Source of the DNA: Mobula hypostoma | Lineage: Eukaryota | Length of the DNA: 64,000 bases | Assembly: GCF_963921235.1 (NCBI RefSeq) | Contig: NC_086107.1 | Location: 105,898,001 to 105,962,000, forward strand | Direction of reading: 5' to 3' | In this document: piece by piece, positions 1-64,000 of the stretch | Numbering within the stretch: the stretch's first letter is position 1 | How the letters are laid out: every line of letters begins with the position of its first letter | Program-made: the position numbers and the translations under genes | Notes under the pieces: generated by a model | The model's database searches: none | What the model saw: only the letters and a program-made list of their open reading frames with translations | What the model was told of the DNA's origin: nothing

Positions 1-3000
1 TGACATGTTACTCCAGTGAGGGCAAGTGTGTGTCAGTCTGTGACCTGTTCCCCAATAGAGGGACAGTGTTTGTGTGTGACCTGTCCCCCAGTGAGGGTCA
101 GTGTGTGTGGGACCTGTTCCCCCAGTGAGGGTCACTGTGTGTGTGACCGGTTGCCCAGTGAGGGTCAGTGTGTGTGTGGGACCTGTCACCCCAGTAAGGG
201 TCAGTGCGTGAGTGTGACCTGTTCCCCCAGTGAGGGTCACTGTGTGTGTGACCTGTTCCCCCATTTAGGGTCAGTGTGTCTGTGACCTTTTCCCCCAGTG
301 AGTGTCAGTGTGTGCGTGTGACCTGTTCCCCCAGCGAGGGTCAGTGTGTGTGTGTGACCTGTTCCCCCAGTGAGGGTCAGTGTGTGTGTGAACTGTTCCC
401 CCCGTGAGCGTCAGTGTATGTGTATGACCTGTTCCCCCAGTGAGGGTCAGTGTGTGTGTGTGACCTGTTCCCCCAATGAGGGTCAGTGTGTGTGTGTGAC
501 CTGTTCTCCCAGTGAGGGTCAATGGGTGTGTGTGTGACCTGTTCCCCCAGTGAGTGTCACTGTGTGTGTGTGACCTGTTCCCCCAGAGAGGGTCAGTGTG
601 TGTGTGGGTCCTGTTCCCCAAGTGAGGGTCAGTGTGTGTATCACCTGATCCCCCAGTGAGGGTCAGTGTGTGTGTGACCTGTTCCCCCAGTGAGGGTCAG
701 TGTGTCTATGACCTGTTCCCCCAGTGAGGGTCAGTGTGTGTGTGACCTGATCCCCCAGTGAGGGTCAGTGTGTGTGTGGGACCTGTTCCCCCAGAGAGGG
801 TCATTGTGTGTGTGTGACCTGTTCCCCCAGTGAGGGTCAGTGTTAGTCAGACCTGTTACCCCAGTGAGGGTCAGTGTATCTGTGACCTGTTCCCCCAGTG
901 AGGGGCAGTGTGTGTGTGGGACCTGTTCCCCCAGTGAGGGTCAGTGTGCATGTGACCTGTTCCCCCAGTGAGGGTCAGTGTGTGTGTGTGACCTGTTCCC
1001 CCAGTGAGGGTCAGTGTGTGTGTCTGTGTGTGACCTGTTCCCCCAGTGAGGGTCAGTGTGTCTGTGTGACCTGTTCCCCCAGTGAGGGTCAGTGTGTGTG
1101 TATGACCTGTTCCCCCAGTGAGGTTCAGTCTGTGAGTGGGACTTATTCCCCCAGTGAGGGTCAGTGTGTGTGTGACCTGTTCCCCCAGTGAGGGACATTG
1201 TGTGTATGACCTGTTCCCCCAGTGAGGGTCAGTGTGTGTGTGTGACCTGTTCCCCCAGTGAGGGTCAGTGTGTGTGTGTGTGACCTGTTCCCCCAGTGAG
1301 GGTCAGTGTGTCTGTCTGACCTGTACCCCCAGTGAGGGTCAGTGTGTGGATGTGACTTGTTCCCCCAGTGAGGGTCACTGTGTGTGTGACCATTTCCCCC
1401 AGTGAGGGTCAGTGTGTGTGTGACCTCTTCCCCCAGTGACGGTCAGTGTTAGTCAGACCTGTTCCACCAATGAGGGTCAGAATGTGTGTGTGACCTGTTC
1501 CCGCAGTGAGGGTCAGTGTGTGTTTGTGACCGGTTGCTCAGTGAGGGTCAGTGTGTGGATGTGACTTGTTCCCCCAGTGAGGGTCAGTGTGTGTGTGACC
1601 TGTTCCCCCAGTGAGGGTCAGTGTGTGTGTGACCTGTTTCCCCAGTGAGGGTCATTCTGTGTGTGACCTGTTCCCCCAGTGAGAGTCAGTGTGTGTGTGT
1701 GACCTGTTCCCACAGTGAGAGTCAGTGTGCGTGTGACCAGTTCCCACAGTGAGGGTCAGTGTTTGTGTGTGACCTGGTCACCCAGTGAGGGTCAGTGTGT
1801 GTGTGTGTGTGTGACCTGTTCCCCCAGTGAGGGTCAGTGTGTGTGTGTGACCTGTTCCCTTAGTGAGGGTCAGTGTTCGTGTGACCTGTTCTACCAATGA
1901 CAGTCAGTGTGTGTGAGGGACCGTCCCCCAGTGAGGGTCAATGTACGTGTTTGACCTGTTCCCCCAGTGAGGGTCAGTGTGTGTGTTTGTGACCGGTTGC
2001 CCAGTGAGGGTCAGTGTGTGTGTGTGACCTGTTCCCCCAGTGAGGGTCAGTGTGTGTGTGTGTGTGACCTGTTCCCCCAGTGAGGGTCAGTGTGTGTGTC
2101 TGACCTGTTACCCCAGTGAAGGTCAGTGTGTGTGTGTGACCTGTTCCCCCAGTCAGGGTCAGTGTTCGTGTGACCTGTTCCCCCAGTGAGGGTGAGTGTG
2201 TGTGTGTGACCTGTTCCCAAAGTGAGGGTCAGTGTGTGTGTGACCTGATCCCCCAGTGAGGGTCAGTGTGTGTGTGACCTGTTCCCCAGTGAGGGTCATT
2301 CTGTGTGTGACCTGTTCCCCCAGTGAGGGTCAGTGTGTGTGTGTGACCTGTTCCCACAGTGAGGGTCAGTGTGCGTGTGACCTGTTCCCACAGTGAGGGT
2401 CAGTGTTTGTGTGTGACCTGGTCACCCAGTGAGGGTCAGTGTGTGTGTGTGTGACCTGTTCCCCCAGTGAGGGTCAGTGTGTGTGTTTGTGACCGGTTGC
2501 CCAGTGAGGGTCAGTGTGTGTGTTTGACCTGTTCCCCCAGTGAGGGTCAGTGTGTGTGTGTGTGTGACCTGTTCCCCCAGTGAGGGTCAGTGTGTGTGTC
2601 TGACCTGTACCCCCAGTGAGGGTCAGTGTGTGTGTGTGACCTGTTACCCCAGTGAGGGTCAGTGTGTGTGTGTGTGACCTGTTCCCCCAGTGAGGGTCAG
2701 TGTGTGTGTGTGACCTGTTCCCCCAGTGAGGGTCAGTGTGTGTGGGACCTGTTCCCCCAGTGAGGGTCACTGTGTGTGTGACCGGTTGCCCAGTGAGGGT
2801 CAGTGTGTGTGTGGGACCTGTCACCGCAGTGAGGGTCAGTGTGCGTGTGACCTGTTCCCCCAGTGAGGGTCAGTGTCAGTGTGTGACCTGTTCCCCCAGT
2901 AAGGGTCAGTGTGTGAGTGTGACCTGTTCCCCCAGTGAGGGTCACTGTGTGTGTGACCTGTTCCCCCATTTAGGGTCAGTGTGTCTGTGACCTTTTCCCC

Positions 3001-6000
3001 CAGTGAGTGTCAGTGTGTGCGTGTGACCTGTTCCCCCAGTGAGGGTCAGTGTGTGTGTGTGACCTGTTCCCCCAGTGAGGGTCAGTGTGTGTGTGTGTGT
3101 GACCTGTTCCCCCAGTGAGGGTCAGTGTATGTGTATGACCTGTTCCCCCAGTGAGGGTCAGTGTGTGTGTGTGACCTGTTCCCCCAATGAGGGTCAGTGT
3201 GTGTGTGTGACCTGTTCTCCCAGTGAGGGTCAATGGGTGTGTGTGTGACCTGTTCCCCCAGTGAGTGTCACTGTGTGTGTGTGACCTGTTCCCCCAGAGA
3301 GGGTCAGTGTGTGTGTGGGTCCTGTTCCCCAAGTGAGGGTCAGTGTGTGTATGACCTGATCCCCCAGTGAGGGTCAGTGTGTGTGTGTGTGTGACCTGTT
3401 CCCCCAGTGAGGGTCAGTGTGTGTCTATGACCTGTTCCCCCAGTGAGGGTCAGTGTGTGTGTGACCTGATCCCCCAGTGAGGGTCAGTGTGTGTGTGGGA
3501 CCTGTTCCCCCAGAGAGGGTCATTGTGTGTGTGTGACCTGTTCCTCCAGTGAGGGTCAGTGTTAGTCAGACCTGTTACCCCAGTGAGGGTCAGTGTGTGT
3601 GTGACCTGTTCCGCCAGTGAGGGGCAGTGTGTGTGTGGGACCTGTTCCCCCAGTGAGGGTCAGTGTGCATGTGACCTGTTCCCCCAGTGAGGGTCAGTGT
3701 GTGTGTGTGACCTGTTCCCCCAGTGAGGGTCAGTGTGTGTGTGACATGTTACTCCAGTGAGGGTCAGTGTGTGTGTGACATGTTCCCCCAGTGAGGGTCA
3801 GTGTGTGTGTGACATGTTACTCCAGTGAGGGTCAGTGTGTGTCAGTGTGTGACCTGTTCCCCAATAGAGGGACAGTGTTTGTGTGTGACCTGTTCCCCCA
3901 GTGAGGGTCAGTGTGTGTGTGTGTGTGTGTGACCTGTTCCCCAATAGAGGGACAGTGTTTGTGTGTGACCTGTCCCCCAGTGAGGGTCAGTGTGTGTGTG
4001 TGTGTGTGACCTGTTCCCCCAGTGAGGGTCAGTGTGTGTGTGTGTGTGACCTGTTCCCCCAGTGAGGGTCAGTGTGTGAGTGACATGTTACTCCAGTGAG
4101 GGTCAGTGTCTGAGTGACATGTTACTCCAGTGAGAGTCAGTGTGTGTGTGACATGTTACTCCAGTGAGGGTCAGTGTGTGTGTGACCTGCTCCCCCAGTG
4201 ACGGTCTGTGTGTGTGTGTGTGTGTGTGTGACGTGTTCCCCCAGTGAGGGTCAGTGTGTGAGTGACCTGTTCCCCCAGTGAGGGTCAGTGTGTCTGTGTG
4301 GGACCTGTTCCCCCAGTGAGGGTCAGTGTGTGTGTGTGTGTGTGACCTGTTCCCCCAGTGAGGGTCAGTGTGTGTGTGTGTGACCTGTTCCCCCAGTGAG
4401 GGTCAGTGTGTGTGTGACCTGTTCACCCAGTGAGGGTCAGTGTGTGTGTGACATGTTACTCCAGTGAGGGTCAGTGTGTGTGTGTGACCTGTTCCCCCAG
4501 TGAGGGTCAGTGTGTGTGTGTGACCTGTTCACCCAGTGAGGGTCAGTGTGTGAGTGACATGTTACTCCAGTGAGGGTCAGTGTGTGTCAGTCTGTGACCT
4601 GTTCCCCAATAGAGGGACAGTGTTTGTGTGTGACCTGTCCCCCAGTGAGGGTCAGTGTGTGTGGGACCTGTTCCCCCAGTGAGGGTCAGTGTGTGTGTGT
4701 GTGACCTGTTCCCCCAGTGAGGGTCAGGGTGTGTGTGTGACCTGTCACCCCAGTGAGGGTCAGTGCGTGAGTGTGACCTGTTCCCCCAGTGAGGGTCACT
4801 GTGTGTGTGACCTGTTCCCCCAGTGAGGGTCAGTGTGTCTGTGACCTTTTCCCCCAGTGAGTGTCAGTGTGTGCGTGTGACCTGTTCCCCCAGTGAGGGT
4901 CAGTGTGTGTGTGTGACCTGTTCCCCCAGTGAGGGTCAGTGTGTGTGTGAACTGTTCCCCCCGTGAGCGTCAGTGTATGTGTATGACTTGTTCCCCCAGT
5001 GAGGGTCAGTGTGTGTGTGTGACCTGTTCCCCCAGTGAGGGTCAGTGTGTGTGTGTGACCTGTTCTCCCAGTGAGGGTCAATGGGTGTGTGTGTGACCTG
5101 TTCCCCCAGTGAGTGTCACTGTGTGTGTGTGACCTGTTCCCCCAGTGAGGGTCAGTGTGTGTGTGTGTCTCCTGTTCCCACAGTGAGGGTCAGTGAGTGT
5201 GTGACCTGGTCCCCCAGTGAGGGTCAGTGTGTGTGTGTGTGACCTGTTCCCCCAGTGAGGGTCAGTGTGTGTGTGACCTGTTCCCCCAGTGAGGGTCAGT
5301 GTGTGTGTGACCTGATCCCCCAGTGAGGGTCAGTGTGTGTGTGGGACCTGTTCCCCCAGTGAGGGTCAGTGTGTGTGTGTGACCTGTTCCCCCAGTGAGG
5401 GTCAGTGTTAGTCAGACCTGTTACCCCAGTGAGGGTCAGTGTGTCTGTGACCTGTTCCCCCAGTGAGGGTCAGTGTGTGTGTGGGACCTGTTCCCCCAGT
5501 GAGGGTCAGTGTGCATGTGACCTGTTCCCCCAGTGAGGGTCAGTGTGTGTGTGTGACCTGTTCCCCCAGTGAGGGTCAGTGTGTGTGTGTGTGTGTGACC
5601 TGTTCCCCCAGTGAGGGTCAGTGTGTCTGTGTGACCTGTTCCCCCAGTGAGGGTCAGTGTGTGTGTATGACCTGTTCCCCCAGTGAGGGTCAGTCTGTGA
5701 GTGGGACCTATTCCCCCAGTGAGGGTCAGTGTGTGTGTGACCTGTTCCCCCAGTGAGGGTCATTGTGTGTGTGACCTGTTCCCCCAGTGAGGGTCAGTGT
5801 GTGTGTGTGTGACCTGTTCCCCCAGTGAGGGTCAGTGTGTGTGTGTGACCTGTTCCCCCAGTGAGGCTCAGTGTACATGTTAGACCTGTTCCCCCAGTGA
5901 GGGTCAGTGTGTGGATGTGACTTGTTCCCCCAGTGAGGGTCACTGTGTGTGTGACCATTTCCCCCAGTGAGGGTCAGTGTGTGTGTGACCTCTTCCCCCA

Positions 6001-9000
6001 GTGACGGTCAGTGTTAGTCAGACCTGTTCCACCAATGAGGGTCAGAATGTGTGTGTGACCTGTTCCCGCAGTGAGGGTCAGTGTGTGTTTGTGACCGGTT
6101 GCTCAGTGAGGGTCAGTGTGTGGATGTGACTTGTTCCCCCAGTGAGGGTCAGTGTGTGTGTGACCTGTTCCCCCAGTGAGGGTCAGTGTGTGTGTGACCT
6201 GTTTCCCCAGTGAGGGTCATTCTGTGTGTGACCTGTTCCCCCAGTGAGAGTCAGTGTGTGTGTGTGACCTGTTCCCACAGTGAGAGTCAGTGTGCGTGTG
6301 ACCAGTTCCCACAGTGAGGGTCAGTGTTTGTGTGTGACCTGGTCACCCAGTGAGGGTCAGTGTGTGTGTGTGTGTGACCTGTTCCCCCAGTGAGGGTCAA
6401 TGTGTGTGTGTGACCTGTTCCCTTAGTGAGGGTCAGTGTTCGTGTGACCTGTTCTACCAATGACAGTCAGTGTGTGTGAGGGACCGTCCCCCAGTGAGGG
6501 TCAATGTACGTGTTTGACCTGTTCCCCCAGTGAGGGTCAGTGTGTGTGTTTGTGACCGGTTGCCCAGTGAGGGTCAGTGTGTGTGTGTGACCTGTTCCCC
6601 CAGTGAGGGTCAGTGTGTGTGTGTGTGTGACCTGTTCCCCCAGTGAGGGTCAGTGTGTGTGTGTGACCTGTTACCCCAGTGAAGGTCAGTGTGTGTGTGT
6701 GACCTGTTCCCCCAGTCAGGGTCAGTGTGTGTGTGTGACCTGTTCCCCCAGTGAGGGTGAGTGTGTGTGTGTGACCTGTTCCCACAGTGAGGGTCAGTGT
6801 GTGTGTGACCTGATCCCCCAGTGAGGGTCAGTGTGTGTGTGACCTGTTCCCCAGTGAGGGTCATTCTGTGTGTGACCTGTTCCCCCAGTGAGGGTCAGTG
6901 TGTGTGTGTGACCTGTTCCCACAGTGAGGGTCAGTGTGCGTGTGACCTGTTCCCACAGTGAGGGTCAGTGTTTGTGTGTGACCTGGTCACCCAGTGAGGG
7001 TCAGTGTGTGTGTGTGTGTGACCTGTTCCCCCAGTGAGGGTCAGTGTGTGTGTTTGTGACCGGTTGCCCAGTGAGGGTCAGTGTGTGTGTTTGACCTGTT
7101 CCCCCAGTGAGGGTCAGTGTGTGTGTGTGTGTGACCTGTTCCCCCAGTGAGGGTCAGTGTGTGTGTCTGACCTGTACCCCCAGTGAGGGTCAGTGTGTGT
7201 GTGTGACCTGTTACCCCAGTGAGGGTCAGTGTGTGTGTGTGTGACCTGTTCCCCCAGTGAGGGTCAGTGTGTGTGTGTGACCTGTTCACCCAGTGAGGGT
7301 CAGTGTGTGAGTGACATGTTACTCCAGTGAGGGTCAGTGTGTGTGTGACATGTTACTCCAGTGAGGGCAAGTGTGTGTCAGACTGTGACCTGTTCCCCAA
7401 TAGAGGGACAGTGTTTGTGTGTGACCTGTCCCCCAGTGAGGGTCAGTGTGTGTGGGACCTGTTCCCCCAGTGAGGGTCACTGTGTGTGTGACCGGTTGCC
7501 CAGTGAGGGTCAGTGTGTGTGTGGGACCTGTCACCCCAGTGAGGGTCAGTGTGCGTGTGACCTGTTCCCCCAGTGAGGGTCAGTGTGAGTGTGTGACCTG
7601 TTCCCCCAGTAAGGGTCAGTGTGTGAGTGTGACCTGTTCCCCCAGTGAGGGTCAGTGTGTGTGTGACCTGTTCCCCCAGTGAGGGTCAGTGTGTGTGTGA
7701 CCTGTTCCCCCAATGAGGGTCTGTGTGTGCGTGTGACCTGTTCCCCCAGTGAGGGTCAGTGTGTGTGTGTGACCTGTTCCCCCAGTGAGGGTCAGTGTGT
7801 GTGTGAACTGTTCCCCCCGTGAGCGTCAGTGTATGTGTATGACTTGTTCCCCCAGTGAGGGTCAGTGTGTGTGTGTGACCTGTTCCCCCAGTGAGGGTCA
7901 GTGTGTGTGTGTGACCTGTTCCCACAGTGAGGGTCAGGGTGTGTGTGTGACCTGTTCCCCCAGTGAGTGTCACTGTGTGTGTGTGACCTGTTCCCCCAAA
8001 GAGGGTCAGTGTGTGTGTGGGTCCTGTTCCCCAAGTGAGGGTCAGTGTGTGTATGACCTGATCCCCCAGTGAGGGTCAGTGTGTGTGTGACCTGTTCCGC
8101 CAGTGAGGGTCAGTGTGTCTATGACCTGTTCCCCCAGTGAGGGTCAGTGTGTGTGTGACCTGATCCCCCAGTGAGGGTCAGTGTGTGTGTGGGACCTGTT
8201 CCCCCAGAGAGGGTCATTGTGTGTGTGTGACCTGTTCCTCCAGTGAGGGTCAGTGTGTAGTGTGAACTGTTACACCAGTGAGGGTCAGTGTGTGTGTGAC
8301 CTGTTCCCCCAGAGAGGGTCAGTGTGTGTGTGGGTCCTGTTCCCCCAGTGAGGGTCAGTGTGCATGTGACCTGTTCCCCCAGTGAGGGTCAGTGTGTGTG
8401 TGTGACCTGTTCCCCCAGTGAGGGTCAGTGTGTGTGTGTGTGTGACCTGTTCCCCCAGTGAGGGTCAGTGTGTGTGTGTGACCTGTTCCCCCAGTGAGGG
8501 TCAGTGTGTGTGTGTGACCTGTTCCCCCAGTGAGGGTCAGTGTGTGTGTGTGACCTGTACCCCCAGTGAGGGTCAGTGTGTGTGTGACCTGTTCCCCCAG
8601 TGAGGGTCATCGTGTGTGTGTGTGTGACCTGTTCCCCCAGTGAGGGTCAGTGTGTGTGGGTGACCTGTTCCCCCAGTGAGGGTCAGTGTGTGTGTGTGTG
8701 TGACCTGTTCCCCCAGTGAGGGTCAGTGTGTGTGTGTGACCTGTACCCCCAGTGAGGGTCAGTGTGTGGATGTGACCTGTTCCCCCAGTGAGGGTCACTG
8801 TGTGTGTGACCATTTCCCCCAGTGAGGGTCAGTGTGTGTGTGACCTCTTCCCCCAGTGACGGTCAGTGTTAGTCAGACCTGTTCCACCAATGAGGGTCAG
8901 AATGTGTGTGTGACCTGTTCCCGCAGTGAGGGTCAGTGTGTGTTTGTGACCGGTTGTTCAGTGAGGGTCAGTGTGTGGATGTGACTTGTTCCCCCAGTGA

Positions 9001-12000
9001 GGTTCAGTGTGTGTGTGACCTGTTCCCCCAGTGAGGGTCATTGTGTGTGTGGAACCTATTCCCCCAGTGAGGGTCATTCTGTGTGTGACCTGTTCCCCCA
9101 GTGAGGGTCAGTGTGTGTGTGTGACCTGTTCCCACAGTGAGGGTCAGTGTGCGTGTGACCTGTTCCCACAGTGAGGGTCCGTGTTTGTGTGTGACCTGGT
9201 CACCCAGTGAGGGTCAGTGTGTGTGTGTGTGTGACCTGTTCCCCCAGTGAGGGTCAGTGTGTGTGTGTGTGACCTGTTCCCCCAGTGAGGGTCAGTGTTA
9301 GTGTGACCTGTTCTACCAATGAGGGTCAGTGTGTGTGTGTGTGTGTGACCTGTTCCCCCAGTGAGGGTCAATGTACGTGTTTGACCTGTTCCCCCAGTGA
9401 GGGTCAGTGTGTGTGTTTGTGACCGGTTGCCCAGTGAGGGTCAGTGTGTGTGTTTGACCTGTTCCCCCAGTGAGGGTCAGTGTGTGTGTGTGTGTGACCT
9501 GTTCCCCCAGTGAGGGTCAGTGTGTGTGTCTGACCTGTACCCCCAGTGAGGGTCAGTGTGTGTGTGTGACCTGTTACCCCAGTGAAGGTCAGTGTGTGTG
9601 TGTGACCTGTTCCCCCAGTCAGGGTCAGTGTGTGTGTGTGACCTGTTCCCCCAGTGAGGGTGAGTGTGTGTGTGTGACCTGATCCCCCAGTGAGGGTCAG
9701 TGTGTGTGTGACCTGTTCCCCAGTGAGGGTCATTCTGTGTGTGACCTGTTCCCCCAGTGAGGGTCAGTGTGTGTGTGTGACCTGTTCCCACAGTGAGGGT
9801 CAGTGTGCGTGTGACCTGTTCCCACAGTGAGGGTCAGTGTTTGTGTGTGACCTGGTCACCCAGTGAGGGTCAGTGTGTGTGTGTGTGACCTGTTCCCCCA
9901 GTGAGGGTCAGTGTGTGTGTTTGTGACCGGTTGCCCAGTGAGGGTCAGTGTGTGTGTTTGACCTGTTCCCCCAGTGAGGGTCAGTGTGTGTGTCTGACCT
10001 GTACCCCCAGTGAGGGTCAGTGTGTGTGTGTGACCTGTTACCCCAGTGAGGGTCAGTGTGTGTGTGTGTGACCTGTTCCCCCAGTGAGGGTCAGTGTGTG
10101 TGTGTGTGACCTGTTCCCCCAGTGAGGGTCAGTGTGTGTGTGTGACCTGTTCCCCCAGTGAGGGTCAGTGTGTGTGTGTGACCTGTTCCCCCAGTGAGGG
10201 TCAGTGTGTGAGTGACATGTTACCCCAGTGAGGGTCAGTGTTTGTGTGTGACCTGGTCACCCAGTGAGGGTCAGTGTGTGTGTGTGTGTGACCTGTTCCC
10301 CCAGTGAGGGTCAGTGTTAGTGTGACCTGTTCTACCAATGAGGGTCAGAGTGTGTGAGGGTCCGTACCCCAGTGAGGGTCAGTGTACGTGTTTGCCTGTT
10401 CCCCCAGTGAGGGTCAGTGTGTGTGTTTGTGACCGGTTGCCCAGTGAGGGTCAGTGTGTGTGTTTGACCTGTTCCCCCGGTGAGGGTCAGTGTGTGTGTG
10501 TGTGTGTGACCTGTTCCCCCAGTGAGGGTCAGTGTGTGTGTGTGACCTGTCACCCCAGTGAGGGTCAGTGTGTGTGTGTGTGACCTGTTCCCCCAGTGAG
10601 GGTCAGTGTGTGTGTGTGACCTGTTCCCCCAGTGAGGCTCAGTGTACATGTTAGACCTGTTCCCCCAGTGAGGGTCAGTGTGTGTGTGTGACCTGTTCCC
10701 CCAGTGAGGGTCAGTGTGTGTGTGACCTGTTCCCCCAGTGAGGGTCAGTGTGTGTGTGACCTGTTCCCCCAGTGAGGGTCAGTGTGTGTGAGTGACCGTC
10801 CCCCAGTGAGGGTCAGTGTGTGTGTTTGACCTGTTCCCCCAGTGAGGGTCAGTGTGTGTGTGTGTGTGTGACCTGTTCCCCCAGTGAGGGTCAGTGTGTG
10901 TGTCTGACCTGTACCCCCAGTGAGGGTCAGTGTGTGTGTGTGACCTGTTACCCCAGTGAGGGTCAGTGTGTGTGTGTGACCTGTTCCCCCAGTGAGGGTC
11001 AGTGTGTGTGTGGAACCTATTCCCCCAGTGAGGGTCAGTGTGTGTGTGACCTGTTTCCCCAGTGAGGGTCATTCTGTGTGTGACCTGTTCCCCCAGTGAG
11101 GGTCAGTGTGTGTGTGTGACCTGTTCCCACAGTGAGGGTCAGTGTGCGTGTGACCTGTTCCCACAGTGAGGGTCAGTGTTTGTGTGTGACCTGGTCACCC
11201 AGTGAGGGTCAGTGTGTGTGTGTGTGACCTGTTCCCCCAGTGAGGGTCAGTGTGTGTGTTTGTGACCGGTTGCCCAGTGAGGGTCAGTGTGTGTGTTTGA
11301 CCTGTTCCCCCAGTGAGGGTCAGTGTGTGTGTGTGTGTGACCTGTTCCCCCAGTGAGGGTCAGTGTGTGTGTCTGACCTGTACCCCCAGTGAGGGTCAGT
11401 GTGTGTGTGTGACCTGTTACCCCAGTGAGGGTCAGTGTGTGTGTGTGTGACCTGTTCCCCCAGTGAGGGTCAGTGTGTGTGTGTGTGACCTGTTCCCCCA
11501 GTGAGGGTCAGTGTGTGTGTGTGACCTGTTCCCCCAGTGAGGGTCAGTGTGTGTGTGTGACCTGTTCCCCCAGTGAGGGTCAGTGTGTGTGTGACCTGTT
11601 CCCCCAGTGAGGGTCAGTGTGTGTGTGACCTGTTCCCCTAGTGAGGGTCAGTGTTTGTGTGTGACCTGTTCCCCCAGTGAGGGTCAGTGTTAGTGTGACC
11701 TGTTCCCCCAGTGAGGGTCAGTGTGTGTGTGACCTTTTCCCAGAGTGAGGGTCAGTGTGTGTGTGGGACCTATTCCCCCAGTGAGGGTCAGTGTGTGTGT
11801 GACCTGTTCCCCCAGTGAGGGTCAGTGTGTGTGTGTGACCTGTTCCCCCAGTGAGGGTCAGTGTGTGAGTGTGACCTGTTCCCCCAGTGAGGGTCAGTGT
11901 GTGTGTGACCTGTTCCCCCAGTGAGGGTCAGTGTGTGTGTGTGACCTGTTCCCCCAGTGAGGGTCAGTGTGTGTGTGTGACCTGTTCCCCCAGTGAGGGT

Positions 12001-15000
12001 CAGTGTGTGTGTGTGACCTGTTCCCCCAGTGAGGGTCAGTGTGTGTGTGACCTGTTCCCCCAGTGAGGGTCAGTGTGTGTGTGTGACCTGTTCCCCCAGT
12101 GAGGGTCTGTGTGTGTGTGTGACCTGTTCCCCCAGTGAGGGTCAGTGTGTGTGTGTGACCTGTTCCCCCAGTGAGGGTCAATGTGTGTGTGTGTGACCTG
12201 TTCCCCCAGTGAGTGTCAGTGTGTGTGTGTGACCTGTTCCCCCAGTGAGGGTCAGTGTGTGTGTGGGTCCTGTTCCCTCAGTGAGGGTCAGTGTGTGTGT
12301 GACCTGTTCCCCCAGTGAGGGTCAGTGTGTCTGTGACCTGTTCCCCCAGTGAGGGTCAGTGTGTGTGTGACCTATCCCCCAGTGAGGGTCAGTGTGTGTG
12401 TGTGACCTGTTCCCCCAGTGAGGGTCAGTGTGTGTGTGTGACCTGTTCCCCCAGTGAGGGTCAGTGTGTGTGTGTGACCTGTTCCCCCAGTGAGGGTCAG
12501 TGTTAGTCAGACCTGTTACCCCAGTGAGGGTCAGTGTGTGTGTGTGACCTGTTCCCCCAGTGAGGGTCAGTGTGTGTGTGTGACCTGTTCCCCCAGTGAG
12601 GGTCAGTGTGTGTGTGACCTGTTACCCCAGTGAGGGTCAGTGTGTGTGTGTGTGACCTGTTCCCTCAGTGAGGGTCAGTGTGTGTGTGACCTGTTACCCC
12701 AGTGAGGGTCAATGTGTGTGTGTGTGACCTGTTCCCCCAGTGAGAGTCAGTGTGTGTGTGTGACCTGTTCCCCCAGTGAGGGTCAGTGTGTGAGTATGAC
12801 CTGTTCCCCCAGTGAGGGTCATTGTGTGTTTGGGACCTATTCCCCCAGTGAGGGTCAGTGTGTGTGTGACCTGTTCCCCGAGTGAGGGTCATTGTGTGTG
12901 TGACCTGTTCCCCCAGTGAGGGTCAGTGTGTGTGTGTTACCTGTTCCCCCAGTGAGGGTCAGTGTGTGTGTGTGTGACCTGTTCCCCCAGTGAGGGTCAG
13001 TGTGTGTGTGTGACCTGTTCCCCCAGTGAGGGTCAGTGTGTGTGTGTGTGACCTGTTCCCCCAGTGAGGGTCAGTGTGTGTGTGTGTGACCTGTTCCCCC
13101 AGTGAGGGTCAGTGTGTGTGTGTGACCTGTTCCCCCAGTGAGGGTCAGTGTGTGTGTGTGTGACCTGTTACCCCAGTGAGGGTCAGTGTGTGTGTGTGAC
13201 CTGTTACCCCAGTGAGGGTCACTGTTAGTGTGACCTGTTCTACCAATGACAGTCAGTGTGTGTGAGGGACCGTCCCCCAGTGAGGGTCAGTGTGTGTGTT
13301 TGACCTGTTCCCCCAGTGAGGGTCAGTGTGTGGATGTGACTTGTTACCCCAGTGAGGGTCAGTGTGTGTGTGTGACCTGTTCCCACAGTGAGGGTCAGTG
13401 TGCGTGTGACCTGTTCCCCCAGTGAGGGTCAGTGTGTGTGTGTGACCTGTTCCCACAGTGAGGGTCAGTGTGCGTGTGACCTGTTCCCACAGTGAGGGTC
13501 AGTGTGTGTGTGACCTGTTCCCCCAGTGAGGGTCAGTGTGTGTGTGTGACCTGTTCCCACAGTGAGGGTCAGTGTGCGTGTGACCTGTTCCCACAGTGAG
13601 GGTCAGTGTGTGTGTGACCTGTTCCCCCAGTGAGGGTCAGTGTGTGTGTGACCTGTTCCCCCAGTGAGGGTCAGTGTGTGTGTGACCTGTTCCCCCAGTG
13701 AGGGTCAGTGTGTGTGTGACCTGTTCCCCCAGTGAGGGTCAGTGTGTGTGTGGGACCTGTTCCCCCAGTGAGGGTCAGTGTGTGTGTGACCTGTTCCCCC
13801 AGTGAGGGTCAGTGTGTGTGTGTGACCTGTTCCCCCAGTGAGGGTCAGTGTGTCTGTGACCTGTTCTCCCAGCGAGAGTCAGTGTGTGTGTGACCTGATC
13901 CCCCAGTAAGTATCAGTGTGCATGTGTGACCTGTTACCCCAGTGAGGGTCAGTGTGTGTGTGTGTGACCTGTTCCCCCAGTGAGGGTCAGTGTGTGTGTG
14001 TGTGACCTGTTCCCCCAGTGAGGGTCAGTGTGTGTGTGACCTGTTCCCCCAGTGAGGGTCAGTGTGTGTGTGTGACCTGTTCCCCCAGTGAGGGTCAGTG
14101 TGTGTGTGTGACCTGTTCCCCCAGTGAGGGTCAGTGTGTGTGTGTGACCTGTTCCCCCAGTGAGGGTCAATGTGTGTGTGTGTGACCTGTTCCCCCAGTG
14201 AGGGTCAGTGTGTGTGTGTGACCTGTTCCCCCAGTGAGGGTCAGTGTGTGTGTGGGTCCTGTTCCCCCAGTGAGGGTCAGTGTGTGTGTGACCTGTCCCC
14301 CAGTGAGGGTCAGTGTGTGTGTGTGTGACCTGTTCCCCCAGTGAGGGTCAGTGTGTGTGTGACCTGTTCCCCCAGTGAGGGTCAGTGTGTGTGTGGGACC
14401 TGTTCCCCCAGTGAGGGTCAGTGTGTGTGTGTGACCTGTTCCCCCAGTGAGGGTCAGTGTGTGTGTGTGACCTGTTCCCCCAGTGAGGGTCAGTGTGTGT
14501 GTGTGTGACCTGTTCCCCCAGTGAGGGTCAGTGTGTGTGTGACCTGTTCCCCCAGTGAGGGTCAGTGTGTGTGTGTGACCTGTTCCCCCAGTGAGGGTCA
14601 GTGTGTGTGTGTGTGACCTGTTCCCCCAGTGAGGGTCAGTGTGTGTGTGTGTGTCCTGTTCCCCCAGTGAGGGTCAGTGTGTGTGTGTGTGTGTGTGTGA
14701 CCTGTCCCCCAGTGAGGGTCAGTGTGTGTGTGTGACCTGTTCCCCCAGTGAGGGTCAGTGTGTGTGTGTGACCTGTTCCCCCAGTGAGGGTCAGTGTGTG
14801 TGTGGGACCTGTTCCCCCAGTGAGGGTCAGTGTGTGTGTGTGACCTGTTCCCCCAGTGAGGGTCAGTGTGTGTGTGACCTGTTCCCCCAGTGAGGGTCAG
14901 TGTGTGTGTGTGACCTGTTCCCCCAGTGAGGGTCAGTGTGTGTGTGTGACCTGTTCCCCCAGTGAGGGTCAGTGTGTGTGTGTGACCTGTTCCCCCAGTG

Positions 15001-15376
15001 AGGGTCAGTGTGTGTGTGTGTGACCTGTTCCCCCAGTGAGGGTCAGTGTGTGTGTGTGTGTCCTGTTCCCCCAGTGAGGGTCAGTGTGTGTGTGTGACCT
15101 GTTCCCCCAGTGAGGGTCAGTGTGTGTGTGTGTGACCTGTTCCCCCAGTGAGGGTCAGTGTGTGTGTGTGACCTGTTCCCCCAGTGAGAGTCAGTGTGTG
15201 TGTGACCTGTTCCCCCAGTGAGGGTCAGTGTGTGTGTGTGGGTCCTGTTCCCCCAGTGAGTTTCAGTGGGTGTGTGACCTGTTCCTCCAGTGAGGGTCTG
15301 TGTGTGTGTGGGACCTGTTCCCCCAGTGAGAGTCAGTGTGTGTGTGTGACCTGTCCCCCAGTGAGTGTTTGTGTGT
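1..15376. repeat. Tandem satellite: about 24-bp core GACCTGTTCCCCCAGTGAGGGTCA separated by variable (GT)n, monomer about 34-46 bp, roughly 400 copies; runs off the left edge of the window
   Basis: Directly visible periodicity. All Cys/Val-rich and His/Thr-rich ORFs in 1-15400 are translations of this monomer. Confidence 0.98.
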
Positions 15377-15756
15377 TTCTGGAACCCATCACCCTAGTGT
15401 GAAGCAATACCTGTGGAATCCCTGCACAGCTGTACTCAATGTCTATGGACCTGGCACCCAGGTAGGATTTCAGTATCGCTAGGGCTGTACCCCAGTGATA
15501 TTAAGAGTGTGGGAGTCCTGTATCCCAATGGACATCAGTGATTGTAGTCCGATTCCCATCTGTAATTGGGTACCTCTGGAACCCATACCAAGTGAGACAC
15601 AGGTTTTATGTAACCCATTTTCCTGGGGAAGTACTATTTATGTTCTACTGATAGGTGATCAACAAATTAACATAGTTTTCAATGTACCTGATTTGTACAT
15701 CACATTAAACATGCGTAATGATGAAATCAAAGTAGTAAACAGAAAATATTACTCAC

Positions 15757-16813
15757 CCTGAATTACTACTGTCACTGGAATCACTAGAATCATTAGATTC
15801 ACTGTTTTCACTGGAGTCATTGGATCCATTTGAGTCATCTGAATCATTAGAGTCATTGGAATCACTGGAGGCACTGGAATCTTGGGAGCCACTGCTTTCA
15901 TTGGAGTTACTGGAATCGCTTGAGTCACCAGAATCACTTGAACCTTTTCCTCCACTGGAGTCATTGTTATCATCAGAGTCATTTGAGTCACTGGAATCAT
16001 TGGAGTCTCCAGAATCACTGCTATCTGCAGAATCATTAGAGTCACTGCTGTCACCAGCAACTCCAGAATCACTGCCGTCACTGGAATCATCTGAATCACT
16101 GCCATCACTGGAATCATTAGAATCACTGCTGTCACCAGAGTCATCGGAATCACTGTTATCACTGGAGTCATCAGAATCACTGCCATCACTGGAGTCATCA
16201 GAATCACTGCCATCACTGGAGTCATCAGAATCGCTGCTGTCACTGGAGTCATCGGAATCACTGCCATCACTGGAGTCATCGGAATCACTGCTGTCACTGG
16301 AGTCACCTGAATTGCTGCTGTCACTGGAGTCATCAGAATCGCTGCTGTCACTGGAGTCACCTGAATCGCTGCTGTCACTGGAGTCATTGGAATCGCTGCT
16401 GTCACTGGAGTCACCTGAATCGCTGCTGTCACTGGAGTCATCAGAGTCACTGCTATCACTGGAGTCATCAGAGTCACTGCTATCACTGGAGTCATCGGAA
16501 TCACTGCTGTCATTGGAGTCATCAGAGTCACTACTATCACTGGAGTCATCGGAATCACTGCTGTCACTGGAGTCATCGGAATCACTGCTGTCATTGGAGT
16601 CATCGGAATCACTGCTGTCACTGGAGTCATCAGAATCACTGCTGCCACTGGAGCCATCAGAATCACTGCTATCGCTAGAGTCACTGCTGTCACTGGAGTC
16701 ATCGGAATCACTGCTATCACCAGAGTCACTGGAGTCACTGCTATCACTGGAATCACTGCTATCACTGGAATCACTGCTATCGCTGGAATCACTAGAATCT
16801 CCCTCTCCAGTCC
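15757..16813 (-). CDS. Exon 4 of a secreted Asp/Ser-rich (phosphophoryn/DSPP-like) protein, about 352 aa, mostly (SSDSSDSDD)n from a 27-bp unit
   Basis: Minus-strand acceptor ttttgttattttgtattccAG|GG ACT GGA GAG (phase 1, matches exon 3). Open frame [11 protein letters not shown]...SSNSG with synonymous variation between units. Ends at TCA GG|GTGAGT (phase-2 donor), or reads on to TGA at 15753-15755. Confidence 0.9.
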
Positions 16814-17600
16814 CTGGAATACAAAATAACAAAATTTAGGTTCAATTTATGAATAAGCCGTTTTGCACAGCTGACATAACAGTGGCATTAAATATGTTTG
16901 ATCTCATGGAGCATACAGGAATTACATGTGACCTTTGAATCGTCTGTCCAGTGGTGGTTCACCTTCCTGATTGTCATCATCGATCCAGTCAGGGCCCAGA
17001 AGTTCATGGCCACATTTGTTGCCAGGCACTGCCACGGAGCGTTAATGGCACCAGCACATAATGCAGCAAATCCTGTCATCGTCAATCTCCAGTGCAGCAA
17101 GGTATCACTCGCTGCAGCGTCCAGTGCAACAGAGCATCGCACGTCACAGCAGGCAGCACGACAGAGCATGGAAGCCACCCGCAGTCCTGGACCAGAGTCA
17201 TTAACCATGCCTCTCTCCCCCCAGCAAGTGACTGAATGTTTCCAGCATGTCAGCATGGAACATAGAACATGAAAGCACAGGACAGGCCCTTCGGTCCATG
17301 ATGTTGTGCCAGCCTTTTAACCTACTCCAAGGTCAACCTTACACTTCCCTCCTGCATCGCCCAAAGCTCTCCATTTGCCTTTCATCTCTGTGTCTACCTA
17401 GAAGTCTCTCAAATGTCCCTAACGTATCTGCCTCTACTGCCCTCCCTGGCAGTGTGCTCCCAGCACCCACCACTCCCTTACCTCTGACATCCCTTCGATC
17501 ACAGCTGACTTATTTTCCCCCACAACCCCGTCCTCCTGTCTTCTCTCCATAACCTTTGACACACTTACTAATTGTGAATCCATCAACCTCCGCTTTAAAC

Positions 17601-17915
17601 ATAGATAGATAGATAGATAGATAGACATACTTTATTGATACCGAGGGAAATTGAGTTTCATTACAGTTGCACCAACCAAGAATAGAGTGTAAATATAGCA
17701 ATATAAAACCATAAATAATTAAATAATAATATGTAAATTATGCCAGATGGAAATAAGTCCAGGACCAGCCTATTGGCTCAGGGTGTCTGACCCTCCAAGG
17801 GAGGAGTTGTAAAGTTTGATGGCCACAGGCAGGAATGACTTCCTATGACGCTCTGTGTTGCATCTCGGTGGAATGAGTCTCTGGCTGAATGTACTCCCGT
17901 GCCCAACCAGTACAT
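17601..17915 (-). mobile_element. 3' end of a Rex1/Babar-type LINE with (TATC)n tail
   Basis: Encodes ...IPPRCNTERHRKSFLPVAIKLYNSS. A related copy is split at 25905-25985 and 26452-26595. Confidence 0.65.
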
Positions 17916-18734
17916 ACCCAGTGACTTGGCCTCCACAACTGTCTGTGACAAAGAATTCCTCAGATTCACCACCCTCTGACTGAAGAAATCCCTCCTCATT
18001 TACTTTTTGGCTGGTTTGACACAGCATTATGAGCCAAGGGGCCTGTTTCTGTGCTGTACTGTTCCATGTTCTATGAGATACCCTCAAGGTCCCAATTATC
18101 CTTCCTGATGACCATTCTGAGTATTCAGGATGTCAGCAGCAGAAAAACTGGAGCAGCTGTTAGAGCCATTGCTTCAGAGCTCCAGAGACACGGGTTCAAT
18201 CCTGACCACAGGATCTGTTCGTGCGGAGTTTGCGCGTTCTCCCCTGTGACCGGGTGAGTTTGCTCCTACACCTCAAGGTGGTGCGGGTTGGTAGGTTAAT
18301 TGGCCACTGTAACCAGTCTCTAGCGTGAAGGAGAGTGATAGAATCTGCAGCGAGTTGATGGGAAATGGGGAGAATAACAAATTGTTTCACATAGGAGTAT
18401 GTAGAAACAAGTGCTTGATTAATCAGCATGGATTTGATGGGCCGAAGGGCCTGGTCTATGCTGTAGCTAAATTTCTATTCACCAACACATCCTGTGGTTC
18501 TCCATTTGGTCGCTTGGTCCCTCAGGAAACTTATCTCTCTCATGGTGGTCCTTGCCCACATTACTGGCCCTACCTACCCCATCGTTTGACCTTTTGCACC
18601 GGAATGTTTCCCCATTTGGGACAACTCTTCCGGAGAGGTTGAGAATGAGCTACCTCTGGAACTCAGGCCCACTCAGAGTGTAACACGGCGGGAAGTGGCT
18701 GGTGAGACCAGAGGAGAGGAGTCAGGTGACCTAC

Positions 18735-18890
18735 CTCCGTGCCCATCGCCGTATCCCTGTCCTTTCACACTCCCTTCCCAGCCTCCGTGCCAGTGGCCAG
18801 TCCCGACGTCGTACCCATTCCCATTGTAGTCTCCTTTTCCTGCGCCTGTGCCACGTCCATATCCATGTCCAGCCCCGTTCCCGGTGGACT
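18735..18890 (-). CDS. Exon 3 (156 bp, phase 1-1): ESTGNGAGHGYGRGTGAGKGDYNGNGYDVGTGHWHGGWEGSVKGQGYGDGHGG
   Basis: Acceptor cttctatttcAG|AG TCC ACC and donor CAC GGA G|GTAGGT. Length is a multiple of 3 and the frame is open. This frame is not listed in the ORF track. Confidence 0.85.
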
Positions 18891-19200
18891 CTGAAATAGA
18901 AGCGATTCATTGAAATAGGGGAGGAGTGGAAACTGACCGAGCTGCCACGTACGTATATCATGGGCAAAGCGTTGGCCACTGGGAGCTGGATAGAAAGTGT
19001 CTGGAGGATTATGGGACACGTGCAGGCAGATGGGGTGAGCTGACAACCGGCACGGACGGGTCAGGCCGAAAGGCCTGTTGCCATGCTGTAGGACTCCATG
19101 ATTCCAGCTCGCTGGGCTCTGAAATCTCCGCCCCTGGCAAGCATTAGCTGAATCATGAAGCTGCCAACTCACTGTGAGAGAAGAGAGGTTGGACACTCAC

Positions 19201-19401
19201 CACCGCTGTCGTCACCGTGGCTATTGTTATCTCCGCTATCGCTGCTTTCGGCGCTGTATCCATTGCCGTAGCCGTAGCCATTGTCATACCCGTTGCCATA
19301 GCCGTAGCCATTGTCATACCCGTTACCGTAGCCGTAATTACCTCCATCGCTTTCATTACTGTCACTCTCAGCACTGCGCCGTGCCAAAGCATGGCCAAGA
19401 T
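19201..19401 (-). CDS. Exon 2 (201 bp, phase 1-1): HLGHALARRSAESDSNESDGGNYGYGNGYDNGYGYGNGYDNGYGYGNGYSAESSDSGDNNSHGDDSG
   Basis: Acceptor cccttctctctgattccAG|AT CTT GGC and donor AGC GGT G|GTGAGT. Overlaps ORF 19169..19387. Contains a 30-bp internal repeat. Confidence 0.88.
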
Positions 19402-19929
19402 CTGGAATCAGAGAGAAGGGACATTAGGATGGGGAGGGTGGCACACTTGGTATCCATTGAATACCTACGCACCATGTGACTATTCTGCAACGCTGTCACC
19501 GTCAACCAGGCGCTAGTAAATTTCAACCAATCAGTGACGCCATGGCCTGAAGCTCCTCAGTGATTGGTGCAAGCCAATGACTGACAGGGACCTCAATGCC
19601 TGATGGTATTGATATAGGTTTACTGCTGTCACATGTACCTGGGTTCAACGAGAAGCTTGTCTTGCATACTTATCATACCGATCAAATCATTGCACAGTAT
19701 ATCGAGGTAAATCTGGTAAACCGGAGAAAGCACAGTGCAGGTAAACAATAAAATGCAAGATCATAACGAGGAGGATTGTGAGGTCAAGAGTTCACCTTAT
19801 TGTCCATGAGGTCTGTTCAAGAGTCTGTTGGTAAATACGTAAAAAATGATAGCAAGTAGCTTTTCATTCATGATTCCCTGATTTGGCTCTTACATGAGAC
19901 CCATTGAACTGAGAAAAGATAAAGTGCAG

Positions 19930-20200
19930 GGTGAGCCCAGCCTGTCCCTGGGCCACTAGACTGACTGGCTCAGTTGGGGGATCTCCTGGGCCTGGCCTTG
20001 GTGACCATCCAGGGGCCCAGGTGGCAGGCAGTCAAGAACACAGCCTACGCCAGTTGCCTGCCTCACATCTGTGGTTATGTTTGTGCCTGAGTGCCCCTGG
20101 GCAAGGAGCACGTGGTATCCACTGTGACACTGGGGTCTTCCAGGACCAGTGGGCATCACATGGGTTTGAGTCTGGTTTGGATATTGATGAAAGAGTTGTA
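19930..20200 (+). mobile_element. Degenerate Tx1/L1-type LINE ORF2 C-terminal fragment
   Basis: Broken peptide resembling LLGLAKVAI...GYVRARVSLEREHAVST...F.DRWA; recognised from memory only. Confidence 0.35.
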
Positions 20201-20304
20201 ATTTGAAGTTATTAAGCTTTTTTTTTGACTTTTAGGTTGAATGTGGGTTTGAACTTAGCTTTGGATTTGGATTTGAATGTAGCTTTGTAAAAATGTAAGA
20301 CGAT

Positions 20305-20800
20305 AAGACCATAAGATATAGGAGCAGAAATAGGCCATTTGGCCCATCAGGTCTGCTCCACCATTTCATCATGGCTGATCCATTTTCCCTCTCAGCCCCA
20401 ATCTCCTGCCTTCTCCCTGTATCCCTACATGCCCTGACCAATCAAGAATCTGTCAGCCTCTGCCTTAAATATACACAGTGACTTGGCCTCCACAGCCGCC
20501 TGTGGCAACGAATTCCACAGATTCACCACTCTCTGGCTAAGAAATTCGTCCTCATCTCCATTCTAAATGGACATCCCTAATTCTGAGGCTGTGTCTTCTG
20601 GTCTTGGACTTCCCCCACCATAGGAAACATCTTTACTATATCCACTCTATCAAGGCCTTTCAACATTCGATGGATTTCAATGAGATTCCCCCCCCCCTTC
20701 TGAATTCTAATGAAAACAGGCCTAGAGCCATCAAACACTCTTTATATGCCTTTCAATTCCCGGATCATTTTTGTGAACTTCTTTTGAACCTTCTCCAATA
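20305..20800 (-). mobile_element. CR1-type LINE 3' fragment
   Basis: 3' UTR motif (atcagccatgat...gatgggccaaatggcct...ctgctcctatatcttatggtct tail) shared with the CR1 copies at 24140, 44070 and 47100. Confidence 0.7.
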
Positions 20801-23800
20801 ATGACGCCATAATCACAGAATAAACCTCCTTTGGAAAAGGTCAGAAGAAGCAAGTAGCCTAGTCAATCTCAGGTGAACTGACTGGGACCGAGCTCCAGTA
20901 TCGCCTGAAGCCTGCAGTCCATCCGAGAGTAACTCGGGAAGTTCTGTGATGAGAAATGGAAAACGCACAGTAACACACACAAAACGCTGGAGGAACTCAG
21001 CAGGTCAGGCAGTGTCCATGGGGAGGAATAAAGAGTCGACGTTTCAGGCTGAGACCTTTCACCAAGAATGGAAAGAAGAGGAGAAGAATGCAGGATCAGA
21101 AGGCAGGAGAGAAGGGGGGTGAAACTGATGACTTCCTGGCTAAGTTTAGGGACAATGTAAAGATAGGTGGAGGAGTAGATAGTGTTGAGGAAGCAGAGAG
21201 GCTGCAGGAGGACTAGACTAGGAGAATGGACAAGGAGGTGGCAGTGTCAGGAAGTGTATGATCGTGCACTCTGGTAGTAGGAATAAAAGCATAGATTATT
21301 TTCCAAACAGCCAGAACATGACTGGAAGTTAGAGAACTTAATGAAAATGTTGTCAGGTTGGAGGCTAGCCATTCAGAATACCCTCTATTTACCCTTTGGT
21401 TTCCTTCTATAGCTGTCAAACATATTTATTCAAATCTGCCTGAAACCCCAGTCTGTGGAAGAGCTTATTAAGAACGAGAGCCTCTTTCGCCTCTCCCCAG
21501 CTTTTTTTTTATTTTGGCATTTTCCCCCTTCCTTCTCAGTCCTGAAGAAGGGTTTCAGCCCAAAACGTCGACTGTTTTTACTTTTCCACAGACGCTGCCT
21601 GACCTGCGGAGTTCCTCAGTATTTTGCGTGCGTTGCCCAAGAGGTATAGGCGCAAGAGGGGGTAAGGAGTTTTAAAGGCCGTCTGAGGGGGTCAGTTTTT
21701 TTTTTACACAGAGTGGTTGATAGTTGGAACACGCTGAAAGAGGAGGTGGTGGATTCAATTACAGTTATTACATTTGGATAGGATAACAGAATAATAACTG
21801 TTCCTGGATCAGGTGGTGTGGGTCCTGAGGCTCTTTTACTTTATTTGCTGCTGCCATTAGGAACCTCTGTCACAGGAAAGCAGGGACCCCCATTACCCAG
21901 GCTCTGGTCCCTTTCTACTGCTGCCATCAGGAAGAATGTACAGGAGCCTCGGGACTTACATCACCAAGTCCAGGAATAGTTACCACCCCTCAACCATCAG
22001 GCCCTGATCTAGAGGGGGTAACTTCACTCACCCCATCACTGAACTGTTGCCACAACCCATGGACTCACTTTCAAGGACTCTTCATCTCATGTTCTCGATA
22101 TTTAAGGCATCTGTTAGTCTTGCGGGACCATGGATCTGCGCCTGGAAAGTCTTCACTCTCCAAGGCGCAGGCCTGGGCAAGGTTGTATGGAAGACCAGCA
22201 GTTGCCCATGCTGCAAGTCTCCCCTCTCCATGACACCAATGTTGTCCAAGGGAAGGGCAGTAGGACCCATACAGCTTGGCACCAGTGTCGTCGCAGAACA
22301 CTGTGTGATTAAGTGCCTTGCTCAAGGACACAACACGTTGCCTCGGCTGGGGCTCGAATTCACGACCTTCAGGTCGCTAGTCCAATGCCTTAACCACTTG
22401 GCCATGTGCCCAGTCTTGATATTTATTGCTTATTAATTATTTATTTATTATTTTTGCTCCTTGCACAGTTGCTTGTCTTTTGCACATTGGATGTTTGTCC
22501 ATCCCGTTGGGTGCCATCTTTCATTGATTCTATTATGTTTCGTGGACTTACTATGAATGCCCACAAGAAAATGAATCTCAGGGTTGAATATGGTGACGTA
22601 TATGTACTTGGATAATAAATTTACTTCGAACTTTGAACCTAGAATATAAATAGGGAGGGCACAGGTGGATATATCCTAAAGTGAGTAAATGGGCTTTACA
22701 TCAATTGGTGGAAAAGATCAACATGGACACAGTGATCCAAAGGCCAGTTTCTGTGCTCTACAGTTCTATATGACAGTGGGTGTCCTTGTAGGCACAACAC
22801 ACCGATATAACATGAACACCACAAGCAGTTCACATGGCTCCCTCTATTGCAAGAGGGTTGGAATTCTTAGGAAAGTCTTGCTGTTGTTTTATACATCTCT
22901 GGCGAAATCATTCCCGGTCTAACATAGAACACAGAACAGTACAACACAGCAAGACTGTGCTGACCTTTTAACCTACCCTAAGATCAATCTAACCCTTTCC
23001 TCCCACATAGCCCTCCATTTGTCTCTGATCCACCTAAAAGTCTCATAAATCTCTCTAGTATTTCTGCCTCTACCACTATCCTCAGCATGCATTCCACGCA
23101 CACGTCATTCTCTGTCACAACCACAGATTCGACAGCGCTGTAGATACGGCAATTGCGCTCATGGATATGTACATGTGAGCTAATTATTATTTCATAGTGA
23201 TCGTATTTAACTCCATTCATTCCGTCGTAGTATTTGTCGAGACTTGGACACAGCAACACTTCGCTGCCTGCTTGCATTCCGCCTTGCCTGAGAAATTGGA
23301 CTGTCAAGTCAACTGACTCTGGAAACTCTGAAGCTTCAGTGTCTCTCACTCCGCACTTGGGCCATATCCGAACCCAGTGACAATTCTCTGTGTAAAAAGA
23401 GACTACCTCTGACATCCCTCCCTATACGTTCCTCCAATCACCTTAAAATTATGCCACCTCGTAATAGCCAGATCACAAAGTACTCCAGCAGGTGATTAGG
23501 CTGGGAAGGCTCAGCTCATCATGGGGACCCAACTACCAGATTTGGAAACAATCTTCAACTCTCGAAGACAACAGTGAGCTCGCAACAGTATTAAAGACCC
23601 ATCCCACCCCAGACTCTGTCTGTTCAATCTCCTGTCATCGGGTAAGAGGCACAGAAACATCTTAGCGAAGACAATAAGACTGAAAAACAGCTTCTTTCCA
23701 AGGGCTGTTGTGCAGCTGAGTAATGCCACACCCCGGCTTGCCAATGGCCCCTGTGTGTTATGAACTGTTAAAGTCACTTGCTGCATGTAAACATGGGAAT

Positions 23801-24139
23801 TTTAGCTATTTATTTATTCATTTGTTTGTTTGTTTGCTTGTTTATCTATCTATTTATTTATTCAAGAGCTGAAGGTCATGGGTTAAGGGTGAAAGGTGAA
23901 ATATTTAAGGGGAACATCTTCACTCAGGGGATGGTGAGGTTGTGGAACAAACTGACAGTGGAAGTGGTGGATGCAAGTTCAATTTCAACATTGAAGAGAA
24001 ACTTGGTTAGGTACATGGATGGGGGAGGGGTACGGAGGGATATGGTCCAGGTCCAGGTTGATAGGATGAGGCAGAATAATAGCTCAGCATGGACTAGATG
24101 GGCCAAAGGGTCTACTGTAGTTCCTTATGACTCATCCTT

Positions 24140-24640
24140 AGCCTGTGTTGGCGACTGTCCAGAGGAGATTCAGGAGCATGATCCGGGAATGAAAGGGTTA
24201 ATGCACGAGGCGCGTTTGATGGCTTTGGGCCTGTGGTCAGTGGAGTTTAGAAGAATAAGTGACGACACAATTGAAATAATGAAAGGCCTAGATAGAGTGG
24301 ACGTGGAGAGAATGTTTCCTCTAGTGGGGGAGTCTAGGACCAGAAGGCACAACCTCAGAATGCAAGGATGTCCCTTCAGAACAGACGTGAGGAGGAATTT
24401 CGTTAACTAGAGGGTGTTGTATCTGTACAACTCATTACCACAGTCAGCTGAGGAGGCTTAGTCATTGGGTGTATTCAAAGCGAAGGTTGATAGGATCTTG
24501 ATTGGTAAGGGAATCAAAGGTTATGGGGAGAAGGCTAGAGAATGGGGTTGAGAGGGAAAATAAATCAGCCATGATGGAATGGTGGAGCAGACTCGATGGA
24601 CCGAATGGCCTCGCTCTGCTCCCATGTCTTATGGTCTTAC
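24140..24640 (+). mobile_element. CR1-type LINE 3' fragment
   Basis: Encodes PGMKGLMHEARLMALGLWSVEFRR...KGLDRVDVERMFPLVGESRTR, followed by the CR1 3' UTR. Confidence 0.75.
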
Positions 24641-25985
24641 GGACAAGCCATCCATTTTGGGTCAAATCTGAAATCCTGGTCATCTGAGTGAGGTTTAAAG
24701 GGGATGCTGGTGTGGGTGGAGAGACAGAGGCTTCTGGAATAAATTCCAGAGCTATAGGTCTCCCCAGCTGAAGGCATGGCTGCTGTAGGTCGGAAAGAAT
24801 GATGGAGAGTGCAGAACTAGAGGAGCACGGAGCTCTCAGGAGATTGTAGAGGGTCAACAGTGGTGAAACTAGTCAGACGTGCAGAGTAGCAGAGTTGGAG
24901 GTGATTAAGTCTTGCTGGGAGGAAGGTTAAGAGAAGGAACAGAGACAGGGAGGGTAGCAAGAATTATTCATGTTAAATGTCCATTTCCCTTCTGCTAAGA
25001 AGGGTTGTTCTGATGTGGGCATAAATTGAGAAAGTTTCAAAACTTTCCCGTAGCCGAACTAGTATGTAAACCTCTTTACTGAATCAATAGTGACTCACTA
25101 AATACATCAGTCAGTTCTGTAATGAAGTGCACTCTACAACCTTCCACTGATCCACAAAGGGAATACAGTCTCCAGACCAGCCACAGAGTACACACAAGCC
25201 TTGGTACATACTGGAGAGTGGAATTTCTGACAACTTCCTCTCCACCATCCTTCACCTAGCTCCACCATCCTTCACCTAGCTCCAGTCACTCTCCCAAACG
25301 TCAATTCCCTCTTGCAATCTACTCTCCATCTTCCCTTCTCCCAGTCTCTATCTACCTATCCTTCTGAATTCCATCTGCCCCACTTCCACCCATCTCCCTC
25401 CTTCTCCCAACCTATCTCCTGTCATTCCTATTCTCTCATCCATCCACGTGTTTATTTAGAGATACAGCGTGGAATTGGCCCTTCCGGACCTTTGACCAGC
25501 CACCCCTGAAAACCCTGAATTAACCCTAACCTAATCACGGTACGATTTACAATGACCAATGAACCTACTGGGATAATTTGTACCGTACCCTACAATTTTA
25601 ATTTGGCTCTTTACTTTGTTTATCTATGCGTAATTCTTACTTTCTTAAGTTATTGTGTGTTATGTGTACTATTGTGTTTCACACCCTGCTCTGGAGAAAC
25701 GTTGTCTAGTTTAGGGTTGTACGCCTATACAGTTAAGTGACAGTAAACTTGACTTGACTTTGGACTGCAGGAGGAAACAGGAGCACCTGGAGAAGGACAT
25801 GCAGAGACCTCTTGGAGAAGAAGCTGGAATCGAACTCCAAACTCTGACTACCCAAGCTGTAATAGCGTTGCACTAATCACAACACCACCTCTCCATCCTT
25901 TAGATATATAGATAGACATACTTTATTGATCCTGAGGGAAATTGGGTTTCGTTACAGTTGCATTAACCAAGAATAGAGTATAAAA

Positions 25986-26452
25986 CCTTGCAGAGGGTGG
26001 TTAGGGGAGCAGAGAAGGTTATTGGGGTCTCCCTACCTTCTGTCCAAGACCTCTTTCACAGTCGATGCCTCCAGAAGACACGGTACATCATTAAAGACCC
26101 CTCACACCCTCTCCATGAACTGTTTGTTCTTCTGCCATCAGGCAAACGTTACAGGAGCATCAAAACTAAAACCACAAGGCTACTAAACAGCTTCCTCCCA
26201 CAGGCAGTCAGACTGCTAAATAGCTGCTCTACCTGACTCTGCTTTGGACACTTTTAACTTGCACTGGACACTTATAACTGATTTTAACTGACATGTGGCT
26301 GTTGTGTTTTACTATTTATCGTTATGTTTATTATTTAGTGTTGCATTTGTTATGTTATGATTGCACTGCCCCTGAGAAACGCTGTCTCATTCTGCCCCGC
26401 AGAGCTGATGTACGGTCAGAATGACAATAAAGTTTTTTGATTTGATTTGATT
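25986..26452 (+). mobile_element. Rex1/Babar-type LINE 3' end nested in an older element
   Basis: ORF QRVVRGAEKVIG...IIKDPSHPLHELFVLLPSGKRYRSIKTKTTRLLNSFLPQAVRLLN, then AATAAA and a (TTTGA)n tail. Confidence 0.75.
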
Positions 26453-28319
26453 AAATATAGCAATATAAAACCATAAATAATTAAATAATAGCATGTAAGT
26501 TATGCCAGATGAAAATAAGTCCAGGACCAGCCTATTGGTTCAGAGTGGGAGGAGTCGTAAAGTTTGATGGCCACAGGCAGGAATGACTTCCTATCCTTCT
26601 TTCCCTCTATTCACTCCTCTCCCAATCTATCTATTTCTTCTGATCGCCAATCTCTGTCCCTTTCTTTTCTGATTCACATATATTCCCTCTACTGATCTTC
26701 ATCCGTCCTATCCCATAATTATTCTCCATTCCTGCTCCTCTTTGCTGTCCACCTGGAAAGCGGGAAGGGCTAGAACTGGCCATGGTGAACTTTGCGAATA
26801 AATAGCCCACCCAAATGCCCCATCTGGAGCGCCACACACTCAGAAAGTAATGGTTCCTGAAGGTCTCCCTTACTGGGCGAGCTGACTTCGAATAAGAATT
26901 GGTGTCTTTCAGGAAGAGTGTGGGAATAAGAATCAAAATCAGGTTTAATATCACTGTAAGATTGTAGCTTTGTGGCAGCAGTACAGTGCAATACATTTTA
27001 AAAAAGCTATAAATTACAATTTAAAATATGTGTTTATAAAATTTAAATTAAATAAGTATTACAAAAAGAGAACGACGTAATGCTTGGGCATTGGTCCATT
27101 GTCCATTCAGAAGCTTGACGGCAGAGGGGAAGAGGCTGTTCCTAAAGCTTTGTGTGTGTATGTTCAGGGTCCTGTACGTGCATCCTGATGGTAGTAATAA
27201 GAGGAGGGCGTACTCTGGGTGATGGGAGTCCTTAATAATGGTTGCCACCTTTTTTGAGACATTGCCTTTTGAAGATGTCCCCGATACTGGGGAGGATAGT
27301 GCCCATGATGGAAATAGGATTGGGGATTTTTTTTTTAAATATCCCAGGAAGTCCATGGAGTGTGTTGTGCTAACTTGGAGATGGAACGCCGGGATAATGT
27401 GGACTCACTGGACAAGGTCTTTCGGGCTGTTGTTGAGCACAGACTCTCTTAGCTTTCTCCAACAAAGAGTGGGCCTGTTTATTGACAAACGCCAACTTAC
27501 TTTGGACTCCAAATGGAACTGTAATCCTCATTGAATATACCTACTCAACACACGGCTAGATGCTATTGAGCTTTTCTTGGGTATAATGTGAACTTCGTCC
27601 CAAATGCCAGTCTCACATATTGGTCAAATGGAAACTGGGAATGAGTACTGGCATTGGTCCAGGAACCTTTTTCTTCCCTCAGGCGTTAAACCGTAAGGTA
27701 TAGGAGCAAACTGAGGCCATTCAGCCCATTGAGCCTGCTTCACCATTTGACCATGGCTGATTTATTATCCCCCTCAACCCCGTTCTCCTGCCTTCTCTCT
27801 GCAACCTTTGACGCCCTGACTGACGAAGAAGCTGTCAATCTCTGCTTTAAATATACCCACTGGCTTGGCTGTCTGCAGCAAGGAATTCCACAGTTTCCCC
27901 ACTCTCTAGCTAAAGAAATTCCTTCTCATCTCTTGCCAAAAAAACAGAACCACAGTACGGACCTCTTGGCCAACGACGTTGTGCTGACCTCTTAACCTAT
28001 TTCAAGATCAATCCAACCCTTTCCTCCCACGTAACCTTCCACTTTTCTTTCACCGTGTGTCTATCTAATGTCCCTAATGTGTCTGCCTCTACCACTACCC
28101 CTGGCAGCTCAATCCATGCACCTAGCACTCTCTGTTTCCCAAACCTATCTCTGACATCCCTCTAGACTTTCCTCTAATCACCTTAATAGTATGTCCTCTA
28201 GTATTGGCCATTAACAAACTGGGTAAAAGTCACTGCCTGTCCACTCTGTCTCTACCTCTTATCATAAAAATTAGGCTTTTAGCAGCAGTAGCCCAGTATT
28301 TTATAGAAATGACAAACCT

Positions 28320-28823
28320 CCTGTAGCTAATAAATTGGGCACTGAGTGTATGTTTATGGTCCTCTGCTGCCGTCGCTCATCTGTTTAAAGGTTCGACATG
28401 TTGTGCGTTCAGAGATGCTCTTCTGCACACCACTGTTGTAACGTGTGGTTATCTGAGTTACTGTCACCAGTCTGGCCATTCTCCTCTGACCTCGCCCCCA
28501 AAATTGCCACTCAGTGAATGTTTTTTTTGTTTTTCCCACCATTCTCTGTAAACTCTAGAGACAGTTGTGCATGAAAATCCCAAGATATCAGCAGCTTCTG
28601 AGATACGCAAACCACCCCATCTGGCACCAACAATCATTCCATGGTCAAAGTCACTTGGATCACATTTCTTCCCCATTCTGATGATTGGTCTGAACAACAA
28701 CTGAACCTCTTGACCGTGTCTGCATGCTTTTATGCATTGAGTTGCTGCCACATGATTGGCTGATTAGATGTTTGCATTAACAAGCAGGTGTACAGGTGTA
28801 CCTATTAAGGAGGCCACTGAGTG
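28320..28823 (-). mobile_element. Tc1-like non-autonomous element
   Basis: TIR CACTCAGTGGCC...; encodes a Tc1 N-terminal HTH remnant MGKKCDPSDFDHGMIVGARWGGLRISEAADILGFSCTTVSRVYREW. Confidence 0.8.
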
Positions 28824-29153
28824 TAAATGAATACATTTCTACATCCCAAGATGTGCTCCCTTCACCCTGCCACCACCTACAATCCTTTGATTTATCTGTT
28901 GCAGTCCCAAGACCTTAGCCCGGGCTCCACTTTGAGCCGGGGCACAAAGGCCGCAAAAGTTGGCATTCACCCGTCCTCCGACACCTGGCCCGTCCCAAAC
29001 CCACCCAGAGCACTGGCAATGCACAGATGGAGGGCTGCAACAGTGTCCTCCCCGCCCACCACCTCCCGGCACCGGGCGGTAACCCACCAACGGGTCAGGC
29101 TCCGGTCTTGGGGATCCCGGGGACCGGAAGGAATGGTTGTAGGTCGTACTCAC

Positions 29154-29211
29154 GTCTACCGTGGCTCACGGCCAGCAGCCCCAGCAGGGCGACGAACAGC
29201 AAGACCTTCAT
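29154..29211 (-). CDS. Exon 1 coding part: signal peptide MKVLLFVALLGLLAVSHG-R, phase-1 donor
   Basis: AGAAC ATG (A at -3), basic residue 2, hydrophobic core, S-H-G cleavage motif, donor AGA C|GTGAGT, and TATAAAA about 80 bp upstream of the ATG. Phase matches exon 2. Confidence 0.85.
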
Positions 29212-29288
29212 GTTCTTCTGCCTCTATCTCTCCTTTTCTGAGTGGGACACTTGTGTGATCTCTAATGGTGTGGAGCAGAGCTCCCGCC

Positions 29289-29295
29289 TTTTATA
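29289..29295 (-). promoter_or_regulatory. TATA box (TATAAAA) of the Asp/Ser-rich gene; predicted TSS near 29265
   Basis: Minus strand reads gagTATAAAAggcggg. The spacing gives a 5' UTR of about 55 nt with no upstream ATG. Confidence 0.75.
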
Positions 29296-29378
29296 CTCTG
29301 CCCAGTCACAGATGCCCCATTGAAGGCGGTAGGGTCACGTAGCGACTGTGGCCAAGCAGGCCAGGGAGACGGAAGGAT

Positions 29379-29385
29379 TGTGGTT
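29379..29385 (-). promoter_or_regulatory. RUNX/OSE2 consensus AACCACA in the proximal promoter
   Basis: Exact 7-mer about 85 bp upstream of the TATA box; function inferred only. Confidence 0.4.
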
Positions 29386-29780
29386 TCCCACACCACCAGT
29401 AATTCCAGAAAACCCCAATCTCTAGATCGTAATTACAGTTTTGTGAAGGCTGCCAACACCTACCAGAGCAGCAAGCAGCAATACGGAAAACAAGGCGGAA
29501 AGTGGAGAAGACTTACTAATTATCGCTTCTGCATCTTGTGGAACTTATGACAGTCACTATTGTTTTAACTTCAGACTTCATCTCAAGTTGTTTATCTCAT
29601 TCACTTGTCCCTGCCTCCTCCGTCAGAGAGGATGTTGCATCCTGATGCTTCGATTCATTTTGCTCCAATGAAACCCCGTCCATTAGCAGAGAGCGTGACG
29701 TGTGTAATCCAGGCAGGTGCCCCCCGGTGCCAGAGCTGAAAGAGGCAGAAACCATCAGACATACAGTCATTGATGTGAGA

Positions 29781-30220
29781 CTGAGGGAGTGCCTCACTGT
29801 CAGAGGGACGGTACCGAGAGAGTGCCTCACTGTCAGAGGGACGGTACCGAGGGAGTGCCTCACTGTCAGAGGGACGGTACCGAGGGAGTGTCTCACTGTC
29901 GGAGGGACAGTACCGAGGGAGTGTCACACTGTCGGAGGGACAGTACCGAGGGAGTGTCTCACTGTCGGAGGGACAGTACCGAGGGAGTGTCTCACTGTCG
30001 GAGGGACGGTACCGAGGGAGTGTCTCACTGTCGGAGGGACAGTACTGAGGGAGTGTCTCACTGTCAGAGGGACAGTTTGAAGGAGTGTCACACTGTCAGA
30101 GGGACGGTACTGAGGGAGTGTCTCACTGTCAGAGGGACAGTATTGAGGGAGTGTCACACTGTCAGAAGGACAGTATTGAGGGAGTGTCTCACTGTCAGAG
30201 GGACAGTACTGAGGGAGTGC
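29781..30220 (+). repeat. 33-bp minisatellite (about 13 units) GAGGGAGTGTCTCACTGTCGGAGGGACAGTACC
   Basis: 11-aa periodicity in ORFs (ECLTVGGTVPR); units directly visible. Confidence 0.92.
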
Positions 30221-31851
30221 TTCACTCTCCTCAGTAACAAAACTGAGGTTCTGTCCAATGTCTTGAGTGGACGTAAAAGATTCCTAGCCAAGTGGAGGAA
30301 AGTTGGGGAGTTCTGTTCATGTGCAGTGGGCAATGTTCAGTACTCAATGTTTAGTTCATATTTAGAAGAACTGGGATGGCTGTAACACATTTGTTTGCAT
30401 CTAGCACCCTCTGCACTGTCCCATCAAACACCCCCGGCACATGAACTGTATGGGTTAGATAGAGTGAAAATCCCTCCACACCATGACCGCACTCCGAGCA
30501 CAAGGACATAGGTTAGAAACATAGCACAAAAACAAGTCCTTTGGCCCATCTGCTATGTGACAAACTATTATTCTGCCTCGTCCCAACGGCTCATACCTGG
30601 GCCAATCCCCTCCATTCCCCTCCCATCCAAGTACTTACCCAAACTTACATTTAATGTTGCAATTGAACCCACAGCCACCATTTCCACTGGCAGCTTGTCC
30701 CACACTCACACCCCCCTTAAGGTGTTCCCCCTCAGGTTCCCCTTAAATATTTCACCTTTCACCTTTCGTCTATGACCTCTAGCTCTAGTCTCACTCTACC
30801 ACAGAGGAAAAAGTCTGCTTGCATTTACCCTATCAACACCCCTCATCATTTTACATTCCTCCATCAAATCTCCTCTTATTCGCCTGCATTCCAGGAAGTA
30901 AAGTCCGAACCCTTTCAACCTTTCCCTGTGACACACATCCTCAAGTCCCAGCAACATCCTTATAAATCCATAGTTCTGTTATGGTTATTATTATATTTTG
31001 GATTTATTGAGAATGCCCACAAGAAAATGAGACAATGAATCTCAGGGTTGTATATGGTGACATATATGTACTTTGATAATACCATTGACTTTGAACTTTG
31101 AACTTCGAGTACTCGTTACCTACCTAGAAGAAAGCAATCAGTAAGGTTGAACAAATACAGGGAAAGTTTACTTGGATGTTGTTGAGACTACAAATTTGAC
31201 CTCACAACTTTAACATAACATCTCATCTCCTATATTCAAGTGTCCAGATGACGGGTCTCGGCCTGAAATGTTGACTGTTTATTCCTCTCCACAGATGCTG
31301 CCTGACCTCTTGAGCTCCTCCAGCATTTTGTGTGTGTTGCTCCAGATTTCCAGCATCTGCAGAATCTCTTGTCTTTGTGATCTGTACTCATTACTCTGAC
31401 TTATGAAAAACTTTTGAAAGCCAAGTTTGGACATAGATTTAAGCCCTCTCTACACAGTCCCACCCACTACTCACAGCTCATGAACAGTATGGGTTAGACA
31501 CAGAGAAAAACTCCATCTCCACTGTCCCATCAAACAGGCCTGGCGCAGGGAATATACAGGCTGGACACAAAATAAATCTCCCTTTGTACTCTCCCTTTAA
31601 ACATGCCCAGTACATTGACTGTACAAGCGAGACACAGACGATCAAGTTTATTGTCATTTAACTATATGCATATATACCGTCCAATGCAACAATGTTTCTC
31701 CGAACCAGGGTGTAAAGCACAGTGTACACATAACACACAATAACTTGTGAAAGTAAGGATAAAATCTACAAATGAATTATGCATTAATGGACTAAGTAAA
31801 GTGCATAAATTAAATACTATAAGGTACAGAACAGATTAACCAGTGACACTT

Positions 31852-32465
31852 TGAATCTCCCAGTGGCCACACATTTTAATTCCACATCCCATTCCCATTC
31901 TGACATGTCTATCCACGGCCTCCTCTACTGTAAAGATGAAGCCACACTCAGGTTGGAGGAACAACACCTTATATTCCGTCTGGGTAGCCTGCAACCTGAT
32001 GGCATGAACATTGACTTCTCAAACTTCCACTAATGCCCCACCTCCCCCTCGTACCCCATCCGTTATTTATTTATATACACACATTCTTTCTCTCTCTCTC
32101 CTTTTTCTCCCTCTGTCCCTCTCACTATACCCCTTGCCCATCCTCTGGAATTTTCCCCCCTCCCCCTTTTCCTTCTCCTTGGGCCTGCTGTCCCATGATC
32201 CTCTCATATCCCTTTTGCCAATCACCTGTCCAGCTCTTGGCTCCATCCCTCCCCCTCCTGTCTTCTCCTGTGATTTTGGATCTCCCCTTCCCCCTCCCAC
32301 TTTCAAATCTCTTACTATCTCTTCCTTCAGTTAGTCCTGACGAAGGGTCTTGGCCTGAAACGTCGACTGTACCTCTTCCTAGAGATGCTGCCTGGCCTGC
32401 TGCATTCACCAGCAACTTTGATGTGTATTGCTTGAATTTCCAGCATCTGCAGAATTCCTCGTGTT
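31852..32465 (+). mobile_element. Penelope-like element 3' fragment (GIY-YIG C-terminus plus terminal repeat)
   Basis: LPVATHFNSTSHSHSDMSIHGLLYC..EATLRLEEQHLIFRLGSLQPDGMN; near-identical to 41920-42700. Confidence 0.85.
32333..32368 (+). ncRNA. Minimal type-I hammerhead ribozyme motif in a Penelope end
   Basis: AGTC-CTGACGA-A-GGG tcttgg CCT-GAAA-CG-TC-GACT: core boxes, stem I AGTC/GACT, stem II, palindromic ACGT stem III, GUC cleavage triplet. Confidence 0.65.
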
Positions 32466-34278
32466 TACACTTTGAATACAATGTGATAAGGAGTTCAGAA
32501 GCCTAATGGCCTGAGGGAAGAAACTGTTTCTCATCCTGACCATTCTTGTTTTTATGCATCGGAGTCTCCTCCCTGATGGTAGAACGTCAAAGAGGATGCT
32601 GGATGGATGGGAGGGTTCTTTAATTATACTAAGGGCTCTGTGCATGCAACACTCCTGATAAATTTCCCCGATGGATGGTAGGGGGTCCTCTATAATCGCT
32701 CAGCTGTTCTCACAGTCCTTCGTATGGACGTCTGGTCCAACGTTCTGCTGCTCCCATACCAGATGGAGATGCAACTTGTCAGGGCGCTCTCTGTGGTGGG
32801 CCTATAAAATTCAAGCTTCAAATTAAAGCTTTTTCTACACCATCTGACCAAACAAAAACAAAGCATGGATGTACAAGTTAAACATAATGATCTCTCTTCA
32901 CCGTCCGATATACAATCACAACGCAGGGAAATACAAGTTAAACGTAACAATCTTTCTATGCCATTCCATAAACACTTGCAGTTCGGGGAACATAAAGTTG
33001 AACATAGAGTAAAGATATCCCTGCTCCATCCCATCAGACACACCTGGGCAGGTACAAATGGGTTAGACACAGACTGAGATTCCTCCTACACTGTCCTGTC
33101 AAAAGCTCCCAGTGCAAGAGCAGATGGAGAGTAAAGATCTATTGATCTAATATTCAGTTTTCATCTAATATCCATAAACACTGACTACTTGCCCAGTTTG
33201 TCCCACTCCCATCAGGGAGGAGGCTATGAAGCATCCACGTCAGGACCACCAGACTCGAAAACAGTTACTTTCCCCAAGCAGTAAGGCTGATCGACACCTC
33301 CACCCATTAACCCATTCCTCCACAACCCCCCCCCCACCCATCACTATTACTTTGTCATTTCCTGTCAGAGTTTCCTTACGTACAGACACTCCTGTGCCTA
33401 ACGTCACTTTACGGACACACAATCAGAATCAGGGTTAATATCACCGGCGTATGTTGTGAAAATTGTTGTCTTTGCGGCAGCAGTACAATGTAATACACAA
33501 AAATAGAAAAAAAGACATGAATTACAGTAAATATATATACTGTATATAAAGTAGTTAAATTAAATAAGGAGTGCAAAAATAGAAATAAGAAAGACGCGAG
33601 GTAGTCATGGATCCCATCTACAGTATGTATATAAGCTATCTCATGGATTTATATTTATTGTGTTCTTTTTTTAATTATTGTGTTTTTTATCTTGTTGTGT
33701 TTTTTTTCTGTGCTGCTTCGGATCCAGAGTAACAAATAACTTGTTCTCCTTTACACTTGTGTACTGGAAATGACATTAAGCAATCTTGAATCTTGAAACG
33801 GTGCATGTGGTTGAACAATCTCAAGGCATGAGTTCAAATCCCACCATGGCAGTTGGAGATTTTAACTTCAGTGGATTACATAATTCTGGAGTAAAGATGA
33901 AGGATCCAGTCAGGGTGAGAGTGAAATTGGGAGAGTGATGCAGAAACTTCTCTGGGTCACCAGCGATCTGTCGGTGAGGTAAGTCTTCCATCATAGACCC
34001 CTCAGGCTCCCACGTGTGACAGCAGAACCACGATATTTATATATATGGCTTCCGAGAGAGCCTATCGCAAGACATTCACTTGGATAAACAACTATCAGAT
34101 TAAAACACAAGCTATTCCAAAAGGTGACTCACCAGAAATTTCTCCAGGGCAAAACAGGTTTGAGAGTCAACAGCAATCTTGCCAGCAATGGGCGCACCCT
34201 GTAAATATAAAACAAATCCCCGATTTGTTGCTTGTGGGTTCGTGCTCAGCAAAGACTTGTTGCTCCTTTGATCCCTTA

Positions 34279-34788
34279 AGGCTGATTTATACTTCTGCAT
34301 CAACTGGACACCGTAGGTACGGCGTCACCGTGAACCCTACGCAGAGCCTACGCGGATCCCTACGCCGTAGCCTGACGCGCACTTCTCCCAAAATGTAACT
34401 ACGCATTGCGGCAACGCAGACCGCAACAGCTGTGATTGGCCCGCTTGGTAGCATCGCATTTCATCCTGCGCTGCAATAGCTTCCCATTGGGCGACTGAAG
34501 GGCAGGGAAGGAACTCTGGCTGCAATGCTTTCCATAAAGCTTTACAGACCTCCCAAATTATGGAGGACACGTTTCGCTTTTACAAAAAAAGACGCTCGCT
34601 TCTTGTTACCCCGAGAAAGACTACCATGACCGTGAAGCCTTGCACGGGCAGGTGTGTGCGCATGCGTGACGTGTGTGAATTGCAGAGCGACGCAGACACA
34701 CCAACGCACAAGTATAAATGCTCACAGCGTGCGTAAGTCACTTGCGTGGGTTACGGCGTGGAGTTGACGCACAAGTATAAATCAGCCT
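34279..34788 (-). mobile_element. PIF/Harbinger internally deleted element
   Basis: 16-bp TIRs AGGCTGATTTATACTT / AAGTATAAATCAGCCT, TTA target duplication on both sides, and a transposase remnant [32 protein letters not shown]. Confidence 0.85.
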
Positions 34789-35327
34789 TTACCATGAGAC
34801 TATAAGACACAGGATTAGAATGAGGCCATTCAGCCCATTGAGTTTCTGCCACCATTCCATCATGGCTGACTTAGTATCCCTCTCAACCCCATTCTCCTGT
34901 CTTCTCCCAGTAACCCTCAACACCCTTGCTAATCAAGAACCTATCGTCCTCTGCCTTTACCCAATGACTTGGCCTGCACAGCAATCAATTCCACAGATTT
35001 ACTACTCTCTGGCTAAAGAAATTTTTCCTCATCTTGTTCTAAACAACTATCCTTCAATTCTGAGCCTGTGCCCTTGGGTCCTAGAGTGCCACACGATAGG
35101 AAACATCCTCTCCACACCCACTTTATCCAGACCTTTCAACATTCAGTAAGTTTCAATAAGATCTCTCCTCATTCTTCTAAACTCCAGTGAGTTCAGGCCC
35201 ATAGTTATCAAACTCTCCTAACGTGTTAACCCTTTCATTCCTGGGATCATTCTCTCTTTTCTTAGATAAGAGGCCCAAAACTGCTCACAATGCTGCAAGT
35301 GCAGTCTGACAACCTCTCTTCAATCAT

Positions 35328-35625
35328 ACACTTAATAGCCACTTTATTAAGGTACATCTGTACACCTGCTTGTTAATGCAAATATCTAATCAGCCAATCA
35401 TGTGGCAGCAACTCAATGCATAAAAGCATGTAAACGTGGTCAAGAAATTTGGTTGTTGTTCAGACTAAACATCAGAATGGGGAAGAAATGTAATCTAAGT
35501 GACTTAGATCGTAGAATGATTCCTGGTGCCAGACAGGGTGGTTTGAGTATCTCAGAAACTACTGAGACCTTGAGATTTTCACACACACAACAATCTCTAG
35601 AGTTTACAAAGAATGGTGCATAAAA
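35328..35625 (+). mobile_element. Tc1-like element, left part, followed by (GT)n at 35630-35668
   Basis: Same family as 28320-28823 (MGKKCNLSDLDRRMIPGARQGGLSISET). Confidence 0.75.
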
Positions 35626-35627
35626 CA

Positions 35628-35669
<42 letters not shown>

Positions 35670-35934
35670 ACGTACTTGCAATTGTTCAGTGTACAGGTAT
35701 AGTATCCAACTACTCTCTCAAGTATTTTGAACAAAATAGTTGAGAGGGAGAGATTTTCTGGGATTATTAATTTTTTCCCCCACTCAGCATCATTTTATTC
35801 GGATTAACTGCCCATCATCACGCTGGACTTTGCTGGAGTTTTTTCCCCATTGTGATGCCAACATTACAACAGTTATCACAAAACCCATGAGGCTCTTTGG
35901 GATGTTCAAAGTAAATTTATTATCAAAACACATA

Positions 35935-36305
35935 CAGTACTGTGCAAAAGTTTTAGGCACATGTAAAATAAAATTCTGTAAAGCGAAGATGCTTTCAAAA
36001 ATAACGAAATGAGAAGTTTCTAGCTATCAAAAAAATTACTCTAAGAGCAGTAAACAGTAAAAAACTAAATCGAATCAATATTTGGTGTGACCACACTTTG
36101 CCTTTAAAACTGCATCAAGTCTCATAAGCACACTGTCATGCAGTTTAGGAAGAAAATTGGCTGGTAGTTTATTCCAGGCATCTTGGAGGACTGGCTGTGG
36201 TCCTTCGACAGACTTTGGCTGTCTCACTTGCTTTTCTCTTTCCAGGGAGTCCCAGACAGCCTCGATGACGTTGAGATCAGGGTTTTGTGGAGGACATACC
36301 ATCTG
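35935..36305 (-). mobile_element. Tc1-like transposase C-terminal remnant with TIR
   Basis: PPQNPDLNVIEAVWD...LQDAWNKLP...RLDAVLKAKCGHTKY (the SPDLNPIE..W motif) and TA-CAGTACTGTGCAAAAG terminal repeat. Confidence 0.8.
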
Positions 36306-36844
36306 AAACAATATAAAAAAAATAGCGTGCCTAAGATTTTGCTCGGTACCTACGTACCCGCATACGTGTGCACACACACAAGTACATGCACACGCGCGCG
36401 CGTTCACATAGAGAAAGTCTTGAGCTTCCAATCTGTTAACTCCAGTGGAAGCAGAATATCCATCGGGATTACTTTGAAGGTGAGCAGGCAGGGGGGACAT
36501 CACTGGCTCCCAGAGGCTTTAAAACAGAACCACTCCTCCAAGTGTGACAGAAGCCGGGTTTGTCAGCACAACTTTGCAGCAAGCAGAGCTGCATCAGCCT
36601 GGGTTCAATCCCGACCTTGGGCACTGTCCGTTTTGAGCTTTCACGTTCTTCTAGTTTCCGTGAGGGTTTCCTCTGGGTGCTCTGGTACCCCCACCCCCAA
36701 CTTCCCAACGACACGCGGATTGGTAGGTTAACCGACCACTGTAAGTTGCCCCGAGTGTGAAAGAGAGAATCTGGATGAGCTGTTGAGAATGTGGGGGGAT
36801 TAACTGGTAAGTAAATGTGCACACAGTATTGGTATTGGTTTTCA

Positions 36845-37388
36845 CACTCAGTGGCCACTTTATTGGGTACACTTATATACCTGCTCATTAATGCAAATAT
36901 CTAATCATCCAATCATGTGACAGCAACTCACTGCATAAAGGCATGCGGACATGGTCGAGAGGCTCAGTTGTTGTTCAGACAAAACATCAGAATGGGGAAG
37001 AAATGTGATCTAAGTGACTTTGACTGTGGAATGGCTGTTGGTGCCAGATGGGGTGGCGTGTGTATGTCAGAAGCTGTTGATCCCCCGGAATTTTTCATGC
37101 ACAGCAGTCTCTAGAGTTTGAAACACACAAAAAAAAAATTCAGTGAGCAGCCGTGCTGTGGGCAAAAATGCTTTCTTCATGAGAGAGGTCAGAGGAGAAT
37201 GGCTGAACTGGTTGAAGATGACAGGGTAGTGACAGTAACTCAAATAACTACATGTTACAACAGTGGTGTATGGAAGAGCATCTCTGAACACACAACACAT
37301 CAAACCTTGACGCAGAATACCACGAACTTACCCTTCAGAGGCCACTTTGGTGGGTACAGGAGGTATCTAATAAAGTGGCTACTGAGTA
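36845..37388 (+). mobile_element. Tc1-like non-autonomous element with both TIRs
   Basis: CACTCAGTGGCCACTTTATT ... AATAAAGTGGCTACTGAGT, TA on the right, HTH remnant inside. Confidence 0.85.
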
Positions 37389-37937
37389 TAGTTGTCTTCT
37401 TTACGAAGATACAGTGAAATGCTTGTCTTGCACACTGTGTGTACACGTTATATCATTTCACAGTGCACTGAGGCAAAACAAGCTGAAACAACGACCAAAA
37501 GCAGAATTGAGTGTAACAGCTACATGTGCAGAGCAGGTAGATAATATGAGACAAGAGTTTAATTCTGAGGTTACTTGATGGCTGGGGCAGATTCATTGGT
37601 CCAAAGGGACTACGTGAATGTGTGGCTCTTATTGCAGTGGTGTTGAAATCTTTATGGCTTGGGGATGAGCTCGACTGTTTATAAATAAGTGCACTCAGTC
37701 TGTGGTGGCTGGTAGCCGTTGTAAACAGATGGAAGTGTCCGGAAGCACAGGAAGGAAACTATTCACACTACTCTCCGTGTTTCTTCACTGTCCTAACAGC
37801 ATCTGACTACCAAGGTTCAAAGTTCATTTATTATCTAAGAATGTATAAATAATACAACCTTGAGATTTGTCTGCTTACAGGCAGCCACAGAGCAAGAAAT
37901 CCAAAGGACCCAATTTTTAAAATTTTTACTAATAAAT

Positions 37938-38466
37938 GTCTCTCTGACAGTGTGGCACTCCCTCAGTACTGTCCCTCTGACAGTGAGGCACTCCCTCGGT
38001 CCTGTCCTTCCAATGGTGCAGCACCCCCTCGGTACTGTCCCTCCGACAGTACGGCACTCCCTTGGTCCTGTCCCTCCGACAGCGGGACACTCCCTCGGTC
38101 CTGTCCCTCCAACAGCGAGGCACTCCCTCAGTCTTGTCTGTCCGACAGTGAGACATTCCCTCAGCACTGTCCCTCTTACAGTGAGACACTCCCTCGGTCC
38201 TGTCCCTCCGACAGTGAGACATTCCCTCAGCACTGTCCCTCTGACAGTGAGATACTCCCTCGGTCCCATCCCTCAGACAGTGGGACACTCCCTCGGTCCT
38301 GTCCCTCCTACAGTGAGACACTCCCTCAGCACTGTCCCTCTGACAGTGAGATACTCCCTTGGTACTGTCCCTCTGACAGTGAGACACTCTCTCGGTCCCG
38401 TCCCTCCGACAGTGTGACACTCCCTCAGTACCGTCCCTCTGACAGTGAGACACTCCCTCAGTACTG
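37938..38466 (-). repeat. 33-bp minisatellite (about 16 units), same family as 29781-30220 but inverted and more diverged
   Basis: Units ACTGTCCCTCTGACAGTGAGACACTCCCTCGGT are the reverse complement of the first array. Confidence 0.9.
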
Positions 38467-39204
38467 CCTTTTGCAAGAGCCTAAGCCTGAGGCCTTGATC
38501 TGTGTGGCCAATTCTTACACCTGGCAAATGCAGCACTGGCCATGTCCAGAAACAAATTCCTGAGTGTTTTTTTTTTGTTGTCTTAAATGAGAGGTTTGAA
38601 TTCTCTTTCTGATTAGAAGGTGGAAAGAGAGTCAGCTGAAAATGACATGGTGAGTTTCAAGGTTATAGTTACAATAAAATTTTACTGCGACTTAAAGGAA
38701 ACCGCAGGCCCGCTGGCTGTGAAATAGGCAGCAGGCTGCCCAGTCCTCATGGTGCTTAACCCCTTCACTCTTATGGTTCATGTTAACACTCTCCTCAGAC
38801 TGTTGCTTCAAATCTCTACAGTTGAAGCATAACGCTGTTTATTCCCCTTCATTTATTAATCCCTTCTTCACTAACCCTTTCGATTTCCTCCTGGTTCCTG
38901 GACATCTTCTCCTCTTCCCTCTAGCTTCATTATACTTTCACCTCCTTCCCTGTTGCGACTTAGTCCCCACGATTCCAAACTTTGCATCAGAATCAGGTTT
39001 ACTATCACTGATTTTCATCATAAAATATGTTGTTTTGCAGCAGCAGTACTGTGCAATACAGAGAATGCATTGTAAAATACAGTAACAAACTTATATACAT
39101 GGGCTGCGCAAAAATAGTGTGGTTGTGTTCATGGGTTCATGGACCATACAGAAATATAATGATGGAGCAGAGGAACCTGCTTCTAAAGTGTTGAGTGTGT
39201 ATCT

Positions 39205-39632
39205 TAGAACATAAGAAATAGGAGCAGGAGTCGACCATCTGGCCCGTCGAGCCTGCTCCACCATTCAATAAGATCATGGCCGATCTGACCATGGTCTCAT
39301 CTCCGCCTCACTCCCTTTCCCCCATAACCCTTAATTCCCCTACTATGTAAAAATCTATCCAACCTTGTCTTTGCTGAGGGAGCCTCCACTGCTTCATCGG
39401 GCAGAGAATTCCACAGATTCATCACTCTTTGGGAAAAGCTGTTCCTCCTCGTCTCCATCCTAAAGCTACTCCCCCGAATCTTGAGGCTATGTTGCCTGGT
39501 TCTAGTGTCACCATCCAGTGGAAGCAACATTCTTGCCTCTATCTTATCCATCCCTTCCATCATTTTGTTTCTATAAGATCTCCCCTCATTCTTCTGAATT
39601 CCAGCGAGTACAGTCCCAGGCGACTCAATCGC
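39205..39632 (-). mobile_element. CR1-type LINE 3' fragment
   Basis: Encodes MEGMDKIEARMLLPL...RRNSFSQRVMNLWNSLP, followed by the CR1 3' UTR. Confidence 0.75.
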
Positions 39633-40699
39633 TCAATCTTCAGGATCCTGTACCTCCTCCCTGATAGTAACAATGAGAAGAGGGTGATGGGGGTCCTTAC
39701 TGATGGGTGCCACCTTTTTGAGGCATTGCCTTTTGAAGGTGTCCTCGATGCCGTGGAGGCTAGTCCCCGTGATGGAGCTAGTTGAGTTTATAACTTCTGC
39801 AGTTTTTACTAGTCTGTGAAGTAGCTCCTCCATACCAGACAGTGATGTAACCAGTTAGAATGCTCTCCATGGTACAACTGTAGACATTTGTTAGAGTCTT
39901 TGGTGCCTTGCCAAATTTCCTCAAATTCCTAATGAAATATTACCACTGGCATGCCTTCTTCGTAATGGCACAATCAGCCAAGGATAGAGCCTCAGAGATA
40001 ATGACACCCAGGACATTGAAAGTGCTCACCATTTCCACTTAATGAGGACTGGTGTGTGTTCCTTCAACTTCCTCTTCCTGAAGTCCACAATCTTAACCTT
40101 TCTTGTAACATTAACCCCTTCTATCCTTTTCACTTCCTTAACCCTTCTTTTCTGCCACTCTCATACGTGGCAGAGCTCTTGGCAACAGCTCGGCCACTGT
40201 CTGCACTCTCTGCTCTTGCTTTCTTGCCCTGACCCACCACAAGGACAGAACTACCCTGGTCCTCATCTACTACCAGGGGACTCTCTGTTCAATAGTCATC
40301 TTTCACGATTCTCTTCACCTTCAACAAGATCCCACCACTAAACACAAGGTTCCTGCCCTGCTCATATAGCTTTCCTAAGGGGTCGTTCCCTTTCCAATTC
40401 CTCATTCCACTCTTCCATTTCCAGAGGTTCTTTGGAAGTTAAGAATGAGGCAAAAAACTTGTTTCTTGAATCTCTTTTATTAACTTTTTCAAGACAAACG
40501 AGGAACAAAATTAGAGGAGCCATGAAAACAAAAGAAATTGCAGATGTCTTCCACAAAAACCAGTTCAGACTAAAAAAGCAATATTGCAGTGATAACAATT
40601 AGCCAATGAAATAGTCAGATTCAGTGACGTGACTCTTGATATTGAAAAGTTCAGAAGCAATTGCACCATAACTACTGGAAAATTCACTAAGTAATGCAT

Positions 40700-41335
40700 A
40701 TAGGGAGGATTCCAGTTAATTGGGAAACATCGGGACCAATACATTTTGGCCCAATTAAGTGGCTGCCCCAATTAGCCAAAGTTTCATGAAAATAGTTAAA
40801 AAGGTGTAAAAAAAGAAACTAGCATTTAACTGAGTAATAAATTTAATATTTAAATGAAATACAGAACAAATTAGATAACTACCAATACTACTACAGTACT
40901 ATAAGACTGTGTATAGGTTCTAAATAGATATCAACTGACGAATTCACGCAGTGTACTCTGCTGTGTTCTTTTAATTCGCTGTAAGTGAACAAATTCAGCA
41001 CAGACACCAACTGCATATAATGGACTGCCTTCATACAATGCTTTCGACAATTGTATCCTCCAAATCTTCGTTTTCATTGTAACATTCAAGGTTATTGCCG
41101 ATACCTTCAAATTCTTTGTAGTTCCTAACTTGAAGTGGCAAAATGGTTTCATTTTTCATTCCCAGCCATGTCTGGCATCTCCAGACTTGAATGCTTGGCA
41201 CCGCAGTGAGCAAAGCAGTTCCGAATGTCTTGCTGCCTATTTCTTGTCAACTATCATTGACAAAAGTCACCGCCTTTTGAATGCAAACTCACTCAATTGA
41301 CACAATTTAAAAGTTGTTCACTTTAAGCACAGTGT
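40700..41335 (-). mobile_element. pogo/Tigger-like DNA transposon remnant
   Basis: Terminal region GATTCCAGTTAATTGGG...CCCAATTAAG and an acidic C-terminal peptide QVRNYKEFEGIGNNLECYNENEDLEDTIVESI; family assigned from recall. Confidence 0.5.
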
Positions 41336-41339
41336 AGTG

Positions 41340-42700
41340 TCTCCTTCGGAGATGTCATCCTTTTTTAAAGAAAGGGGCTTCCCTTCCTCCACCATCAATT
41401 CTGCTCTCAAACGCATCTCCCCCATTTCACGCACATCTGCTCTCACCCCATCCTCCCGCCACCCCACTAGGAATAGGGTTCCCCTTGTCCTCACCTACCA
41501 CCCCACCAGCCTCCAGATCCAACATATAATTCTCTGTAACTTCCGCCACCTCCAACGGGATCCCACCACCGAGCACATTTTTCCCTCCCTCCCCCTTTCT
41601 GCTTTCCGCAGGGATCGCTCCCTACACGACTCCCTTGTCCATTCATCCTCCCCCATCCCTCCCCACCGATCTCCCTCCCAGCACTTATCCTTGTAAGCGG
41701 AACAAGTGCTACATGTGCCCTTACACTTCCCCCCTTACCACCATTCAGGGCCCCAGACAGTCCTTCCAGGTGAGGCGACATTTCGCCTGTGAGTTGGCTG
41801 GGGTGATATACTGCGTCTGGTGCTCCCGGTGCGGCCTTCTATATATTTGCGAGACCCGACGCAGACTGGGAGACTGTTTCGCTGGACACCTACGCTCTGT
41901 CGGCCAGAGAAAGCAGGATCTCCCAGTGGCCACACATTTTAATTCCACATCCCATTCACATTCTGATATGTCTATCCACGGCCTCCTCTACAGTCAAGAT
42001 GAAGCCACACTCAGGTTGGAGGAACAACACCTTGTATTCCGTCTAGGTAGCCTCCAACCTGATGGCATGAACACTGACTTCTCTAATCTCCGTTAATGTC
42101 CCTGCTCCCCTTCTTACCCCATCCCTTATTTATTTATTTATTTATTCCCCCCCTTTCTTTCTCTCTCTTTTTTCTCCCTCTCTCCCTCTCACTATATCTT
42201 CCTCTGGTGCTCCCCTTCCCCTTTCTTTCTCCCTAGGCCTCCCGTCCCATGATCTTCTCTGTGGAGGCTGTGGAGGCCAAGTTTCTGGATGTTTTCAAGA
42301 AAGAGATGGATAGAGCTCTTAAAGATAGCGGAATCAAAGGTTATGGGGATAAGGTGGGAACTAGATACTGATTGTGGATGATCAGCCATGATCACAGTGA
42401 ATAGTGGTGCTGGCTCGAAGGGCCGAATGGCCTACTCCTGCACCTATTGTCTATTGTCTATTGTCTCTCCCTTCTCGAGCCTGGTATCCCTTTTGCCAAT
42501 CAACTTTCCAGCTCTTGGCTCCATCCCTCCCCCTCCTGTCTTCTCCTATCATTTCGGATCTCCCCCTCCCCCTCCCACTTTCAAATCTCTTACTAGCTCT
42601 TCTTTCAGTTAGTCCTGACGAAGGGTCTCGGCCCGAAACGTCGACTGCACCTCTTCCTAGAGATGCTGCCTGGCCTGTTGCGTTCACCAGCATTTTATGT
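41340..42700 (+). mobile_element. Penelope-like retroelement, 5'-truncated and frameshifted (RT C-terminal linker plus GIY-YIG endonuclease), with a CR1 3' end inserted at about 42258-42465
   Basis: FKERGFP...VPLVLTYHP...AFRRDRSL; C-x4-C-x2-C; GVIYCVWCSRCGLLYICETRRRL...HLRSV...PVATHFN...LEEQHLVFRLGSLQPDGMN. Confidence 0.9.
42611..42646 (+). ncRNA. Minimal type-I hammerhead ribozyme motif in a Penelope end
   Basis: AGTC-CTGACGA-A-GGG tctcgg CCC-GAAA-CG-TC-GACT; all core nucleotides and both stems intact. Confidence 0.7.
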
Positions 42701-44069
42701 GATGGGCTCAAGTTGGCTTTATGATGAATTTCCTGCCATACATGGCGAAATATTCCATTTCTTTAGTAGTGGGAACATGTAAACGTGTATATGCTGTTTG
42801 TACACTGTTATTTAAGTGAAATACTTCTGTTTACTTTGTAAAACGTTGTAACTACAGTGTGGGTACATCTAATTCTAATTCATGTGTAGTGTTAACTTAA
42901 CTGGACTGGTCTGTTTTTTTTCTCCCTAGATGCAGCAGGTCATGCATTTTGTGTGAGTTGCTCTGGATTTCCAGCATCTGCAGAATCTCTTGTGTTTAAT
43001 TCCAGATGAGATTGAAATCTCACTCTCTAATAACATTACAAACATCTGACCGTGTTTGGGAAGAATGAATCCTTTGCAGGCTCAATGGATGATTGCAGAA
43101 AGATGAAAAAGCAAATAACATCAGAAGGGTTTACTAGGCTGCTGAGGTATCTTCGTGGTAGGACGTGATGAAGTTTCTGGTGTCAGTTTCAGCTGCCTCA
43201 CTTTGCCAGGGGCCTCACACATCCATATTACAGGACCTGAGAGGAAATTCCCAGACTCTCTGAGCTCTTGCATTGAATGGCAAGGAAGAACTGACCACGG
43301 GGAAGTTGTGGGATTTGGGCCTGGGGAAAGGCGTAGGCTGGTGGTTACATATGAGGAACCACGGTCAAAGCCAAAATCCTGAATCCACCACCATACCTGG
43401 CAACATGTTCCAGCACCAAACACTCTGAGTATAAAAATAACTTGCCCCACCCATCTCTCTTAAACTCCCACCACCTCACCTTAAAGCTAAGCCCTTTATG
43501 ACATGTCTACACTTTTATTTACCCATTGTTTAAGTTAGCCCTTTCTAAACACTCCTGCTTGAAGCTTCACTCTCAAAAGCCCCCGTCCCTTCATCTTCCC
43601 CCTTCCTCTGCAGGGTCTCAGCCCGAAACGCCGACTGTTTATTTCCCTGAAGCTACCTGACCGGCATGTTGTGTGTGTTGCTTAAGACTTCCAGCATCTT
43701 CAGAATCCCTTGTGTTTAGGAAATACTGGGCTTCTTTTCTTGAGCGAGAGAAGGCTGAGGAATGGGCTGACCTTAAAGATTGTGAAAGGATGTAAATAAA
43801 GAGAATGTTTTCCCTCCTACGAGTCTCTAACAGCAGGGATCAAGTAGACAAAGTCAATAATAAATGCAGCAAAGACTTCTGTAGTACTGTTTTACACAGG
43901 AAGCAGAACTTTCTTGTATAATGAGGGATTAATGATAGATATTCCATTTATGAGACTCAGTATGAGGACCTGAGGGAGAAAGGCACAGAGTGATGAATTA
44001 GGTGGAGAAAGGCCTTTAAAGACTATCTCTCACCACCCCAGTGTCGCTATCTTCCCTCATCTTTCTCAT

Positions 44070-44880
44070 ACCATAAGACATAGGCCATTCAGCCCATTGA
44101 GTCTGCGCCATCATTCAATCATGGCTGGTTGATAACCCCTCTCAACCCCATTCAGTTGCTTTCTCCCCAAAACCTCTGGTGCCCTTCCTTACTGAGAGCC
44201 TATTAACCACCACTTTGAATATACCCAATGACTCGGCCTCCACAGATGTCTGCGGCAATGAATTCCATGGGTTCACCGCCCCTGGCTGAAGAAATTCCTC
44301 CTCATCTCTGCTCTAAAGGAACGTCCCTCAATTCTGAGACTGTGCCCTCTGGTCCTAGACTCCCTCACTATCGGAAATATCCTTTCCACGTCCATTCTAC
44401 CCAGGCCCTTCAATATCTGGCAGGTCTCAATAAGATTCCCCCTCATCCTTCTAAACTCCAGCGAGTACAGACCCAGAGCTCATCGCGCATTAACCCTTTC
44501 ATTCCCAGGATCATTCTCTGGACCCTCGACGATGCCAGCACATCTTTGCTTAGATAAGGGGCCCAAATCTACTCACAATATCCAACTGCAGTCTGGCCAA
44601 TGTCTTATAAAGCCGCAGCATTACATCCTTGCTTTTATATTCTAGTCCGCTCAAAATGAATGCTAATATTGCATTTGTCTTCCTTACCATCGACTCAACC
44701 TGCAATTTAATCTTTAGGGAATCCTGCACGAGGACTCCCAAATCCCTGCTTTCTGAATTTGCTCTCCATTTAGAAAATAGTCTACACCTTTATTCTTTTC
44801 ACCAAAACACATGATCATACCTTCCTTACACTGTTTGCCATCTGCCACTTCTTTGCCCATTCTAATCTGTCCAGCTCCCA
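44070..44880 (-). mobile_element. CR1-type LINE RT 3' fragment, degenerate
   Basis: GVLVQDSLK...NAILAFILSGLEYKSKDVMLRLYKTLAR; LDRLEWAKKWQM. Confidence 0.75.
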
Positions 44881-45524
44881 CATTTTCCCTGTGACCGTAT
44901 GGGTTTCCTCTGCTACTCTGGTTTCTGTCTGTATCCCAAAGGGAACACCATCAGGAACCACAACCACCCAGCTCATACTCTTTTCTCGCTGCTGCCATCG
45001 GGAAGGAGGTACAGGAGCCTCAGGACTCACAACAGCAGGTTCAGGAACAGTTCTTACCCCTCAGCCATCAGGCTCAAGAACCAGAGGGGGATAACTTCAC
45101 TCAACTTCACTCGCCCCATCACTGAACTGCTCCCACAATGCATGAACTCACTTTCAAGGACCCTTCATTTCATGTTCTCAATATTTATTGCTTCTTTATT
45201 TATTATTAATATTTCTTATTTTTCTCTTGTATTTGCACAGATTGTTGTCTTTTGCACGCTGCCTGTCCTGTTGGGTTTGGTCTTTCATTGATTCTATTGT
45301 GTTTCCTAGATTTATTGAGTTTGCCCACAAGAAAAGGAATCTCAGTGTTGTGTACGATGGCATACATGTGCTTTGACAATAAATTTACTTTGAACTTTAA
45401 CTGGCCACTGTAAGTTTTCCCAACAGCGCAGGTGAATGGTAGAAACTGGGGGGACCGATGAGCTTGTAGGGAGAACACAAACCGAGGTTAACACAGGATC
45501 TGGGTATACGGGTGACTGATGATC

Positions 45525-45656
45525 TCCCTCTGTCTCGCTGTGTCTCCATGTTTCTGTCTGTCTGTTTGTCTCTCTGTGTCTCCGTGTTTCTGTCTGTCTG
45601 TCTGTCTGTCTCACTCTCTCTGTCTTTCTGTGTCTCCATGTCTCTGTCTCTATGTG

Positions 45657-45698
<42 letters not shown>

Positions 45699-45782
45699 TG
45701 TCTGTATCTCTCTCTCGCTCTGACTCTCTGTGTCTTTATCTCTCTGGCTCAATGTGTCTCTCTATGTCTGTGTGTGTGTGTC

Positions 45783-45815
<33 letters not shown>

Positions 45816-46078
45816 GACTCTATGTGTCTCTTTATGTCTCTCTGTCTCTGTGTGTAGTCTCTCTCTATGTCTTTCTGTCTGTGTGTGTCTTGCTCTCTCT
45901 CTCTGTCTCTATGTGTCTCTCTGTCTGTCTGTGTGTCTCTCTCTCTATGTATCTCTGCATCTGTGTGTGTGTCTGTCTCTCTTGTCTGTCTGTCTCTCTC
46001 TCTCTCTGACTCTATGTCTTTCTGTCTGTGTGTGTGTGTCTCTCTCTGTGTCTGTCTCCCTGTATCTCCGTCTCTCTG
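45525..46078. repeat. Compound (TC)/(TG)/(TCTG) microsatellite; resumes at about 46570-46660 after a Rex1-type LINE end (46079-46570, minus)
   Basis: Low-complexity sequence visible directly; the insert encodes CLRKAASIINDLQHPGHALFSLLPSGRRYRSLKTHTQRFRNSFFPSAIRFLN. Confidence 0.85.
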
Positions 46079-47099
46079 AATCATAATCAGAATCAGGTTT
46101 ATTATCACCGGCATGTGACGTGAAATTTGTTAACTTAGCAGCAGCAGTTCAATGCAATACATAACCTAGCAGAGAGAGAAAAAATAATAAATAAAATATT
46201 CAAAATTAATGATAAATAAATAAGTAAATCAATTACAGTATACGTATATTGAATAGATTAAAAATGTGCAAAAAACAGAAATACTGTATATTAAAAAAAA
46301 GTGAGGTAGTGTCCAAGGGTTCAATGTCCATTTAGGAATCGGATGGCAGAGGGGAAGAAGCTGTTCCTGAATCGCTGAGTGTGTGTCTTCAGGCTTCTGT
46401 ACCTCCTACCTGATGGTAACAGTGAGAAAAGGGCATGTCCTGGGTGCTGGAGGTCATTAATAATGGACGCTGCCTTTCTGAGACACCGCTCCCTGAAGAT
46501 GACCTGGGTACTTTGTAGGCCAGTACCCAAGATGGAGCTGACCAGATTTACAACCCTCTGCAGCTTCTTTTGTCTCTGTCTCCCTGTATCTCTGTCTCTC
46601 TGCGTCTCTGTGTGTCTCTCTCTGTCTTTATGTGTCTGTCTGCCTGTTTGTCTCTCTCCTCAACTCTCGGGAACCCCATTTCAGAAAAATAACATCATTC
46701 TGGTTAGTGTTCCCAGAGCAATACTGAGGGAGTGGCACACGTTCAGATGAAAGGCTGCATTGTCAACCAATATACAATATATCATTCAACCAACATCACA
46801 AACCGCCTGGCCGCTTCCACAATGCTTTTTGTGGAATCTTGCTGTGCAGTGACTACCTCTCAGAAATTACTTTGTTGGTTAACACACATAAAATGCTGGA
46901 GGAACCCAGCAGGTCAGCCAGCCTCTGTGGAGGGGAATAAACAGTTGTGGTCTCAGACCAAAACATTGACTGTTTATCTCTCTCCATTGATGCTGCCTGA
47001 CCTGCTGAGTATCTCCAGCATTTGGCGTTTCTCAGAATTTCCAGCATCTGCAGAATTTCTTGTGTCTGTAATACAATATTATGAGGCTCTATTAGCCAC

Positions 47100-48275
47100 T
47101 CGTGAGACCACACTTGGAGTATTGTGTGCAGTTTTGGGCTCCTTATTTTTGAAAGGATATACTGATGTTGGAGAGAGTTCAGAGAAGATTCACAAGAATG
47201 ACTCCAGGAATGAAAGGGTTACTGTATGAGGAACATCTGGCAGTTCTTGGGCTGTATTCCCTGGAGTTCAGGGGAACGAGGGGGGAATCTCATAGAAACA
47301 TTCGGAATGTTAAAAGGACTGAACAGATTAGAAACATAGAAAGCCTACAGCACAATACAGGCCCTTTGGCCCACAAAGCTGTGCCGAGCATGTCCTTACC
47401 TTAGAGATTACCTAGGGTTACCCATAACCCTCTATTTTTCTAAGCTCCATGTACCTATCCGGGAGTCACTTAAAAGACCCTATCGTATCCGCCTCCACCA
47501 CTGTCGCCGGCAGCCCATTCCATGCACTCACCACTCTCTGAGTAAAAAACTTACCCCTGACATCTCCTCTGTACCTACTTCCAAGCACCTTAAAACTGTG
47601 TCTTCTCATGCTAGCCATTTCAGCCCTGGGAAAAAGCCTCTGACTATCCACATGATCAATACCTCTCATCACCTTATACACCTCCATCAGGTCACCTCTC
47701 ATCCTCCGTCGCTCCAAGGAGAAAAAGCCGAGTTCACTCAACTTATTCTCATAAGGCACGCTCCCCAATCCAGGCAACATCCTTGTAAATCTCCTCTGCA
47801 CCCTTTCTGTGGTTTCCACATCCTTCCTGTAGTGAGGCGACCAGAAATGAGAACAGTATTCCAAGTGGGGTCTGACCAGGGTCCTATATAGCTGCAACAT
47901 TACCTCTCAACTCTTAAACTTAATCCCACGATTGATGAAGGCCATCCCATGATTGATTAGATATGGCAAAGTTATTTCTCATGGTAGGGGAGTCTAGGAC
48001 AAGAGGGATTGAAGGACGTCCATTTAGAACAGAGATGCAGAGAAATTACTTTAGTCATACGCTGGTAATTCAGTGGAATTTGTTGCCATGAGGCCAAGTC
48101 ACTGGGGGCATTTAAGGCAGAGATTGATAGGTTCTTGATTAGCCAGGGCATCAAAGGGTATGGAGAGAAGGCAGGGGAGTGGGGATGACTGGAAGAATTG
48201 AATCAGCCCATGATTGAATGACAGAACAGACGCAATGGGCTGAATGGCCTGCTTCTGCTCCTATATTTTATGGTC
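47100..48275. mobile_element. Plus-strand CR1 3' fragment interrupted by a minus-strand CR1 of another subfamily (47333-47954)
   Basis: The insert encodes LQLYRTLVRPHLEYCSHFWSPHYRKDV...ERVQRRFTRMLPGL. GATTAGA is duplicated at 47326-47332 and 47955-47961. Confidence 0.85.
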
Positions 48276-51200
48276 TATATTGGATGTTTTTGGGGGCATT
48301 TTCAAGCTTCTTATATAACAATAGAGGCTTCTTAGATATATAACAATCAGATACATAATCAGTCAAAATATATAACTATTCTTTCTCTAAGAGTCAATGA
48401 ATGTTTATTGCACCGGTGTTGCTAAGAGCCAGCAGACTTGGTAATGATTTTAATGTAAACACAAGAGGAGCAGATGTTGGAAATTCAGAGCGCCACACGC
48501 AGAATGCTGGAGGAATTCAGCAAGTCAGGCAGCATCTATGGAGGGGAATAAACAGTCGTCATTTCAGGCCAAGACCCTTCATCGGGACTGGGAAGGAAAG
48601 GTACCAAAGCCAGAATGAAGACAAAGGTAGAGACATGCTTTGTTTGTCACGTGTATATTGAGACGTCCGGCGAAATGCATCGCTCGCATCAAATCAAATC
48701 AGCGAGGATTGTGCTGGGCAGCCTGCAAGTGTTGCCACACTCCCAGCGCCAACAGAGCACGCCCACAACTCACTAACCCTAACTGTACGTCTTTGGACTG
48801 TGGGAGCACCCGGAGGAAACCCACGCGCTCACAGGGAGAACGTACAACCTCCTTAGAGGCAACGGCGGGAATCGAACCCCAATCTCACAGCTGCCGCCGT
48901 AAAGCAATTATCCTAACCGTCTGCCTCCCTGTCGTCTTCAATGAGAAAGTCGAGGAGGGGAAAGAATAAGGAGGGAGGGGAGAGAAATTACCGGAAGTTA
49001 GAGACGCCTCAGTTTAGAGGTCACCCGGACGGAATGTGAGGAGTTTCCCCTGCATCTGAGTTTGGCCTCAACAATGCAGTAGAGGAGGCTGTGGATGGCC
49101 ATGTCAGAACAGGAATGGGAAGTCAAGACGAACATGAGGTGAGCATTAGAGATTCTGCTGGAAATCCAGGGTAACACACACACACGTTGCTGGAGGGACT
49201 CGGCTGGTCAGGCAGCATCTGTGGTAATGAATAAACAGTCGACATTTTGGGCCGAGTCCCTTCTTTGGGACTGAGAAGGAAGAAGGAGATACCAGGATAA
49301 AGAGGTGGGGGGGAGGGAAAGGAGGCTAACTGGAAGGTGATAGGTGAAGCTCGGTGGGTGGGAAAGGTCAAAGGCTGGAAGGAGGACTCTGATAGGAGAG
49401 AAGAGTGAACAATCGGAGAAAGGGAAGGAGGAGAGGACCCAGGGGGTGAAAGGCAGGTGAATTCTGCTCCTTAGGGGTATAAAGCTGAATTATTCAATAT
49501 TTTCAAGGCCAAGATTTTTTTGTTTTTGAGAATTAAAGATTTAAAAATTTTAGATCACATCAACCATAAGCAGAGGTAATTCTATTCATTTACTTAGAGA
49601 CACAGTGCGAGATAGACCCTTCCCGCAGACGCTGGAAATCCAGAGCAACACACACAAAATGCCGGAGGAGCTCAGCAAGTCAGGCAGCATCCGTGGAGCG
49701 GAATGAAGTGCCGATGCTTCGTGCCGAGACCCCCTCATCGGGATATTAATGTACACCGTGACAAAGCAATGCAGAGGGTCAATTCTGAGGCCAGTCTTCT
49801 GCAACCCAGCAAGTTGCTCACTCAAAGCTGTCTTTTTTTTCCTTTTGATCACCAAGAAAATGATCTTAGAGGCAACATAATGCCTAGGTTTTGGATAATT
49901 GTACTGCTGGAGGTGAAACGTTTGCGGCAGGAAGCAATTAAAGCTTATTTTGTTGCGGCATTTCTTAATTCATTTCTAAAAACAGCAAGGCCCCTTGTGT
50001 TTTTGTCTGTGGTGTCGAGCCTGGTGAGAAGGCTCAGACAGCGCTCTCTCCACAGGACGTCCTGCCCCAGCCTGTCTGTCAGCCTGGTTCGGTGCTAACC
50101 CAATCACTAACACTGTCGCGGTGGCAAGTTTGCCGTCCCATTTTTCAGTTTGCGTGATGATGAATTGAATGTGGACACGTATGTTGACCCTTATTACATA
50201 GGAGGCCACTTGGCCCATTGGATCTATACTGGCCGCCAGCAAAGCAGTCCAATCAATCCCATTCCCCCTGTACCCCTGCTATGTATTTCTTCTCACTTGC
50301 CCTGTTGATCTTGCTACCTATGCACAAATAACCGATTACACTACCATTGGTACGTGCGAGGAAACGAGGAAAACTGTTCCGAGAACAGCAAGCTTCACAG
50401 TTCCTGGGCACCGACGTCCCAGAGGGTTTACCCTGGGCCCAACACATTGATGCAGTCACGAACAAGGCAAACCAGTGACTCTACTTCGTTCGGAGTTTGA
50501 GGCGATCCGGGATGTCGCCAAGGACTCTTGCAACTTCCTGCAGATGCGCGGGGGAGAGCATTCTGATGGGTTGCATCGCGGCCTGGTACAGCAGCCCCAA
50601 TGCACAGACTTGCAAGAGACTGCAGAAGGGTTGTAGAATCAGCCAACGCCATCTGGGGCACAACCCTCCATCTATGACACCTCCAAGAGGAGGTGCCTCG
50701 AGGTGTCATCCATCAGTAAGGATCTTCACTATCCGGAAAGTCCCCTGTTCCTGCTACCACAATCAGGGAAGAGGTGCAGAAGTCCGAAGACCCACGCTCG
50801 ACAACCTCTACCCCCTGCCATCAGATTTCTGAACCGTCAATGAACACTACCTCACTAATCCTCTTTTGCACTATTTCCTCCTTTGTTCGTTTATTTATTT
50901 AAGATTCAAAGGTTTAAAGTATATCGATGATCAAACTATGTATCAGACTACAGCCCACAAAGCAAAGAAAACCATTCAAAGAAAAAAAAATCAACCCCTC
51001 ACCGCACAAAAAAAAACAAATTGCGCAAACAGCCACAAAAATAAAACAAGTAAGAAACACAGAATAAGAAACAGTCCAGGGATACTCAGTTCAGCCCAGT
51101 ATTCGTTATCTGCAGGCTGCTCCGATTCATAATCACCCAAAATGGTCGTCGTTATGTCGGGGACCGTGCTGCTGCTGTAAACAACACATATCCCATGACA

Positions 51201-51429
51201 CGCGTCGGTGGTAACAAACCCGGTTCTAGTTCTGATTGCAGTGCCAGAGGTCGGGATTGAGCTCGGGTTGCCAGAGCGGCGAAGTAGCAGGACTACCCGC
51301 TGCACCGTCGTGTGAGTTAGGTCCCATTACAGCACAGGGGACTGGCCCTTCAGCCCGTAAGATTGTTTCAGTCGTAACCCTGCACTCTGCTGTTTTTGTT
51401 AACCTTTTGTACCACCTCAATACCTGACC

Positions 51430-52230
51430 GTCCAGTGTGGAGGGGCCGCTCCACAGGATATGAAAAAGCTGCAGAAAGTTGTAAGCTCAGCAAGATTCTC
51501 CGTGGGCACTAGTCTCCCCGGCACCCAGGACACCTTCAAAAGCTGATGCCTCGAAAAGGCGGCATCCATCATTAAGGACCTCCATCACCCAGGACATGCC
51601 CTCTTCTCATTACTATCATCAGGGAGGAGGTACAGAAGCCTGAAGACACACACTCAACATTTCAGGAACAGCTTCTTCCCCTCTGCCATCATATTTCTGA
51701 GTGGACTTTGAACCCATGAACACTTCCTTATTATTTTCCCCTGTCTTTATTCCCATCGTCCAGGACATGCTCTCTTCTCATTACTACCATCAAGGACGAG
51801 GTACTGAAGTCTGAAGACACACACCCAGTGTTTCAGGAACAGCTTCTTCCCCTCTGTCACCACATCTCTGAGTGGACTTTGAACCCACGAACACTACCTG
51901 ATTATTTTCCCCTGTCTTAATTCCCATCGTCCAGGACATGCTCTCTTCTCATTGTTACCATCAAGGATGAGGTATAGGAACCTGAAGACACACACCCAGT
52001 GTTTCAGGAAACAACTTCTTCCCCTTTGTCACCACATTTCTGAATGGACATTGAACCCATGAACCTTTTCTCAGTATATTCCCCCTCTTTTTTTGCACTG
52101 CTTATTTAATTCAATGTTTTATATATATTCCTTATTGTAATTTATAATTTTTATTATTATGTATTGCAATTATGTATTGCAACAAATTTCACAACGTATG
52201 CCAGTGCTATTAAACCTGATTCTGATTATG
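51430..52230 (+). mobile_element. Rex1/Babar-type LINE 3' end with an internal 171-bp tandem triplication
   Basis: CCAGGACATGC unit starts at 51589, 51760 and 51931. Confidence 0.8.
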
Positions 52231-52337
52231 TACGGCATGAAATGTTCACATAGCATACAAAGAGAAGGTTTTTTTAAACTGTGTCTCAGTACATGGCAAT
52301 AATAAATCAATTTTGTTTATTATTTAAAACGTGTTTT

Positions 52338-52730
52338 TTGTTTTACAGAAACTTGGCTATCCAGATGCAGCGATACGTCTGGCTGGCTTCACAATTCACC
52401 GCCAAGACTGGACTGCTGAGTCTCTCAAAGGCACAGGAGGTGAAGTGTGGTTTATGATCAACTCCTTGTGGTGTACGAGTGTGGCGATGCTGTTCCAGTC
52501 CTGCTCACCTGACCTGGAACATCTCGCCATCAAGTGCAGTCCATTTTACCTGCCGCGGGAGTTTTCAGCCATAATCTTGGTAGCGGTGTACATCCCATCT
52601 CAAGCCCATGTCGAACAGGCGATAGATGAACTGAGCAATGTAATCGACAGACATGAAAGAATGCATATTGCTGCCTTCCCTATCATTATGGGCTATTTTA
52701 GCCGGGCCAGCTTGAAAAAAATGCTGGAAA
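52338..52730 (+). mobile_element. LINE AP-endonuclease fragment (Rex1/L2 type)
   Basis: GFTIHRQD...GGEVWFMINSLWC...CSPDLEHLAIKCSPFYLPREFSAIILVAVYIP...IIMGYF. Confidence 0.8.
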
Positions 52731-53099
52731 TCTGAAGTAAAAACACTACTGCACTACCATCAACTTGGATTGTGTTTTTGCACTAATGCCTTGTTTTGCA
52801 CTATTTTGTGTAATTTATGCATAATTCATGTTCTATTTGTTGTCTGAGTGTACGTACCTGAGAAGCTGCTGCAAGCAGTTTTTCATAGAACCTCACTGTA
52901 TTTGTAAGCATGATAATAACCTCGACTAGACAGCTTGTCTTGTCTTGATTTTCTTTCCTCCGGCAGGTGGATGAATTCAGTCAATTTTCTTATCATAATT
53001 TTATTTTGATTTTGACTTTTGTTGGGATATGGGACAGCAACATACCCTTTCAGCCCTATAAGATTGTGTCACCCAATTAGTTATTAACTTAAAAAAAAA

Positions 53100-53520
53100 A
53101 TTCTCAGCTCAAGTTGGTAAAACCTGAGACACGGGTGTAGCCAAGTACACTCATTTCTCAACTGCTAGGAACTTCCTGACTATTCTAGTGGTGTTTAGTA
53201 TTGAGGCTTTCTGGAGATTTACATAAATATTGCTGTGTAGCCCTAATTGTTTAATGGTATGGTGCAGTGCCTTTGGGGTGATACCAGTTGTGGATATTAC
53301 TATTGGGACAATGTATACCCTGTTCATGTTCCATAGTCTTTCAATTTCCTCTTTTAATTCAGCATACTTCTGGTGTTTTTCACTTAATGATTGCTGTAAG
53401 TTATGTGTGTTTAGAATGGTTATATCTAATAAGTAAGTTGTTCTTGCTGGTTTAACCTGTATTATTATATCTGGAAGGTTGTTATGGATTGTCCTATCTG
53501 TAATAACGGGTCGGTCATAA
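53100..53520 (-). mobile_element. R4/Dong-clade non-LTR retrotransposon 3' fragment (restriction-like endonuclease)
   Basis: TDRTIHNNLPDII...YLLDI...EKHQKYAELKEEIERLW...IVPIVISTTG...LQKASILNTTRIVRKFL, a PD-D..K..KY RLE signature. Confidence 0.8.
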
Positions 53521-53705
53521 TTATTATTATTATTGAGATACAGTGCACAATAGGCCCTTCCAGCTCTTTGAGCCACACCACCCAGTAACCCTCCAATTTA
53601 ACCCTAGCCAAGTCACGGGACCAATTACCCCACCAACCAGCACGTCATTGGACTGTGGGAGGAAACCAGAGCACCTGGAGGAAACTTACAGAGTCACAGG
53701 GAGAA

Positions 53706-54385
53706 AAAGCTTCCGGGGTCAATATCACAAATGACCTGACTTGGTCCAACCAAGCAGAGACCACTGCCAAGAAGGCCCACCAGTGTCTTTACTTCCTGAG
53801 AAAGCTAAAGAAATTTGGCCTGTCCCCTAAAACCCTCACTAATTTTTATAAATGCACCGTAGAAAGCATTCTTCTAGGGTGCATCACAACCTGGTATGGA
53901 AGTTGTCCTGTCCAAGACCGGAAGAAGCTGCAGAAGATCGTGAACACGGCCCAGCACATCACACAAACCAATCTTCCATCCTTGGACTCACTTTACACCG
54001 CACGCTGTCAGAGCAGTGCTGCCAGGATAATCAAGGACACGACCCACCCAGCCAACACACTTTTCAACCCTCTTCCCTCCAGGAGAAAGCTCAGGAGCTT
54101 GAAGACTCGTATGGCCAGATTTGGGAACAACTTCTTTCCAACTGTGATAAGACTGCTGAACGGATCCTGACCCGGATCTGGGCCGTACCCTCCAAATATC
54201 CGGACCTGCCTCTCAGTTTTTTTTGCACTACCTTACTTTCCATTTTCTATTTTCTATTTATGATTTATAATTTAAATTTTTAATATTTACTATCGATTTG
54301 TACTCCAGGGAGCGGGATGCGCAGAATCAAATATCACTGTGATGATTGTACGTTCTAGTATCAATTGTTTGGCGACAATAAAGTA
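53706..54385 (+). mobile_element. Rex1/Babar-type LINE 3' fragment inserted into a minus-strand SINE
   Basis: GVNITNDLTWS...KKAHQCLYFLRKLKKFGLSPKTLTNFYKCTVESILLGCITTWYG. The SINE is broken at cacagggagaa and resumes at tataaactccttatagac. Confidence 0.85.
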
Positions 54386-55924
54386 TATATAAACTCCTTA
54401 TAGACAACGGCGGGAATAGAATCCAGGTCACCTGTACTTTAAAGCGTTGTGCTAACCACTATGCTACCGTGCTGTCCCAACTACACCCACGTGACGAATT
54501 ACCCTACCAATCTGTATGTCTTTGGAACGTGGGAGCAAACCAGAGCACCCAGAGAAAACCCATGTGGACATGGAAGAGCATACAAACTCCTTGCAGGCAC
54601 CGGTGGAATTGAACCCGGGTCACTAGCGTTACACAGTCTGGTGGTTTCATGCCCATTGAACCTAACCATTTCCATTTAACTTTGGTTGAATTTCCTCATC
54701 AGCTGGGTTCAGAACTCACCACTCTGTCCAACCATTTGGGTGTTTGGATTTCTAGTTCAGTAAAATGGCTCTTACTGCAACATCTTCCTCCAAAGAGAAA
54801 AGCAGCAATCTCACGGAACATGGTGCCAGGAGGGAACAGTTCATCCTCTCACCTATCAATAAAACCTCCCTACCATTGATGCTCTCCGTAAGTCTGCAAC
54901 TTGGCTAACCTTGGAAGCACAAGAGGCTGCAGGTACTGGAATCTGGAGCAACACACAAAAATCTGGAGCAACTCTGGGGATCTGGCAGCATCATTAATGG
55001 GACCAATCCAGACGAAGGGTCTCAAATCGAAGCATCAGCTGCCCATCTCTCCCCACAGATGTTGCCTGATCTGTTGAGTTCTTCCAACTTTCCGTGGGCT
55101 GCAATTGGTCAACAATTGTCCTGTGTGAGCTTGCTGTGTCCGTGCCAGAATATACTTGCAGTTTTCCCCCAGCATATCCTTAGGTTCTGTTGGTTGTGAA
55201 GGCAAACAGCACATGTCATTGTATGTTTCCATATATCTGTTCGTCCATTATGTGCCGTGTTGGATGACGTGAGCGATCATGGTCTTTCCATGACTATTCT
55301 TGGCAAATTCTTCTACAGAAGTGCTTTACCATTGCCTTCTTCTGGGAAGTGTCTTTACAAGACAGGTGAGTCCAGCCATTGTCCATGCTTTTCAGAGAAT
55401 GTCTGCCTGGCGTCAGTGGTCACGTAGCCAGGACTTGTGATATGCACCAGCTGCTCATACGACCATCCACCACCTGTTACCATGGCTTCACGTGACCCTG
55501 ATCGTGGGGATAAGCAGGTGCTACATTTTGCCCAAGGCTAGCAGAGGGAAAGAGCGCCTTACACCTCCTTTGGTAGAGACGTACACCACCCTGCCACCCA
55601 TGTTCGATGGATAAGTGATAAATAAACAAGTGAATCTGATCTGAGTCCTCATCTGACATAGGTCGATGGGAGGGCGCAGGCTCTTGACTGAAGGTTTACA
55701 ACTTTATCTCCACACTTTGTTATGTGGATAAGTTGGGAACAACCTGAAAGTGTCACCATACATTCTGGCACCAACCACACAGGACACTCTATCAAGGGGA
55801 ATTGTTGCTTGCTTGCTGGCAGGAATATTCAAAGTTCAAGGTAAATTTATTGCTGAAGTACTATATAAGATTTAGCATATATAAGATTCATTTTCTTGCA
55901 GGTATTCACAATAGAACAAAGAAA

Positions 55925-56437
55925 TCCTTGCCATAGAGGGAGTACAAAGAAGGTTCACCAGATTGATTCCTGGGATGGCAGAACTTTCATATGAAGAAAG
56001 ACTGGATGAACTGGGCTTGTACTCGTTGGAATTTAGAAGATTGAGGGGGGATCTGATTGAAACGTATAAGATCCTAAAGGGATTGGACAGGCTAGATGCA
56101 GGAAGATTGTTCCCGATGTTGGGGAAGTCCAGAACGAGGGGCCACAGTTTGAGGATAGAGGGGAAGCCTTTTAGGACCGAGATTAGGAAAAACTTCTTCA
56201 CACAGAGATTGGTGAATCTGTGGAATTCTCTGCCACAGGAAACAGTTGAGGCCAGTTCATTGGCTATATTTAAGAGGGAGTTAGATATGGCCCTTGTGGC
56301 TACGGGGGTCAGGGGGTATGGAGGGAAGGCTGGGGTGGGGTTCTGAGTTGGATGATCAGCCATGATCATAATAAATGGCGGTGCAGGCTCAAAGGGCCGA
56401 ATGGCCTACTCCTGCACCTATTTTCTATGTTTCTATG
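55925..56437 (+). mobile_element. Young CR1 LINE, 5'-truncated
   Basis: Intact C-terminal ORF (55963-56346), 3' UTR and (TTTCTATG)n tail; nearly identical to 60568-61080. Confidence 0.92.
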
Positions 56438-59400
56438 AAATACCATAGAATCAACGAAAAACCACACACAGACTGACAGATAACCAATGTCCAAAAGTGG
56501 GTAGGTAAAGGTAAAGCTCGTCCCTGCACCTTGTTTGGGCGCATCGGGACGGCAAACTTGCTGTTTCTTTAGCGTTTGTCTGCTCTACCAGGCAGACTTG
56601 CTAGCTCGACCTCAACCAGCACAGATGGAAAACGTGCGAGATGCCGGCCAGATCAGAACCCGGGACTTCTCGCTCTGAAGTCCAGTGCGGACACCAGTGC
56701 ACCACTGGTACAGACAGTCAAATGAAGGCATCTGTTCAAATTAGATTAGATTAGATTATGAGGACACGCAGTCCTCTTTTATTGTCATTTATTAATGCAT
56801 GCATTAAGAAATGATACAATGTTCCTCCAGTGTGATATCACAGAAATACAAGACAGACCAAGACTGAAAAACTGACAAAAACCACATAATTATAACAGAT
56901 AGTTACAACAGTGCAAAGCAATACCGTAATTTGATGAAGAACAGACCATGGGCACGGTAAAAAAAAGTCTCAAAATCTCTCGAAAGTCCCATCATCTCAC
57001 GCAGACGGTAGAAGGAAGAAACTCTCCCTGCCATGAGCTTCCAGCACCGCAAACTTGCCGATGCAGCATCCTGGAAGCACCCGACCACAGTCCAACTCTC
57101 AGTCCGTCTGAAAACTTCGAGCCTCCGACCAGCTCTCCGACACCGAGCACCGAGCACCATCTCTGCCGAGTGCTTCAACCCCATTCCCGGCCGCCAGCAA
57201 CAGGCGAAGCCGAGGATTTGGGGCCTTCCCTCCGGAGATTCTCGATCGCACAGCAGCAGCGGCAGCGAACCAGGCATTTCAGAAGTTACTCCAGATGTTC
57301 CTCTGTGCTTCTCACATCCATCTCCATCAAATCAGGATTGTGCACGGCCCCCTATTTAACAAATACGATATCATTTCACTGGAGAGGCCGCGTGCACTGC
57401 ATTGCGCCACCATCTTCTCCTCCCTCCTTAGCAAAAATGCAAAAAAACTCAATAATAAATAGATAATACTGAGGACATGAGTTGTAGAGACCTTGAAAGT
57501 GAGTCCCTAGGCCGCTCAATTAGTTTAGTGTTGAGTTGAGTGAAGTTATCCACGCTGGTTCAGGAGCCTGATGGTTGGAGAGTAATAACTGTTCCTGAAC
57601 CTGGTGGCATGGGACCTGGGTCCCCTGTATCTCCTTCCCGATGGCAGCAGTGAGAAGAGAACCTCGATGTTGGGGATTGTTGATGATGGAGGCTGCTTGT
57701 GACAGTACTCCTCACAGATGTGCTCAGTGGTGGGGGAGGGAGTGTAACCATCACTTTTTGTGGGATTTTTCAATCTCGGGCATTGCTGTGACACCAGGTC
57801 ATGATGCAACCAGTCAGGAAACTCCCCACTGTGCATCTAGCAAAGTGCGCAAGTCCAGTTGAAATCATAGCGTTAGCACGGTCAGGTCCTGTGGTCTCCC
57901 CTGCTTACTGAGGGAGAGTGAGGGAGGTCGAGAAGAACGGTTCGAAAATTGGGGTTATCATTTGGATCTGCTTCCTGTCCACTTACTGTCCGCCATCTTA
58001 TCCAGCCTGTGGTTTCCCTGTTAACCCTTCTTCCTGAAACTGTCCTCATACTGGGACCAGAACCAGGCTCAGAACGGAAGCCAAGCTTTAGAGATGAGGT
58101 TGGGGATGGCCACAATGCAGTTAGAGTGAGCCGAGAACAATTTTATTGCCCTGGTCAGACATACCTGGGGTATAAGTTCCATAAGTTTGCTTCTTGCAGC
58201 AGAAGCACAGTACAATCATAAATTCCATAAACTTGAATTAACATAAATTATACATAACTTACACAACACAATAAAAATAGTATGTCATTAGCACAAGCTG
58301 AGTGAAATATAGTCTGAGGTATAATTAAAGAGATTAGCTTTTATTTGTTACATCTACATCAAAACATACAGTGAAATGTGTCATTTGCATCAAATCCAAT
58401 CAGTGAGGATTGTGCTGGGCAGCCCGCAAATGCTGCTGCACTTCCAAGTCCAACATGGCATGCCCACTACTTACTAGCCCTTACCCGTAGGTGTTTGGAC
58501 TGTGGGAAGAAACCAGAGCACCCAGAGGAAACACACACAGTCACGGGAAGAACAGGCAACGGTAGGAATTGGACTCCAATCAGTGCCCGCCGGAGCTGTA
58601 TTAGCGTTACACTAATCACTATGCTACCTCAGGGCTTTCCATGTCAGCTTGAGAGCCTGACAGCAATGGGGAAGAAACTATTATTGAACTTTGAGGTGTG
58701 GGTCTTCAGGCTCCCGTACCTCCTGACTGATGGAGGCAAAGAGAGGAGGGGAGGGCCCAGACAGTGAGGGCCCTTATTGGTAAATGTCACCTTCCTGAGA
58801 CAACTGATGTCCTCGGTGGTGGGGAGAACTGTATCCGTGATGTGAGGGATTGAAAGGATAAAATCCAATCCTTTTCATCTGATTTTCCATAGCAAAAAAA
58901 GATATCTGAGTTAGAAGATTGCACAAGATGTATCTTGGGATATTATTTCAATGCTCGTTCAAAATCGTTTACATTACATCATGCACAGAGGAACAATACA
59001 CGTAATATAAGAACTCCACATCCTTTCGGCTTATGCCCTCGTTTAAAACTGTGCTTTTGGTCATTGCAACTTAAAATAATCGTTTGCACTCCACCATACT
59101 GTGGCTCCATCCACCAGCAAGATCCTGTTCCAAAATAAAATCAGAACATGGCTAAAACAAAAACGTCAGTCTTCTAATCTTAGTACGAAAGCTGAAATTT
59201 GAATGACTTACTCCATAACCGAGCAGGCGTCGATCTCCACCAAACTGACACTCTGCGTGTTCCTGAAGGTACCCAGTGCTCCCCGTTGAAATTAATTAAG
59301 CCGCTCTAAGTTGTGAATGTTGGTGCCTGATTGGTTGCAGTGTGCATTATGAAGATCCCAATACTGATCTGACTTGCTTCTTGGTAATCAGTGTCTCTCT

Positions 59401-59631
59401 GGGATCTGAAGGTTGTAGTGCTGTTCTTTGGTACTGTACTGAGGGAGAACCCACACTGTCATTGCTGCACCTTCGAGGGCTGCTGTAATCTGGTGCAAGG
59501 CACTGAAAGAGCACGAAAGGCCGAGCAGCATCTGGTGGAGGCAAAGACATCGTCAGGATCCTGGGTGAGAGAGAACATGTTACAGTGGAGGAACAGGATT
59601 GATGGGAATGCGTAGACACGAGGGGTTGAAT

Positions 59632-59825
59632 GGTACGGTGAGGCGGCTAAAAGAGCTATTGCCTCACAACACCTGGGACCCGGGGTTCAATCCTAACCTC
59701 GGGACCTGTCTGTGCGGAGTTTGCACGTTCTCCCGGTGACCATGCGGGTCTCCCCCAGGTGCTCCAGTTTCCTCCCACATCCCAGATACGTGTGGTTTGG
59801 AAGGTTAATTGCTCGCCGTAAATTA
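59632..59825 (+). mobile_element. tRNA-derived V-SINE (HE1-like); further copies near 18150-18320 and 36570-36760
   Basis: B-box GGTTCAATCC followed by the V-domain GGAGTTTGCACGTTCTCCC...TGCTCCAGTTTCCTCCCACA. Confidence 0.7.
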
Positions 59826-59869
59826 TAGGGGAGTTGGAGAAACAAGCGTAACAAAAAATATTTTTGGAA

Positions 59870-61089
59870 TCAGAACCAGTGGATGTGGTATATTTGGATT
59901 TTCAAAAGGCTTTTGACAAGGTCCCACACAGGAGATTAGTGTGCAAACTTAAAGCATATTGGGGGTATGGTATTGATGTGGATAGAGAATTGGTTGGCAG
60001 ACAGGAAGCAAAGAGTGGGAATAAACGGGACCTTTTCAGAATGGCAGGCGGTGACTAGTGGGGTACCGCAAGGCTCAGTGCTGGGACCCCAGTTGTTTAC
60101 AATATATATTAATGACTTAGATGAGGGAATTAAATGCAGCATCTCCAAGTTTGCGGATGACACGAAGCTGGGCGGCAGTGTTAGCTGTGAGGAGGATGCT
60201 AAGAGGATGCAGGGTGACTTGGATAGGTTAGGTGAGTGGGCAAATTCATGGCAGATGCAATTTAATGTGGATAAGTGTGAAGTTATCCACTTTGGTGGCA
60301 AAAACAGGAAAACAGATTATTATCTGAATGGTGGCCGATTAGGAAAAGGGGAGGTGCAACGAGACCTGGGTGTCATTATACACCAGTCATTGAAAGTGGG
60401 CATGCAGGTACAGCAGGCGGTGAAAAAGGCGAATGGTATGCTGGCATTTATAGCGAGAGGATTCGAGTACAGGAGCAGGGAGATACTACTGCAGTTGTAC
60501 AAGGCCTTGGTGAGACCACACCTGGAGATTTGTGTGCAGTTTTGGTGTCCTAATCTGAGGAAAGCCATCCTTGCCATAGAGGGAGTACAAAGAAGGTTCA
60601 CCAGATTGATTCCTGGGATGGCAGGACTTTCATATGATGAAAGACTGGATGAACTAGGCTTATACTCATTGAAATTTAGAAGATTGAGGGGGGATCTGAT
60701 TGAAACGTATAAAACCCTAAAGGGATTGGACAGGCTAGATGCAGGAAGATTGTTCCCGATGTTGGGGAAGTCCAGAACGAGGGGTCACAGTTTGAGGATA
60801 AAGGGGAAGCCTTTTAGGACCGAGATTAGGAAAAACTTCTTCACACAGAGGGTGGTGAATCTGTGGAATTCTCTGCCACAGGAAACAGTTGAGGCCAGTT
60901 CATTGGCTATATTTAAGAGGGAGTTAGATATGGCCCTTGTGGCTAAAGGGATCAGGGGGTATGGAAGGAAGGCTGGTACAGGGTTCTGAGTTGGATGATC
61001 AGCCATGATCATACTGAATGGCGGTGTAGGCTCGAAGGGCTGAATGGCCTACTCCTGCACCTATTTTCTATGTTTCTATGTTTCTATGT
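59870..61089 (+). mobile_element. CR1 LINE, 5'-truncated, reverse transcriptase C-terminal half
   Basis: VDVVYLDFQKAFDKVPHRRL (frameshift), SGVPQGSVLGPQLFTIYINDL, SKFADDTKL, LVRPHLE; (TTTCTATG)n tail. Confidence 0.96.
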
Positions 61090-63656
61090 TAATCGGAATC
61101 AGGGGGTGTTTATCACTGACGTAAGTCAAGTGAAATTTGTGGTCATTTAACTATACAGACGTATACTGCCAAATGAGACAACATTTCTCCAGGTCAGGGT
61201 GTAAAGCATACTAGTACACACAGCACACATATAACACACAATAAGTTAGGAAAATAAGAATTAAATCCACAAATGAATTATGCACAGATAGACTGAGTAA
61301 ACTGCATAAATTAATTATTGAAGGGTATAGTACAAACACTATTAGCTGCAATACTGTGCCACTCAGCCCTTTGAGTCAATGCAATCCAATCCACTCCGTT
61401 CCCCTACTGTAATATATCCTCAAGAATACTGATGATCACTTTGCTCCACCAAATACTGATCAGCTCTTTGAGCTCCTCCAGTGGCTCTGCACCAGATTAC
61501 AGCAGCTCTTTATGATGTTGAATTTTTCCGGTTTAAGATGGTGCTACAGAAATCAGGCGACAGTTTACTGGTAGTTCAAAATACAAGGAATTTGACTAAA
61601 AAACATTATTAATAACACCTTTTCTGAATTAAATTATGCTAAACACCTTGAAGCTTTGGGCCTTCTCCAGCTGCTCCGAGGATTAGGATCAATGGACTCA
61701 ATCTGGATCAAAAACTCGCTTCTGTTGTTTGCATGATTTGTGTTTTTTTTTGCCCCTTTCTCTGCGCATTGGGTGTTGGTCTTTCCTTTTTTAAACTGGG
61801 TTCTTTCAGGTTTATTGCTTTGTGGCTGCCTGTTAGCAGCCAAGTCTCAAGGTTGTACAATTTATACATACTTTGATAATAAATGTTTCTGAATCCTTTG
61901 AATCATGACAACATAAGTCATGAAATCCGTTGCTTTGTGGTAGCAGAACAGTGCAATACATTAAGATTATTATAAACAACAATTAAAATATGTAACAAAT
62001 AAATAAATAGCGCAAAAAGACAGTAAAGTAGTGCGGGAGTGTTCATGGGTTCATTGCCATTCAGAAATCTGATGGCAGAGAGGAAGAAACTTTTCCTAAC
62101 AAAGTTGAGATTTTGTTTCCTGCTCTTTCTTGATTCAGCAGTGGGGGATATCCGCAAAGGAGACACTTTACACATGTTAAAGGTTACAGGAAATCACTTA
62201 ATTGGAGTTACAAAAATACAGGAAGGAAGAAGAATACCTAATACAATATGGAAAGAACAAAATAATGCTTATCAACTAATCAGTGGACTGATTCATAAAC
62301 ACGAGAAAGTCTGCAGAGGCTGGAAATCCAGAGCAGCACACACAAAGTGCTGGAGGAACACAACAGGTCGGGCAGCATCTATGGGAATGAATAAACAGTC
62401 GTTGTTTTGGGCCGACACCCTTCTTTGGGACTGGAAAAAACAAGATTAGAGGTCACAGTAAGAAGGTGGGAGAGGAGAGGAAGACGTACAAGGTAGTAGG
62501 AGATAGTTGAAACCAGGAGTGGGGAGGAATGAAGTAAGGAACTAGGAAGTCGATTGGTGAAAGAGATAAAGGGCTGGAGAAGAGGGAATCTGATAGGAAG
62601 GGTCAGAGGCCATGGAAGAAGGGGAAGGGGAGGAGCACCAGAGAGAGGTGATGGGTAGATAAGGAAGCAAGGTGAGAGAGGGAAATGGGAATGGGGAATG
62701 GTGAAGGAGAAGTGGGGGACAATTACAGAAAGTTCGAGAAATCGATGTTTATACTCAGACGGAATATAAGGTGTTGCTCCTTATTGCAGCAGTAGAGGAG
62801 TCCATGGACTTACATTTGGAATGGGAATGGGAAGTCGAATTGAAATGGGTGGCCACTGGGAGATCTCTGATTAAGTCTACGAATCTACATTGGGTCTCAC
62901 TGATATACGGGAGGACAACATTTCCAACATCTGCAGGTTTTCTCTTGTAGATGATAGGTGAAGCCAAATTGGGTGGGAAAGGTGAAGGACTGGAGAGGAA
63001 GGAATCTGATAGGAGAGGAGAGTGGACCGTGGGAGAAAGGTGTTGCTCTGCCACTCTCCTTGGCACAAGAGGAAACCATGGACTGACATGTTGGAACTGA
63101 TTCATTGATTATGTCTGGCAGAGTCTCAGTGACTCTCTCTCTCTCTTAGCACCAGTTGCAACCCAGCCCAGAAGCTCACTTTTATACCTTTCAGAACCTA
63201 ACACAATACCTACTCCAGTATTTTTAAATTCAGTCATAGTACCACTCTGCACCCCCTATCTCCTGTGATCCTGAGCCAAGGCATGTACCGTAAAAATAGA
63301 GACAGTAGGTCTGCAAGAAGGAATTTTTCATCAGTCTCTAATGTCAAGACCATGCATCAAAAGCCCAAGCACGTCAAGATATTGCCACTTTCCAAGCTGT
63401 CACCTTTTTGTGTTACACACTTTGCACTTACAAAGGAGGAATCAAATATACCCTTTCTAAAATGTTCTCCTTACAACTGGGGAGGGGGAGCGGGGGAATT
63501 GATGTGAATGTGGTAAGTATAAAAGGTGGGATTAGTGTAGGATTGGCGTTTATGGGTGAAGGTTGGGATGGACTCAGTGGCCAAGTGATCTGTTTCCCTG
63601 GTGACCGTTTCTATGGCCTCCAGTACTCTGAGAAATATAGACGACTGGCTATTTAT

Positions 63657-63840
63657 AGCAACTCTCACAACACGCTTGAGGAACTCAGCAGGTCGGGCAG
63701 CATCCGTGGAAACGATCAGTCAACGATTTGGGCCGGAACCCTTCATCAGAACCAACGAACCCGGCCCGAAACGTTAACTGATCGTTTCCACGGATGCTGC
63801 CCGACCTGCTGAGTTCCTCCAGCGTGTTGTGAGTGTTGCT
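63657..63840. repeat. Fold-back of two Penelope terminal segments: 80-bp arms (63657-63736 and 63761-63840) with a 24-bp spacer
   Basis: The arms are near-perfect reverse complements; the same peptide (NTLEELSRSGSIRGNDQ / LTDRFHGCCPTC) appears on both strands in the ORF track. Confidence 0.9.
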
Positions 63841-64000
63841 TCCACCCCAGCATCCGCAGAGTATTTTGAGGCTAATTATAGCAACAGGGCTTCCTGCTGT
63901 GTTCACTGCATACCTGCCCTTCATTGACCCCAAAGCACTCTGGGATGTCTTAAGGGGGAATAAAACACGCTATCTCCATGTCGGTCCTTTTTGTGAAACT

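Follow-up and report, generated by a model that had tools for sequence, protein, structure and literature searches.

A candidate gene for a secreted phosphophoryn-like Ser/Asp-repeat protein in the ray Mobula hypostoma, with a gene structure unlike that of SCPP genes

The 64-kb stretch of Mobula hypostoma DNA analyzed here (the window) contains what appear to be the first four exons of a gene under selection. Its product, which does not belong to the SCPP family, is predicted to be a secreted polyanion and is likely disordered. With modest confidence, based on analogy, we favor the view that this protein would work on calcium-phosphate mineral in the way of dentin phosphoprotein (DPP, or phosphophoryn, the C-terminal product of mammalian DSPP, a SIBLING/acidic SCPP protein). 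Its site of action is likely to be the matrix of teeth, denticles, or calcified cartilage.

All elements of the gene model lie on the minus strand. A predicted TATA box (positions 29289..29295) is located 84 nt upstream of the ATG at 29211, which has an A at position -3. The coding part of exon 1 (29154..29211; 58 nt, i.e., 19 codons plus 1 nt) ends in a phase-1 GTGAGT donor. Intron 1 (19402..29153; 9752 nt) consists mostly of dispersed repeats and contains no convincing additional exon. Exon 2 (19201..19401; 201 nt) and exon 3 (18735..18890; 156 nt) are both phase 1-1 and both unmasked by self-BLAST. Exon 4 (15753..16813) is a 1061-nt Ser/Asp array, which ends at 15757 if it is spliced and with the stop codon at 15753 if it is not. 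The original prediction that a gene encoding a secreted protein with Ser/Asp repeats is hidden here is upheld: its coordinates, GT-AG ends, and predicted phase-1 junctions were all verified in the sequence. The three predicted introns read as GT-AG and phase 1 and preserve the frame, and the joined exons (1476 nt) encode 491 amino acids plus a stop at 15753, with no frameshift or internal stop. No other host gene was found in the window. Three RNA runs from the same species provided no evidence either way: at the three junctions, their contigs fell mostly on repeats, with zero cover in the bins of exon 1, of exon 3, and of the beginning of exon 4, none of 15 of the 668 RNA joints matched an intron, and exon 4 with its 3' flank had a share of 0.00 in each run.

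The 491-residue model consists of 38% Ser, 27% Asp, and 13% Gly and contains no Cys or Pro; beyond residue 18, there are 142 Asp and Glu residues, 187 Ser residues, and 7 Lys and Arg residues. The product of exon 1 is a predicted signal peptide, with Lys2, a Leu-rich core, and small residues at positions 16 and 18, which would direct the protein into secretion. Exon 2 encodes a short basic stretch with Arg27-Arg28 at its end, a dibasic pair that may serve as a propeptide cleavage site, and a Gly/Tyr/Asn/Asp unit of 10 residues, present in 2.5 copies. Gly makes up 40% of exon 3, which also encodes His, Tyr, and two Trp residues. The Gly/Tyr part might tether the protein to a fibrous matrix. In exon 4 (50% Ser and 35% Asp, without Phe, Arg, or Cys), some 350 residues of Ser/Asp repeats are built from a 27-nt unit that encodes 9 residues with the consensus SDDSSDSSD. 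The whole model includes 57 DSS tripeptides.

The variation among these repeats argues for a functional protein. Among the 24 repeat units, 43 of the 63 changed codons are silently changed, compared to a null mean of 36% (a value not reached in any of 5000 shuffles, the repeat units not being independent), while the other sense frames of exon 4 show silent changes in 4 of 58 and 6 of 50 codons. Both TCN and AGY serine codons occur across the array. Such mostly silent variation indicates that the protein is under selection, and it counts against the very improbable alternative of no functional gene, in which splice-like signals would happen to line up around a minisatellite or the gene would have died recently. 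The intact frame counts against that alternative as well, as do the properties of the individual exons. Of the 843 20-mers in the window that start with ATG and contain no stop, exon 1 alone has a hydrophobic core and an early basic residue together with a TATA box upstream and a donor downstream. Exons 4, 2, and 3, which are in matching phase, are the top three loci for G/S/D/N/Y/H content (1.00, 0.96, and 0.73, with the next at 0.64) among 22863 stop-free 45-residue segments, in an alphabet picked after the exons had been seen. On the other side, two further reading frames of the 27-nt array are open too, and 95% of randomized arrays remain stop-free, so that the openness of the array by itself is weak proof of a gene.

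The lack of a homologue in sequence searches also speaks for the nongene alternative. With single exons as queries, exon 2 had no match among 87 longer candidate proteins, 1.84 billion representative sequences, or PDB sequences; exon 3 matched none of 5 candidates, and residues 250-352 of exon 4 matched none of 7999 scored sequences. Exons 2 to 4 hit no Pfam families. In the ESM Atlas, exon 2 had no usable match and exon 4 gave only bacterial leads below 0.8, the best of which was a clumping-factor-like cluster at 0.79. In a sensitivity control with exon 2, 18 of 20 copies were recovered when their identity was 70%, 3 of 20 when it was 60%, and none of 20 when it was 50%, so distant relatives could escape these searches. 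Searches of the openly accessible literature (subscription papers and genome annotations being outside this scope) found no account of the gene, nor was a match to it found in the 8 supplementary files of PMC13188829.

The four exons of the original prediction stand, but the strong donor at the end of exon 4 means that four is probably the minimum number. The apparent stop codon, TGA at 15755-15753, lies inside G/GTGAGT (the slash marks the splice site), and the predicted phase-2 donor GTGAGT (15751..15756) would end the exon at 15757. Within positions 15401-64000, 16 of 4401 stop triplets fall in G/GTRAGT and 60 of 4401 in GTRAGT. Downstream of this stop, there is neither AATAAA nor ATTAAA, only two CATAAA variants, and the 380 nt past exon 4 contain no convincing terminal exon. 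The overlap of the stop with a strong donor and the lack of AATAAA or ATTAAA suggest that the gene is probably incomplete and that exon 4 is probably not its final exon. There is a good chance that the gene extends past the 36-bp satellite (1..15376; approximately 429 copies, without a unique island), which would then be part of intron 4 if the 15757 donor is used.

Closure of the frame at 15753, with two CATAAA variants downstream, would instead suit an orphan of the starmaker type. This would be an acidic protein, secreted and disordered, either 491 residues long or with an unrelated last exon, that has no tie to the Gla cluster and would steer calcium-carbonate growth in the otoconia of the inner ear, not apatite. 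The lack of a Gla-family motif in the part of the gene within the window is consistent with this unlikely alternative, and Starmaker itself is described as matching DSPP in function, while the similarity between the two is low and their orthology is contested (PMC3250972). Against it stand the absence of a similarity match to any protein in the searches and the position of the stop within a strong donor, an arrangement seldom expected by chance.

A sign of a DPP-like function is the presence of a long DSS-type Ser/Asp array in a predicted secreted protein. As reported in PMC2798077, (DSS)n peptides bind hydroxyapatite even when unphosphorylated, and DPP is a nucleator when immobilized and an inhibitor at high concentration. 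The ray array might similarly bind calcium and apatite, causing nucleation when immobilized and inhibition when abundant. Some of its serines would be phosphorylated by secretory-pathway kinases; by motif rules, chained Fam20C-type priming reaches 8 of the 187 serines and CK2-type rules reach 36, so the motifs do not predict heavy phosphorylation. Ser/Asp arrays are also known in nonmineral proteins, which counts against a mineral function.

The scarcity of S-x-E sites (6 in the whole model, four of them in exon 2, at positions 29, 34, 69, and 85), together with 16 N-x-S/T sequons and 14 Ser-Gly pairs, would fit a nonmineralizing secreted polyanion or glycoprotein, in which the array carries glycans or keeps calcium soluble and the Gly/Tyr part cross-links. 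Settings for such a protein include mucus, sensory-canal jelly, fin fibers, the egg envelope, and uterine fluid. The best ESM Atlas lead, a bacterial Ser-Asp repeat protein, points in the same direction, as does the expression of catshark Mgp2 and Bgp around unmineralized ceratotrichia and in soft connective tissue (PMC8006282). We give this alternative only a minor share of the probability: the 14 N-x-S sequons of exon 4 barely exceed the shuffle mean of 10.0 (p = 0.05), and in DPP, it is this DSS-type unit that binds mineral (PMC2798077).

Under the favored DPP-like reading, the likeness to DSPP is one of composition and not of descent. SCPP/SIBLING genes, whose location is the sparc-L/pkd2 locus, have an untranslated exon 1, followed by an exon 2 that carries the start codon and encodes the signal peptide (PMC4373244, PMC3250972), and phase-0 coding introns with class 0,0 exons (PMC9122587, PMC3632108). 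In the ray gene, the start codon is in exon 1, at the above distance from the TATA box, the three predicted introns are all in phase 1, and the RGD motif of acidic SIBLINGs is absent from the 491 residues. A shared feature is an S-x-E motif in the exon that follows the signal-peptide exon, here at Ser29 and Ser34 of exon 2. Membership in the SCPP family or orthology to DSPP is ruled out by the phase-1 introns, the placement of the ATG in the first exon, and the missing RGD. A weak CAG located 26 nt before the ATG is a caveat to the absence of an untranslated exon 1, and the TATA-based start is a predicted one. The failure of these gene-structure tests indicates that the DSPP likeness is a convergence. 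Thus, the proposed phosphophoryn-like composition is retained and the family tie is not; judging from the different gene structure, the ray Ser/Asp-repeat gene likely arose independently of DSPP.

The exon layout fits another family, and the gene may be an offshoot of the Bgp/Mgp (osteocalcin/matrix Gla) cluster, for which we see a chance slightly short of even. Bgp/Mgp genes have intron phases 1,1,2, with the phase-2 intron before the Gla exon, and the ray gene has phases 1,1,1,(2), the final phase-2 donor being a predicted one; a phase-1 intron after the signal peptide is common. A more specific and rather doubtful version is that the four exons are the unrecognized 5' part of a Bgp/Mgp-family gene, phase-2 spliced to a Gla-type exon past the satellite, i.e., a ray phosphophoryn. 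This gene could possibly be the batoid Mgp2, whose 5' exons were left unreported by a study that extracted only the last exon (PMC8006282). Bgp lies in the Ddx47-Erp27 locus. Mgp1, Mgp2, and Bgp share one scaffold in the catshark; in Mgp genes, the ATG and the signal peptide belong to exon 1, and the Gla domain is encoded by the last exon (PMC8006282). The ray gene shares with this family the ATG and signal peptide in exon 1, which is not a family-specific feature, and the S-x-E sites shortly after it. Acidic Ser/Asp-rich pro-regions have been gained repeatedly in the family, as in catshark Bgp and zebrafish bgp1b, with Oc2 as a further case (PMC3517302). In ungapped comparisons by eye, exon 1 is identical to the Bgp signal regions of elephant shark and catshark in 9 and 8 of 19 positions, respectively, with Arg19 in both, and to three Mgp sequences in 5 to 7 of 19, so the likeness to Bgp does not discriminate. 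Mgp2 has Gly-Tyr tracts at its end, after the Gla core, whereas those of the ray protein come early, and one giant repeat exon takes the place of the micro-exons of Bgp. The carboxylase docking site, the furin motif, and the ExxxExC Gla core are all missing from the four ray exons, the lack of Phe, Arg, and Cys precluding all three in exon 4. A motif search found no docking or furin site elsewhere in the window, and the two stray ExxxExC matches there are in repeat DNA only.

Cartilaginous fishes lack the acidic SCPP cluster, and how they nevertheless mineralize their dentine and cartilage is a question raised in PMC3964593 and partly answered by studies of scpp, spp2, and Mgp/Bgp. The earlier statement that this group has very few such genes is dated, given the published elasmobranch scpp (PMC9122587), the expanded spp2 family (PMC13188829), and Mgp1, Mgp2, and Bgp (PMC8006282). 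If a protein with DSS repeats is encoded by a gene not built like an SCPP gene, this would clearly exemplify convergence on phosphophoryn chemistry. Should the origin from the Gla cluster be true, acidic matrix proteins would have a second source in the Gla-protein locus, alongside sparc-L, and a DSS-repeat mineral protein would have evolved from a second gene family, independently of the SCPP genes. The ray gene offers a specific probe for in situ hybridization and proteomics.

Among the known mineral-associated proteins, Spp2 has a cystatin-type domain with cysteines, and membership in that family is rejected by the absence of Cys from the ray model. Starmaker has a much higher Lys/Glu content than the ray protein, and neither it nor OMM-64 showed similarity to the latter in the searches. 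These two teleost otolith proteins resemble it in being secreted, Ser/Asp-rich, disordered mineral regulators with no clear orthology to DSPP (PMC3250972). The elasmobranch scpp, also from cartilaginous fishes, is similarly secreted and acidic, with a Tyr-rich N-terminal region and S-x-E sites, but has three phase-0 coding introns, PDYxxPxx repeats, and a region alignable to Sparc-L and is located beside sparc-L (PMC9122587); the ray gene has phase-1 introns, and its product contains no proline, no PDYxxPxx repeats, and no region that could be aligned with Sparc-L. Compared with DPP, the ray gene differs in its start codon in exon 1, phase-1 introns, 9-residue repeat unit, and probably nonterminal exon 4, and its product has no sequence match to DPP. 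What it shares with DPP is a signal peptide, a very acidic composition without Cys, and a Gly/Asn/Asp/Ser-rich front followed by a single large exon of DSS-type repeats.

The gene, which would encode a secreted Ser/Asp-repeat protein, lies on the minus strand. The sequence and its splice signals place a TATA box at 29295, the start ATG at 29211, the coding part of exon 1 at 29211-29154, exon 2 at 19401-19201, exon 3 at 18890-18735, and exon 4 at 16813-15753. The TATA box and four exons with GT-AG sites and matching phase 1 were thus recovered as first predicted: all three introns are GT-AG and all three are in phase 1. The exons, joined by coordinates, stay in frame for 1476 nt (491 aa, followed by the stop at 15753). 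The 491-aa model consists largely of Ser (38%), Asp (27%), and Gly (13%), contains 57 DSS tripeptides, 6 S-x-E sites, and 16 N-glycosylation sequons, and has no Cys, Pro, or RGD anywhere along its length. A self-BLAST of the window masks 34798 of the 64000 bases and leaves exons 1 to 3 unmasked. Within exon 2 (region 19375-19380), an Arg27-Arg28 pair immediately precedes the earliest S-x-E site and might mark where a propeptide is cleaved; the pair does not fit the canonical furin motif, R-x-x-R.

The four exons almost certainly belong to a functional gene. Of the 843 stop-free 20-mers in the window that begin with ATG, exon 1 alone combines four features: a TATA box upstream, a basic residue near the start, a hydrophobic core, and a splice donor downstream. 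When 22863 stop-free 45-residue windows are ranked by G/S/D/N/Y/H content, an alphabet chosen post hoc, exon 4 comes first, exon 2 second, and exon 3 third. The openness of exon 4, an array of 27-nt units, is itself little proof, because 95% of randomized arrays remain stop-free and two other frames, one antisense (15739-16839, plus strand) and a second sense frame (15749-16846, minus strand), are open for ~365 codons. In the proposed frame, 43 of the 63 codons that differ from the consensus in 24 units carry silent changes, against a null mean of 36%, and none of 5000 shuffles reached this value; units multiply by duplication, so the shuffle p-value is over-optimistic, and the direction of the silent excess is clear. 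The two other sense frames show 4/58 and 6/50 silent changes, and the single antisense frame in codon register shows 31/50, as expected for the shadow of a coding frame. This pattern marks the other open frames as by-products of the coding frame; the exon-4 repeat protein is under selection. Look-ups of RNA data came back blank and count neither for nor against the gene.

The description as a four-exon gene holds for the exons themselves and probably fails at the 3' end. The stop (15755-15753) falls within G/GTGAGT, a hexamer identical to the donors of introns 1 and 2; in 15401-64000, 60 of 4401 stop triplets lie inside GTRAGT and 16 inside G/GTRAGT. The 15.7 kb downstream of the stop contain no AATAAA or ATTAAA polyadenylation signal, only two copies of CATAAA. 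Exon 4 is probably spliced at 15757 (phase 2) to a fifth exon beyond the window, which would leave the 3' end missing. Past exon 4, ~380 unique bases give way to a 36-bp satellite (1-15376; ~429 copies with strong strand skew) that continues to the window edge without a unique island and runs on beyond it.

Searches of the remainder of the window turned up only remnants of LINEs and transposons. A LINE reverse-transcriptase remnant of 349 codons (59940-60989, plus strand; PF00078, E 3.7e-14) has similar fragments at 55915-56346, 47466-47906, and 23772-24410. Tc1/mariner-like remnants, with HTH_23 and DDE_3 matches under the Pfam cut-offs, are located on the minus strand at 28464-28763, inside intron 1, and at 36075-36518. 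An ORF at 53589-54170 (plus strand) matches ALKBH8_N in Pfam (E 4.4e-11) and is probably a retroelement remnant, not ALKBH8; matches to this family can presumably be repeat-derived. The window also contains one 33-bp minisatellite in two arrays and a 171-bp triplication (29783-30226, 37937-38466, and 51582-52064); ~490 nt separate the first array from the TATA box, which lies downstream of it.

Searches with single exons as queries matched 0/87 longer proteins (exon 2), 0/7999 scored sequences (exon 4, residues 250-352), 0/5 candidates (exon 3), and, with exon 2, none of 1.84 billion representative sequences, all of which were scanned. Pfam gave no family for exons 2 to 4, no chain among the PDB sequences matched exon 2, and the ESM Atlas returned nothing at 0.8 or above for exons 2 and 4. 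Because a control recovered 18/20 copies of exon 2 at 70% identity, 3/20 at 60%, and 0/20 at 50%, close copies seem to be absent from the sequences scored, and diverged orthologues are possible. Some genome database may already carry the gene as an automatic annotation. Searches of the openly readable literature turned up no description of a DSS-repeat gene from a cartilaginous fish. Nor did a search of 8 supplementary files of a catshark cartilage study that excluded transcripts lacking vertebrate similarity (PMC13188829), and the passages available from PMC7814152 and PMC12120383 contain nothing on one. How chondrichthyans mineralize without the SCPP cluster is a question posed in PMC3964593, and the gap has since been narrowed by scpp, spp2, and Gla genes. 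The gene is real and apparently undescribed.

Its product would be an acidic repeat mineral-matrix protein of an otherwise known type. Exon 1 would direct it to secretion, a proteolytic cut might follow Arg27-Arg28, the chain may be partially phosphorylated, and the Ser/Asp array would bind mineral. The composition of the chain after residue 18, with 142 Asp+Glu and 187 Ser against 7 Lys+Arg, suggests a disordered polyanion. Hydroxyapatite is bound by (DSS)n peptides, phosphorylated or not, and more tightly the more repeats they have; dentin phosphoprotein (DPP) nucleates mineral when immobilized and inhibits it at high concentration (PMC2798077). However, motif rules reach few serines of this protein (8/187 Fam20C-type and 36/187 CK2-type), which counts against a simple DPP analogy. 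An otoconial role is unlikely, and so is a role unrelated to mineral.

Genes for matrix Gla protein (Mgp) are found upstream of that for osteocalcin (Bgp), and Bgp/Mgp introns presumably follow the phase order 1, 1, 2, an order that would agree with the phase-2 donor predicted at the end of exon 4. According to the accessible text of Leurs et al. 2021 (PMC8006282), Mgp1, Mgp2, and Bgp share one scaffold with Ddx47 and Erp27; Mgp genes have four exons, the first encoding the signal peptide, as exon 1 is predicted to do here, and the fourth the Gla domain; catshark Bgp is enlarged by acidic repeat exons; and Mgp2 ends in Gly-Tyr tracts. The zebrafish bgp1b pro-region is rich in Ser/Asp (PMC8006282; Oc2, PMC3517302). 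The batoid locus, as described there, has no Mgp1 and yielded only the last exon of Mgp2; in sawfish, ~256 kb separate this exon from the 3' exons of Bgp (PMC8006282). Compared by eye, exon 1 shares 9/19 and 8/19 residues, including Arg19, with two chondrichthyan Bgp signal regions, a weak likeness because three Mgp sequences also share 5 to 7 of 19. Descent from the Bgp/Mgp cluster is a serious possibility, at slightly below even chances, and splicing onto a Gla-type exon is rather doubtful. The four exons contain no carboxylase docking site, furin motif, or Gla core, and the gene was not filed as a Bgp/Mgp family member.

The label "phosphophoryn-like" is apt for the Ser/Asp composition and DSS repeats but does not extend to kinship with the SCPP genes, and membership in that family was rejected. 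In SIBLING genes the first exon is untranslated and the start codon lies in exon 2 (PMC3250972, PMC4373244), whereas here the start codon is already in exon 1; their exons are of class 0,0, in contrast to the phase 1 introns of this gene, and they carry RGD, missing here, along with S-x-E, the only one of these features that this gene shares (PMC3632108). The elasmobranch scpp, which adjoins sparc-L, has PDYxxPxx repeats and three phase-0 coding introns (PMC9122587, in its accessible part), whereas the present gene lacks such repeats and has phase 1 introns. Given these differences in gene structure, the resemblance to DPP is best read as convergence.

What the first reader, a model, noticed from the sequence alone, without database searches (positions are those of the whole stretch)
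15757..29211. Gene architecture is not SCPP: coding first exon and intron phases 1-1-1-2
SCPP/SIBLING genes (DSPP, DMP1, SPP1) typically have a non-coding exon 1, the signal peptide in exon 2 and phase-0 introns. Here the signal peptide is in exon 1 and the introns are phase 1,1,1 with a probable phase-2 donor. The DSS domain is therefore likely convergent, not a DSPP orthologue. A coding first exon, phase-1 introns and a final phase-2 intron match the BGLAP/MGP layout, and some fish osteocalcin isoforms have long acidic prodomains. A Gla-family origin is a testable alternative, but no gamma-carboxylase recognition propeptide or Gla domain is visible in the window.
Basis: partly seen in the sequence, partly recalled or inferred. 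Interest (0 to 1): 0.75.

Follow-up and report, generated by a model that had tools for sequence, protein, structure and literature searches.

The report
Phosphophoryn-like ray gene beside osteocalcin
A likely ray genome carries a four-exon frame for a predicted secreted protein with a dentin-phosphophoryn-like Asp/Ser tract, built unlike the tooth-and-bone SCPP genes and likely spun off from the osteocalcin/matrix-Gla cluster nearby, which would give cartilaginous fishes a separately evolved candidate mineralisation protein.

Summary
Observation confirmed. Four minus-strand exons (29211-29154, 19401-19201, 18890-18735, 16813-15757) give 490 open codons with phases 1-1-1, then a consensus phase-2 donor; a TATA box lies 84 nt upstream and there is no acceptor in the leader, so exon 1 is coding. 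The product is signal peptide, short basic pro-piece, S-x-E sites, Gly/Tyr repeats and a 351-residue Asp/Ser tract; no Cys, no Gla motif. It fails the phase-0 test, so it is not an SCPP/DSPP member, though it probably works like phosphophoryn. The Gla-family idea gains support: two earlier, unchecked scan notes place a giant micro-exon osteocalcin (bgp) gene 200-260 kb downstream, and the signal peptide is closer to chondrichthyan Bgp/Mgp (5-8 of 19) than to Scpp (3 of 19). Against it: the phase 1-to-2 exon has no carboxylase docking or furin site, and exon 5 lies off-window behind a 15 kb satellite, so Gla could not be tested. No homologue and no RNA holder was found. Best reading (0.55): a cluster offshoot that lost or degraded Gla function. 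The scan showed no look-alike on other DNA.

The parts
29379..29385 (-). AACCACA, a Runx2 site of the osteocalcin OSE2 type (motif name recalled), 84-90 nt upstream of the TATA box
   Evidence: 242 of 4845 150-nt windows (5%) hold the motif, so weak
29288..29295 (-). TATA box
29154..29211 (-). Exon 1 coding part: ATG, 19-residue signal-type peptide, phase-1 donor GTGAGT at 29153
   Evidence: only hydrophobic ATG frame of 8 listed with both a TATA box and a donor
19201..19401 (-). Exon 2 (phase 1-1, 201 nt): dibasic RR, S-x-E sites, Gly/Tyr/Asn repeats (30-nt unit), second S-x-E
18735..18890 (-). Exon 3 (phase 1-1, 156 nt): 41% Gly, with His, Tyr, Trp
15757..16813 (-). Exon 4 (phase 1-2, 1057 nt): phosphophoryn-like tract, 50% Ser and 35% Asp, 27-nt core unit
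15751..15756 (-). Phase-2 donor GTGAGT (unspliced it reads Gly then TGA)
   Evidence: (rank 3 of 820)
1..15376 (.). 36-bp satellite, at least 429 copies, likely inside intron 4; no exon in it
   Evidence: (15242 of 15420 bases covered by recurring 12-mers, longest unique gap inside the array 20 nt)

Best explanation
This is the 5' four exons of a gene for a predicted secreted, unstructured Gly/Tyr- and Asp/Ser-rich protein that likely arose by tandem duplication from the mgp/bgp (Gla protein) cluster and likely acts as a phosphophoryn-like regulator of mineral deposition. Shown: exon layout, phases, composition (142 Asp+Glu, 7 Lys+Arg and 187 Ser after residue 18), absence of Cys and of Gla-family processing motifs in the four exons. 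Inferred: the signal peptide is cut near Gly18 and a short pro-piece at RR(27-28); Fam20C starts at the 6 S-x-E sites and relays along 63 S-x-S positions (Fam20C action on S-x-E from PMC9122587; the relay is recalled from phosphophoryn work); the polyanion binds calcium and steers crystal growth in dentine, denticle, tessera or otoconial matrix, with the Gly/Tyr part anchoring it. Inferred history: the ancestral layout (signal exon, phase 1-1 acidic exon, phase 1-2 docking exon, Gla exon) was kept, the phase 1-1 exon was added to, and the docking exon was replaced by an expanded Asp/Ser repeat, so any Gla exon left downstream is probably not carboxylated.
For: Gene model and splice scores. Linkage: scan notes e1-7813146 and e1-7813152 put a micro-exon-amplified bgp gene 200-260 kb beyond exon 4 on the same piece (positions from the index, identification unchecked by me). 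The family is prone to this change: catshark Bgp has 13 exons with repeated acidic exons, Mgp has the signal peptide in exon 1, docking site in exon 3 and Gla domain in exon 4 (PMC8006282 passages); teleost Bgp1b carry long Asp/Ser pro-domains (supplements 6 and 2); elasmobranch Mgp2 has Gly-Tyr repeats and the cluster has duplicated in chondrichthyans. Signal peptide, ungapped identity over 19 residues counted by eye: catshark Bgp 8, elephant shark Bgp 5 (9 with one gap), five chondrichthyan Mgp1/Mgp2 5-7, against 3 in 6 of 6 elasmobranch Scpp and 3-5 in three Sparc-L. OSE2-type site upstream of the TATA box (5% by chance).
Against: No docking motif, furin R-x-x-R or Cys in the four exons. 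Exon 5 is not in the window and no genome is held, so Gla, gene order and orientation of bgp were not tested. Leu-rich signal peptides resemble each other by chance, and this one lacks the Cys seen in every chondrichthyan Bgp, Mgp and Scpp signal peptide I compared. Mgp2's Gly-Tyr repeats are C-terminal, not in an internal exon. Phase-1 introns are common in secreted proteins (ODAPH). Four protein searches found no homologue, so conservation is unshown. The synonymous excess in the repeat is weak: 6 synonymous to 6 non-synonymous distinct variants, P 0.007 to 0.18 depending on transition bias, and the in-register antisense frame does as well (8:4).
Confidence: 0.55

Rival explanations
1. Independent orphan: a secreted acidic phosphoprotein that arose on its own (ODAPH- or starmaker-like) and only happens to lie near bgp.
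For: No Gla-family motif in 490 residues; ODAPH shows that phase-1 secreted phosphoproteins exist outside both families (PMC7807025); signal-peptide likeness is modest; gap to the bgp notes is 200-260 kb.
Confidence: 0.3
2. SCPP or DSPP relative that has moved and changed its intron phases.
For: Same module order as elasmobranch Scpp: signal peptide, basic pro-piece, S-x-E, Tyr-rich, then acidic region (PMC9122587); 57 DSS triplets.
Against: 0 of 4 junctions are phase 0; coding first exon; no PDY motif, no proline; signal peptide 3 of 19 to Scpp; scan notes point to bgp, not sparc-l, as neighbour.
Confidence: 0.04
3. Alternative 5' module of the giant bgp gene: exon 4 splices in phase 2 directly to the bgp Gla exon some 300 kb away.
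For: Phase-2 donor would fit a Gla exon (phase recalled); bgp lies on the downstream side.
Against: Needs one intron of about 300 kb skipping some 70 exons; no docking site would be included; orientation of bgp is only inferred from the wording of the notes.
Confidence: 0.04
4. Not a live gene, or not a mineral protein: a pseudogene, or a structural/mucus protein in which the Asp/Ser tract only holds water or carries glycans (13 Ser-Gly pairs, 16 N-x-S/T sites).
For: No homologue found; selection signal weak; Mgp2 and Bgp are also expressed in unmineralised ceratotrichia and soft tissue in catshark; motif counts.
Against: Intact promoter, seven consensus splice sites and 490 open codons across 13.5 kb; all 6 distinct amino-acid changes in 18 core units stay within Asp/Ser/Asn/Gly.
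Confidence: 0.12

Closest known systems
Dentin phosphophoryn (DPP part of DSPP; acidic SCPP/SIBLING)
   Same: Secreted precursor with a long Asp-Ser-Ser tract and S-x-E sites; likely the same calcium-binding role.
   Different: Introns phase 1,1,1,2 instead of 0; signal peptide in exon 1; the tract is in an internal exon; no RGD; not shown near sparc-l. DSPP details other than phase 0 and cluster position are recalled.
Chondrichthyan Bgp (catshark 13-exon gene) and teleost Bgp1b/OC2 (PMC8006282)
   Same: Coding exon 1 with a signal peptide of similar length, added internal exons with acidic S-x-E sequence, Asp/Ser-rich N-terminal expansion; likely the same genomic neighbourhood.
   Different: No docking site, furin site, Cys or Gla core in the exons seen; tract of 351 residues in one exon; Gly/Tyr exons.
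Elasmobranch Mgp2 (PMC8006282)
   Same: Divergent member of the cluster with Gly-Tyr repeats.
   Different: Mgp2 is short, keeps docking site and E-x-x-x-E-x-C, lacks phosphorylation sites, and has its Gly-Tyr run at the C-terminus.
Elasmobranch Scpp (PMC9122587)
   Same: Signal peptide, basic pro-piece, S-x-E, Tyr-rich then acidic region.
   Different: Scpp has three phase-0 introns, PDYxxPxx repeats, a Sparc-L-type signal peptide and lies beside sparc-l.
ODAPH; fish starmaker
   Same: Secreted phospho/acidic mineralisation proteins; ODAPH has phase-1 introns and is not an SCPP (PMC7807025).
   Different: ODAPH is small and has Cys. Starmaker's exon structure could not be checked in the library; its orthology to DSPP is called controversial in PMC3250972.

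Membership tests
SCPP/SIBLING | Coding introns in phase 0 | tested here: not met
   Phases 1,1,1,2; criterion from PMC9122587, PMC5118209, PMC7807025
SCPP/SIBLING | Non-coding exon 1, signal peptide in exon 2 (criterion recalled) | tested here: not met
   TATA box 84 nt before ATG, no acceptor in the leader; from DNA only, no transcript
SCPP/SIBLING | Linkage to sparc-l | not testable with these tools
   No genome held; no host-gene Pfam hit above cut-off among 150 of 165 frames of 50 aa or more in the self-unique parts of 29.3-64 kb
SCPP/SIBLING | Signal peptide, S-x-E sites, acidic low-complexity body | tested here: met
   6 S-x-E, 142 Asp+Glu; not specific to the family
Elasmobranch Scpp | PDYxxPxx repeats and Sparc-L-like internal region | tested here: not met
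   0 PDY, 0 Pro in 490 residues
Mgp/Bgp (Gla proteins) | ATG and signal peptide in exon 1 | tested here: met
   criterion from PMC8006282
Mgp/Bgp (Gla proteins) | Intron phases 1, 1, 2 (recalled for BGLAP/MGP; two papers asked for were not held) | tested here: inconclusive
   1,1,1,2 fits with one added symmetric exon, but the reference phases come from no call
Mgp/Bgp (Gla proteins) | Gamma-carboxylase docking site (and furin site in Bgp) in the exon before the Gla exon | tested here: not met
   Exon 4 has no Phe or Arg; no R-x-x-R in the model; could only be met if the next exon is not the last
Mgp/Bgp (Gla proteins) | Gla core E-x-x-x-E-x-C in the last exon | not testable with these tools
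   Exon 5 is outside the window; 1-15376 is satellite; no genome; no RNA contig on 15420-15990
Mgp/Bgp (Gla proteins) | Position in the erp27-mgp-bgp-ddx47 locus | tested here: inconclusive
   bgp noted 200-260 kb away (unchecked notes); no note in this genome for erp27 or mgp2
Mgp/Bgp (Gla proteins) | Signal peptide alignable to the family | tested here: inconclusive
   5-8 of 19 identical by eye to seven chondrichthyan Bgp/Mgp, 3 of 19 to six Scpp; lacks their Cys; no statistic run

The most novel reading that the evidence does not exclude
Rays evolved their own phosphophoryn out of the osteocalcin/matrix-Gla cluster: a third, SCPP-independent route to a DSS polyanion, possibly still ending in a Gla-derived exon, that supplies the acidic matrix for dentine, denticles or tesserae in a lineage without DSPP, DMP1 or SPP1.
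Probability: 0.4. Interest if true: 0.82.

Novelty: new variant of a known kind. Interest (0 to 1): 0.64.

Why it matters
Cartilaginous fishes make dentine and mineralised cartilage, yet the elephant shark has no SCPP genes (PMC3964593) and sharks and rays have one independently evolved, ameloblast-expressed scpp (PMC9122587). What serves as their dentine polyanion is open. This gene is a concrete candidate with a probe-ready sequence. If it came from the mgp/bgp cluster, that cluster would be a second nursery of acidic mineral proteins parallel to sparc-l, alongside the micro-exon-amplified bgp the scan noted nearby, and PMC8006282's statement that no other close relatives of Mgp/Bgp are reported would need revising. 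I found no description in the held library; subscription papers and automatic RefSeq names were not searchable, so a label such as 'DSPP-like' may exist.

Tried and rejected
No genome is held for the window, so synteny and exon 5 could not be read. Protein searches: exon 3 against longer proteins, 0 of 5 candidates at E<=10; exon 2, 0 of 87 at E<=1; exon 4 residues 245-351, 0 of 8000 scored at E<=10; exon 3 by phmmer over 1.84 billion representatives, 0 at E<=0.001; all weak for short low-complexity queries. Pfam on the four exon products: nothing meaningful. ESM Atlas: no usable hit for exon 2, only bacterial Ser/Asp-repeat clusters under 0.8 for exon 4. Scan look-ups near the window, by sequence, among relatives and for flanking gene names were empty. 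Rejected: the alternative phase for exon 1 at the weaker GT 8 nt earlier (scored under the listing; it would also be phase 1); the open antisense frame 15739-16839 and the open shifted sense frame (no start or splice context); hidden micro-exons in introns 1-3 (none passed the filter, which required strong sites and at least 55% S/D/E/G/Y/N and also missed exon 3, so weak ones remain possible). A first synonymous-change test (8) was discarded as circular because units were picked by amino-acid pattern; one search replaces it.
Full report
What is there. The minus strand carries four exons: 29211-29154 (58 nt), 19401-19201 (201 nt), 18890-18735 (156 nt) and 16813-15757 (1057 nt). Spliced at GT-AG sites they give 490 codons without a stop, with phases 1, 1, 1 and then 2. 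Donors rank 33, 7, 4 and 3 of 820 GT, acceptors 2, 59 and 3 of 1071 AG in 15400-29400 under approximate matrices of my own. A TATA box sits at 29295, 84 nt before the ATG; the leader has no acceptor-like AG and no upstream ATG, so exon 1 is very likely coding. The end of exon 4 reads Gly then TGA if unspliced, but that stop sits in G|GTGAGT, a context held by 6 of 2296 stop triplets elsewhere on the strand, and no AATAAA or ATTAAA follows. A fifth exon is therefore likely. It is not in the window: 1-15376 is a 36-bp satellite with no unique stretch over 20 nt, and no genome is held.

The product. A 19-residue hydrophobic leader, a short piece ending in RR (27-28), S-x-E sites, Gly/Tyr/Asn repeats (exon 2), a Gly-rich exon 3 and a 351-residue tract of 50% Ser and 35% Asp. 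There are 6 S-x-E, 63 S-x-S, 57 DSS, no Cys, no Pro, no RGD and no E-x-x-x-E-x-C. In 18 core repeat units tiled by DNA register, distinct variants are 6 synonymous to 6 non-synonymous (P 0.007 with no transition bias, 0.05-0.18 with strong bias; 11 of the 12 are transitions), and the in-register antisense frame scores 8:4, so this is weak evidence of selection and does not pick the strand. The strand and frame rest on the splice sites and the signal exon.

Not an SCPP. Phase-0 introns are the structural mark of SCPP genes (passages in PMC5118209 and PMC7807025), and the elasmobranch scpp has its first three coding introns in phase 0, PDYxxPxx repeats and a place beside sparc-l (PMC9122587, parts 1-2 of 6 of the text and part 1 of the supplement). 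This gene has no phase-0 junction and no PDY motif. The module order (leader, basic piece, S-x-E, Tyr-rich, acidic) does parallel elasmobranch Scpp, which I read as convergence. That SCPP exon 1 is non-coding is recalled, not read.

Case for a Gla-cluster origin. (a) Two earlier scan notes from this genome describe a gene of over 100 kb with about 70 acidic micro-exons, one of them identifying it as ray osteocalcin, listed 308,001 and 246,951 letters before this window. That is 200-260 kb beyond exon 4, depending on whether the figure counts to a note's start or end. These are unchecked AI notes; I could not read that DNA. They are also my only source for calling the animal a ray. (b) In PMC8006282 (passages, sections 15, 23, 24, supplements 6, 7, part 1 of 2 of supplement 1 and parts 1, 3, 4 of 6 of supplement 2; figures not held) Mgp genes have the signal peptide in exon 1, docking site in exon 3 and Gla in exon 4; catshark Bgp has 13 exons through added repeats; teleost Bgp1b have long Asp/Ser pro-domains; elasmobranch Mgp2 has Gly-Tyr runs; the cluster has duplicated in chondrichthyans. 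(c) Counting by eye over 19 ungapped residues, the leader matches catshark Bgp at 8 (including Arg19), elephant shark Bgp at 5 (9 with one gap), catshark, thornback ray and elephant shark Mgp1/Mgp2 at 5-7, six Scpp at 3 each and three Sparc-L at 3-5. No statistic was run. (d) An AACCACA Runx site lies 84-90 nt above the TATA box; 5% of 150-nt windows hold one. (e) Phases 1-1-2 for BGLAP/MGP are recalled; I could not obtain a text.

Case against. The phase 1-to-2 exon, which in the family carries the docking and furin sites, is here a plain Asp/Ser tract. The leader lacks the Cys present in all chondrichthyan Bgp, Mgp and Scpp leaders compared. Phase-1 introns also characterise ODAPH, a secreted enamel phosphoprotein outside both families. 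No homologue was found in four protein searches, in Pfam or the Atlas. No flanking host gene was found in 29.3-64 kb: 150 of 165 frames of 50 aa or more were scanned, and the only hit above cut-off, ALKBH8_N at 53589-54167, lies in what I take to be a LINE remnant (15 frames, mostly in microsatellite or overlapping others, were left out).

How it likely works. Secretion, removal of leader and pro-piece, Fam20C phosphorylation from S-x-E sites spreading along the tract, calcium binding and control of crystal growth on a collagen matrix, with the Gly/Tyr segment for assembly or anchoring. All of this is inferred from composition and from what is known of phosphophoryn and Scpp; tissue is unknown. 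Catshark Bgp and Mgp2 are also expressed in unmineralised tissue, so a non-mineral role stays open.

Verdict. A real gene model (about 0.9), not an SCPP member (about 0.95), working like phosphophoryn (about 0.7), descended from the mgp/bgp cluster (about 0.6; 0.55 for origin and mineral role as stated together), with an intact Gla core in the unseen exon (about 0.25). It should not be filed as a Gla protein: the docking-site test fails and the Gla test is open. I found no description in ten library searches; PMC3964593, PMC3250972 and PMC10568847 were seen as passages only. Figure 2 of PMC8006282, which shows gene order in the chondrichthyan cluster, is not held and bears on the linkage claim. 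Interest 0.64.

Noticed in passing
window 1-15376: 36-bp satellite of at least 429 copies with strong strand asymmetry (AT skew about -0.4), starting 380 nt after the exon-4 donor and running off the window; probably an intron of more than 15 kb.
   Followed up: partly
window 15739-16839 (+) and 15749-16846 (-): Two other frames over exon 4 are fully open: an antisense Ser/Leu/Glu repeat rich in S-x-E (366 aa) and a shifted sense Val/Thr/Pro/Met repeat (365 aa). Likely by-products of the repeat that could mislead gene callers.
   Followed up: partly
window 29783-30226 and 37937-38466: Two arrays of one 33-bp minisatellite family (13.5 and 16 copies) in opposite orientation, the first about 490 nt upstream of the TATA box; several long open frames run through them.
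   Followed up: no
window 30403-31643 and 33058-33103: Dispersed 67-bp-period repeat family upstream of the gene.
   Followed up: no
window 36078-36518 (-): DDE_3 transposase remnant (E 0.0035, below cut-off).
   Followed up: no
window 41301-42096 (+), 53151-53597 (-), 53589-54170 (+), 59940-60989 (+): Retroelement remnants: frames that look like a Penelope-type endonuclease, a restriction-like endonuclease and LINE reverse transcriptase ends (labels recalled; only the ALKBH8_N hit comes from a call).
   Followed up: no
window 51582-52064: 171-bp unit in 2.8 tandem copies, apparently derived from a LINE end.
   Followed up: no
scan notes e1-7791578, e1-7813426, e1-9982425: PRRG2, IRF3 and a TIP39 paralogue are noted on the same piece 4-11 Mb away; from recall these are human 19q13 genes, not the 4q22 region around SPARCL1, which fits non-linkage to sparc-l but was not tested.
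   Followed up: no
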